Shown here in pieces: positions 1 to 57,949 of a stretch of 57,949 nucleotides of DNA. Every line of letters starts with the position of its first letter. Within the stretch, counting starts at the first letter, position 1. The notes below the pieces were generated by a model. That model made no database searches and was not told the DNA's origin. It saw nothing but the letters and a program-made list of their open reading frames with translations. Position numbers and translations under genes: made by a program. The stretch comes from a bacterium (GTDB taxonomy: Bacteria > Bacteroidota > Rhodothermia > Rhodothermales > UBA10348): positions 1-57,949 of the forward strand of contig JABMOI010000189.1 of NCBI GenBank assembly GCA_013204185.1, given 5' to 3'.

Positions 1-1256
1 AAGGACTGAACGGCAATTAGACGGTCTGATTGAGTAAACAAATCGTGATAATACACGAAGGAAGTGTACATATTTCTGAGTTGAGACAGACCGCCTTCAA
101 GTGCGCGAGTAATTCCGAGGTCTAGAGAATAGTAAGAGTATTCATAGTGACCTTGTTTCAATAGAATTCGCCCTTCGTACCAGGAATTCAATTCATCCCA
201 ATGCAGTTCATAACGGGCGGAAGGGGTCCAGTTGTTAAAACTACCGATTAAAGAGATCCGCTCTTGGACTTGCTGAGCATCTGGAGGAATAAATCGAAAC
301 ACCGCGTTTATGTATTCCGAAGAGTAGTCCGGCTCAGTAACGAAACGATTGGCAGACCGAATCACCGTTTTGCCATTAATAAAGGGAGCCAGTTGAGTTC
401 CGGGAAATCGGGCGTTGTCCGGCTCAATTTCGACTCTCCAGGGAATTGGCTGTTGATTGACGCGCTCAATACGGCCACTTGTGCGCAATTCCGATAGGTC
501 AATAAAATAGTTAGCAGGAGCCGGATCGAATGAATCCTCTCTATCTGTAATAAATGCCAAGTCAGGCAGTACATCTAGCGTAGGACGATCTATGCAGGCG
601 GGTGACTCCAAAGCGGCGTTCCGCACAAAGCACACAGCGTAGTCAAAGGCGTTAGAATTGGCGAAAGGAGGCTGAAATCGGACAAATGGGCGGATGGAGG
701 ACGTTCGGCGACCAGGCATCATAATGAGATCCAGGTTCATTTCGACGGACGTGGCTTGCTCCGTGACGTAAAACCGCCGCTCAAACAAGGACTCTTCCTC
801 CCTCCCTTGTTCACTCACTCTCAAGATGTAATTCCCACTTACCTTGAAGTCGATGGACCGATTGGGAAAGAGGTACTCGTAGTGGACATATGGGATGACG
901 GTCGCACCAGACGATCCGTAATCTTGAATTGTGTCGTTGTGAAAACCAGAGAGCACTTCAGAAGGCGAAAGGTCTGGCTTCCAGTTTCGATCTGCGTGGT
1001 AAAAATACACCGATAAAGGACGCGAGTCGGTCTCAACTAGGTCAAACGCCAATCTTAGGCTTAAGCCTGACCCAAGCTCTACAATGGGAAGTGAGGTTTC
1101 ATTTTCCCCTGCATGAATTTGAACGGAATGAACCTCCGGGCTATCTAAAACAGCTTGAGCCTGCTCACGTTGAGCTTCACTTTCATTCTCCACTTTATCG
1201 AGGGTGGCACAAGACCATCCAAGAAGGCAAACAACTATGAGGGATATGAATCTCAC
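1..1256 (-). CDS. DUF5103-like lipoprotein (T9SS plug-family candidate), partial: 3' end lies beyond the window edge
   Basis: Not in the ORF track because it has no in-window stop. Manual minus-strand translation from GTG 1256..1254 stays open to position 3. It begins MRFISLIVVCLLGWSC (lipobox-like) and runs to ...GSFNNWTPSARYELHWDELNSWYEGRILLKQGHYEYSYY, a CBM/E-set-like tail I associate with DUF5103. The GTG overlaps the upstream TAG (TAGTG), suggesting translational coupling. Confidence 0.6.
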   Translation of the reverse strand, partial: MRFISLIVVCLLGWSCATLDKVENESEAQREQAQAVLDSPEVHSVQIHAGENETSLPIVELGSGLSLRLAFDLVETDSRPLSVYFYHADRNWKPDLSPSEVLSGFHNDTIQDYGSSGATVIPYVHYEYLFPNRSIDFKVSGNYILRVSEQGREEESLFERRFYVTEQATSVEMNLDLIMMPGRRTSSIRPFVRFQPPFANSNAFDYAVCFVRNAALESPACIDRPTLDVLPDLAFITDREDSFDPAPANYFIDLSELRTSGRIERVNQQPIPWRVEIEPDNARFPGTQLAPFINGKTVIRSANRFVTEPDYSSEYINAVFRFIPPDAQQVQERISLIGSFNNWTPSARYELHWDELNSWYEGRILLKQGHYEYSYYSLDLGITRALEGGLSQLRNMYTSFVYYHDLFTQSDRLIAVQS

Positions 1257-2140
1257 TATATAAACTTGTACGATATACCGACCGAAAATATCTCTTTGAA
1301 CTGAGCCCTTTCACTTACATCCCTGTCAAAAAGAACAGCCCATTCGACGTTCACTTGGAGCCAGGAATTCACTTTCATGTTGAGCACATTTTCCCAGATC
1401 AAATCGGGACTTTCAGGCTTGTTAAATGCAGCAAACAGACCTGCTGTAGACTTTAGGAATACGTTTTTGAAAATCTCTTTGTCAAAATCGGTAAACGCTT
1501 CAAGTCCGATCTCTAGCCGAACCGTCTTGTCTAGACTCATCTTGTAGAGCGGTCTCAGCTTTTCGATCATAACTACTGTTTCCTTTCCACCTATACCAAC
1601 GCGCTGACTAATCCAAGGTTTTGCTTGGTAGGTCATCCCTATGGACTGCGTAAACGTTCCAGGGGACATAAAATCCGACACTTTAATGGGCGGAGTCCTG
1701 CCGTCCCCTAGCGGGTTTTTCTCGAAATTAAACCCAGCTGTAAACTGCGTACGAGCCATGAAGGCTATCGTAGGATGCAGTTTATCTAAAAACCCAACGC
1801 CCGAATAATTAAACATTGCAGACAACCGGATTAAATCTTCAGCTTTGCGGAAATCAAGTGTATCCTGCTTAACGAGTCCGAAACTCAACTTACCCGTCGT
1901 TTTCTGAAGCCATCCAGACCTTTCTCGTTCAGCTTTGCCGTCAAGACCGACACTAAACGCAAATGTGTTAACACCACCCTCTGCCCAGTTTTGAAATCCC
2001 ACTTGCGAACCCGCGAGCTTAGCTACTACTTCGGGATTCCAAAGAGATGAATCTGGTTTAACTGTTTCCTGAGCAAGCGCGGTGGATGAAAACGAAAACA
2101 GCACCACGGCCGAAAGTACGAATAAGCGAATCCGAGTCAT
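1256..2140 (-). CDS. DUF3078-like outer-membrane beta-barrel protein
   Basis: ORF 1256..2191. The ATG at 2140 gives the signal peptide MTRIRLFVLSAVVLFSFSSTALA/QE, whereas the TTG at 2191 lies within 10 nt of the terminator hairpin. Alternating beta-strand pattern, QNWAEGG motif and aromatic C-terminus (ISYKFI). Confidence 0.7.
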   Translation of the reverse strand: MTRIRLFVLSAVVLFSFSSTALAQETVKPDSSLWNPEVVAKLAGSQVGFQNWAEGGVNTFAFSVGLDGKAERERSGWLQKTTGKLSFGLVKQDTLDFRKAEDLIRLSAMFNYSGVGFLDKLHPTIAFMARTQFTAGFNFEKNPLGDGRTPPIKVSDFMSPGTFTQSIGMTYQAKPWISQRVGIGGKETVVMIEKLRPLYKMSLDKTVRLEIGLEAFTDFDKEIFKNVFLKSTAGLFAAFNKPESPDLIWENVLNMKVNSWLQVNVEWAVLFDRDVSERAQFKEIFSVGISYKFI

Positions 2141-2196
2141 TAGCAATGAGAAGGGATTAGATAGGAGAAATAGTAAATCGAACTTAGACAAAATAG

Positions 2197-2227
2197 AAAA
2201 GGCCGTGCCAAACCGACACGGCCTTTT
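2197..2227 (-). terminator. Rho-independent terminator (bidirectional shape) downstream of the Hc1-like gene
   Basis: Stem ggccgtg (2201..2207) pairs with cacggcc (2217..2223) around a 9-nt loop, flanked by aaaa (2197..2200) and tttt (2224..2227). Confidence 0.7.
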
Positions 2228-2247
2228 CTAGAATTCCAAAACGGGTA

Positions 2248-2421
2248 TTAGTCGTTTTTCATATTCTGAACTTCAACGCGAATGTCCTGAGACATTGATT
2301 TCAAGTCCTGCATTGCTTTACGGACACGAGTGCCTGCAGCTTTATTTCCTTTTTCGTAGAACTTGCTAAAGTCATCTTCCAGTCCGTCAACAAAGCCTTT
2401 AAGATCGGCGAATCTACTCAT
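2248..2421 (-). CDS. Histone H1-like (Hc1 N-terminal domain) small protein, 57 aa
   Basis: ATG at 2421 within ORF 2248..2496. MSRFADLKGFVDGLEDDFSKFYEKGNKAAGTRVRKAMQDLK resembles the N-terminal helical domain of chlamydial Hc1 (EKGNKAAAQRVR...). It lacks a Lys/Ala-rich tail. Confidence 0.7.
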   Translation of the reverse strand: MSRFADLKGFVDGLEDDFSKFYEKGNKAAGTRVRKAMQDLKSMSQDIRVEVQNMKND

Positions 2422-2677
2422 TGGGATTCCTCTTTTTAATAGATGTGTTCTGTGACCGAGGAGTGCTGAAGTACACCTCGTACTAATCGCGCCCAAACTA
2501 AGCTGTTAAAGCTCACGAGTCAAGGAAATAACCTCATATTTTCTTGTTTTCGGGCTTTTATTCAAACTTAATGAGTTTTCTTCATCAACTTGACCGTGTT
2601 CAGCGCACCACCTAAAACGAAGAAACTGAGGTACTTCGATCTAAAAAACAGCGCTTAAAACTTAAATTTGGACAAAA

Positions 2678-3349
2678 TCAAAAAACAGGACCATGAACAC
2701 CCCAATTTGAGGCTTTTAGAATATTCTGGGCCTCATCAGACACAAAATGTGACGCCTTTCCTTCTGCTTTTCTCTTGGTTTCCCAGGTAAACCAGGATGT
2801 TTTTTCACCCTGGGACATCTTGTCTGACACGACATTGAAAGAGGCCCGATCACCAAAATGCTCTTGCAGTTTAGACGCCAAACGAAACGGATGGACGTCT
2901 TTCAAACAATCTTTTTCGTCTTTTACAACTGACATCAAGAGAGGTACAACTGCAGGCGCCGGCCAGAGTATGTTCTCAATTCCTTTTCTAGCAATAAGCT
3001 CACCTTCCTTAATTTGAACCATCCCTCGATCGTACGCCGTCATTCCAACCGCAGCAATACCTTCGTCTGTCATTCGCGTTGCCAGCTTCCTTTTTTCCTC
3101 GCTGAAAGTCAGGTCAAGTTCAGCAGAAACGGAAGCGGGAAATTCCAATTCACCGTCGGCAGATCTGTTGGACGGCAAACCCTTTTGAAACAGGATGCGT
3201 TCAGCGATTTCGGAAGACCCAACGACCACGCAAATCCAACGCCCAGTGCGCGTGGCGTTCGACAAAGAACGAATCAATTGATCCCAAAACATCAGGTCCT
3301 CTTGCGGCCGATAATCAACCAATAAAAATTCAGCAAAGATGGGAGCCAA
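2678..3349 (-). CDS. Hypothetical protein (possibly amino-acid-kinase-like fold)
   Basis: 223-aa ORF with a TTG start at 3349; an alternative ATG lies at 3292. Weak resemblance to the Asp/Glu/uridylate kinase fold (VVVGSSEIAE, AAVGMTAYDRGMV). No firm family call. Confidence 0.4.
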   Translation of the reverse strand: MAPIFAEFLLVDYRPQEDLMFWDQLIRSLSNATRTGRWICVVVGSSEIAERILFQKGLPSNRSADGELEFPASVSAELDLTFSEEKRKLATRMTDEGIAAVGMTAYDRGMVQIKEGELIARKGIENILWPAPAVVPLLMSVVKDEKDCLKDVHPFRLASKLQEHFGDRASFNVVSDKMSQGEKTSWFTWETKRKAEGKASHFVSDEAQNILKASNWGVHGPVF

Positions 3350-3476
3350 AGTGTGTCCTCAAGATATTAACAAGCGTTGATTCCTCTCCCGTGGTGGGCG
3401 TTATTGCAACCTACTAAATCACCCACTGAATTTTACCGCTTTCGCGTTAAGAACGTCCAAAAGTTGCTCGATATTT

Positions 3477-6400
3477 ATGGATTTCTGCCATCTTCACTGC
3501 CATACCCAGTACTCACTTCTAGATGGTGCAGCGCGCATAAAACGTTTGGTAGCGAAAGCGGAAGAATTCGAAATGCCTGCTCTAGCCATTACAGACCATG
3601 GTAACCTGTTTGGCGTCCCAGAATTTTACACGACAGCTTCGAATGCCGGTATCAAGCCAATTATTGGGTGTGAGTTTTATGTCACTCCGGTCACCATGGC
3701 CGACAAAACCAATCGAGTTCGATATCACCAGGTTTTGCTCGCAAAAAACGAAGAGGGATATAAGAACCTGATCAAGCTCTCCTCCCTTTCCTACACGGAG
3801 GGCTATTACTACAAGCCGCGCATTGACTTAAACGTGTTGAAGCAGCACTCCGGCGGCCTTATTGCGACCACCTGCTGCCTTCAGGGGCACGTGCTTCAAA
3901 CTATTCTAAAAGAAGGCGAAACAGCCGCTCGAAAAGTATTCGAGCAATACCTGGATATCTTCGGCTCAGACTATTACATCGAAATTCAGGACCATAAAAT
4001 TGCGGACCAGCACAAGTGCAACGCCGTTTTGTTACGGTGGGCTAAGGAGTATGAGGTCGAAATTGTAGCCACAAACGACGTTCACTATGTAGAACAGGAA
4101 GATGCCGCGGCTCAGGATGTGCTCCTCTGCCTCCAGACGGGGAAAGATCTCTACGATCCTAACCGCATGAAATTTGAGAATGACCAGTTCTACTTGAAGT
4201 CTGCCAAAGACATGGAGTTGGCGCTTCGGGACGTGGATGATGCTCAGGTAAAAAAGGCGCTTTCGAATACGCTGTCCATTGCGGATAAATGTAATTTTGA
4301 ACTGCCCATGGGGCAGCTGCTCATGCCGCACTTTCCGTTACCAACGGAATTTGCAAACGACATGGACGGATACCTGAAGCACTTGGTGTATCAGCGAGCT
4401 AAAGAAAAATGGGGCGTTTTAACCCTAGAGCAAACAGAACGGATAGACCATGAGCTCGGAATTGTGTCCGAGATGGGATATGCCGGATATTTTCTGATCG
4501 TTCAAGACTTCACGACGGCAGCTCGAACGCTAGGCGTGTCTGTTGGGCCAGGTCGAGGGTCTGCGGCGGGTAGCCTCGTGGCGTATTGCTTGGGAATTAC
4601 CAACGTCGATCCCATCAAGTATGATTTGCTGTTTGAGCGCTTCCTAAACCCGGAACGCGTATCCATGCCCGATATTGACATCGACTTTGATGATCGGGGT
4701 CGAAGCAAAGTCATTGAATACGTGGTCGAAAAGTATGGTCGTGAAAATGTGTGTCAGATCATCACATTTGGCACCATGGGAGCGCGGTCCGTGATTCGAG
4801 ATGTGGCCCGAGTGTTGCAGATTCCACTGCCTGAAGCAGACCGAATTGCCAAACTCATACCTGAAGGTCCTGGCGTCTCTCTTGAAAGCGCAATGTCGGA
4901 CGTGCCTGAGTTTAAGCGCCTGCTTCAAGACCCCAACGAACAAATTCGAAATCTGCTGCATTATGCCAAAGTGCTTGAGGGATCGGCAAGGCACACGGGA
5001 GTTCATGCGGCGGGCGTCATTATCGCGCCTGGGAATGTGAGTGAGTTCGTACCCGTTTCGGTGTCCAAAGGCAAGGGAAATGCCGATGACATCATGATGA
5101 CCCAATACGATGGGAAGTGGATTGAGTCCTTCGGGTTGCTCAAGATGGACTTCTTGGGATTAAAAACCTTGACCGTCATTGACGACGCCTTGGCTTTGAT
5201 CCATCAAGAGCACGGCATTAAAATCGATGTGGACACAATACCGCTGGACGACACGACCACCTACGAGCTTTTCCAGCGCGGTGATTCTGTTTCCATTTTT
5301 CAGTTTGAATCTAGCGGCATGCGTGAGTGGCTGAGAAAGCTTAAGCCAACAACGATTGACGACCTAATCGCGATGAACGCCCTGTACAGACCAGGGCCTA
5401 TGGACAACATCCCTACGTACATCAATCGAAAACACGGAAAAGAGGCCGTTTCCTACCATCACGAGATGCTCAAGCCGATTCTCGAGCCTACTTTCGGCAT
5501 TCCTGTCTATCAGGAGCAAGTTATGCAGATGGCCCAGGTCATGGGTGGCTATACGCTTGGTGGCGCCGATATCCTCCGGCGCGCAATGGGAAAGAAAAAG
5601 GAATCGGAAATGGTCAAGCAGAGGGCCATCTTTGTCGAGGGCGCCTCACACCGGGAAGTGACGGAGAAAACTGCCAACGAGGTGTTCGATCTCATGGCGA
5701 AGTTTGCGGGCTATGGTTTTAACAAATCGCACGCAGCTGCCTATTCCATTGTGGCCTATCAAACAGGTTTTTTGAAGGCGCATTATCCAGCTGAGTTTAT
5801 GGCAGCGTCCATGACGAACGAGATGTCCGACACGAAGAAACTGACCATCGTTTTGGACGAAGCGCGCCATCTAGGACTCGAGTTGTTGCCCCCAGACCTA
5901 AATAAGTCCAGAGCAAGGTTCACTGTTGAAAACGGAAAAATCAGATTTGGCCTTGGCGCCATCAAGGGCGTTGGACTCGGCGCCATCGAGGCAATTGAGA
6001 GAGAACGTGAAGCTTCGGGTCCGTACTCGACCCTCTTTGAATTTGCCAGACGAGTGGACCTCAGAGCGGTAAACAAGAAAGCAGTTGAAAGCCTAGCCAA
6101 AGCTGGAGCCATGGACCGAATGGAAGGACATCGCGCGCAGTTTGCAGAGGGAGTCGAACTCGCAATCCAGTACGGTCAAAAAATCGCTGCCGACAAAATG
6201 GCTGGAATGATCTCGCTGTTTGGAGAACCAGGAGGAGATGGTGCGGCAGGAATTGAGCCCACACTGCCAATGGTCGAACCTTGGGCCAAATCAAAATTGC
6301 TTAAGGAGGAGCGGGATGCCGTTGGGTTTTACGTTTCTGGTCATCCACTTGAAGCGTATTTGGCAGAATCTCGCGCATTTGCGTCGGCCCAAATCGCAGA

Positions 6401-6971
6401 TGCTCCTGCGATTGTAGAACGGGAAGGACCAGCTGAAGATGGATGGTCATTCCGTAACAACAGGCCTCAACATTCATTTTGTGGCATCCTAACAGAAGTT
6501 CAGCACCGAGTCAATAAGTCTGGAAAACCGTATGCACTTTGTCAGTTTGAGGACTTTACTGGACAAGCGGAACTTGTTTGCTTCTCAAATTCGTACGATA
6601 AGGTTCAGCAATACCTCAAAGTCGATGAAATCGTTTTGATCAAAGGGAGTTTGGAGATGCGAGGTGGAACGGCAAAAGTCATTGCAAACGACATCGCTCC
6701 CATGTGGAAGGTCAGAGAGCAAATGGTTAAGTCGCTCATCCTTAGGGTATCGGCTGCCGAGTTGCGCTCAGAACACGTCGACAGTCTCAATACGCTTGTC
6801 TCAGAGCACCGTGGCTCCTGCAAGCTCTATTTCGACTTGATTTCAGATGCCGATCCGAAGCCTTGTCGCATCTTGAGCCGGACGGCAGTAATCGACCCAA
6901 ATGAGGAAATGATGCGAGGTCTTGCGTCTATTTTTGGGCGCCGTGCAATAACTGTTGAGGGTGAGAGTTAG
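3477..6971 (+). CDS. dnaE: DNA polymerase III subunit alpha
   Basis: 1164 aa. PHP motif HLHCHTQYSLLDGA, polymerase core (GYFLIVQDF, MPDIDIDFDD, FNKSHAAAYS) and an OB-fold C-terminus. Confidence 0.97.
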   Translation: MDFCHLHCHTQYSLLDGAARIKRLVAKAEEFEMPALAITDHGNLFGVPEFYTTASNAGIKPIIGCEFYVTPVTMADKTNRVRYHQVLLAKNEEGYKNLIKLSSLSYTEGYYYKPRIDLNVLKQHSGGLIATTCCLQGHVLQTILKEGETAARKVFEQYLDIFGSDYYIEIQDHKIADQHKCNAVLLRWAKEYEVEIVATNDVHYVEQEDAAAQDVLLCLQTGKDLYDPNRMKFENDQFYLKSAKDMELALRDVDDAQVKKALSNTLSIADKCNFELPMGQLLMPHFPLPTEFANDMDGYLKHLVYQRAKEKWGVLTLEQTERIDHELGIVSEMGYAGYFLIVQDFTTAARTLGVSVGPGRGSAAGSLVAYCLGITNVDPIKYDLLFERFLNPERVSMPDIDIDFDDRGRSKVIEYVVEKYGRENVCQIITFGTMGARSVIRDVARVLQIPLPEADRIAKLIPEGPGVSLESAMSDVPEFKRLLQDPNEQIRNLLHYAKVLEGSARHTGVHAAGVIIAPGNVSEFVPVSVSKGKGNADDIMMTQYDGKWIESFGLLKMDFLGLKTLTVIDDALALIHQEHGIKIDVDTIPLDDTTTYELFQRGDSVSIFQFESSGMREWLRKLKPTTIDDLIAMNALYRPGPMDNIPTYINRKHGKEAVSYHHEMLKPILEPTFGIPVYQEQVMQMAQVMGGYTLGGADILRRAMGKKKESEMVKQRAIFVEGASHREVTEKTANEVFDLMAKFAGYGFNKSHAAAYSIVAYQTGFLKAHYPAEFMAASMTNEMSDTKKLTIVLDEARHLGLELLPPDLNKSRARFTVENGKIRFGLGAIKGVGLGAIEAIEREREASGPYSTLFEFARRVDLRAVNKKAVESLAKAGAMDRMEGHRAQFAEGVELAIQYGQKIAADKMAGMISLFGEPGGDGAAGIEPTLPMVEPWAKSKLLKEERDAVGFYVSGHPLEAYLAESRAFASAQIADAPAIVEREGPAEDGWSFRNNRPQHSFCGILTEVQHRVNKSGKPYALCQFEDFTGQAELVCFSNSYDKVQQYLKVDEIVLIKGSLEMRGGTAKVIANDIAPMWKVREQMVKSLILRVSAAELRSEHVDSLNTLVSEHRGSCKLYFDLISDADPKPCRILSRTAVIDPNEEMMRGLASIFGRRAITVEGES

Positions 6972-7092
6972 AGCTGTAATACGCCTCGCAAGCGAGCTAG
7001 GCAGCCGGGCGTTGCAACCAGACGCTAAACTGCCACGCCTCGCAACCAGGCGACAATCAACCTCGTAGGGTACCTGAAACAGTTTTTCTTTG

Positions 7093-8220
7093 ATGCGATT
7101 CTTTCTGCTCATCTTTTTAGTCTTAACCAGTGGATGTTCCTCCAAATTGGAGGAACTCCGAAAGGAATATCGACCATCTTCGGCCAGAGAAGCGTATTTG
7201 AATGCCCTCGAAGAAACCGGTATTTCTTTATCTGCCATGGCACAAGATTGGGTTCGCCAGGGAGATGATGCGCTTTTGACCCAGTTGTCCCCGTCGCTGC
7301 CCTTTGTGGAGGAAGGTGTGGTGGAGCCACTTCACATTGTGGCCCTCTCTTACCGCCTTGAACTCAAACGGGGACAACGGCTTACGGCTTCAGGCACTAT
7401 TTCGACAGATTCAGACCTTTTCATTGACTTATTTGATATACGGGAAGATCAAGGACTGCCTCCTCGGCGCATTGCATCCGCCGATTCCTCTTTTCAATTG
7501 GACCACGAAGTGACGCGAACCGGCGTCTATGTTCTAAGGGTTCAGCCAGAGATACTCGCCTCAGGTAATTTTAAATTGGAACTAAAAACTGAATCTTCCA
7601 TCGTTTTCCCGGTCGCTGGAAAGACCATCAAATCGATTCTTAGTCAGTTTGGAGTGCCCAGAGATGCGGGCAGGCGTCAACATCATGGAGTGGACATTTT
7701 TGCATCTCGTGGGACTCCCGTGCTTGCCGTTAAAGAAGGCCGCATAACTAGTACCAAGATTGGGGGACTCGGCGGAAAGACTGTTTGGCTTCGCGACAAC
7801 ACCGGCACCAGTTTTTACTATGCCCATCTAGATTCACAACTCGTCTCAAAGGGACAGTGGGTCCTTCCGGGAGATACATTGGGCTTCGTCGGGAATACGG
7901 GCAACGCGAGAACGACATCTCCCCACCTTCACTTTGGCGTTTACGCCGGTGGGCCACACGATCCATGGCACTACTTATACGACTCTCTTCCTGCTTCCAC
8001 GAAGCTAACTGTTAGCCCTGATCTGTTCGGCAAACACGTGACCCTCACCAGCGATTTACTTCGAACACCGAGTCGAAAGTCCCAAAGCATTCAGCCAATT
8101 AAAGGTCCGCTTAGGGCCCGGGTGGTGGGCGGGTCAGGCACGTATCTGCATGTACGTCTGGACAACATGACAGATGGCTTCGTACGGCAAGCCGATGTTC
8201 AGATTCCGTCTGAAGATTGA
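7093..8220 (+). CDS. M23 family metallopeptidase lipoprotein
   Basis: The ATG at 7093 directly follows the TTG at 7090. Lipobox LTSGCSS. M23 motifs HHGVDIF and [17 protein letters not shown]. Confidence 0.85.
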
Positions 8221-8255
8221 AACCGAATCTCGTCCGAGGTGTGCTAAGGACGAAT

Positions 8256-8525
8256 ATGCTTCAAACCCTGACTTCCATACCCCGTAAACTGTTGGCTGGA
8301 CTCGTGAGAGGCTACCAACTTGTGATATCTCCTCATTTGGGTTCCTCCTGTCGTTATTCGCCTACGTGCTCTGAATACTCGATCCAAGCCTTGAAAAAGT
8401 ATGGGGCCATCAAAGGATTGATTTTAACAATCCATCGGGTTGTTCGATGTAATCCTTGGGGCGGTCATGGGCACGACCCTCCAATCTGGTTTTCAGAACG
8501 AAAAGAAGATCATGAACTGAAATGA
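8256..8525 (+). CDS. yidD: Membrane protein insertion efficiency factor YidD
   Basis: Hallmark [20 protein letters not shown]...[14 protein letters not shown] prefer the ATG at 8256 over the TTG at 8217, which overlaps the M23 stop codon. Confidence 0.85.
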
Positions 8526-9025
8526 GTTATCAAGAGCACACTCAAACAGCAAAACATCACGCGGCTCAAGTGGCGGTGATTACTTGTTCAGATACTCGAA
8601 CCGAAGACAACGACACGAGTGGCGCGTTTATCGTTCAGTCCGTACGGGACTCGGGCCATGAGATTGTATCTAGCGTCATCGTTAGAGAAGACCCAGGCTT
8701 GCTACTACATTCGCTAGATACAGCCGTTCAAGCCGGCGCCACCATCGTGTTAATCAATGGTGGAACGGGGTTGTCCAAGCGAGACAACACGTTCGAGGCG
8801 TTGTCTGGGGCGCTGGAGTCGCCCCTGCCGGGCTTTGGCGAGCTTTTCAGATACCTCTCCTACGAAGAGATTGGTGCCGCCTCAATGCTTTCCAGGGCGC
8901 AAGCTGGGCGCTACCGCAATGCGATGGTGTTTTCAATGCCCGGCTCAACGCCAGCCGTAAAGTTGGCTATGACGAAGCTCATTCTGCCACAAATCGGTCA
9001 TATCGTTTCCGAATTGACGAAATAG
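8522..9025 (+). CDS. moaB: MoaB/MogA family molybdenum cofactor biosynthesis protein
   Basis: Motifs [18 protein letters not shown] and MPGSTPA. The ATG overlaps the yidD stop (ATGA). Confidence 0.75.
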
Positions 9026-9064
9026 GCACTCATTAAGCCTGCTAAGCTGGCTTTTGGGACAGAG

Positions 9065-9130
9065 CGCCGCTTATTCGAAACGCCGCTTATTCGAAACGCC
9101 CTTTATTCGAAACGCCCTTTATTCGAAACG
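9065..9130. repeat. Tandem repeat, 16-bp unit x 4.1
   Basis: Copies at 9065..9080 and 9081..9096 (cgccgcttattcgaaa) and at 9097..9112 and 9113..9128 (cgccctttattcgaaa), plus cg. The last copy supplies the final codons and TAA stop of the permease gene. Each unit contains TTCGAA. Confidence 0.95.
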
Positions 9131-10336
9131 TAAAGCATCAATCGGATTAAGCGAGGCAGCTTTTCGTGCCGGGTAAAATCCAAAAAAGATGCCGACGGCT
9201 GCCGAAAAGGCAAGTGCAATGAAAATAATCTCGGGAGAGACGGCGGTGCTCCAGCCTGTAAAGGAGGCCAAAATGCGCGCACCTCCAATTCCGATGGCAA
9301 CACCCAGTGCCCCGCCAAAAATACTCATCACAATAGACTCAATGAGGAACTGAGTAAGCACATCTGACCCTCTCGCCCCAATGGCCATTCGAATTCCAAT
9401 TTCTCGGGTTCGCTCGGTTACTGATACCAACATGATGTTCATGATGCCAATACCGCCAACAAGGAGCGAAATTGAAGCAATGGCCGCCAGCAACATGGTC
9501 ATGACCTCTGTCGTGCCTTGTGCAGCTTCGCTCAGTTGGTCCTGGTTCTTGATTTCAAAATCGTCCGGCTCCCACGCAGCCAATCCATGAGCCTCACGCA
9601 TAATGGCTTTGAGCTCCACCTGGGCTTTCTCAATGTCATTCGAAGAATAGGTATTGGCCAGAATCTGCCGAATGAACGTAAAGTTGGAAAGCCTTCTTTG
9701 AACGGTCAAATAAGGCGCTAACGCCACGTCGTCCTGATCATTTCCTTCTGGAGTTTGACCTTTTTTGGCGAGGACGCCAATCACTTCGACCGGCACATTT
9801 CGCACGAGAACTCGCTGTCCAACTGGATCGTCGTTTGGAAATAGGTTCTCGGCAATGGTAGCTCCCAAGACCAATACTTTCTTACCGGTCCGTTGCTCAG
9901 ACGCATCGAAAAACCTTCCAGATGTTAATTCCCAGTTGCGAATAACTGGATAGTCGATGGTCACGCCATGAATGGTGGATCGCCAGTTTCCAGTTCCACC
10001 CACGATTTGAGTTCGAGTAAAAATGACAGGCGATACGCCAGCAACGTACGCTGATTCGGCCATGATTTTATCGGCGTCCGTATCCTTCAACCGGTTAAAA
10101 CTACCTGAACCCTGGCTAACCCCACCTGCATTACTAGAACCTGGAGTAATAACCAACATGTTGGTACCCAAATTCTGAATTTGCGCAGCAATCTGTGACT
10201 GCGCACCCTCTCCAATGGCAACCATCACGATTACCGCGCCAACCCCGATAATGATGCCAAGCATCGTTAACAGAGTTCTCATCTTGTTCTTGACGATGCT
10301 CTTGAGCGCAACCTTGATTAATCTAGTAGCCCGCAT
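9119..10336 (-). CDS. ABC transporter permease, MacB-type (periplasmic domain plus FtsX-like TM bundle)
   Basis: 405 aa. N-terminal TM KMRTLLTMLGIIIGVGAVIVMVAIG, a large periplasmic domain, then three C-terminal TM helices. Confidence 0.9.
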   Translation of the reverse strand: MRATRLIKVALKSIVKNKMRTLLTMLGIIIGVGAVIVMVAIGEGAQSQIAAQIQNLGTNMLVITPGSSNAGGVSQGSGSFNRLKDTDADKIMAESAYVAGVSPVIFTRTQIVGGTGNWRSTIHGVTIDYPVIRNWELTSGRFFDASEQRTGKKVLVLGATIAENLFPNDDPVGQRVLVRNVPVEVIGVLAKKGQTPEGNDQDDVALAPYLTVQRRLSNFTFIRQILANTYSSNDIEKAQVELKAIMREAHGLAAWEPDDFEIKNQDQLSEAAQGTTEVMTMLLAAIASISLLVGGIGIMNIMLVSVTERTREIGIRMAIGARGSDVLTQFLIESIVMSIFGGALGVAIGIGGARILASFTGWSTAVSPEIIFIALAFSAAVGIFFGFYPARKAASLNPIDALRFE

Positions 10337-10362
10337 GTGCGATCTCTTTCGTGTAAATTGGG

Positions 10363-11142
10363 TTATTCAGCCGAAACAGGAGCAGTTTCCATTTCCCGTT
10401 TTTGCTTCAATATGAGTTTTGCTATATCGTCGGAGGCTGAGTCAGGTACCTGCGTTTCATCTCGGATAATCCGACCATCACGAAGTACCACAATACGTTT
10501 AGCGTAACGGGATACCTCGTCCTCATGTGTAACCAAAATGATCGTGATACCCTTCTTATTCAATTCCTGAAAAAGCTGCATCACCTCGACCGTTGTTCGG
10601 CTGTCCAAGTTACCGGTCGGTTCGTCTGCGAGGATGAGGCTCGGATTTGTTACAAGGGCTCGTGCAATGGCCACGCGTTGCTGCTGCCCTCCTGAAAGCT
10701 CGTTAGGATGATGGTCCGTGCGATCGCCCAGGCCAACCAGTTCAAGAGAATCAATGGCCGCCTGTCTGTGGTTTTTGATTTTGTGTGTACGGTCATACAG
10801 AAGCGGAAGCTCAACGTTTTCGACCGCCGAGGTACGAGCCAACAGGTTAAATCCCTGAAAGACAAAGCCAATTTTTTGGTTTCGAATATCTGCGAGTTCG
10901 TTTTTACCCAGCTTGTTGACCTCAATTCCGTCCAATAAGTAGGTTCCAGAACTTGGGTAGTCCAACCCACCGATGATGTTCATCATCGTGGATTTCCCAG
11001 ACCCAGACGTCCCCATAATTGCAACTAATTCACCTTGACGAATAGTCATGTCTACGCCCTGAAGTGCGTGGACTTCTGTTTTGCCCATGACATACGTCTT
11101 GCGTAGTCCAGTGACTTCGACAACCGGTTTGGTATCGCTCAT
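10363..11142 (-). CDS. ABC transporter ATP-binding protein (MacB/LolD-type)
   Basis: Walker [10 protein letters not shown], signature [15 protein letters not shown] and Walker [14 protein letters not shown] chose the ATG at 11142; the upstream start would overlap the adaptor gene. Confidence 0.92.
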
Positions 11143-11170
11143 TAATCTATGCTTGCCTAAAATGTTGGAA

Positions 11171-12508
11171 TCAGAAACCGCCGCCGCGACTAAAACCGCC
11201 GCGTCCACCGCCTGCACTCTCGCTCTGGAATGGATTTTTCATGCCGCTTCCTTCTTCGAGAAGCGTCACGCCGGAAATAATTTGCATCCCGGCTTCGAGA
11301 GTTTCTCCAGTGACCTCCGTTTGAGACCCATCCGTAATGCCTGTTTTCACGCGGGCCATTTGGATATCTCCTGCTGAATCCAGGTACCAAAGTGTTCCGG
11401 AATTGGAGCCTTGGCCACCAAACCCAGCAGGACGGCCTTGTCCGCCCCCTGGAGCGCCACCGGTTTGACCACCAGCTCTACCAGCCGCGGCGCCCTGTCC
11501 TGCAGCAGCTCCCGTTCCTCCAGCAGCAGCCGGCCCTCCAGCAGCTCCTTGTCCTGCGCCTGATGCTTCCATTTTAGCACGGATCTGAGCCATCATTTCT
11601 TCATTCGGACGAAACCGAAGAGCAGCATTTGGCACTTTGATTACATCAGATACTTGCTCAATCAAGAACTCGACGGTTGCCGTCATTCCTGGCAAAAGCC
11701 GTCCGTCCGAATTGTCTACGTCGACAACTGCCGTATAGGTTACTACGTTTTCTTGGACCGCAGATTGAAGTCTTACTTGACGGACACGTCCCAAAAAGGT
11801 CGAATTGTCGTATGCTTGAACCGTGAACCGGACTTGCTGTCCTTGTTTGATCAACCCGATGTCAGATTCATCCACCGAAGCAAGGATTTCCATCCGAGCC
11901 AAATCGTTGGCAATCAAAAACAACTGAGGCGTGTTAAGCGAAGCGGCAACGGTCTGGCCTTCGTCCACATTTCGTTCAACCACAACGCCGTCGATAGGAG
12001 AAACAATCGTGGCGTACGAGAGATTCCGTTGAGCTCGTTCTAAGCTGATGCGCGATGAAACGATGGTTGCCTTGGCCAAATCGAGATTGTATTTGGCTGA
12101 GTTCATTTCCACTTCTGTCGAAAACTGCTTTTCATACAAGCCGCGGATTCGATCATATTCTGTTTGGGAGAAGTCGAGCTGCGCCTGGTTTCTGTTCAGC
12201 GTCGCACGTGCTTCTTCGACTGAGCTGACCAACAACGTGGTATCAATTCGGGCGATGACCTGGCCTTTTCTGACCTTGTTGTTGAAATCAACATAGATCT
12301 TATTGACGATACCAGAAACTTGAGTACCTACTTGAACGGTGGTGACCGCGTTCAATTTTCCCGTCGATGCTACCACAGACTCTAGATTTCCGCTTTCAAG
12401 CGTTACGAACCGGTATTCAAGTCTGGCTTCAGCTTCTGCGCTATTGGTATACCAAATTGCGGCAACCACAACGACTAAAACCACCACCAAGGCTATTACT
12501 TTTTTCAT
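11171..12508 (-). CDS. Efflux periplasmic adaptor subunit (MacA/HlyD family) with a Gly/Ala-rich insert and RGG tail
   Basis: N-terminal signal anchor. Lipoyl/barrel-sandwich motifs (QVGTQVSGIV, IVSPIDGVVVERNVDEGQTV) and a coiled-coil hairpin. Low-complexity insert at 11396..11569. Confidence 0.88.
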   Translation of the reverse strand: MKKVIALVVVLVVVVAAIWYTNSAEAEARLEYRFVTLESGNLESVVASTGKLNAVTTVQVGTQVSGIVNKIYVDFNNKVRKGQVIARIDTTLLVSSVEEARATLNRNQAQLDFSQTEYDRIRGLYEKQFSTEVEMNSAKYNLDLAKATIVSSRISLERAQRNLSYATIVSPIDGVVVERNVDEGQTVAASLNTPQLFLIANDLARMEILASVDESDIGLIKQGQQVRFTVQAYDNSTFLGRVRQVRLQSAVQENVVTYTAVVDVDNSDGRLLPGMTATVEFLIEQVSDVIKVPNAALRFRPNEEMMAQIRAKMEASGAGQGAAGGPAAAGGTGAAAGQGAAAGRAGGQTGGAPGGGQGRPAGFGGQGSNSGTLWYLDSAGDIQMARVKTGITDGSQTEVTGETLEAGMQIISGVTLLEEGSGMKNPFQSESAGGGRGGFSRGGGF

Positions 12509-12587
12509 TTTTGCGTCTGGCGCTCAAAGAGCGACTATCGAGTTTCGTTTAAAGTTTTAAAAAGCGAACGTCAGGGACGTTTTGATT

Positions 12588-13058
12588 CTAATTTGATGCA
12601 GGACTTGCGCTTGAATCTTGCGCTGCAACTTGGTTGACACTGTCGGCCACAGCGACTCCGTTTTGGCTGGACGTACTATCGGACCGCGACATGCCATTTC
12701 TGCGGATGGAGCGTTCAAACCAAGGGTCGATCTGAGCAATCTGATCCGGCGTCAGCAAGGGATACATGTCTGTCTTCATTGAATCCATGAGTGTCGATCT
12801 GTGCCACTGATAGTGTCTAACAAAACGACCTAGTTTATTCTGATACAGTTCAGAAAGGGACCTCAATGTATCCTCTTGAGCTGGGTCTACAGGGTCAATA
12901 TATCTGTCCACATATGAGTACAAGCCTCCTTGGCCTCTCATTTTGGCCAACGCTTCCATGCGTCGATTATGGAGAGTACTCTGCCAAAGCGCCCCAATCG
13001 CTATCCCAATAGCGAGGGTGCCGAGTAGTACAAAAATAGTTTTGGGATGTAGTTTCAT
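12588..13058 (-). CDS. Membrane-anchored LTXXQ-motif (Spy/CpxP-like) periplasmic protein
   Basis: 156 aa. N-terminal TM IFVLLGTLAIGIAIGAL, a helical body with LLTPDQIAQI and a Ser-rich tail. Lies in the ECF sigma gene cluster. Confidence 0.5.
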   Translation of the reverse strand: MKLHPKTIFVLLGTLAIGIAIGALWQSTLHNRRMEALAKMRGQGGLYSYVDRYIDPVDPAQEDTLRSLSELYQNKLGRFVRHYQWHRSTLMDSMKTDMYPLLTPDQIAQIDPWFERSIRRNGMSRSDSTSSQNGVAVADSVNQVAAQDSSASPASN

Positions 13059-13066
13059 TTGGTCGC

Positions 13067-13444
13067 CTACGGGTGGTCCTGAAGGTTGATGTCATAAGCT
13101 GAAGCCACGGTAATGGGCGGAAGCCCAAGTACCATTTCTGCAGCCGTTTGCTGATTTTGATTGTCAGCAGACAACAAGTTGACGTTGTAAAAAGCCAGCG
13201 TGACAATCACGAGCAGGCCGGCAATAAAGACGGGGCGGAACCAGCTAACGAGCTCTCCAATCCACAATTCTTCCTTCCGACCGAGTGAAATGCGTTTAAG
13301 CGCTCGCATAACACGATCTTCGGGCATGGACATCATAGTCTGAGCCCGTTCCGTTTGAACGAGATTCCTCAACTCCTTCACGAGGGAGTCAGGAAACGCA
13401 GCTAAAATGTGTTCGTCGTTATCTGAATGAGGTTCTTTACGCAT
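13067..13444 (-). CDS. Putative anti-sigma factor (single-pass membrane protein)
   Basis: 125 aa, directly downstream of the ECF sigma gene (22-nt gap). One TM helix (VFIAGLLVIVTLAFY). No zinc-binding anti-sigma motif. The call rests on position only. Confidence 0.4.
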   Translation of the reverse strand: MRKEPHSDNDEHILAAFPDSLVKELRNLVQTERAQTMMSMPEDRVMRALKRISLGRKEELWIGELVSWFRPVFIAGLLVIVTLAFYNVNLLSADNQNQQTAAEMVLGLPPITVASAYDINLQDHP

Positions 13445-13466
13445 AGTGATGCTGGAGTTTGATCGG

Positions 13467-14114
13467 TCAATTGATCAGGGCAGACTCGCCTAATTCGATT
13501 CTTAGTCGGTCTAGACCTCTTTTTAATCGCGATAAGACCGTGCCATACGGCACGTCCAAGATTCGCGAAGTTTCTTCCGTGCTTATGTCTTCAATGAGTC
13601 GAAGAACGATAACAGCACGTTGATTTTCTGGTAGTTTGTTAATGGCATTTCTCAGTTCGCTCCTTCGCTCTCGCGAGGTGATTTCTGTATCAGAGGCCTC
13701 CGTAGTTTGGTGCTCATATTCTTGAACATCAGTCCACGGCTTGAGCCAAGCTGCTCGCTTCCGTTTTCGCAGCGCATCTAGACTCTTGTTGATTGCCATT
13801 CTCACGACAAATGTCTTGAGCGAAGCATCTCCTCTAAACGAAGACAAAGAACGGTGGAGCTTGATGAACACTTCCTGTACCACATCATCCACCTCTGGAA
13901 CAGGCCCCAACATTCCAGTTACGGTGCGGGAAACATCATCCATAAATCGTTCGACGACAAACCTAAATGCGTTGTCGTTCCCGTTCATTGAAGCATCGAT
14001 CAGCTCAGCGTCTGAGCTGAGATCCGATACTCGAATGGCTTGCGGGATGGCTGCATCCGGCGCAGAATGCGCCGGATGCAGTATCCAAGACGATATAGAA
14101 GGTGCTGCCTGCAA
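13467..14114 (-). CDS. RNA polymerase ECF-type sigma-70 factor
   Basis: Region 2 DDVVQEVFIKLHRSLSSFRG and region 4 HTH LPENQRAVIVLRLIEDISTEETSRILDVPYGTVLSRLKRG. The TTG start at 14114 is uncertain, but the conserved AELIDAS..NDNAFRFVVERF segment requires a start upstream of 13988. Confidence 0.88.
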   Translation of the reverse strand: MQAAPSISSWILHPAHSAPDAAIPQAIRVSDLSSDAELIDASMNGNDNAFRFVVERFMDDVSRTVTGMLGPVPEVDDVVQEVFIKLHRSLSSFRGDASLKTFVVRMAINKSLDALRKRKRAAWLKPWTDVQEYEHQTTEASDTEITSRERRSELRNAINKLPENQRAVIVLRLIEDISTEETSRILDVPYGTVLSRLKRGLDRLRIELGESALIN

Positions 14115-14120
14115 AAAATT

Positions 14121-14561
14121 TTATTGAGGGTTTCCTTGACCCGGTCTACGTCCTTGGCCGCCACGTTGTCTCGAGGCTTGGAAGGTTTCGTATTTCTTAA
14201 TTTGGTCTGCCGTTAACACTTCGGTTAAACTGGCTAATGTTTCTTTGTCCATTTCAGCCATTTTCTCCCGCATTCCGTTCCGAGCTAAATTACCTGCTCC
14301 CCCACCTGAACCTCTCAAAGATGCCATTAATTCTTGGCGCTTTTCCTGAGCAGTCCACAAAATCGCCTTCACTTTGGGGCTTTGATCTTCCGTCAAGGCA
14401 AGCGTGGTCGTTAGCTCACCGAAGTTCGCATCAAAAGCAGCTTTCTGCTCTTCAGGTGTTCCACCGCCGCGACGACCCTGAGCCGAAGAAGAAACAGCTG
14501 TTCCGACCACCATAATGGCTATCAAGAACAGGAACGATAAAAACTGAGTTTTTGAACGCAT
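14121..14561 (-). CDS. Secreted Spy/CpxP-like LTXXQ-motif protein
   Basis: Signal peptide ...VGTAVSSSAQG and two LTXXQ motifs (LALTEDQSPKV, EVLTADQIKKY) in a helical, charged protein. First gene of the ECF cluster. Confidence 0.6.
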   Translation of the reverse strand: MRSKTQFLSFLFLIAIMVVGTAVSSSAQGRRGGGTPEEQKAAFDANFGELTTTLALTEDQSPKVKAILWTAQEKRQELMASLRGSGGGAGNLARNGMREKMAEMDKETLASLTEVLTADQIKKYETFQASRQRGGQGRRPGQGNPQ

Positions 14562-14594
14562 GGTTAGTTTTGTATTGGTGTGTACTGCTTGTTA

Positions 14595-14619
14595 GACGTT
14601 CTCCCAATGGATTCATTCC
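14595..14619 (-). promoter_or_regulatory. Candidate ECF-type promoter (GGAAT-N16-CGTC)
   Basis: The minus strand reads GGAAT (14619..14615), 16 nt, then CGTC (14598..14595) followed by TAAC. The -10 element ends 33 nt upstream of the ATG at 14561. It resembles the GGAAC-N16/17-CGTC consensus of autoregulated ECF sigma promoters. Confidence 0.35.
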
Positions 14620-14732
14620 ATGAAGATATCCTGCAATCAATCAGATTTTTTGAACGGTGAACTCAACAATCAAGTAGGCGTTTGCCCTTCTATTCGGATT
14701 TCGCTTAATCATTTTCTGTTGAGATAGATACC

Positions 14733-16235
14733 TTGGACAGGGACTTCAAAATTTACAACACGCTTTCCCGCTCCGTAGAGCCGATTAAAACCAAGGTAAA
14801 AGGGGTTTTGTCGTTCTATTCTTGTGGTCCGACCGTCTATTCATATGCCCACATCGGAAATTTTAGATCCTTTGTGACAGCAGACCTTCTCTTGCGCACA
14901 GCTACATCTTTAGGTTGGCAGGTAAATTATGCCACCAATATCACGGATGTAGGCCACCTCACCGAAGACGATTTTACCGATCCTTCTGGTGAAGATCGAA
15001 TGGCCAAAGCGCTCCGATCAAAGGAAGGCGAACAATTCCCCAACGTATGGGACCTTGCCCGGTTTTACTCTAACAAATTGATTGAGGACTGGCACCTATT
15101 AAATCTGGTGGAGCCAACGGTTAGGCCGCGTGCCACGGAGCATATGCGTGAGCAAATTGCAGCCGTTCAATTATTGATTGAAAAAGGCCATGCTTACGAA
15201 ACCTCACAAGGAGTCTATTTTTCGGTTACCTCCTTCCCCACGTATGGTCAGCTCTCCGGAAATACACTCGACAATGTCTTGGAAGAATCGGTTCGAGACG
15301 TTGTTGTAGACAAGGAAAAGCGGGATCCCAGAGACTTTGCTTTGTGGAAGAAAGACGATAAGCATCTGATGCAGTGGTATAGTCCTTGGGGATGGGGATT
15401 TCCGGGGTGGCATATTGAATGCTCAGTGATGGCCATGAACTATTTGGGGGACGAAATAGATCTCCACGCTGGCGGCGAAGATCTCATTTTCCCCCATCAT
15501 GAGTGCGAAATTGCACAGTCGGAATCTCTAACTGGGAAGCAGTTTGCCCGCTATTGGGTCCATACTCGCTTTTTGCAGGTGGAAGGCGAAAAGATGTCCA
15601 AGAGTTTGGGGAATTTTTTCACCGTCCGGGACCTGGTAGCTCCGAAGGATGAAGGCGGAAAGGGCATTGACCCCCTCGCCGTCCGTATGACGCTTCTTTC
15701 AGGTCATTATCGCAAGCCCTTTAACTTTACGTTGAAGACGCTTAAAGGCAACGTGAAGCATCGGGAACGCTTGCAGGAAATCATCGATGAAGTAGGTTAT
15801 TCCGACTCGGCTCCAATTGAATATGAGGGCGAAATGGGCGGGGCGCTCCAGGCCATTTACACTAGAGCTCTCGATGCCATGACCGACGACCTGAACACGC
15901 CGCTGGCTCTTGCAGCGCTGTTTGGGGGTACCAAGGTCATTCAATCTGGATTGAGCGGCGCTACGGAAGCCGACTTAACCTCTGTTCGTGCTTGGCTTAA
16001 ACAAATGAATGACTTACTTGGCGTCATCCACGCGGCCGAGGCCAAAGAGAGTCAAACAGAGAAAGTTGACGAGCTCGGCGCCCTCGTTGAACCGCTATTG
16101 CAGGCAAGACAACAAGCACGGGCAGATGGCAATTGGGGCCGCGCCGATGAAATCCGGGCCCAGCTTACTGAATTAGGTGTCGAAATAATGGACACTCCTG
16201 AAGGACCAAAGTGGAAAAAAGTGGCGGGTATATAG
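14733..16235 (+). CDS. cysS: Cysteine--tRNA ligase
   Basis: 500 aa. Class I motifs AHIGNFRS (HIGH) and KMSKS, plus the CysS-typical GWHIECS. Apparent TTG start. Confidence 0.96.
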   Translation: MDRDFKIYNTLSRSVEPIKTKVKGVLSFYSCGPTVYSYAHIGNFRSFVTADLLLRTATSLGWQVNYATNITDVGHLTEDDFTDPSGEDRMAKALRSKEGEQFPNVWDLARFYSNKLIEDWHLLNLVEPTVRPRATEHMREQIAAVQLLIEKGHAYETSQGVYFSVTSFPTYGQLSGNTLDNVLEESVRDVVVDKEKRDPRDFALWKKDDKHLMQWYSPWGWGFPGWHIECSVMAMNYLGDEIDLHAGGEDLIFPHHECEIAQSESLTGKQFARYWVHTRFLQVEGEKMSKSLGNFFTVRDLVAPKDEGGKGIDPLAVRMTLLSGHYRKPFNFTLKTLKGNVKHRERLQEIIDEVGYSDSAPIEYEGEMGGALQAIYTRALDAMTDDLNTPLALAALFGGTKVIQSGLSGATEADLTSVRAWLKQMNDLLGVIHAAEAKESQTEKVDELGALVEPLLQARQQARADGNWGRADEIRAQLTELGVEIMDTPEGPKWKKVAGI

Positions 16236-16236
16236 G

Positions 16237-16266
16237 GTGCGCTTAGCGCTCAGCGCGTGATTTTTT
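16237..16266 (+). terminator. Possible weak intrinsic terminator after cysS
   Basis: gcgct (16239..16243) pairs with agcgc (16252..16256), followed by gtga and T6 (16261..16266). The stem is only 5 bp. Confidence 0.3.
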
Positions 16267-16305
16267 CAATTCCTGATTTGTTCAACATAATAAACCAACG
16301 TGATA

Positions 16306-16815
16306 ATGGCGTACCCGAAAAACTGGTTGGATTACGGAGATCTTGATGGCGGACTTGCTCGCATGATGGAGCGGTTTAAGACCGAGGGCACTTTAATTGG
16401 CGATAAGGAATCAGACCAATTCATCATGGATAGCCCCAATGCGGCTTTGCTGGGTATGTTATTCGACCAACGTGTTCGAGCAGAATATGCTTTTACTGGC
16501 CCAATTAGGCTTCAGGAACGCATCGGCCACTTGGACATGGGCCGCATAGCAACTATGGACTTAGAAGCGTTTGCTGCCGTGTTTGCAGAAAAACCTGCCG
16601 TTCATCGATTCACGAATGTAATGGCTGAGCGAACGTTGGCTATCGCCAAAATCATCAATGATGAATACGGTGGAGACGCTGCAAACTTGTGGAATGAGGA
16701 TGTGCCGTTTAGCGTAATCGAAAAACGTTTGATGGCTCTGCCAGGATTTGGCAAGATGAAAGCCTACAAAATGAAGTTCGTCCTACACTATTTCGGATAC
16801 CGAGATTTCTCCTAG
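16306..16815 (+). CDS. HhH-GPD-type base excision DNA repair protein (uncharacterised subfamily)
   Basis: ATG at 16306. The pattern ALLGMLFDQRVRAEYAFTGP...LPGFGKMKAYKMKFVLHYFG matches my recollection of this family. Confidence 0.55.
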   Translation: MAYPKNWLDYGDLDGGLARMMERFKTEGTLIGDKESDQFIMDSPNAALLGMLFDQRVRAEYAFTGPIRLQERIGHLDMGRIATMDLEAFAAVFAEKPAVHRFTNVMAERTLAIAKIINDEYGGDAANLWNEDVPFSVIEKRLMALPGFGKMKAYKMKFVLHYFGYRDFS

Positions 16816-16840
16816 TAAACGTTTTGATGGCGCTAGCCTA

Positions 16841-17101
16841 TTAGGCAGCCAAAGATAGGAAGTTGTCGTTCCTAACCGATAAAGGCCTAATTTCCAAGTA
16901 GTTACCTGACTGTGATATTTCGAGTCCTAGACGTTCCAGGCCCGAGACGTCCATAAAGGCGTCCCAAGCAATATCAACTGCCGCGTCAATCAACTCGACA
17001 GGATCCCACTGCCCACTTCTGGTGAAAATGGATCGTTCCCAAGCAATGGATCCACCTGGCATGCTTCGGACATATTTTTCGAGGTATTCGTGAGCTCCCA
17101 T
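16841..17101 (-). CDS. Hypothetical protein, 86 aa
   Basis: ORF preceded by a strong Shine-Dalgarno (minus strand AAGGAGGGTAACGAT then ATG). No recognisable family. Confidence 0.45.
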   Translation of the reverse strand: MGAHEYLEKYVRSMPGGSIAWERSIFTRSGQWDPVELIDAAVDIAWDAFMDVSGLERLGLEISQSGNYLEIRPLSVRNDNFLSLAA

Positions 17102-17294
17102 ATCGTTACCCTCCTTTAAATTCCTGTTACGGAATCAAACGCCGGTTGGTTATTTCAATTTCTATCGGAGGAAGCTGAACAAGTAAGAGGCAGCTACCGC
17201 TCGATAACTACCCTTTTTACTACCAAAAGGCATGCCGGGAATTGCTGAAGGCCTCAATACTCTACCGAACGGTAAAAAAAGAATGCCGAACGGG

Positions 17295-18803
17295 TTATCG
17301 TTTCCAGAAGGCTGGGACAAAAAGGATAATTACGGTAAATATTTCCAACCTTCCCGCCATCATTAACAGGGAAAGAACCCATTTCCCGGCCATCGGAATG
17401 TGCGCATAGTTTTCAGAAGGGCCAAGTGTGCCGAATGCAGGACCAATGTTGCCTACACTGGACAGGGTCGCACCAAAAGCGGTCAGTATGTCGAGTCCCA
17501 AAAATGCCATGGTCAACGTTCCGACGCCAATGATCCCGAGATACAGCACAATAAACGAAAGCACATTCTTCATCACATCGGCTGGCACCACTTTGTCGTT
17601 TAACCGAATAGGCATCACCGCTTGTGGATGAATGAGCTGTTTGATCTCTTTGAATGAGTTCTTAAACATGAGAACGTGGCGTATCACTTTCACACCACCG
17701 CCCGTTGAGCCAGCCATACCACCTATGAAAAAGCATATGAATAGGATGGCGATGGCAATGGGTGGCCATATTTCGTAATCCGCGGTTCCAAAACCTGTGG
17801 TCGTGATAATAGACGCGGCCTGAAACGCTCCATATCTCACCGCCTCGCTTAGAGTAGCATACCCTTCAAACACTCCATCCACTTGAAACGCAGGCAAAAA
17901 ACTCATGCTTGGCGTCCAGATGCTGAGCGTAATGACGGCCGTTGCAAACAACATAATTCCGGTATACACTCGGAATTCGGTGTCTTTAAGAACGGTTATG
18001 GTCTTCCCGCGAAGCAGCCTGAAGTGTAGGGCAAAGTTCACCCCTGCCAAGAACATAAATACGGTGATCACCCAATCGATATAACTCGAGCCAAACTGGC
18101 CAACAGAGCCATTTTTAGTCGAAAACCCTCCTGTTGCCATGGTAGCGAACGCGTGGTTTACGGCGTCGAACAGGTTCATGGCAGGAAGTAGCAAGAGCAC
18201 CTCCACGAAGGTGATTCCCACATAAATAAGCCAAAGGCGTTTTGCCGTTTCCTGAACACGGGGCGTCAATTTGTCGGCAGAGGGTCCTGGAACTTCAGCC
18301 TTATACAATTGCATTCCGCCAACGCCTAGAAGGGGAAGGATGGCTAACGTTAGAACAATTATCCCCATTCCTCCCATCCAATGGGCCAAACTGCGCCAAA
18401 ACATGAAGGAATATGGCATTTCCTCGATGTTCATGTTTCCGTTTCCGCCGAAAATGGTGGCCCCTGTCGTGGTAAAGGCGCTCATTGTTTCAAAGAACGC
18501 ATCGGCATACGAGGTCAAAACCCCAGAAAAGACAAACGGTAACGCGCCAATTAGGGACAGAACTATCCAGGCTAACGCTACCACTGCAAACCCATCTCGG
18601 ATCTGCAATTCTTGTTTCACGCGGCTTTTGTAGAACCAGGAAATGGCTCCAATAGAAATCGAGGCAATGGCCGTAACGCCAAACGTCCACCATTCGGGTT
18701 CTCCGTAGAAAATGGCGACGAGCATGGGAAATAGCAGGGCCGCTCCTAGAAAGAAGATCAGAATCCCTAGGGTTACAAAAACTGCTTTTAAATTCAGAAC
18801 CAT
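17295..18803 (-). CDS. trkH: TrkH family potassium uptake protein
   Basis: 502 aa and polytopic. Selectivity-filter-like motifs (TTTGATIFGG, ATGGFSTKN, MAGSTGGGVKVIR). Adjacent to trkA. Confidence 0.93.
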   Translation of the reverse strand: MVLNLKAVFVTLGILIFFLGAALLFPMLVAIFYGEPEWWTFGVTAIASISIGAISWFYKSRVKQELQIRDGFAVVALAWIVLSLIGALPFVFSGVLTSYADAFFETMSAFTTTGATIFGGNGNMNIEEMPYSFMFWRSLAHWMGGMGIIVLTLAILPLLGVGGMQLYKAEVPGPSADKLTPRVQETAKRLWLIYVGITFVEVLLLLPAMNLFDAVNHAFATMATGGFSTKNGSVGQFGSSYIDWVITVFMFLAGVNFALHFRLLRGKTITVLKDTEFRVYTGIMLFATAVITLSIWTPSMSFLPAFQVDGVFEGYATLSEAVRYGAFQAASIITTTGFGTADYEIWPPIAIAILFICFFIGGMAGSTGGGVKVIRHVLMFKNSFKEIKQLIHPQAVMPIRLNDKVVPADVMKNVLSFIVLYLGIIGVGTLTMAFLGLDILTAFGATLSSVGNIGPAFGTLGPSENYAHIPMAGKWVLSLLMMAGRLEIFTVIILFVPAFWKR

Positions 18804-18815
18804 AGTAAATACACT

Positions 18816-20168
18816 CTAGGATGCGGCGAACATGGATTCTGCTTTTGCAATTTGACTCGGTAGAACGAAGACAAAGGCGCTATCTCCCGGTTTAATTTGA
18901 GTCGTTCCAACGGCAATTTCGATGTCCTTACCACTACTTATGGCGCCAATTGACATGCCGGCTGGTAAAGACAAGTTCATGAGGGTATCCGAGGTGATAT
19001 ACGATTTGTTGGCTGCCTCAATTTCGAGAATTTCTGCATCCATTCCATGGACCGTTGCAACGCTCTTTACGTGTTTTCCTCTCAAGAACCGCATAATTTC
19101 GCGGGACACGGCTAATTTCTTATTGACTGCCGCGTCCAATCCGATGGACTGACTAATAGGAATGTAGGCGCCTTTAGACAACAAGGCCACCGTTTTTCGA
19201 ACCGTTAGATGTTTTGCAAGAAGGCACGTAACAAGGTTTGACTCTTCGTCGTCCGTAACAGCTACGAACGCATCCATATCGGAAAGCCCTTCCGTGACGA
19301 GAAGGTCTATGTCTGTATCGTCCCCGTGAATCACCAACACGGAGCCCAGTAACTCAGCGAGCTCTTCTGCCCTTTTCCGATCAGATTCTATCAGTTTAAT
19401 GCTCTTGTGCTTCTCTTGGCTTAATTGATAGGCGACTTTAGCTCCAATATCTGTACCGCCGAGAATCATAATATTGTGGATTCGGCGGTCTGACTTCCCG
19501 AATATCTCCAACACTGGAGGTATGCTTTTCGGGCGAGTTAACACAAAAACCTGATCGTTTTTGCGGAATCGCTCATCTCCGTTCGGAAGTATGGTTCGAA
19601 TCCCCCTTGTGATGGCCATGACTCTAAAACGTGAATCTCCTCCTTCAGAGACCACATCGCGTAGGCTTCTTCCTAAGACTGGGCTGTCTGGATCGAGCCG
19701 AAGGCCTACTAGGTGGAGCCTATCTCCTGCGATCATGACGATATCCGTTGCGCTCGCCCTGCGAATCAAGCGGACAATTTCTTCGGCAGCACTCTCTTCC
19801 GGATGAATAACAAGGTCAATTCCAAAGTCCGATGCATTTAGTACCGCTTTTGTATTCGACAATTCGTCTGATCTCACACGCGCAATCGTCGTTTCGACCC
19901 CCAACCGATCGGCAAGCATGCAGGCAATGATGTTTACCTCGTCGATCGCCGTAACGGCAATCAGAATGCGAGCATCTCGGATCCCTGCTTCTTCAAGAAT
20001 AGACGTCGACGTGCCATTTCCACAGACCGTCATGACGTCCAATTTGTCATTGATATGCGACAGCGCTTCAGGATCGTAGTCAATAACGACTACATCGTGT
20101 TCAGCTTGGGACAAAAGTTTTGCCACATCAAAACCCACAACTCCTGCTCCTACTACAATCGCTCTCAT
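18816..20168 (-). CDS. trkA: Trk system potassium uptake protein TrkA
   Basis: Two Rossmann motifs (VVGAGVVGFDVAKLL, ILGGTDIGAKVAYQL), each followed by an RCK_C-like domain. Confidence 0.93.
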   Translation of the reverse strand: MRAIVVGAGVVGFDVAKLLSQAEHDVVVIDYDPEALSHINDKLDVMTVCGNGTSTSILEEAGIRDARILIAVTAIDEVNIIACMLADRLGVETTIARVRSDELSNTKAVLNASDFGIDLVIHPEESAAEEIVRLIRRASATDIVMIAGDRLHLVGLRLDPDSPVLGRSLRDVVSEGGDSRFRVMAITRGIRTILPNGDERFRKNDQVFVLTRPKSIPPVLEIFGKSDRRIHNIMILGGTDIGAKVAYQLSQEKHKSIKLIESDRKRAEELAELLGSVLVIHGDDTDIDLLVTEGLSDMDAFVAVTDDEESNLVTCLLAKHLTVRKTVALLSKGAYIPISQSIGLDAAVNKKLAVSREIMRFLRGKHVKSVATVHGMDAEILEIEAANKSYITSDTLMNLSLPAGMSIGAISSGKDIEIAVGTTQIKPGDSAFVFVLPSQIAKAESMFAAS

Positions 20169-20191
20169 TTTTTTCTATTATCGTTCAAATG

Positions 20192-20905
20192 TCAAATAGG
20201 CCAAGTTTGCATATGCCAAGCCTGATCCCAAAACATCCATTCGTACTTAACGCTTAAATCGAACGCACGAACAGCAAGAGCCTGATACGCTTCGCCTTGA
20301 AGATTAGCCTCTTTCTCAAGTAGCGCTAACAGCTCATTCGTATACGTAACAAACGAAGGGTCTGCGTACGTAGCCAGCCAATTTTTGTAAGGATGATCCT
20401 CTGGAATCGTCCCATATTCCTTTTCGATCCGAAGTCCAATATCAGTATACAACCAAGGACATGGACTCAATGCGGCCATTCCCTCGAGTAAGGATCTTCT
20501 AGAGGAGCAAGTCCACATATGATTTTGATACGCCCTGTTATTCGGCGTTAAGACAAGGGCCGCAAGGTCTTCGCTCGTATATCCTAATTCTTTACCGTAC
20601 GACTCGTGCAATTCCTGTTCCACCACTAAGGCTAACTTAGCACCGTCAATAAACCACAGCTTGTCTTTGGGCTGCACCATGCGAGTCGATAAAAGCGAAC
20701 ACACATCCGCGTAGGTTTCAAGATACCGAGCGTCTTGCATCTGGTAGAACTTGAACCGCTCTTTCGAAAGAGACCCGTCAATGAGGCCTTGTACAAAAGG
20801 ATGCTCAAAAGAAGCATTCCAGGCCGAGATTGAATTCGACTTACATCGCTCGGCAAAAGGAGTAATGTTGAGCATAAAGGCAGGCGGGAGGTCCAACTCA
20901 TCCAT
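20192..20905 (-). CDS. tenA: TenA family thiaminase II / aminopyrimidine aminohydrolase
   Basis: HPFVQGLIDGSLSKERFKFYQMQDARYLETY and C-terminal YEWMFWDQAW are typical of TenA. Confidence 0.8.
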   Translation of the reverse strand: MDELDLPPAFMLNITPFAERCKSNSISAWNASFEHPFVQGLIDGSLSKERFKFYQMQDARYLETYADVCSLLSTRMVQPKDKLWFIDGAKLALVVEQELHESYGKELGYTSEDLAALVLTPNNRAYQNHMWTCSSRRSLLEGMAALSPCPWLYTDIGLRIEKEYGTIPEDHPYKNWLATYADPSFVTYTNELLALLEKEANLQGEAYQALAVRAFDLSVKYEWMFWDQAWHMQTWPI

Positions 20906-21020
20906 TGGTAGCCACTGGCGTGTACTGCCGGCGCGATGCTCAAAGACGGATCAGAAGAAAGACCTGGTGGATCGTCAAATAAGGAATAGAAATCGAAGAT
21001 ACCGCTCATCTAAGGTGCTT

Positions 21021-24000
21021 TCAAACATCAGATTTGACCAAAGGCACTTTTATCCAGAAAGTCGTTCCTTTTTCAAATAGCGTATCAAAACCAATATCTC
21101 CGTCCATGTTTTCTACCGTTTTCCTGGCGATGGCCAGTCCCAAGCCCGTTCCGCTTGTCTTGGTAGAAAAACTCGGCACAAATATTTTCTCCCACAGGTT
21201 GCGAGGGATGCCTGCTCCATTATCTGTTACACGACTCAACACAATCGTTTTATCTCCCTCTCGCTCCAATCTTGAGGTAACAACGATTTCGGCCATTCTA
21301 TCCTCAGGTACGGACTGAATGGCATTTTTGAGGAAGTTGACGTACACCCTCCTCAGCGCTTCCCTGTCGGCATTGACTATATATCTGCCAGGTCCCAATT
21401 CAGTGGTAATCTGAACATTATCCTCGGCCTGCATCAACTCAACCGCTTCTTTGATTACAGCATTTAGGTCTACCTCTTCTCGGATGTGGGTAGGCATGCG
21501 TCCAAAAGATGAAAACTCGTTCGCAATGCGCGCTAACGTATCGATCTGTTCGGTGAGCGTTGTGGTGGTTTGGTCGAACTTTGCCGCAAATTTGATGTCG
21601 TCCGTGCCGTCTGCGGATTTTCTCAAAAACGCCGATCGAAGGTGCTGAATAGACAGCTTCATGGGCGTTAATGGGATTTTTATTTCATGGGCAACTTGCC
21701 TTGCCATTTCCTTCCATGCCAATTGGCGCTCATGCTGCCCAATTAATCGTTGGCTCTCCTCGAGTTGATCCTGCATGGTATTGAAGGAATCAACGAGATC
21801 TGCTATCTCGTCCTTCGAATCTATTTGGGCAATTCGTTCAAAATGACCTGCTGCAACGGACTGCAGACCAGCTCGAAGCTGGGCAATAGGCCTGGTGAGC
21901 GCATTAGCTAACAGAGAGGCCGTTACCATCACAACCAGGACCAGTAATAACAGGGCCCCAAACAGGTACGCCACCGTTCTGGCCCGTTCTTCTTCGATAC
22001 GCTCTTGCTCGGGAAGCGTGGGGATCGAAACCACGTAATGCGGCAAACCGCGCTCGTCTGTAAGCGCTCTGTACCCTGCGGTATATTCGAACGAACCCAA
22101 CTTTTCGTTCACCGTGATAAATCGAAAACCATCGAAATAGAGGGCTTCGTAGGCCTCAATGGGCAATCGGGTTTCAATTAAACGGTCCCGAATCAATTCA
22201 GGACGGCTTGCTTGTTCAATCTCAATTCCGTGATAGATATTTAAATCCAGCCCAACTCGCGCAGAAAGCGAGTCAATGCTAATTCGGTCTAACACGCGAT
22301 ATGGCAGTTCCTCTCCCCTAGCCTCCAATTGCAGCGTTTCCTCGACTCGATCTAAATGCTGACGCAGCCAAGACTCAATGGCGCGTTCGTTTTCGCCGCT
22401 CACAACACCCAGCCCAACAAATCCCATGGCTATGACGGTGACCACACCTACAGAGAAAAAGGCGTTGAGCACTCGATCTCGGAAATGACGCGGTTCTACA
22501 AGCGATTTCGATTTCCTAAAACGCCAAAAAATGCCGCCAACGTAAAACGGAGTGGCCAAAAACATGCCGGCAACTACGATGCGCAACAAATGGTATAACT
22601 GATCAAAGAAATTGGTCGTCCTCCTTCGAACGGCAATAACCGAAGAGGACAAGCCCGATTCGAGCGAGTTGTCGTTTCGGTAATACGTCTGATAGGATCG
22701 GTCCCTCACTTCCTCATGCAGCCAAGCTTCGGGGCTGGATCTAAGCTGTTCTATCACGCTTTCATCTAAAAACGTCTTCCCAAAGCTTCTACCTTGAGTT
22801 CTGATCAAAACCCCATCCTTGAACTCAGCCACAGAAAGGTCAGCATAGCGATTGCCGTAGTAACCCGCCGGACTCAAGACTTTCGGAAAAGGCGTACCTG
22901 CAGATTCGGTTAAAGCCCGCTGCTCCGCCCTCACTAAGAGGTAAAATGAAGCAGGGTCTGAAATGGCTTCGGCGTTGGTGCTAGTACCAGCGGGTTCGTG
23001 CCCTAAAAAGCCAGCGTATCTAAACCTGTTTTGATCGGCTATGCCCGTGAGCTTTTCAATCATGGGGCCCGAGTCGCCAAATTCATGATACATGGCCCTG
23101 AACAACCCGAAATCAGCCAAGTCGGCAGCGTCGCGAGTATACCTAGGCACACGACGAATCAAATTTGAATAGCGCCCCAGCACGGCGCCGTCGGTTGAAT
23201 GCAGCGTCACCGTCACATTATATCCGGCCAGTGCCGAAAGCAAAAGGCCCCTTGAAGACTCCTCTGCTAACGAGTCTGTTCGGATCCGTTTAATGGAAGG
23301 ATCCAGCAGCTGAATGGAATCCAACTCTGTCTCAAATTCCGTTTGAGCGGCCAAATCCAAGACTTGGGAAATAGCAAACATCACGCGGGAGTCCTTGTCC
23401 TCAGAGAATGAAAGCGCGGCATCTTTCATTCTTAATTCCGTTTTCTGATCCGAGCTTATCTCTAGCATCGGAAACAGGAGTAAGGAAGTGGTCATGACAA
23501 TAGGCACGATATGCCGAAGCGCCACAATGGGCGAACGGCGAGCCGGTTGAATTGGGTTCATTCTCGCGGCGGCAATCATAGAAATCAAGACGATGCCAAT
23601 CACTTCAATCGGAGTATCCCAGCCTAGCATATTGCCCAAGAAACCTACCAAGAGGGCCGTAAAGGCGTAAATAACCGCTAGTTTCAACTGCGAGGGCAGT
23701 AACGAGACGTCTGTTCCAGTCCAATGCGCTAGAATCCAAAGCGCGCGTCCTCCCAACAAGACCAAGCTAAAAACTGCTACGAGCAACGAGCCAAATACCA
23801 CTAAGATGAGGCGTTCCGGTAGCAGGCCAGATCGGGCGAAAAAGTCGAGGGTGCTGTCCTGTATTGCATGGGAGGAAAGCTGAAATAGAAACCAGGAAAT
23901 ACATACCGAAACAAGGACATGACCCACTACAAGAGCAACAACCCGCGGTCTAACAGATTGGTTTCGGTTGAAATGGAGGGCCACGGTTACGGCCTGCCTA

Positions 24001-25142
24001 ACGCCAGATGTAACGCGAAGTATGACCAACATGGCCAGCATGAGGAAAAGAGCTGAAATGCCCATATCCCCGATCGTTCGAAAAGCCCCAAAGCCAAAAA
24101 CGGAGCCAAGATGCTGGGGATCGAAAAGCGGCGCAAGTGGTGATTTACCTTGCTGCCATCTCGAAGGAATATCTAGCCATAATAGAGTCCACCTCACAGC
24201 GACTAGGTAAACTAAGTACCCGCCCAGCCTTGATAGTGTCACTGAATCCTTTTCTAGGCCTTCGCTTCCCATCCTGAGCTCGGATTGTGTCCACAACTGC
24301 CTCGTAACGCTCAGGGTTATCCAAAGCAGAAGCATGAAGACCCAGAAGGCCTGAACGTCTTGGTATCGCCTTTCTCGCTCTATTTTGACTGATTCAAGGG
24401 ATGGAAGCTGAATCGACACCTTGCCAACGACTCCGCCCAGGGTTCCGCGAACCGCTCGCTCATTTTTCGCGATAAACCCTACGTCTTCGCCAAATTGAAA
24501 CGAGGTACTCGTTTTAAGCCGCTTGGTCCATTCTTCGGACCACGAGTAGTCTCTGAGATAGTCGTTCTTTAGCGGCATAAACGACTCTACAATCACCCCC
24601 ATGCGCACAACGCCAATCGCCTTGCTGCCATCAGAAATTGGATGCCAAACCACAAAAGCCGTTCGCTTGGCTCCATCTTTGGCAACTGTTTCGATAGACG
24701 TTGCTAGAAAATCTGGATGACTAACACCTGCATCCATGGGGAATACGGGCCCTTTCCAGGCCAACAGCGCGGGCGAGTAGTCATAAATCTCAACGAAATA
24801 CCGATCGGGCAAGGACCAGCTATTGGTCGCGCGGACGAGTTGATCGTACGAAGGCTGTGTGTCGAGTTGGGAGCGAAACCCACTTCTGATAGCAGGTGAA
24901 GTCGCCATGCGCTCTGCTTCTTCATGCAGAGCCGTAAATGTTTGCCTTACGCTGGTTTCAATTTGCGAAAACGCATCTCCGCGCCAAGATAGTAACTGCG
25001 TTTCTCCAGACGTTCCGAGTCTAGATACATCCCATTTAGATACACCCCAGGTTGCTAGGAAAGCGACCACAAAAACGATGGCCACGATCCAGCTGGAAGC
25101 TGGACCCATCCGTAGACCCCAAGAAGGCTTCAATCTATTCAT
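21021..25142 (-). CDS. Large polytopic sensor histidine kinase (HAMP-HisKA-HATPase_c, NtrY-like H-box)
   Basis: ORF 21021..25154 has a TTG at 25154; the ATG at 25142 overlaps the DUF4783 stop. H-box AHEIKIPLTPM, HAMP (LTRPIAQLRAGL...DEIADLVDSFNTM), N/G boxes (NFLKNAIQS, DNGAGIP, GTGLGLAI). A hydrophobic block spans about residues 270-565. Confidence 0.85.
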   Translation of the reverse strand: MNRLKPSWGLRMGPASSWIVAIVFVVAFLATWGVSKWDVSRLGTSGETQLLSWRGDAFSQIETSVRQTFTALHEEAERMATSPAIRSGFRSQLDTQPSYDQLVRATNSWSLPDRYFVEIYDYSPALLAWKGPVFPMDAGVSHPDFLATSIETVAKDGAKRTAFVVWHPISDGSKAIGVVRMGVIVESFMPLKNDYLRDYSWSEEWTKRLKTSTSFQFGEDVGFIAKNERAVRGTLGGVVGKVSIQLPSLESVKIERERRYQDVQAFWVFMLLLWITLSVTRQLWTQSELRMGSEGLEKDSVTLSRLGGYLVYLVAVRWTLLWLDIPSRWQQGKSPLAPLFDPQHLGSVFGFGAFRTIGDMGISALFLMLAMLVILRVTSGVRQAVTVALHFNRNQSVRPRVVALVVGHVLVSVCISWFLFQLSSHAIQDSTLDFFARSGLLPERLILVVFGSLLVAVFSLVLLGGRALWILAHWTGTDVSLLPSQLKLAVIYAFTALLVGFLGNMLGWDTPIEVIGIVLISMIAAARMNPIQPARRSPIVALRHIVPIVMTTSLLLFPMLEISSDQKTELRMKDAALSFSEDKDSRVMFAISQVLDLAAQTEFETELDSIQLLDPSIKRIRTDSLAEESSRGLLLSALAGYNVTVTLHSTDGAVLGRYSNLIRRVPRYTRDAADLADFGLFRAMYHEFGDSGPMIEKLTGIADQNRFRYAGFLGHEPAGTSTNAEAISDPASFYLLVRAEQRALTESAGTPFPKVLSPAGYYGNRYADLSVAEFKDGVLIRTQGRSFGKTFLDESVIEQLRSSPEAWLHEEVRDRSYQTYYRNDNSLESGLSSSVIAVRRRTTNFFDQLYHLLRIVVAGMFLATPFYVGGIFWRFRKSKSLVEPRHFRDRVLNAFFSVGVVTVIAMGFVGLGVVSGENERAIESWLRQHLDRVEETLQLEARGEELPYRVLDRISIDSLSARVGLDLNIYHGIEIEQASRPELIRDRLIETRLPIEAYEALYFDGFRFITVNEKLGSFEYTAGYRALTDERGLPHYVVSIPTLPEQERIEEERARTVAYLFGALLLLVLVVMVTASLLANALTRPIAQLRAGLQSVAAGHFERIAQIDSKDEIADLVDSFNTMQDQLEESQRLIGQHERQLAWKEMARQVAHEIKIPLTPMKLSIQHLRSAFLRKSADGTDDIKFAAKFDQTTTTLTEQIDTLARIANEFSSFGRMPTHIREEVDLNAVIKEAVELMQAEDNVQITTELGPGRYIVNADREALRRVYVNFLKNAIQSVPEDRMAEIVVTSRLEREGDKTIVLSRVTDNGAGIPRNLWEKIFVPSFSTKTSGTGLGLAIARKTVENMDGDIGFDTLFEKGTTFWIKVPLVKSDV

Positions 25143-25545
25143 CCGATTCTTCAATTAGGAACTCTCGGACTTTCCACGTCCCCTCAGAAACGCGCAAACG
25201 AATGTATATCCTCAACTTCTGACGGGTAGCCTTTGTGGTGTAGACTCCCTCGATAAACCAAGCTCCGGGGGTTCTTGTTGATCCCAGTACTTTAAAATCT
25301 TGTGGTGGGTACTCCTTAAAAAAGCTTTTAAGGAGCAAGGTTGCCTGCCCGCGAGAATAGTACCTTCCCTCGCCAAATTGGGCGATTTCAACTGAGTTCA
25401 TGGTTTGCTCAGCCAAACCAACTGCATCGGCCCCCATAATGGAAGCCTTCAGTTGACTTAGAACCTGATCGCTCGATTGAGCCGAAGAGGTGCCAGTGCC
25501 CGTCAAAAAGGCGAAAAGAAAGCAAATTAAACCAAGTCTAAACAT
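25135..25545 (-). CDS. DUF4783-like secreted protein
   Basis: The ATG at 25545 gives the signal peptide MFRLGLICFLFAFLTGTGTSSAQ. The body (GRYYSRGQATLLLKSFFKEYPP...WKVREF) matches my recollection of DUF4783. Confidence 0.65.
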   Translation of the reverse strand: MFRLGLICFLFAFLTGTGTSSAQSSDQVLSQLKASIMGADAVGLAEQTMNSVEIAQFGEGRYYSRGQATLLLKSFFKEYPPQDFKVLGSTRTPGAWFIEGVYTTKATRQKLRIYIRLRVSEGTWKVREFLIEESDE

Positions 25546-25712
25546 ATCAAGACGCAATTGAAGACAATGACACAATGTAGGAAATGCAACCAAGTTTGAC
25601 TGCAGCAATAAACGAGCCTCTTTCTCACATTGCTTGAGTGGCCTTCTGTTGGGCGGAATATCCCAATCTACTGTCTTTTTAGCTTGACAGAATTGACCTA
25701 GACTTAGGCCAT

Positions 25713-28121
25713 TTAGAAATAAATGTGGGTGACTCCTGCACCACCTTCCATAATGGGAGCTTCTTCGTAACGCGAAATCCCTGGCGCCGAGGCAAGATAA
25801 TCGTGAAGTAACTGCCTGAGCGCGCCAGTACCCTTGCCGTGCAATACTTCTACGCGCGAAACTCCAGATCCGATGCCCCGGTCAATAAAGGGGACAATCT
25901 CTGACATGGCTTCATCTACCCTTTTCCCCCTGATATCCAGTCGGGTTTTTACTGAATGAACGGACAACATTCCCGATTCAGAAGATTGCTGCTTTACCCG
26001 AACTTCCTGCTTCAGCTTGCCACAAACCCGAACGAGTCGATCCAGCTTTACTTTCAATTGAACGCTTCCAAAAGCTACTAATGCTGACTTTTTCTCTAAT
26101 CCTACGACTTCGCCTACCGTTTGAGCGTCATCCATTTTGACTCGGTCGCCTACTCGAATGGGCGTTTTGTCGATCCCTCCCTCGCGGCTCTCTTTTCCTC
26201 TAGATCGGTTCTTTCTCACCGAGCGACTTATCTCTTTAACAAGCCGGGTTTTTTCCGCTTCGATTTCCGTTCGAGCGGAGGCAACCACCTCCTTCGAAGC
26301 ATCAGCTTCGCGAATGTCCCGTACCGCTTTTTCTACTGCTCGATTCGCATTTTGAACTATTTCGGAGGCTTTGTTGAGCGCTTCTGCTCGAATGGCCTCT
26401 TTTTCAGCCTGTAGTTGAGCAAGTCTATTGCGAATCGCCTTTTTATCCCCAACCAGTTCGGCCTGAAGGAGGTCATATTCGCTGATTTTATCCCGAAGCG
26501 TTGCATTTCTTGACATCAGGTCTGCTATCAACGACTCGGCGCTGGACGTTTTTTGACCCATCAATTCCTTGGCCCGCTCGATAACCGTGGGCATGAGGCC
26601 AACGCGTTCCGCAATTTCAGCGGCGTAAGAGGATCCTGGGACACCCGCTACAAACTCGTAGGTCGGGCGTAGTTCAACTTGGTCGAACGTCATCGATCCG
26701 TTTTGGACGCCCTCGGTTTCGTGCGCAAAAATCTTGAGTGGGCCGTAATGTGTGGTGACCACCGTCCGAACTCGGTTCTCCAGTAATTGCTCTAAAGTCG
26801 CTCTGGCCAAGACGCCCCCTGCTTCTGGGTCTGTACCTGTCCCCGCCTCATCAATCAAGGCGAGACTCGAAGAGGTAGCTTCGTTTAAAATCCTGCTCAA
26901 GTTCGAAAGGTGCGAAGTGAAGGTCGATAAATCATCCGAAATCGATTGTTCATCCCCCATATCCACGAACACGGCATCGAACAAGTCAAATCGAGACTTC
27001 TCATCTACTGGAATGGGGATTCCATGTGCCACCATAACAGCCATCAGCCCGACTGCTTTCATGGTCACAGATTTGCCGCCCGCGTTGGGCCCAGAAATAA
27101 TCAGGATGATTTGATCTTCATTGAGGCCAAGCGAAAAAGGAACCACTTTTCGAGAAGATCCTTGCTCCTTGAAATGGAGCACGAGAGCAGGATTTCGACC
27201 GTCAATAATTTGAATGACACCGGAATCTCCTACTTCAGGCACCACGCCGCCTAGAAGACGGGCTAATTTCGCTTTGGCAAACTGGACGTCGAACTGAGTT
27301 AGTCCAGAAAAGGCGGTCTTAATTTCAGGAAGTGAGTTTCGAATCCGGTCGGTAAGGCGCGTGCGAATGGCTAAGATTTCCCGCACTTCTTCAGCTTCTA
27401 GCTCCCGGACGTCGTTGTTTCCCAACAGGGCTGATTCCGGTTCGATATAAACCGTTTGTCCTGAAGCTGAAACGTCATGCACAAATCCACTGATCTTCCG
27501 TTTTGCTTCGGCTCGGATCGGAATCACAATACGCCCGCCTCGGATCGTAGGCTGATCCTCGGCGGCGTAGCCTTGCGCCGAAGCATGTGCCAGCGCTCTC
27601 ATGGCTGCTTCCCGAACTCTGTTTCGCGCCCCGACCAGTTCCCTGCGGATTCTTTTCAGGTCCGGTGAGGCACTATCTTGAAACTCACCTTGCTCATCTA
27701 CCGCGGCGTAAATCGATTCATAGATGTTTGCGCTAATGGCAACCGGACTTACTTGCGCGTAGATAGTTGGGTATTTTTCGCGCCGAACAGAAAAATAGGT
27801 CTTTACCAAGAGCCCCAGTTCGACCACTCGAGCCACTTCGCGTAATTCGAAAGCGTCTAAAGCTGCCCCTTGCAAAGACGCTCTCACCAATGCCTGCCGA
27901 ACGTCACCAAATTCGCCAAACCCAATGGGGTCGTCGAAACGAATACATTGGTGCAATTCATCAACGCAACGTAGCTCTCGATGCAAGGCCGTAAGCGAAG
28001 GGAATGACGAAAGGTCAGATGCGCTTTGGAGCGAAGCATCCCCTTGGACATGGCCAAGCAGCCAATTAAAAATAGAGTCCAGACCTAGTTTGGACGAACT
28101 TTCTTGGGGAAATAGCTTCAT
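25713..28121 (-). CDS. mutS2: Endonuclease MutS2
   Basis: 802 aa. Walker A GPNAGGKS, MutS ATPase core, long coiled coil and a C-terminal Smr domain (LDIRGKRVDEA...LHGKGTGALR). Confidence 0.93.
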   Translation of the reverse strand: MKLFPQESSSKLGLDSIFNWLLGHVQGDASLQSASDLSSFPSLTALHRELRCVDELHQCIRFDDPIGFGEFGDVRQALVRASLQGAALDAFELREVARVVELGLLVKTYFSVRREKYPTIYAQVSPVAISANIYESIYAAVDEQGEFQDSASPDLKRIRRELVGARNRVREAAMRALAHASAQGYAAEDQPTIRGGRIVIPIRAEAKRKISGFVHDVSASGQTVYIEPESALLGNNDVRELEAEEVREILAIRTRLTDRIRNSLPEIKTAFSGLTQFDVQFAKAKLARLLGGVVPEVGDSGVIQIIDGRNPALVLHFKEQGSSRKVVPFSLGLNEDQIILIISGPNAGGKSVTMKAVGLMAVMVAHGIPIPVDEKSRFDLFDAVFVDMGDEQSISDDLSTFTSHLSNLSRILNEATSSSLALIDEAGTGTDPEAGGVLARATLEQLLENRVRTVVTTHYGPLKIFAHETEGVQNGSMTFDQVELRPTYEFVAGVPGSSYAAEIAERVGLMPTVIERAKELMGQKTSSAESLIADLMSRNATLRDKISEYDLLQAELVGDKKAIRNRLAQLQAEKEAIRAEALNKASEIVQNANRAVEKAVRDIREADASKEVVASARTEIEAEKTRLVKEISRSVRKNRSRGKESREGGIDKTPIRVGDRVKMDDAQTVGEVVGLEKKSALVAFGSVQLKVKLDRLVRVCGKLKQEVRVKQQSSESGMLSVHSVKTRLDIRGKRVDEAMSEIVPFIDRGIGSGVSRVEVLHGKGTGALRQLLHDYLASAPGISRYEEAPIMEGGAGVTHIYF

Positions 28122-28129
28122 CTGATCCG

Positions 28130-29122
28130 TTATCCGGACACTTCGCTGTGGTCACCGATATTCAACGTGCCTTTGAACGACTTTACCACTGCGTTTTTCC
28201 CAACCATCGAATAGTCGAGGTCACTGCCAGTGATCGAGGCGTTGCCAAAGACAACTGAATTTTTGAGGGTGGAGTTTTTGACTTTTGCGCCTGCTTCAAT
28301 GGACACGTGCGGCCCTATTGTACCCCCTTCAAGCACCACATCTGGGCCTAAAAAGACCGGAGGTACTATGTTCACTCCCTCCCGCGAGGCCGTATGGTTT
28401 TCGTGATCCAAAATGAAGTGTGTAGTTTCTGAGAGAGCTTTGATTGTACCGCAATCCAACCAATGGGTCACATTGGCTGTTTTGAAAACTTTGTCTTCTT
28501 TCAATAGCCTATCAAACGCATCCGTTAGTTGATATTCGTTTCCAACGCCAGTGACTTTATTGTCGAACAAGTACTGAATCGCATTTCGAAGCACGGCCAA
28601 GTCCTTCACATAATAAATCCCAATGAGCGCTTCAGTCGAAATAAGCACCTGCGGTTTCTCAACCAATTTCACGATGCGATCGCCTTCTCTCACGGCCACG
28701 CCATAAGCGCTCGGATCGTCTACATGTTTGACCCAAGCCACAACATCTGCTTCTGTCAGATCGACTCCTGGGTTCATGTAAAACAAGGTGTCGGCAAATA
28801 CAACAATGCCTTCCCCTTCCAATTCATCGCCGGCGCACGCAACGGCGTGCGCCGTTCCAAGAGCGACATCCTGAACTGCAAAATGAGCATTAGCACCGTG
28901 CTTTGCGCAAATGTTAGTCAGTGACTCGCGAACCTCTGGTCCAAAATCAGGACCAAGAACGAAGACACCGTCTGTGATTGGCCGAGGTAATACAGAGGAA
29001 AACATATCCACGATTCGTTCGACCATGCTTTTGCCGCAAACAGGTAGCAATGGTTTCGGTGTTACGTGGGAGTGAGGTCTGACGCGCGTTCCGCGGCCTG
29101 CCATTGGAATTATAAGCTTCAT
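28130..29122 (-). CDS. Sugar-phosphate nucleotidyltransferase with C-terminal left-handed beta-helix
   Basis: N-terminal IPMAGRGTRVRPHSHVTPKPLLPV (GxGTRxxPxxxxxPK) and hexapeptide-like C-terminal repeats. Confidence 0.8.
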   Translation of the reverse strand: MKLIIPMAGRGTRVRPHSHVTPKPLLPVCGKSMVERIVDMFSSVLPRPITDGVFVLGPDFGPEVRESLTNICAKHGANAHFAVQDVALGTAHAVACAGDELEGEGIVVFADTLFYMNPGVDLTEADVVAWVKHVDDPSAYGVAVREGDRIVKLVEKPQVLISTEALIGIYYVKDLAVLRNAIQYLFDNKVTGVGNEYQLTDAFDRLLKEDKVFKTANVTHWLDCGTIKALSETTHFILDHENHTASREGVNIVPPVFLGPDVVLEGGTIGPHVSIEAGAKVKNSTLKNSVVFGNASITGSDLDYSMVGKNAVVKSFKGTLNIGDHSEVSG

Positions 29123-29165
29123 ATAGTGCGGGCCCGAAGGTTTTTCTGCGTGTAAATGGCTGTTA

Positions 29166-30845
29166 TTACTTAACTTGGTTGGTCTTAGACGGTTCGCCAG
29201 CTACCGAATGAGGTAGTCCAGTTTGGTACTCGGTAATCTCCCCATCAACGTTATAGATGTGAGGTACTCGCGGAATGTAAGCGTCCGATGAAATCAAATG
29301 ACTGTTTCTTTCCGTGACAGACCACCCAAGCATTTCAGCCAAGAGGTACGATGCATCTTCGATCGAGTACAAATCATCCTTATGTCTTTTAATGCGGTTT
29401 ACTCGCGTCGAGTCTGCATACGTGGTGTCGTACCAAACGAGAAACGGAACGTCTACTTGGACCTTAGAAAGCTGCGGAAATCCATGGGCTCCTCCGGCTA
29501 CTTCTTCTCCGTGATCGGAAAAATAAACGAGGGCCGCTGATCTTGAATCGCCTTCTGCGGCTTCAAATACGCTTCGAAACATTCGGTCTGTGTGATAAAT
29601 GGTGGCATCATAATCAGGCGAAACCGAATTCAGCGCAATCATGGCTTGCTTGTCACTCTCTTCAGACCGTTTTGAATACTTGTAGTGACTCCCAATCATG
29701 TGAAGCACCACGAACAATTTCCCTTCTGGACGCTGCTCAAGTAGTTCGGCGAATCGCCGTCCCAACTCAACATCCATTTTGTCCCCCCCGACCTCATGAG
29801 AGATAAAGGCGTGTTCGTTGGAGAGATGTGCGATGGCTCCCACGACCGTATCAAAGGCGCCTACAGGAGCTTGATTGGAGATCCAAGCAGTATAGTAGCC
29901 GGCGTTGTTAGCCATGTCTACGACGTTCCATAGCTCTTTGTAGGGCGCAACGTCTTCTACCGTAGCAAAGGTAAGAGCCCTTTTCAAAGATTCCCGAGTC
30001 AAAGGCGACGGGGAAACGGCGTTTGTAAACGCTACGAAATTTGGATCCTCTGCGGCTAACCGATCCAAAAACGGAGTCGTTTTGGTGCCGTATCCATACA
30101 AGGAATAATGATGTCTTGTTGAGCTCTCCCCGATCACAAGGACCACCAGGTCCGTCGCTAATAAGGTAGAATCTGCCACCAGGAAATCTGGTTGGGTGGT
30201 CGCAATTAGCTCCGCAAAACCAGCTTTTTCATGGTAATACGAGGCAGTTAAAAGCCCCTCTCCGATAACCGGCACCCCTTTGTAGACACGAGAAACGGTG
30301 GTAACCGGATTCGTAACCATATCAAAACGAACTCCTTTGCTCGAGAGTGCGACGCCCATCGGGATCGCTGCCAAACCCAGCCAAATGATAGCGGCCCATT
30401 TCACAGAAACCTGCCCCCGGTTGAGTCTGTACAGCAAAAAGGCAACGACAAGGGCAAACAATGGAACCACAATTAGCGACGTGGTCGGAATCAGATGGAA
30501 AAACTCAGAGGCCTCTCTCGAATCGGTTTCAAACAGGGAATAGAACCCTCCCATTGAAATGCGCGATCCAAATAGATCGTAATGGGTCCGATTAATCAGG
30601 AAGGTTGCTGTATAGACTGCAACCATGATGGCTTTTGTTATAGGACCTGCAAACGAGAGCAGTAACAGCACGGTCGCCGCTCCAAAAAGGACGCGAAAAC
30701 TGATGTGAACCCACTCGCCTAGCGACCATTCCACGCTATTTACACCGAAATAGCTAATTGCACTGATCAGCAGGGCGGTCACCACGGCCTCCAGCGTCAA
30801 GCGCTCCTGAACCCAAGAAAACCACTGCAAAATAAATTTCTGCAT
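29166..30845 (-). CDS. Phosphoethanolamine transferase-like (sulfatase family) membrane protein
   Basis: ATG at 30845; the longer ORF to 31001 would overlap the divergent LOG gene. N-terminal TM bundle plus sulfatase-type motifs VLVIGESSTRHHYSLYGY, HMIGSHYKY and YFSDHGE. Confidence 0.75.
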   Translation of the reverse strand: MQKFILQWFSWVQERLTLEAVVTALLISAISYFGVNSVEWSLGEWVHISFRVLFGAATVLLLLSFAGPITKAIMVAVYTATFLINRTHYDLFGSRISMGGFYSLFETDSREASEFFHLIPTTSLIVVPLFALVVAFLLYRLNRGQVSVKWAAIIWLGLAAIPMGVALSSKGVRFDMVTNPVTTVSRVYKGVPVIGEGLLTASYYHEKAGFAELIATTQPDFLVADSTLLATDLVVLVIGESSTRHHYSLYGYGTKTTPFLDRLAAEDPNFVAFTNAVSPSPLTRESLKRALTFATVEDVAPYKELWNVVDMANNAGYYTAWISNQAPVGAFDTVVGAIAHLSNEHAFISHEVGGDKMDVELGRRFAELLEQRPEGKLFVVLHMIGSHYKYSKRSEESDKQAMIALNSVSPDYDATIYHTDRMFRSVFEAAEGDSRSAALVYFSDHGEEVAGGAHGFPQLSKVQVDVPFLVWYDTTYADSTRVNRIKRHKDDLYSIEDASYLLAEMLGWSVTERNSHLISSDAYIPRVPHIYNVDGEITEYQTGLPHSVAGEPSKTNQVK

Positions 30846-30979
30846 TATACCCGAAACCAATCTTCCTATGAGAATGAGAATTGGGTGTGCCTTACGCTGC
30901 TGTTCAATCTTTGGTTCACCTGCTTGCCACCTAGTATATTCTACTTCTTCAAAAAATAACGACTTAAACCGCCACGAAC

Positions 30980-31687
30980 ATGCGTCACAATCCAATTCCA
31001 TTGTCCTCCACGAACGGCTACGATGCCTGGCAAGATGCCCGGATTAAGGACCTGTGGCGAGTATTCCGCATTATGGGTGAGTTTGTAGAAGGCTTTGAGA
31101 CCCTTTCAGAAGTTGGTCCCGCCGTTTCAATTTTTGGATCGGCTCGCACAAAACCAGACCACCCGGACTATGAATTGGGCTGCCAAGTGGCCAAAGCCTT
31201 GGTTGAAAAAGGCTTTGGGGTGATCAGCGGCGGCGGGCCTGGCATCATGGAAGCAGCAAACAAAGGAGCCAAGGAGTCGGGAGGCATTTCAGTCGGTCTC
31301 AATATTAATATCCCTCATGAACAGTCTTCCAATCCATACATCGATTCGGACCGACTCGTAAATTTTGAGTTCTTTTTTGTGAGGAAGGTCATGTTTGTCA
31401 AATATGCGCAGGGATTTGTAGTCCTTCCTGGTGGGTTTGGAACAATGGATGAGCTATTTGAAGCGCTGACTTTGATTCAAACAAACAAGTCGGCTCGATT
31501 TCCTGTCGTGCTTATGGGAATCGATTTTTGGTCTGGCCTTATTGATTGGCTCAAGAACACAATGGCTGTTCGAGGAAACATTCACCCAGACGACCTTAAT
31601 TTGTTCTACCTTACAGACGATGCGCAAGACGCGGCGGATCACATTGCCAAGTTTCATGAGGAGCAGGCCATGACACCAAATTTTTAA
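30980..31687 (+). CDS. LOG family (TIGR00730) protein
   Basis: Motifs GGGPGIMEAANKGA and PGGFGTMDELFEALTLIQT. Confidence 0.85.
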   Translation: MRHNPIPLSSTNGYDAWQDARIKDLWRVFRIMGEFVEGFETLSEVGPAVSIFGSARTKPDHPDYELGCQVAKALVEKGFGVISGGGPGIMEAANKGAKESGGISVGLNINIPHEQSSNPYIDSDRLVNFEFFFVRKVMFVKYAQGFVVLPGGFGTMDELFEALTLIQTNKSARFPVVLMGIDFWSGLIDWLKNTMAVRGNIHPDDLNLFYLTDDAQDAADHIAKFHEEQAMTPNF

Positions 31688-31890
31688 CCGCATTGCATTG
31701 GTATCAGGGGTATTATTCGCAAAAGGGCGACTTCTTTACCCCAATTCAATCATTATTTAGGGAAACTTCAATAATAATTGACGCGTTGGTGCAACTTCCC
31801 TCGTCCCTGACTCTCTTTATTGAGGGCCCTGTAACGGGAACGTACCACCTACCCGCAACAAGTTCACTCATTACTAACCCATTTTAAACG

Positions 31891-32754
31891 ATGAACGTTT
31901 TCAGCTTCAAGCAAACAAACATCTTCTTTACGATGTTATTTATGGCCTTTTTGGTAGGCGCAAGCAGTACGACTGTACTAGCTCAGGATTATAAAGAGAC
32001 GTTTAACGCAGCACGGGAAGCAGCTCAGGCCAAAGATCTCAAAACTGCACTTACAAAGTTTACCTCTGCAGCAGACGGCGCAAAAGCCGCTGGCGATAAA
32101 GACGTTGAAAAACAAGTCAGGAAAATTATCTCCCAGATTGAATACAATTTGGGACGCGGAAGTCTACAAAAAGATGATTTCGCCGGTGCAATCAAGCATT
32201 TTGACAATGGAATTGCTCAGTACCCTACGAATGCCCTGAACTACCTAGCAAGAGCAAGTGCCCTCAAGAAAATGGATCGTACGGACGATGCCATTGCTGC
32301 ATTTGCCCAGACCATTGATATTGCAAACGCCGCACAGGATTCCAAAACAGCACGTCAGGCTGAAGACGCTATCCGCGGACACTATATCTTTATGGCATCT
32401 TCTGCCGTAAGCCGCAATGGTGCTCGCGTTACCGCAGCTGACGGCGAGGAAGCGATGAAATACCTTCAAGCCATGCTGAAGTATGTCGATGCAGACGCAG
32501 ACGTACTTTATTACACTGCTGTTAGCCAAAACGCCAAAAGCGAATATGACAACGCAGTGATGAGTGCAGACCAAGCGCTTGAAATGCACCGTGGCAGTAA
32601 AACAGACAAGGCAAAGATCTACTTCGTCAAAGGCGAGGCCTTGATGAACTCTGGAGACATTGCTGCTGCTAAAGAAGCCTTCACAAATGCTGCTTACGGA
32701 ACATACGCCGCATCGGCCAAGCATTACATCGAAACCTTAGGTGGGACCAACTAG
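31891..32754 (+). CDS. Secreted TPR-repeat protein
   Basis: Signal peptide ...STTVLAQD. Ala-rich helical repeats with TPR-like spacing (GAIKHFDNGIAQYPTNALNYLARASAL...). Confidence 0.65.
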   Translation: MNVFSFKQTNIFFTMLFMAFLVGASSTTVLAQDYKETFNAAREAAQAKDLKTALTKFTSAADGAKAAGDKDVEKQVRKIISQIEYNLGRGSLQKDDFAGAIKHFDNGIAQYPTNALNYLARASALKKMDRTDDAIAAFAQTIDIANAAQDSKTARQAEDAIRGHYIFMASSAVSRNGARVTAADGEEAMKYLQAMLKYVDADADVLYYTAVSQNAKSEYDNAVMSADQALEMHRGSKTDKAKIYFVKGEALMNSGDIAAAKEAFTNAAYGTYAASAKHYIETLGGTN

Positions 32755-32781
32755 CCTAGTTGGCCTTCTATAGACTTGAGT

Positions 32782-32813
32782 AAAAAGGCGGCCCATTTTG
32801 GGCCGCCTTTTTT
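32782..32813 (+). terminator. Rho-independent terminator after the TPR gene
   Basis: ggcggccc (32787..32794), loop atttt, gggccgcc (32800..32807), T6 (32808..32813). The A5 upstream gives it a bidirectional shape. Confidence 0.8.
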
Positions 32814-32948
32814 ATGGCCTTGCCTCGTTCAAATAGGTGATGACGTTCTAGTGAAACTGGATTCGAGCCGCGCTTACTAGTGCCACTTGTTTTGGTTAAA
32901 TTCCTATCATTGAGCGCCCTGTTATATACATACCTGCAACAGAAAACC

Positions 32949-33692
32949 ATGCCTTCTATTCATCCTAACGTTGTCGTCGATCCAACCTGCGTCCTTGGTC
33001 ATCATGTGGTGATTGAGGACAACGTTGAGATTGGTCAGGACTGCATAATTGGCCATTTTGTAGTCCTGAGATCAGGCACGAAGCTGGGAAATCATGTCCA
33101 AATTGGTGACCATTCCGTGCTAGGGCAGCAGCCCAAGCGGGCTGCCAACTCAGCCGTTACGAACGACACTAAGAAAACGGGGCCGCATGTTAGCGACCGT
33201 GTTCGAATTGGCTCCCACTCCATTATTTACGCGGGGTGTACCCTTAACGAGGATGTATTCGTAGCTGACCTTGCAACCATTCGTGAAGACGTACAGGTGG
33301 GACAAAAGACCATTGTGGGGCGCGGTGTTGCGATTGAAAACCAGTGCTCCATTGGCTCCTTTTGCAAACTGGAAACGAACGCCTACATCACGGCTTATTC
33401 GACCATCGAGGATAGAGTGTTCGTGGCACCTGGTGTGCTCACCAGCAATGACAACTTCATTGGTCGCACAGAAGAACGTTTTAAACACTTTAAAGGGGCC
33501 ATTCTACGGGAAGGGTCTCGCGTTGGCGTGGGCGCCGTCATTCTTCCAGGAGTCGAACTTCCTGCCGAGGCCGTGCTGGCTGCCGCGGCAGTCTTAACCA
33601 AAAAAGGCGAGCCTGGCATGGTTTATAAAGGTCTTCCAGCAAAGCCGGCAGGCCCTGTACCTACTGAACAACTCCTGTCAAATAATAAGTAA
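32949..33692 (+). CDS. Left-handed beta-helix (hexapeptide) sugar N-acetyltransferase-like protein
   Basis: ATG at 32949. Repeated [LIV]-G-x4 hexapeptides throughout (VVIEDNVEIGQDCIIGHFVVL...). Paired with a DegT-type aminotransferase 15 nt downstream. Confidence 0.75.
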   Translation: MPSIHPNVVVDPTCVLGHHVVIEDNVEIGQDCIIGHFVVLRSGTKLGNHVQIGDHSVLGQQPKRAANSAVTNDTKKTGPHVSDRVRIGSHSIIYAGCTLNEDVFVADLATIREDVQVGQKTIVGRGVAIENQCSIGSFCKLETNAYITAYSTIEDRVFVAPGVLTSNDNFIGRTEERFKHFKGAILREGSRVGVGAVILPGVELPAEAVLAAAAVLTKKGEPGMVYKGLPAKPAGPVPTEQLLSNNK

Positions 33693-33707
33693 GAGACTCC
33701 AAACGCC

Positions 33708-34838
33708 ATGAACATTCAAATGGTGGATTTGCATTCGCAATACCTCGATATCAAACATGAAATTGATACCGCGCTCCAAGAAGTGTTAAACACCACGGCC
33801 TTTATTCGGGGACCCGAAGTGAGCGCTTTTGAAGCGGAGCTGTCTCACTATTTGGATGGATCGAGTGTATTGGGCGTGGCCAACGGAACGGACGCGCTTC
33901 AGATTGCGCTCATGGCGTTACATATTGGCCCCGGCGACGAAGTGATCTCGCCCTCCTTCACGTTCGTAGCAACAGCAGAAGCGGTGGGCTTGCTGGGAGC
34001 AACGCCTGTATTCGCGGATGTGCTACCCGACACTTTCAACATGGACCCGGCCCAGCTTGAAGCGCTTATCACGCCTAGAACCAAAGCAATTGTACCGGTT
34101 CATTTGTTCGGTCAATGCGCCAATATGACTGAAATTAAGGCCATCGCGGATAAACACGGACTGCCTATTGTTGAGGATACGGCGCAAGCAATTGGATCTA
34201 CGTGGCAAGGTCAGGCTGCAGGGACAATAGGAGATATTGGGACTTTGTCCTTTTTCCCCTCAAAAAATCTGGGGTGTTATGGAGACGGCGGGGCTATTGT
34301 AAGCCGCCGTCCAGAGCTCTTTGAGCAATGCAGACTCATTTCCAATCATGGTTCTCGAAAAAAATATCACAACGAAGTGGTTGGGGTAAATTCCAGATTG
34401 GATTCCATGCAAGCAGCCATTCTGCGTGTCAAGCTAAGCCATTTGGATTCATACACGGAGGCCCGAGTTCTGGCAGCCAATCGGTATGACGCGCTTTTCA
34501 GCGATTCGAGCGATCTTGTAACGCCCTTCAGAGACCCGCGCGGTAGCCACGTATTTCATCAATACACGCTGCGAGTAAAGGGGAACGACCCAGAAAAACG
34601 GGACGCACTTCAAGCATACTTGGCGACTAAGGGGATTCCTTCTTTTGTTTATTATCCCGTTCCGCTTCACCTCTTGCCTATTTACAAAGACAATCCAGAC
34701 TCGTGCATTTGCGGCCCGCTTTCCAACACGTTGTGCGCGGCCAATGAGGTGCTATCCCTTCCCATTCATACGCACCTAACCCAATCCGAACAAGAGTTTA
34801 TTGCGGGGCACTGCAACGCCTTCTTTAGTAGCCTTTAG
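33708..34838 (+). CDS. DegT/DnrJ/EryC1/StrS family sugar aminotransferase
   Basis: 376 aa. FIRGPEVSAFEAELSHYL, PVHLFGQ, and SFFPSKNLGCYGDGGA containing the PLP lysine. Confidence 0.9.
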   Translation: MNIQMVDLHSQYLDIKHEIDTALQEVLNTTAFIRGPEVSAFEAELSHYLDGSSVLGVANGTDALQIALMALHIGPGDEVISPSFTFVATAEAVGLLGATPVFADVLPDTFNMDPAQLEALITPRTKAIVPVHLFGQCANMTEIKAIADKHGLPIVEDTAQAIGSTWQGQAAGTIGDIGTLSFFPSKNLGCYGDGGAIVSRRPELFEQCRLISNHGSRKKYHNEVVGVNSRLDSMQAAILRVKLSHLDSYTEARVLAANRYDALFSDSSDLVTPFRDPRGSHVFHQYTLRVKGNDPEKRDALQAYLATKGIPSFVYYPVPLHLLPIYKDNPDSCICGPLSNTLCAANEVLSLPIHTHLTQSEQEFIAGHCNAFFSSL

Positions 34839-34843
34839 ACCAT

Positions 34844-37828
34844 CTATTCAGAAGCCGTGGTCCGAAGCATCTCTTCGACTGTGGTGACACCCATTTTAAC
34901 TAGTTCACGAGCTGAATCTTGTAGCGTCAGCATGCCATCCTTGACGGCTTGCTCGCGGATTTGATCTTCGTCAATAGCTTCGGCGCTTTCGGCAATCATG
35001 GCTCTGATTTCACGGGTGAAATAGAGTGTTTCGCAGACCGCGCGGCGACCTTTATATCCGTTGCCATTACATTTCGGGCATTTAGAGCCGCGATTTGCTT
35101 TGTACACCGTGGTTTCTTCGATCTCTTTCTCTGTAAAACCGAGCGAACGCATCAAGACCAAGTCAGGATCAGTATCTTCAACTTTACAGCTAGAGCACAC
35201 TTCTCGGATAAGGCGCTGAGCAACGACCAGGTTGATAGCATAAGCAATCAAGAATGGCTCAACACCCATTTTGTACAGGCGGCTAACAGCAGCAGGTGCA
35301 TCGTTTGTATGAAGTGTTGAGAACGTAAGGTGACCCGTGTTCGCCAGTTTAATGGCAAGCTCAGCAGTGTGCTTGTCACGCATCTCCCCAACCATAACAA
35401 TGTCGGGGTCATGACGCAAAATAGCCCTTAGAGCACCTTCTAGGTCCAACTTGTGACTGAGCTTAATCTGCCGAACACCTTTAATGATGTACTCAACAGG
35501 ATCCTCAACCGTCAACACGTTTACTTCCGGCGTAACAACCTGGTAGAGAGCTGCAACAAGCGTCGTACTCTTACCTGAACCCGTTGGACCTGTCAGAATG
35601 ATCATCCCGTGAGGCTGGCGAATCGCTTTGTTGAACCGCTCCATGGCTACATCCAACATCCCTAATTTGGTGATGTCAGTAAGCACTTTACGGTCATCGA
35701 GAATACGAATAACGATACTCTCAGCTCTCATTTCCTGATTTGCAGAAGCAATCGGAAGAATGGAGACCCTGAATCGAATCAGAGCACCATCAATTTGGCG
35801 CTGAATAAACCCGTCCTGCGCAGCGTCGCGTTCAAAACGGTCTACGTTCGTTGAATTATCCTTAACAACAGCTAAGAATGCTTCCGGATGAACCTTGTCT
35901 TCCGTGTGCCATTTTTTCAGGCGACCGTCCGTACGAAGATGGATCTCAACCTGCTTATTAGCATTCGGATAAATATGAATGTCTGACGTTCCTTGTCGTA
36001 CCGCTTCAACAAGTGATGCTTCAAACAGGTTAATGAGCTTCGAGCGGCTAATTTCAGCTTCGAGTGCATCTTCGTCAAGCGACTCCTCACCCGAGTCGTA
36101 GGACATGCCCAAGTCAAAGGCTTGGGTTTCCTCTGAAATCCGTTCCATGTACTCATTTTTCCGTGGAAAAATGGTATCCAAAAGTCGCAGTATTTGCGAT
36201 TCAGAAGCATATCTGAGCTCAAAACGGCCCAAATCTAGCTCATGGACTAATTTATTTACTTCAGGACGAGTAGGGTCAGGCGTAATAAAGATGATGCGCC
36301 CTGTTCCTGTCTCAAAGTCGATCGAATGCTCAAATGGCACCAACAACATCTCGATCATCTCGTCGCGATGTTCGTCTGCCAAGGTCTCCATGGTGAGCCG
36401 GACAAAGTCGTGATCAGGTCGAAACTCGTCTACTTCTTCCAATTTAAAGGCGTAAACACGAGCTGCAGCTTTATAAACTGATTCCCTTTCGACGCCTTTT
36501 AAATCAGCGATAATGCGCCATAATGCAATTTTTCCGCCTTCAGCATCAAATAGCTTTAGGCCCTGGGCAGCTTGCTCATCCGTTACAATTCCATCTGCCA
36601 AGAGGGTCCGAACAACTCGGTCTTTGTGTAGCCTCTCGCCAAGTTCGCTGAGCTTAGCAGGTGTCAGGGGTGCTGCTGGCACTGCTTCCAATGCATCCTG
36701 AAGCGGGTCTGCGTGCTCGCTCAATTCAAAATCGATATGGGCGTTTTCAGAAGGCTCAATGCTATCAACACTGTATCCGCGCTTAACCAGAGAGATGGTT
36801 ACGTCGTGCAATGGCCCACTAACAATCGTTTTGGGGCTATAACGGCACTCTAGCGGATTAGGGCAAGAAAGGATAGCAGATTGAACTCTTGAATCGAGCG
36901 GGTCAGAAGACAATACAATGACAGTGTATCGTCTGTCGGACATAGATAGATCAAGACTAATCGGGACGAGCCCTGCTGAAACCAATCGGGCTAGGTCTTC
37001 GCCGCCAATCACTTTCAGGATGTCGTCTAAAAAGGCTTCTGTTGGAGATTCGTCCAAATGTGGCTGAAAAGCATAGCCTTGATGCTGAGCAACGGACGCT
37101 TCAATTTGAATGGTATCCGTATCCGGATGCATACTTAGAACTCGCCATAAGTCTAGTCCCTCTTGGCGATTTCTAATTGCATCAAAAACCTGAGACATGG
37201 TAACCACGCCCATCTGAAGCAAAGACAGAACGATTTCATCCTTGACTACACCAGATACAGGAGAATTAACCTCAGCGATTGGTGAACTTGGACTGACCGG
37301 AGTGAACGACTCTTCATCAAGGTCAGTCAGGGCATCTTCATCCTCGATTGGAGCAAATTCACTTTCCGTCTCTGCTGCAAAGTCCAAATAGGAGTTCAGG
37401 CTTTCTTCTAAAGCGTGATCTCGGTTAAGCTCTTCGATTGCGCTTTCTGAGGCCGTAAGCGAATCAGCTTCCTTTTCGTTCGAATTAGGTTCGGTTGGCG
37501 CATCTAAATCGAAGACAACGCCTTCACTTAGTGCTTCATCAAGCAATTCATCGTCAGATCCGGGCAGATCCGAAGCCAACGCCTGGGAGGATCCTACTCC
37601 GTAAATTTCATCAAGCGTGAATGTGTTTTTATCAGTCCCGTTGGTCACACCGCCTTCCAAACTGCGAAGTGCTTCGGTCATCTCGTCAAGAGACATCGCA
37701 CTCAGTTCAGAGATCGCCTGCTTAACTAAGCGGGCTTCTTCTTTTGATTCACGACCGCGCACTGGCTCTCGATCCTCGGATCGAGTGCCAGATTTTAGTC
37801 GCGATATGTCGAATAGTCGTTTGGACAT
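34844..37828 (-). CDS. PilB/GspE-family type IV filament assembly ATPase with about 400-aa N-terminal extension
   Basis: 994 aa. Walker A GPTGSGKST, Asp box VLTVEDPVEY, Walker B DPDIVMVGEMRD, His box TGHLTFSTLHTNDA, tetracysteine CSSC...CPKC. The ATG lies 19 nt after the PilC-like stop. Confidence 0.9.
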   Translation of the reverse strand: MSKRLFDISRLKSGTRSEDREPVRGRESKEEARLVKQAISELSAMSLDEMTEALRSLEGGVTNGTDKNTFTLDEIYGVGSSQALASDLPGSDDELLDEALSEGVVFDLDAPTEPNSNEKEADSLTASESAIEELNRDHALEESLNSYLDFAAETESEFAPIEDEDALTDLDEESFTPVSPSSPIAEVNSPVSGVVKDEIVLSLLQMGVVTMSQVFDAIRNRQEGLDLWRVLSMHPDTDTIQIEASVAQHQGYAFQPHLDESPTEAFLDDILKVIGGEDLARLVSAGLVPISLDLSMSDRRYTVIVLSSDPLDSRVQSAILSCPNPLECRYSPKTIVSGPLHDVTISLVKRGYSVDSIEPSENAHIDFELSEHADPLQDALEAVPAAPLTPAKLSELGERLHKDRVVRTLLADGIVTDEQAAQGLKLFDAEGGKIALWRIIADLKGVERESVYKAAARVYAFKLEEVDEFRPDHDFVRLTMETLADEHRDEMIEMLLVPFEHSIDFETGTGRIIFITPDPTRPEVNKLVHELDLGRFELRYASESQILRLLDTIFPRKNEYMERISEETQAFDLGMSYDSGEESLDEDALEAEISRSKLINLFEASLVEAVRQGTSDIHIYPNANKQVEIHLRTDGRLKKWHTEDKVHPEAFLAVVKDNSTNVDRFERDAAQDGFIQRQIDGALIRFRVSILPIASANQEMRAESIVIRILDDRKVLTDITKLGMLDVAMERFNKAIRQPHGMIILTGPTGSGKSTTLVAALYQVVTPEVNVLTVEDPVEYIIKGVRQIKLSHKLDLEGALRAILRHDPDIVMVGEMRDKHTAELAIKLANTGHLTFSTLHTNDAPAAVSRLYKMGVEPFLIAYAINLVVAQRLIREVCSSCKVEDTDPDLVLMRSLGFTEKEIEETTVYKANRGSKCPKCNGNGYKGRRAVCETLYFTREIRAMIAESAEAIDEDQIREQAVKDGMLTLQDSARELVKMGVTTVEEMLRTTASE

Positions 37829-37847
37829 GGTGTGATAAGAATATCTC

Positions 37848-39200
37848 TTACTTCATAAAATCGGTCGCAGATGGAGAAACCATAGCGAGTTCGGAAGAAA
37901 GAATGGTTAAACCCATAATTGCGAGCGTAATTATCAAGGCCACAACCGTCTGAATGACTTCAATAACGGATTTTAGCTTTAGCGACGTTTCGTTTTCGTA
38001 GTAGTCTGCCATTTGGCGGGCACTGTTTCGCACATTTCCTGTTTCAGAACCACTTCTAAATCGCGCTAACGCCATCGAAGTGAATGCACCCGATGCTTCC
38101 ATAGCTTTGACTAGGTCGGCGCCTTGAGCCACCATCATGGGGATGGTGACGGTTTTTACTCGGTGCTCGATGTACCGATTTCCACTGGCTTCCGCAGCAA
38201 TCTTAATCACGGAAATGTTTTCTCCACTTCCAGAATAGAGCACGGCAAACACACGGCAGAAAATCTCAATATTTAGCTTGTGTAGAAGTCCACCAATAAT
38301 GGGAAGTCTAATCATGAATCGGTGTGTGAGAAAAACGCCTCTATTTGACCTCAAAAAGGCCATCACACCGCCAATAATTGAACCCGAGACCAGCAAAACA
38401 TAAAACCAGTTGTGATCCATCCACTTCGAAAAATCGAGCGTGCTTTGCGTCATAGGTGGAAGTTCCAAACCGAAATTTTCAAACAAACCAGCTGTTTGAG
38501 GGAATATGTACCAAATGTAGAAGACAAAGGCAGCCGACAACACCAACAAGGTGATAACCGGCGTAATCATAGCGCTTTTAATACTTTTCTTGAACTCGTT
38601 TTGGCGCTCTAAGAACCTGGCCGTTGCTTCGTATATCTCGGACATATTCCCTGTCTGAGAAGCAATACCTAGCATGTAGGCCGTAAACTTGCCCAGCATA
38701 TGTTGCTGCTTCATAAAGGCTTGTTGAGCTTCCATACCGCCTTTTAGGTCGGCGTTCAGATCTCGGATAACCTGTTTCAAGCTTTTGGAAGACACATCGT
38801 TAACGAGCAAATTCAGTACTTCGTCAAACGGCAGCTTTTCCTTGAGAAGGTTTGCAGAAAGCCGTACAAACATGATTAGGTCAGTCTGAGGCGGTTTTCT
38901 CTGAATATCAAATAGTACCTTCTGAATCTTGATGACTTCAAGACCCATTTTTGATAAAGCTGTCCGTAGTTCGTCTTCTGAAAATGCCTTTTGGCCGCCT
39001 TGGATTACCTTCCCGTTAAAGTGGCGAACTTTGTAGAGGTACGTGGAGCGCTGTTCAATACTTTCGGTACGGAAAGAATGCCGTTCCGCCAAGTCGCCAA
39101 CTCTTTTTTTGGCGGCCTGAGCGCTAGGAGCAAACACAGTCCCCTGGACGGGCTGTCCGACCTGGCTAATTCCGTTAAATCTAAATTCTTTAACTGCCAT
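37848..39200 (-). CDS. PilC/GspF-family (T2SS-F) platform protein
   Basis: 450 aa. Two T2SSF-like halves, each with cytoplasmic helices followed by TM segments. The N-terminus resembles the PilC N-terminal motif and appears twice. Confidence 0.88.
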   Translation of the reverse strand: MAVKEFRFNGISQVGQPVQGTVFAPSAQAAKKRVGDLAERHSFRTESIEQRSTYLYKVRHFNGKVIQGGQKAFSEDELRTALSKMGLEVIKIQKVLFDIQRKPPQTDLIMFVRLSANLLKEKLPFDEVLNLLVNDVSSKSLKQVIRDLNADLKGGMEAQQAFMKQQHMLGKFTAYMLGIASQTGNMSEIYEATARFLERQNEFKKSIKSAMITPVITLLVLSAAFVFYIWYIFPQTAGLFENFGLELPPMTQSTLDFSKWMDHNWFYVLLVSGSIIGGVMAFLRSNRGVFLTHRFMIRLPIIGGLLHKLNIEIFCRVFAVLYSGSGENISVIKIAAEASGNRYIEHRVKTVTIPMMVAQGADLVKAMEASGAFTSMALARFRSGSETGNVRNSARQMADYYENETSLKLKSVIEVIQTVVALIITLAIMGLTILSSELAMVSPSATDFMK

Positions 39201-39264
39201 GACTGTATTGTCCTTGAAAACTGTGTTGTGCTTTAAATTGTGAGCTCATTTCGGCGCTTTAGTG

Positions 39265-39675
39265 CTATTCAACAACGATTTCGCTATTGAAACTGATAAT
39301 CGTTGAATCGATCGTGTAGTTCGTCAAATAGGTCCTGGCGCCGATTTCTGGATAGCGACGGCTATTCCCACTAATCACTAGATTCGTGTTTGTAGCGCTC
39401 GTAATTTCATATTTGGCGTGGTGCGTTTCCGCATCCATAAACAGCTTTCTCATGCCATTCGTCTCTAGTCCAATGTATTTAGCATTGCCGCCGCTGTAAG
39501 GATCCAGCTTCGTTTTCCAAAAAACAGCTGAAGTCGCAATTTCCAAATTCCGACTTACGATGTTTTCTGATTCTGCCTGCCTCATTTTGTTTTGGAAGGC
39601 AACTATGCCTGCGACCACCGCACTTGCGGCAATGATCACACCCATAACAAGCAGAAGTAATTGTTGCTGTCCCAT
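39265..39675 (-). CDS. Pilin-like protein B (non-canonical, starts MGQQQLLLLV)
   Basis: 136 aa. N-terminal hydrophobic helix, an amphipathic helix and a beta-rich tail. Paralogue of 39869..40315. An in-frame stop lies 11 codons upstream with no alternative start. Confidence 0.55.
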   Translation of the reverse strand: MGQQQLLLLVMGVIIAASAVVAGIVAFQNKMRQAESENIVSRNLEIATSAVFWKTKLDPYSGGNAKYIGLETNGMRKLFMDAETHHAKYEITSATNTNLVISGNSRRYPEIGARTYLTNYTIDSTIISFNSEIVVE

Positions 39676-39772
39676 CGCATTTTGAGGTCTAGTGTATCTG
39701 AGGAAAGTTTAGTCCTCCAGATAATCTGAGTATCGGCTGTGATGAAGCTTCCTTAACAAGATGAGACCGAAT

Positions 39773-39813
39773 AAAAAAAGCTCGGGGAGGCTGCGTTTGC
39801 AGCCTCCCCGAGC
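39773..39813 (-). terminator. Strong rho-independent terminator after pilin-like gene A
   Basis: Perfect 15-bp stem gctcggggaggctgc (39780..39794) with gcagcctccccgagc (39799..39813), a 4-nt loop, and T7 on the minus strand (39779..39773). It lies 56 nt past the stop at 39869. Confidence 0.85.
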
Positions 39814-39868
39814 TTAAATCCTACTTCAGTCTGTGACGTTAGGTCACATAAGAAGTATTCCTATTCGT

Positions 39869-40315
39869 CTACTGATTGATCTCAGTTGTGATATCACCAG
39901 GAGTCGTACCGGCAACGGTCAGAACTACTGTGTTCATCACGGTCGTTCCGTCTGTTCCATAGGACGTCGCGGTGATTTCAAGATCGGTGCCTGAGGCGTC
40001 CAAAACGAAAACACCGTTTAGGTTTTCGTAATCGTCGTCGCCAGCTGTGGCTGCAGTCAGAGCGGTGTCACCAACTGTGTAGCCAATCTGACCGAAGTTC
40101 AAACCAGTCCAATCTGCTGCACTAGCGCCGCCACCAAATGCACCTGGTTTTAGTTTCCATGCTTGAGCGTCGGAAGCGACACGGATTGCATCGTTAACCA
40201 GAGCGTCTGCATTAGCTTTTTTCTGGTTTTCTGAAAATGCCTGGATACCAACTACGACGGCCAAGCCGACGATAACGATACCTAGTACGAGAAGAAGTAA
40301 TTGCTGTTGACCCAT
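39869..40315 (-). CDS. Pilin-like protein A (candidate major subunit, starts MGQQQLLLLV)
   Basis: 148 aa. Hydrophobic N-terminal helix, an amphipathic stretch (ANADALVNDAIRVASDAQAWKLKP) and a Gly/Thr/Asp-rich Cys-free C-terminus. Strong SD. An in-frame stop lies 8 codons upstream. Confidence 0.6.
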   Translation of the reverse strand: MGQQQLLLLVLGIVIVGLAVVVGIQAFSENQKKANADALVNDAIRVASDAQAWKLKPGAFGGGASAADWTGLNFGQIGYTVGDTALTAATAGDDDYENLNGVFVLDASGTDLEITATSYGTDGTTVMNTVVLTVAGTTPGDITTEINQ

Positions 40316-40322
40316 TTGGGAA

Positions 40323-40329
40323 CCTCCTT
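40323..40329 (-). promoter_or_regulatory. Shine-Dalgarno AAGGAGG for pilin-like gene A
   Basis: The minus strand reads AAGGAGG, then 7 nt, then ATG (40315). Confidence 0.6.
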
Positions 40330-40562
40330 GGTTGTTTGGTTAGGTCTGTATTGTTTAGTCGAACGCACTTCATTCGGAATTTCGTTCTGAATGCGGTATC
40401 GTCGGCGCGAGATCAGTCTTAAGAAAATGCAGTGTGAAGCTTTCGTGAAGCACCGGGCGCGGGTTGCCTTTTCTAATCAATATCCACGCAACACCTGCGA
40501 AATCGCGGCGTACACTTATATGTAGCGTGTTTTATTTGATTAAATAGGAAAAGGTTGGTGTC

Positions 40563-40880
40563 ATGGTAGACAAAGAAAAAGTCCGCGTCACGATTGAAGA
40601 AATGAAAGTAAAGGGCGGCCACCTAGTAGATAAGGTGAAAGAAGTCATTGAAGAGGGTAACGCGCGTCGTCTCTTAATTAAGAAAGATCAACGTACCCTA
40701 TTGGAGATTCCGTTGTCAGTTGGAGTAGGTGGCGCCACCGCTGCTGTATTCCTCCTCCCTACGTTAGCAGCCGTTGGCGCATTGGCAGCTCTAGTCTCAG
40801 ATGTTACGATTGTAATTGAGCGAGAAGAAGCGCATGTGACCGATGTCGAAGTCGAAGAAGTGACTTCCGATAAAAAATGA
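40563..40880 (+). CDS. DUF4342-like protein
   Basis: 105 aa. GGHLVDKVKEVIEEGNARRLLIKKDQRTLLEIPLSVGVGGATAAVFLLPTLAAVGALAAL matches my recollection of DUF4342. Confidence 0.65.
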   Translation: MVDKEKVRVTIEEMKVKGGHLVDKVKEVIEEGNARRLLIKKDQRTLLEIPLSVGVGGATAAVFLLPTLAAVGALAALVSDVTIVIEREEAHVTDVEVEEVTSDKK

Positions 40881-40955
40881 GTTTATCTTGCAGGAAGACA
40901 TTCTAGTATATACCCACTGATTTTATTGAGTCGGTGGCTTAGATAAATCCTACCG

Positions 40956-41975
40956 ATGATTCAACAAAATGGACAGGAGCGTGCGATGGATGAAAACACA
41001 TCGTATGCTCCTGTTGTCTTTAGTGACATTCTTTCCGCGGCCGAACGGATCGCAGGAAAAGCGCATCAAACTCAGATTGCCACCTCGCAATCAATTGATA
41101 CGGCAAGCGGCGCCACCGTATTTATAAAGCCTGAAAATTTTCAGCGGACGGGGGCTTTCAAATTTAGAGGCGCATACAATGCAATGAGCCGCCTCTCCCC
41201 TGCTGAACAAGCAGCAGGCGTTTTGACCTTTTCATCCGGAAACCACGCCCAAGCGATCGCTCTGTCCGGACGTTTGTTAGGTATAAGGACTACTATTATA
41301 ATGCCAGACGATGCGCCACTGGTAAAGAAGCAGGCAACAGAAGCCTACGGCGCTGAAATCATTAGCTACGACAAACATGTGGTGAGTCGCGAAGAACTAG
41401 CGACTCGGATTGCGCAGGAACGACAGCTTACCCTCATCCCACCCTACGACCATCCCCACGTGGTAGCTGGTCAAGGCACTGTTGGCCTTGAGCTTATGCA
41501 GGGCGTTTCAAATCTAGACTTCCTATTTGTGCCGTGCGGAGGTGGAGGGTTGCTTTCAGGATGTGCTATCGCAGCTAAAGCCCTTCAACCAGCGTGTCAT
41601 GTCGTGGGTGTTGAACCCGCCACGGCCGACGACGCCACCCGAAGTTTCTACTCAGGAACGCTTCAGACCGTTACCAATCCAGACACGATTGCCGATGGCG
41701 CGCGAACTCCTTACTTGGGCAAGATCACGTTTCCATTGGTCAGAACACATGTCGATTCCATGATTACGGTCGAGGACAGCGAAATAGTGGATGCCATGAA
41801 GCTGCTTTGGAATCGAACCAAAATGATTATCGAGCCAACCGGAGCCATGTCTCTCGCAGGCGTTCTAAGTGGGAAAATGGATGTAAAGGGATGCCGAGTT
41901 GGAGTGGTCTTGAGCGGCGGGAATGTAGATTTAATTTCGGCCCTATCCTTATTCAGCATGCACCATAAAGCATAG
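40956..41975 (+). CDS. PLP-dependent threonine/serine dehydratase (serine racemase-like)
   Basis: PLP-lysine motif ENFQRTGAFKFRGAYN and glycine loop VPCGGGGLLSG. An alternative start lies at 40986. Confidence 0.85.
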   Translation: MIQQNGQERAMDENTSYAPVVFSDILSAAERIAGKAHQTQIATSQSIDTASGATVFIKPENFQRTGAFKFRGAYNAMSRLSPAEQAAGVLTFSSGNHAQAIALSGRLLGIRTTIIMPDDAPLVKKQATEAYGAEIISYDKHVVSREELATRIAQERQLTLIPPYDHPHVVAGQGTVGLELMQGVSNLDFLFVPCGGGGLLSGCAIAAKALQPACHVVGVEPATADDATRSFYSGTLQTVTNPDTIADGARTPYLGKITFPLVRTHVDSMITVEDSEIVDAMKLLWNRTKMIIEPTGAMSLAGVLSGKMDVKGCRVGVVLSGGNVDLISALSLFSMHHKA

Positions 41976-41992
41976 CCCATGAAGCTTAACCT

Positions 41993-42787
41993 GTGAAGCA
42001 TAGCCAAGACCAGATTCATGCCTTTCGGGCCTATCTAGATCCGATCGTGGAGCGTTTTGAATCGGTCGATTTTATCAAAGACGACCCCATTTCGATTCCT
42101 CATGGATTCGAGAATCCTGAGGACAAAGCGCTTATCGGTTTGTTTGCCGCCCTCTTGGCGTGGGGAAGGCGCGACATTATGATGTCTAAATTGGCTGACT
42201 TGTGTGAACGAATGGCGTTCAAACCGAGCCATTTCATCCACTCTTACAAACCAGCCACGCACAGAAACGCGCTTTCCGGGTTCGTACACCGGACGTTCAA
42301 CGAGCAGGACGCTGAAGGATTAGTCTTGTCCTTACAATCGTTGACCAAGCGGCGTTCGTTGGAGTCGGTCTTCGTATCTGGGATGAAAGCGAACGCCCCC
42401 ATTGAAAGCGGCATTCAGAACTTTTCCGAACACTTATTCAGCCATGTACCGGGGCAGCCAAAGCGAATTCAAAAGCACTTGGCTCGGCCATCAGCGGGTT
42501 CGGCCTGCAAACGCTTAAATATGTTCTTGCGATGGATGGTACGGCCGGGACCTGTGGATCTAGCCCTTTGGACCAACATAGATCCATCCGTGCTTATGCT
42601 ACCGCTCGACGTTCATTCTGGAACCCAGGCGAGACGCGTGGGGCTTCTCTCTCGTCCTGCTAACGACTGGAAGGCTGTCCTTGAACTCAGTGACACGTGC
42701 CGCAGGTTATCCCCGGAGGATCCCTCCCGCTATGACTTCGCTCTCTTTGGAACGGGAGCCGCGGGTGAAAACCTTATTTCGCTCTAA
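41993..42787 (+). CDS. TIGR02757 (DUF2400) family protein
   Basis: GTG start. DPISIPHGFENPEDKALIGLFAALLAWGRR and LMLPLDVHSG are typical of this family as I recall it. Confidence 0.65.
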   Translation: MKHSQDQIHAFRAYLDPIVERFESVDFIKDDPISIPHGFENPEDKALIGLFAALLAWGRRDIMMSKLADLCERMAFKPSHFIHSYKPATHRNALSGFVHRTFNEQDAEGLVLSLQSLTKRRSLESVFVSGMKANAPIESGIQNFSEHLFSHVPGQPKRIQKHLARPSAGSACKRLNMFLRWMVRPGPVDLALWTNIDPSVLMLPLDVHSGTQARRVGLLSRPANDWKAVLELSDTCRRLSPEDPSRYDFALFGTGAAGENLISL

Positions 42788-43339
42788 CTAAAGCGTTGAG
42801 CGATCCGCCACATGCGTTCCAATGGCATGATAAGCGCGCTGATGGTACACAATAGGCCTGGCCGCCGCCTTGCCCTCTTCCTCCGTGCCCTCTTCCATTC
42901 CCTCAACACAGCCTAGGATGATGGAGTGGTCTCCTCCGTCGTACACAACGGTTGTACGGCAATCAAAACGCACCAAATAGGCAGACAGGGATGGCAAGCC
43001 ATGAGGACCTTCTGAAATGACTCCTGGCAGCATCTGCTCTTTTGTGCTCAGTTCCGCAACCGCAAACTGATCAGAAATGGCAGCTTGGTCGTCGCGCAGC
43101 ACATGAACCAAGAATCGATCCGCCTTTACAAGACGGTCGTGGATGGTCGAATCCTTCTGGACGTTGAAGCAAATGAGCGGCGGCTCTAGCGAAAGAGATA
43201 CAAACGACCCAATGGTCAGCCCAATTGGGCCATCCACAGCATCGTGGGTAACAACCGTTACCACTGTAGGTACATGTCGCATGCCTCTCCTGAACTGATC
43301 GGGACTTACAGGCGCGCTGGTTTCCTTGTTCATGGTCAA
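42788..43339 (-). CDS. Flavin reductase family protein
   Basis: FRRGMRHVPTVVTVVT...GLTIGSFVSLSLEPPLICFNV, the split-barrel flavin reductase pattern. Confidence 0.8.
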   Translation of the reverse strand: MTMNKETSAPVSPDQFRRGMRHVPTVVTVVTHDAVDGPIGLTIGSFVSLSLEPPLICFNVQKDSTIHDRLVKADRFLVHVLRDDQAAISDQFAVAELSTKEQMLPGVISEGPHGLPSLSAYLVRFDCRTTVVYDGGDHSIILGCVEGMEEGTEEEGKAAARPIVYHQRAYHAIGTHVADRSTL

Positions 43340-43344
43340 CGGAT

Positions 43345-44508
43345 TTAAGAAAAGACGTCCTTAACTCTAGAAAAGAACGATTTTCGATCTCCCAACGATT
43401 CGGGATTAGGTTTGAAGGAAGGCGAATCGCGCAGTTTTTCCATCAATTCAGCCTCCTCATCAGTTAGAACGGTAGGAGTCCATACATGGATTCGCACCAT
43501 CTGATCCCCCCTTCTATTGGATTCGATATCCGGCAGCCCTCGCTCACGCATGCGAAGAATTTTTCCCGATTGAACACCAGGATCTACTTGAAGGCGTGCT
43601 TTCCCTTTGAGTGTCGGTACTTCAGCCTCCATTCCGAGCGCGGCATCTGGAATCGAAAGATGTAGCTCGTGAAAAATGTCCAGGCCTTCCCGCGTAAAGT
43701 ATTCATGCGCCTTTTCTTCGATCTCAACTCTCAAATCGCCAGAGGGTCCTCCACGCATGCCTGCATTCCCAGCGCCGCGAAGGGTTAAATAATGACCTTC
43801 GAGTACGCCTGCAGGAACAGTAATGTTAATGGTTTCCTCGCCCTTATTCCGGCCTTCTCCAGAGCAGGATTCGCACGGCTTTTTAACGATCCGACCTTCT
43901 CCTCTACACGTGGGGCATGGCTGAACGTTTACAAACTGCCCGAAAACAGATCGGGTTACTTGTCTGACTTCGCCCTGTCCCTGACAGGTTTTGCACGATT
44001 CGTACCCCGTTGCTGGATCCGAAACGCCATGTCCTTCGCACACCTCGCACGAAACGAACTTTCGGACCTTAATTTTCTTCTCGGTCCCTTCTGCAATTTC
44101 TTCGAGAGCTAAAGGAAGCTTAATTCTGAGGTCAGATCCTGGCCGGCCCAGTCTACGGCCACGTTGTCCACCTGCACGGCCCCCGAACATCTCGTCGAAA
44201 ATGCTCCCACCGCTTCCGAAAATATCACTGAACGCACTGAAAATATCATTGATGTCTTGAAATCCAGCAGCTCCTCCACCCGGATTGCCTTTCATTCCGG
44301 CGTGTCCAAACTGATCGTAGCGCTGACGCTTCGCTGGATCCGAAAGCACTTCATATGCCTGGGCAGCTTCTTTGAAGTTGTCTTCAGCAGCTTTGTCACC
44401 CGGATTTCTATCTGGATGATACTTCAAGGCCGCTTTGCGGTACGCTTTTTTGATTTCGTCCGCGGAAGCGTTCTTCTCGACGCCAATAATCTCGTAATAA
44501 TCTCTCAT
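43345..44508 (-). CDS. dnaJ: Molecular chaperone DnaJ
   Basis: ATG at 44508 (MRDYYEIIGV). J-domain HPD, G/F-rich linker and four CxxCxGxG repeats (CEVCEGHG, CKTCQGQG, CPTCRGEG, CESCSGEG). Confidence 0.96.
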   Translation of the reverse strand: MRDYYEIIGVEKNASADEIKKAYRKAALKYHPDRNPGDKAAEDNFKEAAQAYEVLSDPAKRQRYDQFGHAGMKGNPGGGAAGFQDINDIFSAFSDIFGSGGSIFDEMFGGRAGGQRGRRLGRPGSDLRIKLPLALEEIAEGTEKKIKVRKFVSCEVCEGHGVSDPATGYESCKTCQGQGEVRQVTRSVFGQFVNVQPCPTCRGEGRIVKKPCESCSGEGRNKGEETINITVPAGVLEGHYLTLRGAGNAGMRGGPSGDLRVEIEEKAHEYFTREGLDIFHELHLSIPDAALGMEAEVPTLKGKARLQVDPGVQSGKILRMRERGLPDIESNRRGDQMVRIHVWTPTVLTDEEAELMEKLRDSPSFKPNPESLGDRKSFFSRVKDVFS

Positions 44509-44568
44509 GCTCTGCTGGTATAATCTATGCCGAACGGCGTGTGCCAATTCGTTTTTGGCCGATGCGAT

Positions 44569-45192
44569 TTAGGCTGAAACGATGACGCGAGCGTGACGCA
44601 GCACCTTGTCGCCCATACGGAAACCCCGCTGAAGTTCTGAAATCACGATGCCTGCTTCTTGCCCTTCTTCTGCTGGCTGCTGCATCAATGCTTCATGCTC
44701 GGCTTCGTTAAATGGCTGTCCCAGTGTTTCCATCACGGTCACATTGAGTTTGGACAGTTCCTTCATCAATTTCTGATAGACCAGCTCTACGCCACTTTTG
44801 AGGGAAAGGTACGCCGGAGACAAATCGCCCTCGGTCTCGGCCTCAGCCTGATTGGTGGCTTCAAGAGACCGGTAAAAATCGTCAACCACATCCAATAACG
44901 TTTGAATGACGATGCTTTTGCCTAGAGAAACCGCTTGCGACTTCTCCTGCTCTGTTCTCCTGCGGTAGTTTTGAAACTCAGCAGCCTGACGTTTTAACTG
45001 ATCGGTGGATTGTTCTAACTCTTCTTTGAGCTTTTCAATTTCAAGGCCCCGATCCGCTAATTCATCGATCGCTTGAATCACATGATCCCGCTCGTCTTCA
45101 TCCAACAAATCGTCGGTTGAATCTACATTCGAATGATCGTTTGGAGATTGCATAGCGAGGTCTTTAGCTTGGTTTTTACGTTTGGACGCCAT
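44569..45192 (-). CDS. grpE: Nucleotide exchange factor GrpE
   Basis: Acidic N-terminus, a long helix (EFQNYRRRTEQEK) and a C-terminal beta domain (GFRMGDKVLRHARV). Confidence 0.93.
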   Translation of the reverse strand: MASKRKNQAKDLAMQSPNDHSNVDSTDDLLDEDERDHVIQAIDELADRGLEIEKLKEELEQSTDQLKRQAAEFQNYRRRTEQEKSQAVSLGKSIVIQTLLDVVDDFYRSLEATNQAEAETEGDLSPAYLSLKSGVELVYQKLMKELSKLNVTVMETLGQPFNEAEHEALMQQPAEEGQEAGIVISELQRGFRMGDKVLRHARVIVSA

Positions 45193-45242
45193 AATTACTC
45201 AATAATAAACGGTCAGCCTGTCTCTTTAGGCAAACCTGTCTT

Positions 45243-46346
45243 TTAGGCAAAATGTTCTGGGGACGACGGTGCACTCATTAAGGTGGACATGCCCTCAACC
45301 AGCGCAACGGCTCTGGCATAATTCATTCGAGTCGGTCCAATGAGGCCGACGATACCTTGCAAATTGCTGCGCGTGTATGGAGCTGTTACAATGGATAGCT
45401 TGCCGGACGAGAAATGCCCCAGCTCAATCCCAATTCGGATGGATGTCTGGCCTTGGGTGCCATAAATGGTTTCTTTGTGATGGGATTCGCCGTTCACATC
45501 GCGCTCAATAAGCTTTACCATGGACATCCCATCATCCAAAAGCTCAATCAGTTCTCGCATCGGCGCCGACTCCGAAAACTCGGGCTGCGCCAAAATGTGG
45601 GTTGTACCATCGAGCTGCACCATTCTGGATTCCGGGGTTTCGCTGAAAAGATCCGCCGACCGATTCACAACAAGACGAATAATGCCGGTCTCTTCTTCGG
45701 TTAAATCTTGAAAACGAGGTACACACGTGCGGCGAATTTCATCCAATGTGAGTCCTGCGAGGCGCTCATTTAGTAGCGCTACGAGAGCGTCTAGCTGCGA
45801 ACGTCTGAGCTCAACGGCAACCTGCATCAAAATGGTTCGGATGAACCCGCCTTTGACACTGATCACGAACATGACCGTTTCGGAAGAGATTTGAACGATT
45901 TCTAACCTCTCGAGGACGCCGTTATTAATCTGCGGACTAAGTACCACGCCCAAGAGCCGCGCCAAACGCGACAACAACTTGGAGCTTTCCCGAATCAAGG
46001 CCTGCGTGTCCTGCATGGCCGACAGCATCTCTCGCTGCATCATGAGCTGTTCTTCGTTCGATATCACAGCTGTTTCCATGAGCTCGCTGACGAATGCTTG
46101 GTAACCCAACTTAGTAGGTATGCGGCCGGCAGAGGTAAACGGATGGCTAAGCAGCCCGAGCGTTTCCAATTCACTCATTTCGTTCCGAATAGTAGCCGGA
46201 CTCATTGCCAAGTTATACCGCTTCTTCAACCAACTCGAACCGATGGGCCCAGCACTTTCAACGTGACTTTTTACCACCAGGCGCAAAACAGAGCGCTGCC
46301 TGAGAGTAAGCCGTCTAAGAATCAAGGATGGATCGTTGGATAACAT
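45243..46346 (-). CDS. hrcA: Heat-inducible transcriptional repressor HrcA
   Basis: ATG at 46346. LTLRQRSVLRLVVKSHVESAGPIGSSWL...SPATIRNEMSELETLGLLSHPFTSAGRIPT is the HrcA winged-helix signature. First gene of the hrcA-grpE-dnaJ block. Confidence 0.9.
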   Translation of the reverse strand: MLSNDPSLILRRLTLRQRSVLRLVVKSHVESAGPIGSSWLKKRYNLAMSPATIRNEMSELETLGLLSHPFTSAGRIPTKLGYQAFVSELMETAVISNEEQLMMQREMLSAMQDTQALIRESSKLLSRLARLLGVVLSPQINNGVLERLEIVQISSETVMFVISVKGGFIRTILMQVAVELRRSQLDALVALLNERLAGLTLDEIRRTCVPRFQDLTEEETGIIRLVVNRSADLFSETPESRMVQLDGTTHILAQPEFSESAPMRELIELLDDGMSMVKLIERDVNGESHHKETIYGTQGQTSIRIGIELGHFSSGKLSIVTAPYTRSNLQGIVGLIGPTRMNYARAVALVEGMSTLMSAPSSPEHFA

Positions 46347-46521
46347 GTGTTCGAATACGGTCGGGCGTTCAATTAGGCGCCGAAATTCCCGCGCGCGCGC
46401 CTTAAAAGTGAACCAATTTAATAACGGCTCCAACCCGTTAGCGCACCGAGTAGTTTCCCTTCTTTTCCTTTTCAAAGTATGGCGCTCGTTCCATACCGAG
46501 CAGCGCCCTTGAGCGGGTATC

Positions 46522-46563
46522 AAAAAGACGGCGGGGCTTCCTCCGAATGGAGGAAGCCCCGCC
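46522..46563 (-). terminator. Rho-independent terminator after the basic repeat protein gene
   Basis: Perfect 15-bp stem ggcggggcttcctcc (46530..46544) with ggaggaagccccgcc (46549..46563), loop gaat, then GTCTTTTT on the minus strand. Confidence 0.8.
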
Positions 46564-46591
46564 TATCAACGCATTGAATTACCAGGGTCCG

Positions 46592-47941
46592 CTACTCAAC
46601 GCGCTGAATGTTAGATTCACGTTTGATTTTGTATTGAGCACCAAAATCAGTGCCGTAAGAATACTCGGCTGAAGCGTTTAACCGGCTTTCGCTCCGGTAT
46701 GCTCTACCGTTTCCACCTTCATAGCCGTAGTAAGCGTCGTAATCGTCACTTGCTGCGCTAATTGCTTCCACGCCGTAGTCCCATAGCCATCCTTCGTCTT
46801 CAGGAAGAAGGGAAATAGGAGCAAATCCGTTGTAGTCGCGAGGGTCAAAAAGGCGGCTTCGAGAAACGCTTCTTACTGACTCTGAACGCAAGTTCAGTAC
46901 GCCAACCCGGTACCCATCGGATGCCCGATATTTAGCTAGCGCGTAGTCGTCGTAAAATTTAGTAGAGATCATTTCAAACCCGGCTCTACGATCTCCCACT
47001 AGAAATACGTCACGATCGAATGTGATCTGCCCATCGCGAAAGACAGTAGCTTCAATCTGGGATAAGTTTCTCGGGATACGATCCACTTTGCCAAGATATC
47101 TGTTGCCTTCATACAGGGCGACTTCCTCTATCTCTATGTCTAGCACAGCGTAATCGTCTGTGGCATAACGAACCTTGTGACGGTACACGGTTTCCATTTC
47201 GATGCGTGAAGATCGATTTCGTGATCCCCAATTAGATTCCACGTACACCACCTGGCGATACCGATACCTTGGAGACCAATGTCTTTCGTATCGAAGTACC
47301 CAAGGCCAAGATACATGGATTGAGATCCTAGATTGGGGACGATAAGCCCGTTTAGATCCTACATTGAGGACAAACCGCGGAGCATATCTAACAGTGCGAT
47401 TGCCATTTTTAGCACGAACAGGAATCCGCCTTGGCACGACAACGCTAGATCTGTTGCCACGAATTACGTCCTGGTTTCCTTTTCCGCCCACGCGACCTGC
47501 GTCAGTTGCACGCCGAGCGCTTGATCCGTTTGTAGATCGAGCACCAGAACCTGTGCTACGAGAGCCAGCCTGTTTGGCGTCGCGATCTACTCTGGCTCCA
47601 CCACGGCTACCAGATGCATTCTGAGAACGGGTTGAATTGGAACCCCTAGTGGCGGATTGTTCGGCATTACTTTTACGGGCGTCAGATTTCCGTGCGTCCG
47701 ACTTCCTAGCGTCAGATTTCCGGGCGTCAGCTTTTCGGGCATCTGACTTTCCAGCTGAAGTAGCTTTTCCCGCCGAACGGGCTTTTCCAGCAGAACCAGC
47801 TTTCCCGCGGTTCACCGTAACCTTCCCTTTGTCTGTTCGGGTCCGTTGCGCCATCGAATCGTGGGGCAGCGCGACAAGAGTGAAAACCGCCATCAAGATG
47901 GCGACTGAAAGTTTTCGAAGTGCAGTAGAATATTTTTTCAT
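46592..47941 (-). CDS. Secreted protein with a very basic tandem-repeat N-terminal region; unknown family
   Basis: 449 aa. Signal peptide ...LPHDSMAQ. About 180 residues rich in R/K/S/G/A, including SAGKxx x3 and ARK(S/A)D x5. The C-terminal half is Tyr/Arg/Asp-rich and unrecognised. Confidence 0.7.
   Translation of the reverse strand: MKKYSTALRKLSVAILMAVFTLVALPHDSMAQRTRTDKGKVTVNRGKAGSAGKARSAGKATSAGKSDARKADARKSDARKSDARKSDARKSNAEQSATRGSNSTRSQNASGSRGGARVDRDAKQAGSRSTGSGARSTNGSSARRATDAGRVGGKGNQDVIRGNRSSVVVPRRIPVRAKNGNRTVRYAPRFVLNVGSKRAYRPQSRISIHVSWPWVLRYERHWSPRYRYRQVVYVESNWGSRNRSSRIEMETVYRHKVRYATDDYAVLDIEIEEVALYEGNRYLGKVDRIPRNLSQIEATVFRDGQITFDRDVFLVGDRRAGFEMISTKFYDDYALAKYRASDGYRVGVLNLRSESVRSVSRSRLFDPRDYNGFAPISLLPEDEGWLWDYGVEAISAASDDYDAYYGYEGGNGRAYRSESRLNASAEYSYGTDFGAQYKIKRESNIQRVE
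47679..47807. repeat. In-frame coding tandem repeats: 15 bp x5 followed by 18 bp x3
   Basis: 15-bp units start at 47679, 47694, 47709, 47724 and 47739 (gcgtcagatttccgt-like). 18-bp units start at 47754, 47772 and 47790. They encode ARKSD-type pentapeptides and SAGKAx hexapeptides on the minus strand. Confidence 0.9.
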
Positions 47942-48165
47942 TTCGTTTACCCCGTTTCGATTTGTGTAGTGATGGTTGAAACGGACCCTACCAAACTCCT
48001 AGACAAAGTCGTGCCAGTCCACAAAACGTGTGAAAATGGGCGAAATGAGTTCTTTGTGAAGTACTACCTGTCTGCTATCGATGCCAGGCTGCCGGCAATT
48101 GTCTAGTAATCGCTACACTACAAAACCGAGGCACCGCCAAAAAACAATATGCCGCGGCCAAAACC

Positions 48166-48630
48166 TCAGGCCGGGACACCCCATACCATGATGCCGCCTA
48201 TATGGCCCGTTAAACCCACCAATGCGGCTGCCACCACCACGAGCACAAGGGCCACAATCCGAATCCAGAGGCGCGTTCCCGACTGCTCGACATCGTTTCG
48301 GGAATGCCAGACGGCAAAAAGTAGCCAAACTAAACACGCGCCGAGGGCCCAAGAAGCCCACTCCCCCAAGTCTTCGTGGAGATGTACAAACTCGTCTACG
48401 ATGGCAATACCTTCTCCCTGTTCCTCCATGAGCTCGCCCGTGCGAAGCGCAACGAGCGTACCAATCCATGCCACGGCCGTTAGCCAAAACGTGACGTAAA
48501 GCCAATACACCCTATTTCGAATGAGCCAACCAAGCGCAAAAGCCAGCGCGACGAAGGCCAAGGCAATTGGAAAATGAACCACAATAGGGTGGTTTACTGG
48601 GATGGAGTAATTAAGTATCTGATCTAACAT
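48166..48630 (-). CDS. DUF2231-like membrane protein
   Basis: ATG at 48630. HPIVVHFPIALAFVALAFALG and four TM helices match my recollection of DUF2231. Confidence 0.6.
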   Translation of the reverse strand: MLDQILNYSIPVNHPIVVHFPIALAFVALAFALGWLIRNRVYWLYVTFWLTAVAWIGTLVALRTGELMEEQGEGIAIVDEFVHLHEDLGEWASWALGACLVWLLFAVWHSRNDVEQSGTRLWIRIVALVLVVVAAALVGLTGHIGGIMVWGVPA

Positions 48631-48723
48631 GCTGCGAGAGTATTTTCGAGAACGCCCGAATAGACTGTGCGTAGTATACTCCTCAACATTGAAAATCACC
48701 TTTCCGATTCTAAGAACACGCTG

Positions 48724-50508
48724 ATGAAGTTTCTAAAAACCCTGCTCGCCAACGTCCTAGGAACGTTTATTGCCATTGGCGTGCTCCTCTTTTTTGGCTT
48801 TTTGTTCTTAATAGCCATTGCAGCCAGCGCAGATCAAAAGTTGCCGGTCCTGAACGACACCATATTGACGCTGAATCTGCAAGGCTCCCTTCCAGAACGG
48901 GTTAGCGGTGATCCCTTAACTCAAATGTTTACCGGTGAAGCGTCAATTGACCTCCATACCACTATCAGCGCCATTAAAGCAGCCAAAACCGACAACCGAA
49001 TTAAAGGAATTTGGCTTAGAAGCAATGGATTGCTCTCGTCTTGGGCTTCACTAGAAGCGCTACGCCGCTCCCTAGAAGACTTTAAAACCTCCGGAAAGCC
49101 CGTCTACGCCACGAGCAAGAATCACTTCATGATGGAGTCTGAATATTTTGTGGCCTCCGTTGCCGATAGCTTGTTTCTCGAACCCGAATCCATTTTCGAA
49201 TTCAACGGGTTTGCGCTCACCTCAACGTTCTACGGCGACCTCTTTGATAAACTCGGAGTCAAAACGGAAGTGGTAAGGTCAGGGAAATACAAAGGCGCAG
49301 TCGAGGCTTATACGCGAAATAGCATGTCGGCTGAGAACAAAGAGCAGATGCAAGCGCTCCTCGATGGCATTGAGCGTTCGTTTTTGTCCTCCGTCAGCAG
49401 TTCCAGAAATAAAACAGAGGACGAAGTCAGCTCCCTGATGAACGAAGGTGCGATGTTCTCGGCAAGAGAAGCCTTCGATTCAGGTCTGGTAGACGGCCTT
49501 CTATTTGAGGACCAAACCATAGACCGGCTAAAACTGGTCGCTGGAACGGATTCATCCAAAACGTTAGCGACCCTCTCTGTTGCTGCTTATGCCCCGCATG
49601 TTAAACCTAAAACGTCTCCAAACAAGGTTGCCGTGGTCCATATTACCGGCACGATGATGTCTGGTATGCCGGCAGAATCGCCTTTGACGGGAGGATCTGT
49701 TGCCGGTTCAGAATCCATTGCCAAAGCCATTCAACAAGCCCGAAAACGTACGGGCGTCCAAGCTATGGTCATTCGCATTAATTCTCCTGGAGGATTTGCA
49801 CCTGCGGGAGACGCCATGCTGCGTGAAATTGAACTTACGTCCCAGACCATGCCAGTTGTCATCTCCATGGGAGACCTAGCCGCTTCTGGTGGATACTGGG
49901 TTGCCACGGGCGGACGGCGCATTTTCGCTGAGAACAACACCATTACGGGCTCCATTGGCGTCTTTTCGATGTTTTTCGATATGAGTGGGCTGGTTGAGGA
50001 CAAACTTGGAGTTACGTTCGACAACGTGACCACTGGCCCCCACGCCGATATGTTTTCGGGGATGCGAGGATATACCGAGGCCGAGCGAGCCATTTTGGGC
50101 AAAGCAACGGACGGGACGTATCAGGCTTTTCTTGAAAAGGTCGCCGCGAGCAGAGGGATGACGGTGGACGCAGTTCAAGAAATCGCGCAGGGCCGCGTTT
50201 GGACGGGAGAAGATGCCGTTCGGGAAGGCTTGGTCGATGAGATTGGTGGACTAGACTCCGCTATTCGATACGCTGCGGCAGAAGCATCTATGGATGCATC
50301 CTCCATTGAAATAGTCCGATACCCTGCCACTAAGTCGTTTTTAGACCAATTTATGCGCTCGCCCATTGCAGGGGTTCGGGTCATTGCCGGTGCATTATCT
50401 CCTCAGACACCGTTCATAGGCTCTGAGCAGCTTAAAGAACTGCAGGGCATGATGAAGGGTCAAGGCGAAGTCCAGGCCTATTGGCCTTGGAAAGTGGTGA
50501 TTAGATAA
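48724..50508 (+). CDS. sppA: Signal peptide peptidase SppA, 67K type
   Basis: ATG at 48724 (MKFLKTLLANVLGTFIAIG). Two tandem S49 domains (IKGIWLRSNG...; VIRINSPGGFAPAGD, MGDLAASGGYWVA). Confidence 0.9.
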   Translation: MKFLKTLLANVLGTFIAIGVLLFFGFLFLIAIAASADQKLPVLNDTILTLNLQGSLPERVSGDPLTQMFTGEASIDLHTTISAIKAAKTDNRIKGIWLRSNGLLSSWASLEALRRSLEDFKTSGKPVYATSKNHFMMESEYFVASVADSLFLEPESIFEFNGFALTSTFYGDLFDKLGVKTEVVRSGKYKGAVEAYTRNSMSAENKEQMQALLDGIERSFLSSVSSSRNKTEDEVSSLMNEGAMFSAREAFDSGLVDGLLFEDQTIDRLKLVAGTDSSKTLATLSVAAYAPHVKPKTSPNKVAVVHITGTMMSGMPAESPLTGGSVAGSESIAKAIQQARKRTGVQAMVIRINSPGGFAPAGDAMLREIELTSQTMPVVISMGDLAASGGYWVATGGRRIFAENNTITGSIGVFSMFFDMSGLVEDKLGVTFDNVTTGPHADMFSGMRGYTEAERAILGKATDGTYQAFLEKVAASRGMTVDAVQEIAQGRVWTGEDAVREGLVDEIGGLDSAIRYAAAEASMDASSIEIVRYPATKSFLDQFMRSPIAGVRVIAGALSPQTPFIGSEQLKELQGMMKGQGEVQAYWPWKVVIR

Positions 50509-52018
50509 GCGATTTGCCCGTCATGCTTTCCGGCTTTTCGATCCCAAGCATCGCAAGAATGGTGGGCGCTATGTCACCCAGTTTTCCGTGCTGAACGGGC
50601 CCTGAAAAGCCATCTTGAATGACGAGGTGAGGAACCGGAACGGTGGTGTGGGCTGTGTGCGGAGTCCCATCAGGATTACGCATGCGGTCTGAATTCCCGT
50701 GATCGGCAATAATGTTAACTGAGTACCCTGACTCCAGCGCCGCATCGACCACCACTTTGGCCGCAGCATCCACTGCCTCAACTGCTTTGATAGCCGCTTC
50801 CATCACACCGGTGTGCCCCACCATGTCGGGGTTAGCAAAGTTTATCACGACCAACGCGTAATCCTTCGCCTGGATGGCCTCAGCCACTTTTGAAGCCAAT
50901 TCCGGAGCGCTCATTTCGGGCTGAAGGTCGTACGTAGCCACTTTAGGAGAGGCTACCAAGATGCGGTCTTCTCCCGTAAACGGCGTTTCGCGTCCTCCAT
51001 TAAAGAAATAGGTCACGTGCGGATACTTTTCCGTTTCCGCGGCGCGAAGCTGCTCAAATCCGGCTTCGGCAATCACCTCGCCCAGCGTGTGAGTGAGATT
51101 TAGCTTCGGAAAAGCCACTGGGTTAGAAAACGAGCCTTCGTACAAGGCAAAGGAAACGTAATGCAGTGGCGTCAGCCGTTTTCGTTCAAACCCGCCGAAA
51201 GACTCGTCTAGGAGTGCATGGGTGAGCTGCCGAGCTCTATCCGCCCTGAAATTGATGAAAATGATGGTATCGTTTGGCTTAATTCGGCCATTTGTGCCCG
51301 ATCCAATGATATAGGGCTCCACAAACTCGTCCGTTGTGCCCGCAGCATACGCTGCGTCAATGGCTTCAGCGGACGTTGCAAAACGAGTTCCAACCCCATC
51401 TACTAGCAGGTCGTAGGCCTTTTTAATGCGGGGCCATCTGTGATCGCGATCCATTGCCCAATAGCGACCCACTACCGATGCTACGTGGCCACACCCAAGA
51501 CGCGCCATGTAGGCTTCAAGATCCGCGAGGTACTGCTTCCCTCCGTGCGGAGACGTGTCCCTGCCGTCGGTGAAGGCGTGAATGGCGAGCGACGACCGAT
51601 CAAATCCTTTAGATGCTGCCAGTTTTATCACAGCAAAAAGGTGGTTGATGTGAGAGTGCACTCCCCCATCCGACAAAAGACCCAAGATGTGAACCGTTTG
51701 GCCTGATTTTTTAGCCGCTTCCAAAGCATTTACCAAGACCTCATTGGCAAAAAACGATTCGTCCCGAATGGCTTCATCAATGCGCGTCATGTCTTGATAG
51801 ACCACTCGGCCTGCGCCCAAATTCATGTGGCCCACTTCGGAATTCCCCATCTGACCTTCGGGCAACCCAACCGCTAAACCACTGGCGTCGAGCGTGCCAT
51901 GCGGATACCTAGCAAAAAGCGAATCTAGAAAGGGTTTGTTGGCATGGTCAATCGCGCTGACAGAAGGATCTTCTGCAATGCCATAACCGTCTAGAATCAT
52001 CAATAGGTGCTTTTTCAT
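50501..52018 (-). CDS. gpmI: 2,3-bisphosphoglycerate-independent phosphoglycerate mutase
   Basis: 505 aa. LMILDGYG, GNSEVGHMNLGAGR, ADHGN. Overlaps the convergent sppA end by 8 nt. Confidence 0.96.
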   Translation of the reverse strand: MKKHLLMILDGYGIAEDPSVSAIDHANKPFLDSLFARYPHGTLDASGLAVGLPEGQMGNSEVGHMNLGAGRVVYQDMTRIDEAIRDESFFANEVLVNALEAAKKSGQTVHILGLLSDGGVHSHINHLFAVIKLAASKGFDRSSLAIHAFTDGRDTSPHGGKQYLADLEAYMARLGCGHVASVVGRYWAMDRDHRWPRIKKAYDLLVDGVGTRFATSAEAIDAAYAAGTTDEFVEPYIIGSGTNGRIKPNDTIIFINFRADRARQLTHALLDESFGGFERKRLTPLHYVSFALYEGSFSNPVAFPKLNLTHTLGEVIAEAGFEQLRAAETEKYPHVTYFFNGGRETPFTGEDRILVASPKVATYDLQPEMSAPELASKVAEAIQAKDYALVVINFANPDMVGHTGVMEAAIKAVEAVDAAAKVVVDAALESGYSVNIIADHGNSDRMRNPDGTPHTAHTTVPVPHLVIQDGFSGPVQHGKLGDIAPTILAMLGIEKPESMTGKSLI

Positions 52019-52118
52019 TCACTTTGGGCCGAAATATTATCTGGTAGCTCGCGTCACGTTTCTATCAACCAACTTGCGGCAAATAAGATCTTTCAAAAAG
52101 GAGGCTTCGGGGCAAGAT

Positions 52119-52961
52119 TTACACGCGAAAATCCTTGACTTGCTTGGTGGTTTTCCCTGTTTTGGGCACGAACACATTCATCGAACCGCAGCTGGGACAG
52201 GATACTTGATCCACTCCATTTCGATCAGAGACGGTGTCCGGTTCGTCAAAGTAATGCTTACGCGTCGCGCAATAGTACTTGCCTTTCTTGGGGTCGAGTC
52301 CGGTTCGATCCGGAGGCAATTTCTTTAGGCTTTCTAGGTATGAACAACATGCGGTCACTGCGCACGATTCGCATTTGGGAGTGCGGGCCGTGCACGTGTA
52401 TCGGCCATGAAGGATCAATAAATGATGGGCTTCTCCCCAGCTTTCTTCTGGCAAAAGGCGCTTTAATTGACGCTCTACTTTTTCGGGCGTGTCCGCCTTT
52501 GCGCCAACCAACCCCAGCCTATTCGCCACCCTAAAAACGTGGGTATCCACGGCAAGCGTCGGCACGTTAAACGCAACGGAGGCAACCACTTGCGCCGTTT
52601 TTCGCCCCACGCCTGGAAGCAGTACAAGCTCGTCCACCGTACCAGGGACTTGTCCCCCAAATCGCTCTTCAAGGAGCGTTGCCGTTTTAACGAGATGCGT
52701 TGCTTTGCTGTTGGGATAGGAAATGGACTTAATCCAGGGAAAGACGTCTTCCGGAGCGAGGCCGTGCATGGACTTACTATCTGGAAATCGCTCAAAGAGC
52801 GCAGGAGTAACAAGATTTACTCTCGCGTCCGTACATTGGGCCGATAACATGACTGCGACCAATAGCTGCCACGTATTTGTGTACTCCAGTTCCGTTTCAG
52901 GCTCAGGTATTACCTCGCGTAGCGCTGAGATCGCACATGTGGCCTTTTGAATTCTACTCAT
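52119..52961 (-). CDS. nth: Endonuclease III with about 70-aa C-terminal extension
   Basis: ATG at 52961. HhH-GPD LPGVGRKTAQVV, DTHVFRV, and the 4Fe-4S motif C-x6-C-x2-C-x5-C (CTARTPKCESCAVTACC). This is followed by an extra tail containing YYC..H and CPSC. Confidence 0.9.
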   Translation of the reverse strand: MSRIQKATCAISALREVIPEPETELEYTNTWQLLVAVMLSAQCTDARVNLVTPALFERFPDSKSMHGLAPEDVFPWIKSISYPNSKATHLVKTATLLEERFGGQVPGTVDELVLLPGVGRKTAQVVASVAFNVPTLAVDTHVFRVANRLGLVGAKADTPEKVERQLKRLLPEESWGEAHHLLILHGRYTCTARTPKCESCAVTACCSYLESLKKLPPDRTGLDPKKGKYYCATRKHYFDEPDTVSDRNGVDQVSCPSCGSMNVFVPKTGKTTKQVKDFRV

Positions 52962-52966
52962 AACCC

Positions 52967-54184
52967 GTGTTTTATTTCTTGAATCGCCGTCTCGACATAA
53001 ACTACGCACGCGTGCGCTCTACATTTTGGGCTTTTCTATTGTGCGCGGCCCTGCTTTTTCTGTTCGATTCAACAGATGCAAAAGCCCAGTTACCGCCAAC
53101 CGTGTCCGGTTCGACCGAGGTCTCGATCCTCACTATTTACCCCGGCGAACCCACCTATTCGGCTTGGGGCCACTCCGCGCTTCGCATCGTAGACCCGGTC
53201 ACGGGACTCGACGCAGCCTTTAACTATGGCACATTCGACATCACGGCTCCCTATTTCATCCCACGTTTTGCCTATGGGGATATGCTCTACCAGCTTTCGG
53301 CAGACCCTACGTCGGCCTTGTTTCGAGGGGCAAGCTATCAAAAGCGCTCAGTTGTCGAGCAGGTTCTTTCGCTCGATTCAACTCAAGTGGCGGGTATTTA
53401 TGCGCTGCTGCTAGAGAACCTCAAGCCTGAAAACAGGCTCTACCAATACGATTTTGTATTCGACAATTGCTCTACGCGCCTATTGGACCTTCTTTTTTCG
53501 GTTGATGGCATCATACTTCCCGCAACGGACCCTTACGACTCCACGATTCGGGAGATGCTCGATGAGTTCGTTCACGACAGGGCCATGCTTGACCTAGGCA
53601 TTGACTTGGTGATTGGAAGCCGCCTCGACGTGGCGCCTACGCTACGGGAACGGACGTTTCTTCCGACCTACTTGATGGATGTGCTGGATGAATCGACTAC
53701 GCCCGCGGGAGCGGCCATTGTAACAGAAAAGCGAATGGTTCTGGAGTACGATCCGCTCCACGTAGACCGAGCGCTGCCGTGGACCTTCTGGGTGAACTTT
53801 GCGTGGGTTGCCATTGTGCTAGCTTGGTGGCGCGGCGCTTCACGCCTGCCAGCCTGGTTTGATCGCTGGCTCTTGGGAATTGTGGGGTTTGTGGGCCTAT
53901 TTCTGCTGGGAATGTGGTTTTTAACGCTCCACCACGTCACAGCCGCAAACTGGAATATTGCTTGGGCCCTTCCTTCGCATCTGGTGTTCAGCCTTTTCTG
54001 GAAACGACTCAGCTTTAAACGGGCCTATTTCCGGTGGGCCGGTGTTTGGACCACAGGGATAGCCATTTTCTCTGTTTTCCAAGCGCAGCACATTCCAGAG
54101 GCCATGTGGCCGGTTGTGGTTTTGCTTGTGCTGAGGCTCCTGGCGCTTTCTATTCCAGAAGCGCATAGCCCCGCTTCGAATTAA
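52967..54184 (+). CDS. DUF4105 (Lnb N-terminal domain)-like membrane protein
   Basis: GTG start at 52967; an alternative GTG lies at 53012. LTIYPGEPTYSAWGHSALRIVDP...FNYGTFD signature and a C-terminal TM bundle. Confidence 0.7.
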   Translation: MFYFLNRRLDINYARVRSTFWAFLLCAALLFLFDSTDAKAQLPPTVSGSTEVSILTIYPGEPTYSAWGHSALRIVDPVTGLDAAFNYGTFDITAPYFIPRFAYGDMLYQLSADPTSALFRGASYQKRSVVEQVLSLDSTQVAGIYALLLENLKPENRLYQYDFVFDNCSTRLLDLLFSVDGIILPATDPYDSTIREMLDEFVHDRAMLDLGIDLVIGSRLDVAPTLRERTFLPTYLMDVLDESTTPAGAAIVTEKRMVLEYDPLHVDRALPWTFWVNFAWVAIVLAWWRGASRLPAWFDRWLLGIVGFVGLFLLGMWFLTLHHVTAANWNIAWALPSHLVFSLFWKRLSFKRAYFRWAGVWTTGIAIFSVFQAQHIPEAMWPVVVLLVLRLLALSIPEAHSPASN

Positions 54185-55059
54185 GCCCGCGTGCGTTTAG
54201 CTGGACCGCTTTCTTGTTCGGGGCTCTGGTGAGCGTCGTCAAGGTCTAATTTCTCGGGCACCCGCTCTTGCTCCACAGACCGATCAAAGTATTCCAAGTC
54301 CAAGCCGGCCGTTTCCGAAGCATCCTTTTCGTGATTCGCGACAATCTCTTCGTGTAGCGCCCCAGGCGCCCTCAGGCTGCCTTTCGAAACGAGATTCAGC
54401 GCAATGGAGCCGATCGCGTCCATTTGGTCGGCTCGGTCGTAGCGCCACTGGGATAGTTGAAGGCCCGTAAAGCCAATCCCTGCGATGCCTGCAACGGCAA
54501 AAAATATGGCAGGAAATAAGATGCTGAAATCCACTCCCGAAGCAAGGGCAGAACTTATAAAGATGAAAATGCCCGCCATAATCCAGCTGATACTTGCCCA
54601 CAGAAATCCTTTTGCACTTCCCTTCTCAGTCCCCATTCTGAGCCTGTGGCCATGAGGGGTTGGCTCGACGAGGATATGAAGGTTTCCGTTCGACCATTCT
54701 CTAAGCTTCCCTTCCCGTGTAATTTTCCCACGAGCACCAAAAGCCTGCCTAATTTCTACAACAAGTTTGTCCCAACTGTCGTCCGAAAGAGGTGCTTTGA
54801 GGTCGATAATGCGGTGAACTGAGGTCTGCAAACCCAAAAAACGCTTTTCGGGTGGAGCCTCTACCGTGTGCTCTAGACGAGCGGCGGCGTCTGAGATAAA
54901 CTCGGGCGAAATACCTGCCTCTCTGGCTATCAAATGCAGATCCTCGAGCGTTAACCCATCCTCCAAGGCCGATCGTTCTTTAATCCGTTCTTGTTCTTCT
55001 GATGCTTTTTTGAAAATATCAGCGATTTCTTTCTGACTATATCGACGATCAGAATCCAT
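54181..55059 (-). CDS. Hypothetical membrane protein
   Basis: 292 aa with a helical charged N-terminus, two adjacent TM helices (WASISWIMAGIFIFISSALA, LFPAIFFAVAGIAGIGFTGL) and an acidic tail. No family recognised. Confidence 0.5.
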   Translation of the reverse strand: MDSDRRYSQKEIADIFKKASEEQERIKERSALEDGLTLEDLHLIAREAGISPEFISDAAARLEHTVEAPPEKRFLGLQTSVHRIIDLKAPLSDDSWDKLVVEIRQAFGARGKITREGKLREWSNGNLHILVEPTPHGHRLRMGTEKGSAKGFLWASISWIMAGIFIFISSALASGVDFSILFPAIFFAVAGIAGIGFTGLQLSQWRYDRADQMDAIGSIALNLVSKGSLRAPGALHEEIVANHEKDASETAGLDLEYFDRSVEQERVPEKLDLDDAHQSPEQESGPAKRTRA

Positions 55060-55096
55060 ACCAAGAACGGCTTAAAAGGGCCATTTTCGAACCAAC

Positions 55097-55687
55097 CTAT
55101 TTAGAAGGGTCGAAATAGCACGTTAAAATTGAGGACATTTTTTCGTCACCTACGGCTATCTGGCTACAAAGATGCCGAGTCTCTTCAGGCAAAAGCTTCT
55201 GCAAGGGTTGCTCGACCTTGGGATAATACTTGAATGCAGCTTCAAGTTTTTTGTCCCAAACCCTGTGATATTTCACTAGATCGTCCGGGTACACTTTCTT
55301 ACGTCGCTTTCCCTCGTCCATTGCGCGGAATGGTTCTGTGATGTTAAGATATCCGTAGTCGTCCGTGAGCTCTTCCCCTGGATGAATGTCTCGCACTGCA
55401 AATTCGAAGTCGTATGCAGTAGAAATGCAGGTAGAGTTAAAGCTGTGGTTAACGAAACGACCATTATCCCAGCAAAGGACGAAGTTACCTGCGTTATTGC
55501 GGTAGCAGTAGGTGCTGAGAATGTGTTGATACTCGGCTCCCATCTGGTCGATTTGCATCGGAGAAAAGACACGGTCCAATTTGTCTTGAACCCAAGTAAT
55601 AGTGCCCTTGGGAATTAATTTGGTGGCTACAACGCCGTAACCAATTTCCGAACTGATAAATCTCAACTCAGTATCAGGATGAATCAT
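55097..55687 (-). CDS. SET domain-containing protein (putative lysine methyltransferase)
   Basis: ATG at 55687. GYGVVATKLIPKGT, RFVNHSFNSTC (NHS-type motif) and GEELTDDYGY (ELxxDY). The longer ORF to 55897 would run through the upstream terminator palindrome. Confidence 0.75.
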   Translation of the reverse strand: MIHPDTELRFISSEIGYGVVATKLIPKGTITWVQDKLDRVFSPMQIDQMGAEYQHILSTYCYRNNAGNFVLCWDNGRFVNHSFNSTCISTAYDFEFAVRDIHPGEELTDDYGYLNITEPFRAMDEGKRRKKVYPDDLVKYHRVWDKKLEAAFKYYPKVEQPLQKLLPEETRHLCSQIAVGDEKMSSILTCYFDPSK

Positions 55688-55854
55688 TCTTTGCTCAAAA
55701 GCTGGGTTAGAAAGGACTTGTTTTTTGGGGTTGGGATGCCCCGGTAATAGGCGGCGAATGGTATGAGTTAGACGCACATTTTGCAATACACTCACCCCGT
55801 GATTTATTTGAGAACCGCGCGTTTCCCGAGGCAAACAAAAGCTGGGGCACAATA

Positions 55855-55890
55855 AAGCGGGGGCTTTGCGCATGCGCAAAGCCCCCGCTT
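55855..55890 (-). terminator. Perfect 36-bp palindrome; probable terminator of the upstream outer-membrane protein gene
   Basis: aagcgggggctttgcgcatgcgcaaagcccccgctt is its own reverse complement. It lies 40 nt past the stop at 55930 and is followed on the minus strand by ATTGTG, so the U-tract is poor. Confidence 0.5.
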
Positions 55891-55929
55891 CAAACACAGT
55901 GCGAAGCTATGGCTTCGGCTGAAGGATTC

Positions 55930-57949
55930 CTACCTGTTAAGTAGGACCCTGTATCCAAACATGAATCGGTTGTAGTCAAAGAAGTCCAGCGTGCTGAACT
56001 CTCCGAAAAACGTAGTCCCCGTTTTGGCTTCGTATTCGATACCTACAAACAGATTCAGCTTCATCTCCAGACCGGATAGAAACTTGTCGCTTACCAACCC
56101 AGCCCCAACACCGGTGTAGAAGTCGGTGTTTGCGCCTAGTTCATACGGGTACCAAGCGAAGTTGGCTAGTGCGCTTAGGCCTACTGCTTCCCCTATAACT
56201 AGTGATGCTTCTGGCATGAAACGTACTTTTTGATCTGGGAAGCGGTAATCCGCGCGCGCTCCGAGAATCACGGCATCGATTCCGTCCTTGAGTCCGAGGC
56301 CAATTTGAGGCAGTACGCTGTGTAGGTGACGATCTCTCCATAACGCGACCAACCCAGTAGCACCAGTGTTCGAAGAGTCTGTTGTCGCTGTATGGACAAG
56401 GACTTCTTCTACTTCAGGCTCTCTGGCTGAGTCCTGTGCTCTATTGACTTCATCTGCAATGCGTCTGTCTAACCGGTCCTCCATCTGACGCAAGCTTTTT
56501 TCAAGCTGTTCGGCTGTTACACCGCCTTGATTGCCAGTTGCCTTGGGTTGTTCGTCCAATACCTGTTTGACAATCTCTTTGATCGCTTCCGGTGAAATAG
56601 TAGTAGCAACAGGCACACCCATGGAGTCTGTAACTACTTTGAATCCACCCGGCTTTCCATCCACAACCTGGAATGAGGAATCGATACCGACAGGTTGAAC
56701 AATGCTAGAATCAACGCGGATGCGGCTATCTGTTGCGCCAAAACGGATGTAGATTTCACCCACTTCCGGTACAGGAATGGTCATGGTGCGGTCAGAAATG
56801 TTGCTTTTCGCGCCTTTTACCACCACAGAATCCACTTCGACGACTTTTTCCATGTTTTTCGGCGTGGTCTGAAGCGAATCGAGGCGTGACTGCATTTTCT
56901 TGAGCTCTGCTTCAAGCGCAATGACGCGGGCTTCTTCCGGCGTTACGGTTTTAACTTCCGTGACCACATCACCATTTTCATCCACCGTTACTTCGACTTC
57001 CATCTCTTCGGCAGGCATCGATCTGATTTCACGCTCTGTAACCGTCGAAGAAGACTTGCGAGGTTTGCGCCCAATACTGAAATTGATACCGCCAGTGTAC
57101 ATCAGGCTTCCAAACACGCTGCTAGGGCCGTTTACGTCGGCAACATCTTCGGTGCTCATGAAGAGGCCACGCACACCACCTTGTATTTTAATTCCTGAGG
57201 TAATGGGGACTTCAAGGCCTGCTCCACCCGTTGCGAAGTATCGACTTTCAGCAACAACGCCATCTGCGCCCGTAAATAGGTCACTTTTCTCGCCATTGAG
57301 ATACCCGGCGCCTACAATGAGATAGGGCGTGACTCCGCCATCACCAAAACGTAGGTCGAGTTCACCACCATACATTTTAAGCTTGCCGAACCCTTTTGGG
57401 ACGCCGCCATCGAATGCGGTTGTTTGCTCTGTATCTACCCAGTAGAAACCACGGATACCGATATAAGGACCTAGGTCAAAACCGGCGTTAACACCCGCAA
57501 CGGCTGTAGACTTAGGAAATCCTAAGGCTTCGTTGAAATCGATTTGGCCGTAGAAAGGCTCGATAGCCAAGCGGAAACCGCCACCGCTTAACTGGCTCAG
57601 CATGGCCCGGTCGGTTTCGGTAAGGCCATTGCCCGAGCGTCCACCTAAAAAGATCTTGAGTGAGGTAGAAAGTACTGGGTTGTTTACGGTAACCAAATTG
57701 AAGCTTTCGCGGGTCAATCCAACCGCCGTAAGGTCGCTTTCAGATAAGAACGTAGAAGCTGGATTGTAGCGGTATGAAAGGTTCTCGGCGCCCACCGAAA
57801 GAGTGTATCTCTCTGCTACGCTGAAGGTTAGCCCAACGCCGAGGTTCGAATAGATTTGCTCGCTCGACTGAACGCCTTCGCCCTTGAACTCCTGAATTCC
57901 GGTCCCTGCCGTGATAAACGGGATGAAACGACCGCTCCCAATGTTGATT
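55930..57949 (-). CDS. Multi-module outer-membrane beta-barrel protein, partial: 5' end beyond window edge
   Basis: The track ORF starts at a GTG (57795), but the same frame stays open to the window end (...NIGSGRFIPFITAGTGIQEF...SVAERYTLSVGAENLSY). Gly/aromatic beta-strand modules flank a charged central linker, and the C-terminus is FMFGYRVLLNR. Confidence 0.7.
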   Translation of the reverse strand, partial: INIGSGRFIPFITAGTGIQEFKGEGVQSSEQIYSNLGVGLTFSVAERYTLSVGAENLSYRYNPASTFLSESDLTAVGLTRESFNLVTVNNPVLSTSLKIFLGGRSGNGLTETDRAMLSQLSGGGFRLAIEPFYGQIDFNEALGFPKSTAVAGVNAGFDLGPYIGIRGFYWVDTEQTTAFDGGVPKGFGKLKMYGGELDLRFGDGGVTPYLIVGAGYLNGEKSDLFTGADGVVAESRYFATGGAGLEVPITSGIKIQGGVRGLFMSTEDVADVNGPSSVFGSLMYTGGINFSIGRKPRKSSSTVTEREIRSMPAEEMEVEVTVDENGDVVTEVKTVTPEEARVIALEAELKKMQSRLDSLQTTPKNMEKVVEVDSVVVKGAKSNISDRTMTIPVPEVGEIYIRFGATDSRIRVDSSIVQPVGIDSSFQVVDGKPGGFKVVTDSMGVPVATTISPEAIKEIVKQVLDEQPKATGNQGGVTAEQLEKSLRQMEDRLDRRIADEVNRAQDSAREPEVEEVLVHTATTDSSNTGATGLVALWRDRHLHSVLPQIGLGLKDGIDAVILGARADYRFPDQKVRFMPEASLVIGEAVGLSALANFAWYPYELGANTDFYTGVGAGLVSDKFLSGLEMKLNLFVGIEYEAKTGTTFFGEFSTLDFFDYNRFMFGYRVLLNR

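Follow-up and report, generated by a model that had tools for sequence, protein, structure and literature searches.

A type IV filament core in Rhodothermales linked to candidate pilins that begin at the assembly helix

As judged from their sequences, four adjacent genes of a Rhodothermales bacterium form the pilin, platform and ATPase core of a type IV filament machine. It is highly probable that the core is similar to that of type IVa pili (T4aP), with pilin-like subunits and with accessory genes located at a distance. The best reading of the sequences is a pilus system characteristic of the class Rhodothermia (i.e. Rhodothermales and Balneolales). More tentatively, we propose that Rhodothermia (Rhodothermus, Rhodocaloribacter, Salinibacteraceae, Rubricoccaceae, Balneola, Gracilimonas and others) may build a retractile type IV pilus from leaderless major and minor pilins. 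Translation of these would start at the +1 residue of the helix, with Gln replacing the otherwise universal Glu5, and assembly would proceed without a prepilin peptidase or N-methylation. To our knowledge all type IV filaments, i.e. pili, the pseudopili of type II secretion, competence pili and archaella, are regarded as united by one signature, the class III signal peptide with a dedicated aspartyl peptidase. If the proposal is true, this lineage of type IV filaments would be the first to lack the class III signal and the A24 peptidase step.

Organization of the locus

The window is the whole stretch of DNA that was analysed (57,949 nt, i.e. 58 kb). A sequence-only reading had described five co-directional core elements on its minus strand, comprising two pilin-like genes separated by a terminator, a platform gene and an ATPase gene. 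This is confirmed by the open reading frames, which leave the positions unchanged, by Pfam and NCBIfam matches and by inspection of the terminator.

Gene A (39869..40315, 148 aa) is preceded by a Shine-Dalgarno-like AAGGAGG (40323..40329), 7 nt 5′ of the ATG. On its 3′ side is an intrinsic terminator (39768..39815), in which a hairpin (39815..39778) with a 17 bp stem, including 12 GC pairs, and a 4 nt loop is followed by TTTTTAT. Gene A, with its strong ribosome-binding site and its own terminator, encodes the candidate major subunit. Gene B (39265..39675, 136 aa) encodes a second pilin-like protein. It lies directly upstream of the platform gene (37848..39200, 450 aa) and is probably co-transcribed with this and the ATPase gene (34844..37828, 994 aa). 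Its product belongs to a distinct conserved subfamily, with the same N-terminus as gene A (MGQQQLLLLV). The flanking genes encode a DegT aminotransferase, a DUF4342 protein and a PALP enzyme, in agreement with the earlier assignment of the flanks.

Such a locus goes well beyond what chance would give. For gene A there are 1,858 homologues, every one of them annotated as hypothetical, and dozens of genomes keep the gene order. Both small proteins are members of a family that spans Rhodothermales and Balneolales, comprises at least 1,552 clusters (50% identity) and is annotated as hypothetical throughout; the named homologues of gene A are from Rhodothermales, in keeping with the FCB-group host that had been suggested. 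Genes whose products start with MGQQQ are present in 79 of 82 related loci, followed by a platform gene in 56 and an ATPase gene in 43, where contig ends explain many of the loci that lack one or other of these.

The ATPase and platform proteins

The ATPase is matched by Pfam T2SSE (E = 3.1e-98) over residues 596-989 (34862..36043). This core contains the Walker A, Asp box, Walker B, His box and tetracysteine motifs; Walker A (GPTGSGKST), DPDIVMVGEMRD, TGHLTFSTLHTND and CSSC...CPKC are readable in the translation. The NCBIfam models for PilB and GspE score 392 and 391 bits, both under their equivalog cut-offs (675 and 630 respectively), and all components lie below such cut-offs. The models for TadA (52 bits) and FlaI (47 bits) score far lower than that for PilB, so that the ATPase is not of the TadA or FlaI type of Tad/Flp and archaeal pili. 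Structures of Geobacter PilB give a full-length match, to residues 397-993 (E about 1e-84).

A PilB-type N-terminal domain (residues ~402-545; 36194..36625) aligns with the N-terminal part of Geobacter PilB and gives a weak match to Pfam MshEN (E = 0.038). An extra copy of this domain is found at residues ~196-340 (36809..37243) as an internal repeat with 25% identity (E = 4e-6). Residues 1-190 (37259..37828) form an acidic extension of low complexity. The length of the extension varies widely among the orthologues, which range from 591 to 1,199 aa in total.

The platform protein is a PilC/GspF-family inner-membrane protein, matched by Pfam T2SSF in two stretches (E = 1.4e-28), and by the NCBIfam models for GspF (160 bits) and PilC (143 bits). 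The locus thus encodes both a PilB/GspE-family ATPase and a polytopic platform protein with two T2SSF domains, as found throughout the type IV filament superfamily.

The N-termini of the candidate pilins

The N-terminal sequence of the family, MGQQQLLLLVLGIVIVGLAVVVGI, is nearly invariant, and MGQQQ opens the protein in about 135 of 150 distant representatives. In genes A and B this start is the earliest that the reading frame allows. The same applies to 115 of 123 family genes, which lack an upstream start in frame, and the remaining eight also have an ATG at that position. There is thus no leader peptide, and no Gly-1/Phe+1/Glu+5 motif. The class III signal (i.e. a short charged leader, Gly-1, a hydrophobic +1 and Glu+5) is found in neither protein, as had been claimed at the outset, and the MGQQQ proteins have no Glu within their first 27 residues. 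A profile search for the N-methylation motif had been suggested; neither protein matches N_methyl or any other Pfam or NCBIfam model. From the sequence, translation begins directly at what would be the hydrophobic assembly helix (M1-G2-Q3-Q4-Q5-L6...). Since nothing stands before the mature N-terminus, prepilin-peptidase cleavage would not be needed, and we consider the chances slightly below even that the subunits require none.

Alternatively, this could be an ordinary T4aP in which a PilD encoded elsewhere cuts divergent prepilins after Gly2, leaving MG as the leader. The mechanism would then be canonical, and what is new would be limited to divergent pilins whose leader is the shortest on record; we think this rather unlikely. 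Gly-1 is the key determinant for A24 peptidases, and Gly2 is invariant in the family. Yet we know of no class III signal that resembles a two-residue, uncharged leader, and cleavage at this point would place Leu at +5, not Glu. Three rare members (P0129, P0130 and P0218) have N-terminal extensions, but in these Met is replaced by Leu (twice) or Phe (once), and the Leu-type extensions look like TTG or CTG starts over-extended by gene callers. The minor-pilin-like proteins of related genomes also open at their hydrophobic segment (MPQT..., MQLIL... or MGK...), with no common position for Gly. It is common for pilD to stand apart from the genes for pilins (Denise et al. 2019, PMC6668835). At none of the 82 loci was an A24 gene found within 10 kb. 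Neither the A24 motif nor a match to E. coli GspO was found in the 1.2 Mb around them by motif search and phmmer.

Accessory genes in the window and in related genomes

The sequence-only reading had found no accessory part in the window. We concur. A Pfam scan of every ORF of at least 130 aa in the 58-kb window found no Peptidase_A24, Secretin or PilM/N/O/P, and PilT and minor-pilin genes were not found there. When accessory proteins of relatives were compared with the window by phmmer and tblastn, only the PilB-like gene itself was matched.

The same core has accessory genes directly beside it in other genomes: R. litoris, Rhodothermus-type genomes and Balneola all encode PilT, a protein resembling PilM/N, PilO and a secretin of the PilQ type there. 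In Rhodocaloribacter litoris the order is A-B-Wzy_C-PilC-PilB-PilT-641 aa-333 aa-secretin, and the Rhodothermus-type cluster has pilin-PilC-PilB-four minor-pilin-like genes-PilT-577 aa-318 aa-secretin. In Balneola the core adjoins PilT (TIGR01420, 313.6 bits against a cut-off of 319), a PilM/N-like protein, PilO (PF04350, 8.6e-6) and a PilQ-type secretin (PF00263, 1e-27; PilQ 102 bits versus GspD 72 bits). PilT is present in 15 of the 21 loci that have at least 5 kb of sequence after pilB, and carries that name at NCBI in Rhodothermus. Three or four minor-pilin-like genes occur in the Rhodothermus-type cluster and at other Rhodothermales loci; there are none in the R. litoris and Balneola clusters. 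PilN was detected only at E = 0.029, inside a protein of ~580 aa, and PilM and PilN appear to be fused in one divergent protein of ~580-640 aa. PilP was not recognised in the clusters of relatives.

The idea of an undescribed reduced or minimal lineage with a self-contained module is thus not sustained. The evidence agrees with the other possibility that had been raised, in which the core relies on genes located elsewhere. In one metagenome-assembled genome pilT-pilMN-pilO and a secretin-sized gene (454 aa) form a stand-alone cluster, and we infer that this is the arrangement in the present genome. Since relatives hold the accessory genes beside the core or as a separate cluster, those of this genome would lie outside the 58-kb window. 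The minimal appearance of the locus would then arise from a split cluster combined with the extent of the window. It had been stated that the novelty of the locus would be refuted by an ATPase and platform protein of a well-described kind, with canonical pilins, PilD and PilQ encoded elsewhere and small proteins that have no pilin-like fold and are unlinked from the machine. Only half of this is observed: the ATPase and platform protein are of the PilB/PilC (T4aP-like) kind, and PilQ is present in relatives. However, no canonical pilin was found, and the genes for the small proteins show tight linkage to those of the machine.

The accessory genes also bear on the function of the machine. It could be a type II-like secretion system, of the sort proposed for Cytophaga hutchinsonii. 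The small proteins would then assemble into a short pseudopilus in the periplasm and drive substrates out through the secretin. The near-identical scores of the ATPase with the PilB and GspE models, and the slightly better match of the platform protein to GspF, are consistent with this, and the Bacteroidetes "T2SS" branches within T4aP (PMC6668835) while working in secretion (PMC5553014). We nevertheless regard it as improbable. A retraction ATPase of the PilT family is encoded in the clusters of relatives, together with PilO and a secretin whose PilQ score exceeds its GspD score. By contrast, E. coli GspC, GspL and GspM have no match in either the window or the 82 loci, a GspG query gave only E = 0.008 on the hydrophobic helix, and the pseudopilin domain PF08334 was not found in the products of genes A and B by Pfam scan. 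The C. hutchinsonii cluster (CHU_3191-3201) includes a GspG-type pseudopilin (PF08334) and an A24 prepilin peptidase (PMC5553014), neither of which is present here or in the related loci. Finally, gene A has a strong ribosome-binding site and a terminator of its own, which suggests that its product is a structural subunit made in very large amounts.

Predicted structure of the small proteins

In the AlphaFold2 model of the gene A product (pLDDT 85) a helix of residues 4-55 is followed by a four-stranded sheet; that of gene B (pLDDT 84) has a helix of residues 2-55 plus four strands. The N-terminal helix is continuous in both (52-54 residues), and includes a hydrophobic stretch of ~21 residues. 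A Foldseek search of the PDB with the gene A model gave no significant match (best E = 1.2). With the gene B model the top match was Neisseria meningitidis PilV (E = 0.14) and Thermus PilA4 was at E = 0.26, neither of which is significant; overall, pilins are among the matches only at E = 0.14-2.6. When sequences and profiles were compared with those of solved structures and E. coli pilins, the results were negative or weak (hhalign probability 15%). The charges flanking the helix are weak, and the N-in/C-out topology that we assume is therefore taken from the context of periplasmic modifying enzymes.

Directly after the major subunit gene we find a Wzy_C/O-antigen-ligase-like gene in eight loci (from both Rhodothermales and Balneolales), a sulfatase-family gene in five and an HTTM gene in three. 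The encoded enzymes likely modify the pilin. TfpO/PglL and PptA are pilin-modifying parallels, and in Pseudomonas aeruginosa tfpO follows the pilin gene.

With no significant sequence or fold match to pilins, and with an Ala-x-Ala-like site (I-Q-A|F) after the hydrophobic stretch, the small proteins might be periplasmic, with a signal peptide that signal peptidase I removes after ...GIQA, or else accessories anchored in the membrane that merely travel with pilC and pilB. This is very improbable, as the first 27 residues are the most conserved (86%, then 57, 32 and 29% along the protein in 130 representatives), which is opposite to the pattern of signal peptides; moreover the n-region has no positive charge, the hydrophobic stretch starts one continuous modelled helix, and the cluster position, multiplicity and downstream modifying-enzyme genes all match those of pilin genes.

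A possible mechanism and its significance

In the proposed leaderless pilus, the N-terminal helix would insert the subunit into the inner membrane, so that the C-terminal domain faces the periplasm. Extraction and polymerisation of the subunit would be the work of PilC and a PilB hexamer. The fibre would exit via a PilQ-type secretin aligned by the PilM/N/O-like proteins, and could be retracted by a PilT-family ATPase. Gln at the position of Glu5 would fit an N-terminus without a charge to neutralise, e.g. one that keeps its formyl-Met or, should Met-Gly be removed, ends in pyroglutamate.

Tools that search whole genomes for such systems rely on a canonical class III pilin. A large, conserved leaderless family, tied to an otherwise complete PilB/C/T/MNO/Q machine, would explain why genomes of this group appear to have pil genes yet "no pilA and no pilD", and annotation resources would gain a family of pilins. 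Nature would also have provided a test of the need for leader cleavage, N-methylation and Glu5 in membrane extraction and filament packing. Direct tests are feasible, since both Rhodothermus marinus and Rhodocaloribacter litoris are in culture.

Comparison with known systems

The archaeal type IV pilins and archaellins have short leaders, do not require Glu5 and are frequently glycosylated. However, their charged leader is still cut, by PibD or FlaK, and their ATPases are FlaI/TadA-like, whereas that described here is PilB-like.

The Cytophaga T2SS is likewise a type IV filament machine of the FCB group, with a secretin, ATPase, platform and PilM/N/O-like proteins that are divergent in sequence and poorly annotated. 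It differs in that the present system has no recognisable pilin or linked peptidase; moreover its relatives have PilT, none being reported for the Cytophaga cluster (PMC5553014). The pil genes of Melioribacter roseus (Ignavibacteriae) are described in its genome paper (PMC3534657). An annotator would meet the same pattern in Rhodothermia. M. roseus belongs to a different phylum-level lineage.

The present system differs from the T4aP of Pseudomonas, Myxococcus, Geobacter and Thermus in that the products of genes A and B have no leader and match no pilin model, and a prepilin peptidase is linked in none of the 82 loci. The apparent fusion of PilM and PilN and the lack of a recognised PilP are further differences. 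Yet the PilB-type ATPase and PilC-type platform are common to both, and the clusters of relatives add PilT, a PilM/N-like protein, PilO and a secretin of the PilQ type. Also shared are a separate terminator for the major subunit gene and, in some genomes, an O-antigen-ligase-like gene after it, like tfpO of P. aeruginosa. Thermus PilF has repeated N-terminal domains, and the duplicated N-terminal domain of the ATPase described here recalls these.

A four-gene core with two leaderless small proteins

Genes A and B encode small pilin-like proteins, and are the first two of four consecutive open reading frames, all on the minus strand. Gene A (39869-40315, 148 aa) has the sequence AAGGAGG located 7 nt 5′ of its ATG, and is followed by a terminator hairpin (39815..39778, minus strand) with a 17-bp stem and a run of T. 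Gene B (39265-39675, 136 aa) precedes a platform gene of the PilC/GspF type (37848-39200, 450 aa; Pfam T2SSF in two stretches, E = 1.4e-28) and the gene of a PilB/GspE secretion ATPase (34844-37828, 994 aa; Pfam T2SSE at residues 596-989, E = 3e-98). Walker A, Walker B, a His box and CSSC...CPKC can be read in the translated ATPase. A and B match no family in Pfam or NCBIfam. A Pfam scan of all the open reading frames of at least 130 aa in the window found no Peptidase_A24, secretin or PilM/N/O/P. A prior sequence-only reading had described the core, and the absence of its usual partners, accurately.

The NCBIfam models for PilB and GspE score the ATPase almost equally (392 and 391 bits), both well under their equivalog cut-offs. 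Residues 397-993 align with full-length structures of Geobacter PilB (E about 1e-84), and the structures of Thermus PilF and Vibrio EpsE match at about 1e-78. Further towards the N-terminus, the PilB N-terminal domain found at 402-545 is repeated at residues 196-340 (25% identity, E = 4e-6). Residues 1-190 form an acidic, low-complexity stretch for which no match was found. We called and clustered the open reading frames of 82 related loci, 1.2 Mb in total; in these the ATPase orthologues range from 591 to 1,199 aa, so that the length of the extension varies by lineage. The Balneola orthologue has a weak N-terminal c-di-GMP-binding motif of the MshE type (5.8e-7, under the cut-off).

The N-terminus of the subunits

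The sequence MGQQQLLLLVLGIVIVGLAVVVGI.AF is invariant across 16 close homologues of A and mostly common to B. Among the 150 best distant representatives, about 135 begin with exactly MGQQQ, after which we name the family. The software used reports the first start codon past a stop; in both A and B this is the Met of MGQQQ. The same holds widely in the 82 loci, where an upstream in-frame start is impossible for 115 of 123 family genes. The remaining eight have an ATG at the MGQQQ position, behind GC-rich extensions that look spurious. Since upstream in-frame starts are lacking, the family as read from its genes lacks both a leader peptide and the Gly-1/Phe+1/Glu+5 motif (i.e. the class III signal), as had been proposed for A and B. 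With Met1 taken as the canonical +1 residue, Gln stands at position 5. The minor-pilin-like proteins of relatives likewise start at the hydrophobic segment (MPQTLLAL..., MQLILDKL..., MGKALLL..., MGQSLFALL...).

Three rare distant representatives (P0129, P0130 and P0218) bear N-terminal extensions that we considered as possible remnants of a canonical leader; in two of them the Met is replaced by Leu, which suggests over-extended TTG or CTG starts.

The main alternative to a leaderless subunit that is used as translated is that an A24 prepilin peptidase, encoded at an unlinked site, cuts after Gly2. Within the 1.2 Mb of neighbourhoods the motif GxGDxK[LFMIV] is absent from all open reading frames, E. 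coli GspO gives no match by phmmer, and there is no canonical G|FTLIE prepilin.

Conservation of the core and the accessory genes of relatives

The core is conserved as a neighbourhood. Genes of the MGQQQ type are present in 79 of the 82 loci, followed by a platform gene in 56 and a PilB-like gene in 43; contig ends explain many of the loci where the latter two are missing. The linkage of the small genes to the platform and ATPase genes is thus borne out.

Complete gene sets of the type IVa pilus (T4aP) kind exist in relatives. In loci of the Balneolales type the pilin gene(s) are followed by PilC, a PilB of 591 aa, a cNMP-binding protein and an ATPase of the PilT family (TIGR01420, 313.6 bits where the cut-off is 319), and then by a PilM/N-like protein some 580 aa long (PilN model at E = 0.029 only), PilO (PF04350, 8.6e-6) and a secretin (PF00263, 1e-27) that scores 102 bits as PilQ against 72 bits as GspD. 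R. litoris carries A and B, then Wzy_C, PilC, PilB and PilT, then proteins of 641 and 333 aa and a secretin, all in a single run. A Rhodothermus-type genome has a pilin, PilC and a PilB of 1,104 aa, then four minor-pilin-like genes, then PilT, proteins of 577 and 318 aa, and a secretin; this PilT falls into one cluster (identity of at least 90%) with R. marinus, R. bifroesti and R. profundi proteins whose NCBI name is "type IV pilus twitching motility protein PilT". Of the 21 loci that extend 5 kb or more beyond pilB, 15 have a PilT-like gene within reach. That the system forms a secretion pseudopilus is an unlikely alternative, against which the PilT and PilQ-type components of the relatives argue.

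None of these accessory families was found in the window by phmmer or tblastn. The same break occurs in its closest relatives (loci L002/L009, L003 and L010), where a convergent DegT gene follows pilB. One MAG has a stand-alone cluster of pilT with genes for proteins of 606, 332 and 454 aa, amid unrelated genes; a 2-Mb contig of a close relative with the same split was not among the best 120 PilT matches. The core had been suggested to be either a self-contained reduced lineage or dependent on distant genes. Because in relatives the same core runs on into PilT, PilM/N-like, PilO and secretin genes, the former is unsupported and the latter is the better reading. The earlier interpretation is supported in part. 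The genes of the window are most probably a core that has become separated from the rest of a T4aP-like system, and do not make up a minimal machine.

In many Rhodothermales three or four extra genes lie between pilB and pilT (L016, 15287-18293 and 18925-20135; L013, 6155-9152; L085, 6190-9863), and in L016 the first two are duplicated. Their products are leaderless with N-terminal hydrophobic helices, of about 180, 210 and 360-635 aa, and have no match in Pfam or NCBIfam; probably they make up a set of minor pilins or tip proteins. Balneolales keep the cyclic-nucleotide-binding protein (167 aa; PF00027, 1.8e-11) in the interval from pilB to pilT at L068 (14027-14527) and 11 other loci, which hints at control of extension versus retraction by cNMP.

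Predicted fold and conservation of A and B

The AlphaFold2 models of A and B (pLDDT 85 and 84) are of the lollipop type, with one continuous helix (residues 4-55 in A, 2-55 in B) and then a four-stranded sheet. Neither model matched a structure in the PDB at E ≤ 0.001 by Foldseek. The best E-value for A was 1.2, with the P. aeruginosa K122-4 pilin at 2.6, and B gave N. meningitidis PilV at the top (0.14) and Thermus PilA4 (0.26), none of which is significant. A family-profile search for solved pilin structures returned nothing relevant (best match a ficolin, E = 1.7). Comparison of the family with five E. coli pilins and pseudopilins by hhalign gave a probability of 15% over 31 columns of hydrophobic helix; the register fits neither M1=F+1 nor G2=G-1, and was not used. 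The models show a helix and a sheet, and no significant match to a solved pilin was found, so that it is by architecture that the predicted fold can be called pilin-like.

Conservation among 130 representatives falls along the protein, from 86% in residues 1-27 to 57%, 32% and 29%. This would be expected of a type IV pilin, and is the opposite of the pattern of a signal peptide, for which reason we reject a reading of the N-terminus as a substrate of signal peptidase I. The conservation pattern and the linkage also make it improbable that the small proteins are something other than filament subunits.

Distribution of the family

A collection of 5.8 billion proteins contains 1,858 homologues of gene A, every one annotated "hypothetical"; those from named organisms belong to Rhodothermales, among them Rhodocaloribacter litoris, which is in culture. 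The family profile matches 1,552 clusters at 50% identity (E ≤ 0.001; 1.84 billion cluster representatives searched), and a scan in which each species was represented by a single genome gave at least 480 family loci. Among the matches listed are Rhodothermales, Salinibacteraceae, Rubricoccaceae, Rhodothermus, Balneolaceae, Gracilimonas tropica DSM 19535 and Fodinibius, with a few other Bacteroidota and one KSB1 MAG outside these main groups. Gene B represents a separate conserved subfamily, almost always of 136 aa. The interest of the system lies in this large unannotated family of leaderless pilin-like subunits across the class Rhodothermia.

Single or paired MGQQQ genes also occur on their own, the surrounding 10 kb lacking both platform and ATPase genes (L019, L030, L046, L049, L050, L065, L067, L072 and L079), at several loci in some genomes (e.g. 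L057 and L079 in OZ245886.1). These may be spare or alternative subunits.

Enzyme genes close to the subunit genes

The position directly after the major subunit gene is variable. It is occupied by Wzy_C (O-antigen-ligase-like) in eight loci covering both orders (L001/L088, L025, L038, L051, L056, L059, L062 and L078), by a sulfatase/phosphoethanolamine-transferase-like gene of the membrane sulfatase family in five (L021, L028, L030, L032 and L052), and by HTTM in three (L036 and two others). All are polytopic membrane enzymes, and the slot appears to take alternative accessory genes for modification of the subunit, recalling the pilin O-glycosylases TfpO/PglL and the phospho-form transferase PptA. 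Such genes after the subunit gene imply a periplasmic location for the C-terminal domain of the subunits, which from this context we assume.

The core of the window adjoins genes of sugar-nucleotide metabolism and envelope modification. A hexapeptide acetyltransferase (32880-33692, plus strand) and a DegT aminotransferase (33708-34838, plus strand) form a pair that holds the same position in the close relatives L002, L003 and L010; this pair could feed glycosylation of the pilin, or may simply be LPS genes. An NTP-transferase (28130-29122) and a 611-aa membrane sulfatase-family protein (29166-31001) are on the minus strand; the latter shares only 22% identity with the genes of its family found after pilin genes at other loci. 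A DUF4342 gene (40563-40880, plus strand) diverges from gene A, as it does upstream of the pilin gene in 44 loci; it is missing from the inspected Balneolales loci and the Rhodothermus-type locus L085, so this is probably lineage synteny and not a part of the system.

Elsewhere in the window, a 449-aa protein (46592-47941, minus strand) with a signal-like N-terminus and a repeat rich in Lys, Ala, Gly and Ser (GKAGSAGKARSAGKATSAGKS) has no Pfam match; about 10 related loci conserve it, beside hrcA-grpE-dnaJ. A very large sensor histidine kinase (21021-25154, minus strand, 1,377 aa) has HAMP, HisKA and HATPase_c in its C-terminal 300 residues, and no Pfam match in the N-terminal 1,080. Open reading frames of 156-621 aa at 54181-55059, 55930-57795, 2678-3349 and 12588-13058 (minus strand) and 16300-16815 (plus strand) match no Pfam family at E ≤ 0.001.

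A possible mode of assembly and comparison with known systems

Because it has its own ribosome binding site and terminator, A would be the abundant subunit of the fibre; B, expressed with pilC and pilB, would be a second subunit at a lower level. Assembly, extrusion through PilQ and retraction driven by PilT would occur as in T4aP, with the accessory genes of the host genome lying elsewhere. More speculatively, no peptidase step would be needed, and Gln5 could replace Glu5 because the N-terminus is uncharged, either with the formyl-Met kept or as pyroglutamate once Met-Gly has been lost. We put forward tentatively, at rather less than an even chance, that this is a type IV pilus lineage independent of the class III signal and the prepilin peptidase.

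Literature searches on type IV pili of Rhodothermus, Rhodothermaeota and Balneolaceae, on leaderless pilins and on the peptide MGQQQL returned nothing on the MGQQQ family. Rhodothermus and Salinibacter are absent from the supplements of Denise et al. (PMC6668835), whose generic TFF model requires a detectable pilin and would therefore probably miss these loci. The nearest described system of the FCB group is the "T2SS" of Cytophaga (PMC5553014); its cluster has a recognisable GspG and an A24 peptidase, whereas the MGQQQ loci have neither.

Follow-up and report, generated by a model that had tools for sequence, protein, structure and literature searches.

Pilin-like proteins that begin at their initiator methionine: candidate leaderless subunits of a type IV pilus in Rhodothermales and related bacteria

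Current reviews define type IV filaments by a class III signal peptide on each subunit and by a dedicated peptidase that removes this leader before assembly; prepilin leaders are said to "invariably end with Gly or Ala" (PMC10191384). A locus on contig JABMOI010000189.1 of a Rhodothermales assembly (GCA_013204185.1) raises the question of whether such filaments can also be built from subunits that never carry a leader. In the 57,949-nt stretch of DNA analyzed here (the window), two small genes, A and B, lie directly upstream of genes for PilC-like and PilB-like proteins, and both of their products start with MGQQQLLLLV. A preliminary description had read them as pilin paralogs without a leader peptide. 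That overall interpretation is supported, as most of the checks run on it came out in its favor, with the exception of the Foldseek comparison.

Gene A (39869..40315, minus strand) encodes 148 aa and is the probable major subunit, as judged from its open reading frame, AF2 model, and homologs. Gene B (39265..39675, minus strand; 136 aa) encodes a second pilin-like paralog, the probable minor or second subunit, based on its open reading frame, AF2 model, and Foldseek matches. The shared first ten residues and the close similarity of their DNA, both described at the outset, were confirmed. The first 30 nt agree at 24 positions, and the six that differ are all third codon positions with synonymous changes, which indicates constraint on the protein and not on the DNA. 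A 22-residue hydrophobic segment follows (L6-F27, with Q25 as the sole polar residue) and is predicted as helix with pLDDT >90, in keeping with the alpha1N of type IV pilins (20-25 mainly hydrophobic residues). W53, K56, and G62 are common to both products and invariant across the family, and neither protein contains Cys.

The start sites leave little room for a hidden leader. In-frame stops lie 8 codons upstream of gene A (40340..40342) and 11 codons upstream of gene B (39709..39711), and no ATG, GTG, or TTG was read in the window between these stops and the starts. A Shine-Dalgarno sequence (AAGGAGG, 40323..40329, minus strand) stands 7 nt before the gene A ATG. The 5' region of gene A is kept in close relatives, whose upstream sequence reads PNNQGGSQ in frame. 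A search for a riboswitch or known RNA 5' of gene A returned none, the sole Rfam match being the terminator hairpin read on the opposite strand. Genes A and B are separated by a strong intrinsic terminator or attenuator (39778..39815, minus strand), in which T7 follows a 17-bp stem that includes 12 G-C pairs. The 101-nt segment that contains it (39770-39870) reaches a folding energy of -51.9 kcal/mol (z = -8.7), a value equaled by none of 200 shuffles.

AF2 models of the gene A product (pLDDT 93.3, pTM 0.81) and the gene B product (pLDDT 89.1, pTM 0.75) share a helix spanning residues 3-55 (53 residues) and a four-stranded sheet. Both proteins are thus predicted to combine a long alpha1 with an antiparallel beta-sheet head on alpha1C, the lollipop-type layout of pilins that had been proposed from the sequence; models devoid of the extended helix and beta head would have spoken against it. 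Structural and profile comparisons lend weak support. In Foldseek searches against the PDB, the top two matches of gene B are type IV pilins, namely Thermus PilA4 (6xxd_A) and Neisseria PilV (5v23), at a non-significant E of ~0.08. Gene A gave nothing significant, with a Pseudomonas aeruginosa pilin lower among the matches. The comparison with pilin structures suggested in the preliminary description hence yielded no significant match. Sequence searches of Pfam, NCBIfam, and the PDB with both products gave no meaningful match, and N_methyl (PF07963) was not matched in Pfam at E<=1. Alignment by hhalign with Escherichia coli GspG and PpdD pairs the alpha1 helices (GIQAFSEN versus GIPAYQNY) weakly, at E 0.0055 and 0.0093; overall, E ranged from 0.005 to 0.016 with probabilities <7%, which is not significant alone. 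These alignments slide by 2-3 residues within the hydrophobic segment, and so do not define how Met1 lines up with the canonical +1; an attempt to derive a processing site in this way was dropped.

The pilin family comprises at least 4,863 clusters distributed over Rhodothermales, Balneolales, KSB1, Kryptoniota, Calditrichota, and Ignavibacteriota, and the 1,858 homologs of gene A are all named "hypothetical". Among 382 unique family sequences, the first five residues are nearly fixed, to a degree well in excess of chance (M1 in 379, G2 in 381, Q3 in 376, Q4 in 379, and Q5 in 382). Q3 is the least conserved of the five, tolerating T, N, H, F, or S, whereas Q5 is invariant. Position 2 is Gly (381 of 382) or Ala, the latter including a MANKELLL variant from Balneola, which is also the only place where Glu occurs at position 5, a residue frequent though not universal at that site of mature type IV pilins. 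The early observation that Gln occupies the three positions after Gly2 and that Glu+5 is missing therefore extends to the family. Only Met-Gly precedes the conserved block, where a class III signal peptide would place a hydrophilic leader with a terminal Gly or Ala.

Start codons are equally consistent. Position 1 was examined in 130 family ORFs, drawn from 80 related loci and the window (81 sources); it is encoded by ATG (124), TTG (4), or GTG (2), and never by a non-start codon. The distance to the upstream stop has a median of 7 codons and is <=3 in 37 of these ORFs; 116 have no alternative start ahead of that stop. The claim that a longer leader is impossible thus holds in the window and is borne out by the family. 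Across 31 genomes, gene A shows a mean pairwise identity of 73% over the N-terminal 63 aa versus 33% over the head. Gene B represents a conserved partner family adjoining that of gene A, and tandem and orphan extra pilin copies are present among the related loci. Members P0253 and P0254, with longer N-termini, were considered as relics of a leader (G|F, G|L) and rejected, because the loci show that Leu or Val at position 1 stands for a TTG or GTG start codon. P0344, with Phe at position 1, is the only longer-N-terminus member left unexplained.

The genes directly downstream encode PilC-like and PilB-like motor proteins. The PilC/GspF-like platform protein (37848..39200, minus strand; 450 aa) matches Pfam T2SSF in two stretches (1.4e-28), and in NCBIfam it matches GspF (8.6e-47) and PilC (1.4e-41), both under the equivalog cut-offs. 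The PilB/GspE-like assembly ATPase (34844..37828, minus strand; 994 aa) carries a long N-terminal extension and matches T2SSE at residues 596-989 (3.1e-98). Its NCBIfam matches to PilB (4.4e-117) and GspE (5.6e-117) are both under cut-off, and it scores 392 bits on PilB versus 52 on the TadA-family model. Co-localization of the MGQQQ motif with T2SSE and T2SSF genes, a check proposed in advance, proved tight: the two are linked in ~41 of the 59 loci whose downstream sequence is long enough to tell, the others being orphan copies. As far as gene linkage can indicate, the pilins are encoded with PilB and PilC.

In operons of other lineages, these pilins come first and are accompanied by PilC, PilB, PilT, PilM/N-like, PilO-like, and secretin genes. 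The PilT/PilU-family ATPases of related operons score 325 and 323 bits against an NCBIfam cut-off of 319, the PilM/N-like and PilO-like proteins give weak matches, and the Ignavibacteriota operons end with a Secretin gene. The components by which the type IVa machine is delimited (PilB and PilT paralogs, PilC, PilM, PilN, PilO, and a secretin; PMC6668835) thus appear to be encoded for the family. In the window, the operon is limited to four genes, with PilB and PilC as its only machine part, and PilT, PilM/N/O, and secretin genes are not linked to it. PilD and canonical minor pilins, which also belong to that machine (PMC6668835), were not found within the loci searched. Two sets of neighboring genes were set aside. 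The DegT and hexapeptide-transferase genes beside PilB, considered as a link to pilin glycosylation, show conservation in 7 close relatives only and are not counted in the system. DUF4342, considered as an upstream functional partner, occurs in 36 loci; DnaJ and other neighbors are as conserved, which reflects order-level synteny and provides no evidence of function.

The membrane orientation of these proteins had been described as departing from the textbook. Part of this concern stands: no N-terminal positive charge is present to enforce an N-in orientation, and the flanking-charge difference, counted from sequence in place of a topology predictor, is marginal for gene A and neutral for gene B. 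On the other hand, the head domains of 370 members contain 0 (230), 2 (112), or 4 (13) Cys residues and an odd number in only 15. Such even numbers suggest disulfides and hence a head located outside the cytoplasm, which argues for export. The concern is further weakened by Wzy_C/TfpM-like genes next to the pilins. A Wzy_C-family gene directly follows the pilin gene on the same strand in 8 related loci; of two such proteins tried in NCBIfam, one (L070) had TfpM as its best match, at 57.5 bits against a cut-off of 600, and the other (L084) matched no family.

How such subunits would mature depends on whether a prepilin peptidase acts on them. No A24/GspO peptidase was detected in the window and 83 related loci (1.03 Mb) with the motif G-x-G-D-x-K or with phmmer using E. 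coli GspO, and no canonical G|FTLIE prepilin was found in the same sequence. The genome paper of Melioribacter roseus reports neither pilA nor pilD (PMC3534657); carriage of the family in Melioribacteraceae is shown for a MAG and not for M. roseus itself. Literature searches on leaderless pilins, peptidase-independent pili, and "MGQQQ" returned nothing relevant, and the supplement of the TFF-superfamily paper does not list Rhodothermus, Salinibacter, Gracilimonas, or Balneola.

Since Met-Gly formally ends in Gly, a two-residue leader has to be weighed as the principal competing explanation. The proteins could be genuine prepilins whose class III signal peptide, the shortest known, is cut after Gly2 by an unlinked or novel peptidase that leaves Gln at +1, possibly as pyroglutamate. 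The restriction of position 2 to Gly or Ala matches the -1 rule of prepilin peptidases (PMC10191384) and is narrower than Met-aminopeptidase specificity, which fits cleavage. The enzyme may also be encoded elsewhere, as MSH loci have no prepilin peptidase and borrow one from another place in the genome (PMC6668835), and P0344 reads MPNPSSSGFGQQQ, which extends the N-terminus and has Phe where Met1 is expected. However, the would-be +1 residue, Q3, is the least conserved of the five while Q5 never varies, 1.03 Mb of related loci yielded no A24 gene, pilD was not found in the M. roseus genome (PMC3534657), and the other longer members (P0253 and P0254, with Leu1) are accounted for by TTG and GTG starts. 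Moreover, a leader of two residues would be shorter than any peptidase substrate known to us; for archaeal PibD, the minimum we are aware of is three. Cleavage after Gly2 is accordingly possible, though we regard it as rather unlikely.

Two further explanations deny either the leaderless start or the filament. An annotation artifact, with the real start upstream and a normal leader missed, could be suspected from the longer N-termini of a few database entries (P0253, P0254, P0271, and P0344). It is contradicted by the close stops ahead of both genes with no start codon between, by their counterparts across the family ORFs, and by the correctly spaced Shine-Dalgarno sequence of gene A, so that it retains almost no credibility. 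Alternatively, the proteins may not be filament subunits at all but bitopic inner-membrane accessories of PilB/PilC (PilN/PilO/GspM-like) or short periplasmic pseudopilins that stay below the cell surface, as in a type II secretion system. The four-gene operon of the window without secretin or PilT, the lack of a significant sequence or Foldseek match to pilins, and the absence of a leader and of Glu5 would suit this explanation. Against it, PilM/N-like and PilO-like proteins are already encoded separately in related operons, alongside a PilT-family ATPase and a secretin. PilN and PilO consist of ferredoxin-like repeats, which the predicted alpha1 and meander sheet do not appear to resemble. 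A constant N-terminus with a hypervariable head, copy-number variation, a strong private terminator, and O-oligosaccharyltransferase-like genes in the adjacent position characterize major pilins and not platform proteins. A non-filament role is consequently improbable.

The explanation we favor, with reasonable if limited confidence given its basis in sequence and gene context, is that the products of genes A and B are subunits of a T4a-related type IV pilus, translated without a leader and not dependent on a prepilin peptidase. Gene A would probably be the major pilin, with gene B a second, less conserved one; a constant N-terminus with a variable head, a strong Shine-Dalgarno sequence, its own terminator, and extra copies form the probable major-pilin signature of gene A. 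The conserved pilin block begins at the initiator Met. The protein would enter the inner membrane through its 22-residue hydrophobic segment, with the short MGQQQ tail at the cytoplasmic face and the head in the periplasm. Processing would involve at most the general enzymes deformylase and Met aminopeptidase, the latter being possible because Gly2 is permissive, and no dedicated prepilin peptidase or methylase. The PilB/PilC motor would then pull the pilin from the membrane and polymerize it. Invariant, uncharged Gln5 (Glu5 in the MANKELLL variant) would fill the position of the canonical Glu5, and the invariant first ten residues may be what the assembly machine recognizes and what packs into the filament core. 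The variable head would form the exposed surface, sometimes disulfide-bonded and in some lineages probably glycosylated. The three options listed in the preliminary description (no processing, Met removal, or cleavage after Gly2) are still the right ones; the present evidence only shifts the odds toward the absence of a prepilin-peptidase step.

Among known systems, type IVa pili are the closest in design. Like PilA and PilE, the family displays an alpha1 of ~53 residues with a hydrophobic N-terminal half, a four-stranded antiparallel head, a constant N-terminus with a variable head, a C-terminal disulfide loop in many members, and, at the site of Pro22 in T4a pilins, a Gly that breaks the helix close to where the hydrophobic segment ends. 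Operon content is likewise similar: beside PilC and a PilB that carries a tetra-Cys motif, it includes a PilT-family ATPase together with PilM/N/O-like proteins and a secretin. Unlike type IVa pilins, the family has no basic or hydrophilic leader, no G|F-T-L-I-E, Gln instead of Glu at position 5, no N_methyl match, and no linked prepilin peptidase, and its PilB and PilC fall far under the NCBIfam equivalog cut-offs. GspG, the major pseudopilin of type II secretion, is the best yet weak profile match (~54 alpha1 columns, ASDAQAWKLK versus ENALDMYKLD) and is also encoded with GspE/GspF-type proteins. In contrast, GspG of E. coli K-12 has a 9-residue leader and Glu5, and GspG is not paired with PilT, whereas the operons related to that of the window encode a PilT-family ATPase.

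EppA-dependent pilins of Methanococcus maripaludis have Gln at +1, which may cyclize to pyroglutamate, and leaders of several residues. They resemble the family in a Gln that follows a small residue at a potential cleavage site, in the absence of Glu5, and in an N-terminus that could form neutral pyroglutamate. They differ in having a real leader, the dedicated EppA, and an archaeal machine, compared with the bacterial PilB/PilC-type ATPase and platform here. With no archaeal pilin match in Pfam, a Q3 that is not invariant, and a leader that would span two residues, the family falls outside that class. It also lies outside the Tad/Flp pilins (~50-80 aa, G|xxxxEY, with TadA/TadB/TadC), as its proteins of 136-148 aa bear a globular head. 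The Wzy_C gene behind the pilin in 8 related loci recalls pairs of pilin and O-oligosaccharyltransferase, such as P. aeruginosa group I pilA-tfpO, Acinetobacter TfpM, and Neisseria PglL, but the window has no such gene and the TfpM match lies well below its cut-off. MSH pili likewise are type IV filaments whose locus encodes no prepilin peptidase (PMC6668835); their pilins keep a canonical leader and use the peptidase of another system, while the subunits described here are leaderless.

In a broader context, the family marks an annotation blind spot, as it matches no Pfam or NCBIfam model and nearly all of its members are labeled "hypothetical". Pilin finders based on the motif G|F/M-x-x-x-E presumably miss it. 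Carriers in culture include Rhodocaloribacter litoris and Gracilimonas tropica, which makes the prediction checkable. Extended to an entire branch within the FCB superphylum (Rhodothermota, Balneolota, Ignavibacteriota, Calditrichota, KSB1, and Kryptoniota), the proposal that retractile type IV pili are built from ready-mature subunits, with no class III leader, prepilin peptidase, or N-methylase and with uncharged Gln5 replacing the salt bridge between Glu5 and the N-terminal amine, stands in our judgment at about even chances. If true, a naturally occurring type IV filament system would for the first time be seen to do without a prepilin peptidase, and the reports of "missing" pilA and pilD in genomes with pilB, pilC, pilT, and pilQ would have an explanation. 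The leaderless family would then represent a natural experiment on the need for the leader, N-methylation, and the Glu5 salt bridge, whose candidate roles include membrane orientation, the blocking of premature assembly, and charge neutralization in the filament core.

Genes A and B, which encode two small pilin-like paralogues, lie on the minus strand of the window at 39869..40315 (148 aa) and 39265..39675 (136 aa), respectively. Both ORFs read as the preliminary description had them: each starts with MGQQQLLLLV, continues into a hydrophobic run at residues 6-27, and is free of Cys. W53, K56, and G62 are common to the two products. The similarity claimed for the first 30 nt amounts to 24 identical positions out of 30, and all six mismatches are synonymous third-position changes, indicating that selection acts on the peptide. 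The in-frame stops reported 8 codons upstream of A (40340..40342) and 11 codons upstream of B (39709..39711) are likewise present, with no ATG, GTG, or TTG between them and the starts. Gene A is preceded by a Shine-Dalgarno sequence, AAGGAGG, 7 nt 5' of its ATG.

Each of the two proteins defines a conserved family, referred to here as the MGQQQ family, with members nearly always annotated as 'hypothetical protein'. Sequence matches number 1,858 for A and 186 for B; a profile search returned 1,560 representatives at 50% identity, and another profile, made from the family's most divergent sequences, retrieved at least 4,863 clusters. Carrier lineages comprise Rhodothermales, Balneolales, KSB1, Kryptoniota, Calditrichota, and Ignavibacteriota, including the cultured Rhodocaloribacter litoris and Gracilimonas tropica. 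A handful of members bear the IMG label 'Tfp pilus assembly protein PilE', so some COG model has picked up the pilin likeness. Among 382 unique sequences the N-terminus is near-invariant (M1 379, G2 381, Q3 376, Q4 379, L6 381), and Gln5 is the sole residue found in all 382. Some Balneola have a second pilin gene (locus L049, 8520-8885; also L062, L063, and L067) in which MGQQQLLL is replaced by MANKELLL, with Ala2 and Glu5. In loci L006, L029, L037, L042, and L043, the A-type pilin is duplicated in tandem, the copies being identical at the N-terminus and different in the head; L037 and L042 also contain unusually long members (183-226 aa). Together, these tandem copies and long members suggest subunit diversification.

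Leaderless translation of the family is real. A start-codon survey covered 130 family ORFs, drawn from the window and 80 related loci (81 sources). Without exception, a start codon stands at the Met1 position (ATG 124, TTG 4, GTG 2), and in 116 ORFs no further start codon lies between it and the in-frame stop upstream. That stop lies a median of 7 codons away, and at most 3 codons away in 37 ORFs. Longer database N-termini were considered as true leaders and rejected, as most show Leu at position 1, where the gene caller has read through a TTG start. A single database member, P0344, does not fit this account: it reads MPNPSSSGFGQQQ / MPNPSSSGFGQQQLMLL, with Phe for Met1 and Gly before it, an arrangement resembling the G|F site of canonical prepilins.

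From deep family alignments, AlphaFold2 predicts the same architecture for A and B, namely a helix at residues 3-55, a loop with short helices, and four consecutive strands (pLDDT 93.3 and 89.1; pTM 0.81 and 0.75). The proposed pilin layout, a long N-terminal helix with a four-stranded head, is thus recovered in both models. Comparison with pilin structures did not bear out the proposal in the same way. Foldseek gave no significant match for either model, which may reflect its difficulty with lollipop-shaped proteins; for B, two type IV pilins head the list with E near 0.08, PilA4 of Thermus (6xxd) and PilV of Neisseria (5v23), and the list for A contains a P. aeruginosa pilin, below significance. 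A weak profile comparison with E. coli GspG/PpdD aligns alpha1, 'GIQAFSEN' with 'GIPAYQNY', and 'AQAWKLK' with 'LDMYKLD'. In the gene A product, mean identity over 31 genomes is 73% for residues 1-63 and 33% for the head; the gene B product is less conserved overall (43% and 32%), its first ten residues excepted. The constant N-terminus and variable head of A read as the classic major-pilin pattern.

Between A and B lies a very strong intrinsic terminator on the minus strand (39778-39815), with a 17-bp stem containing 12 G-C pairs followed by T7. The 101-nt segment that includes this hairpin (39770-39870) has a folding energy of -51.9 kcal/mol (z = -8.7). A strong terminator between the pilin genes probably means that A is transcribed far above B, PilC, and PilB, and such a layout typifies a major-subunit gene that is expressed at a high level, with read-through to the remaining operon genes. 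Directly downstream of A and B, on the same strand, a PilC/GspF-like gene encodes a 450-aa protein with two T2SSF domains that scores well under the NCBIfam GspF and PilC cut-offs. The PilB/GspE-like gene (34844-37828, minus strand) encodes 994 aa, of which residues 596-989 make up a full T2SSE domain; it scores equally against PilB and GspE, at about 392 bits, in both cases under the cut-off. Residues 1-595 form an N-terminal extension of about 590 residues, acidic, partly of low complexity, and with only a faint MshEN match. PilB length ranges from 724 to about 1,200 aa in Rhodothermales, versus about 595 aa in Balneolales and Ignavibacteriota. The 58-kb window contains no other pilus-related gene: secretin, PilT, PilM/N/O, and peptidase are all absent from it.

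A DegT-family aminotransferase and a hexapeptide acetyltransferase (32880-34838, plus strand) converge on the PilB end. Such a pair elsewhere makes di-N-acetylated sugars; here it is kept only in 7 close relatives, so a link to pilin glycosylation is conjectural. A small DUF4342 gene (40563-40880, plus strand), divergent from gene A, stands beside the pilin in 36 Rhodothermales loci and R. litoris, with DnaJ, GrpE, DUF2400, and flavin reductase equally syntenic. ORFs lacking a Pfam match are located at 46592-47941 (449 aa), 54181-55059 (292 aa), and 55930-57795 (621 aa), all on the minus strand.

The suggested co-localization with T2SSE/T2SSF genes extends to relatives, where the order pilin(s)-PilC-PilB is found in about 41 of the 59 loci with enough downstream sequence; the remainder are orphan extra copies. 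Three further genes extend the operon in R. litoris, Balneolales, KSB1, and Kryptoniota. They encode an ATPase that scores 325 and 323 bits against an NCBIfam PilT/PilU cut-off of 319, a protein of 510-640 aa whose PilM-like and PilN-like matches are weak, and a protein of roughly 295 aa with a weak PilO match. Two Ignavibacteriota contigs carry a complete operon of two tandem MGQQQ genes, T2SSF, T2SSE, a PilT-like ATPase, 515-aa and 295-aa proteins, and Secretin. In the Ignavibacteriota operons (L085 and L086), Secretin precedes a response regulator and a hybrid histidine kinase. In Balneola locus L049, a cyclic-nucleotide-binding protein gene (12102-12599) sits between PilB and PilT. By its genes the machine is a T4a-like, envelope-spanning, and probably retractile one that would work like a T4a pilus; most of its components either reach the family thresholds or come close.

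Membrane orientation had been doubted because no basic residue precedes the helix. The missing N-terminal charge stands, but two results argue against the non-textbook topology drawn from it. Of 370 members, 230 have no Cys in the head domain, 112 have 2, 13 have 4, and 15 have 1 or 3; the Cys pair often encloses a loop of 18-25 residues right at the C-terminus, which resembles the D-region of T4a pilins. At 8 loci in two phyla, a gene passing the Pfam Wzy_C threshold (O-antigen ligase/O-oligosaccharyltransferase-like) lies directly 3' of the leaderless pilin gene (L084, 11005-12543; L021, L032, L043, L050, L064, L070, and L077); the window has none. Of two such genes compared with NCBIfam, that of L070 best matches TfpM, a pilin O-oligosaccharyltransferase, far under the cut-off, and that of L084 matches nothing. 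PglL, TfpO, and their kin act on the periplasmic side. Cys parity and the adjacent Wzy_C genes thus argue for a head exported from the cytoplasm.

Neither a homologue of E. coli GspO (peptidase family A24) nor a canonical G|F-T-L-I-E prepilin occurs in the window or across the 1.03 Mb of 83 related loci. An unlinked peptidase gene is possible, and MSH loci provide a precedent for a prepilin peptidase encoded elsewhere in the genome (PMC6668835). Melioribacteraceae, the family of Melioribacter roseus, carry MGQQQ genes, and neither pilA nor pilD was found in the M. roseus genome (PMC3534657). The missing pilA would be explained by the MGQQQ family having gone unrecognized, a member gene being present in a Melioribacteraceae MAG, and a missing pilD would be expected with a leaderless pilin.

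On balance, we favor pilins made essentially mature, a reading that genomic and model data make reasonably probable. On membrane insertion, the MGQQQ tail of the subunits would stay on the cytoplasmic side; N-terminal processing would go no further than deformylation and loss of Met, the latter possible because Gly2 is permissive, and PilB/PilC would then polymerize the subunits. Counting Met1 as +1, Gln5 occupies the Glu5 site, where the MANKELLL variant has Glu. A Glu5 salt bridge is described for canonical pili (PMC10191384); a neutral N-terminus or Gln hydrogen bonding might substitute for it here.

A two-residue leader, with cleavage of 'MG' after Gly2, is a possible but rather doubtful alternative: position 2 is only Gly or Ala, exactly the -1 rule of prepilin peptidases, yet Q3, which would become +1, varies more than any other of the first five residues, and neither the window nor the 1.03 Mb of related loci yielded a peptidase. 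Such a leader would also be shorter than any prepilin-peptidase substrate known to us. That A and B are instead membrane accessory proteins or pseudopilins is improbable. Set beside the start-codon survey, mis-called starts for A and B can be dismissed almost entirely.

Compared with known pilins, the subunits show the structural and genomic-context features but lack three hallmarks: the hydrophilic leader, Glu5, and an N_methyl signature. A literature search found nothing on leaderless pilins, peptidase-independent type IV filaments, or the MGQQQ motif. The evidence for leaderless pilins is coherent and comes from several independent lines. Reviews regard leader removal by prepilin peptidase as a prerequisite for assembly (PMC10191384), and leaderless pilins would run counter to that view.
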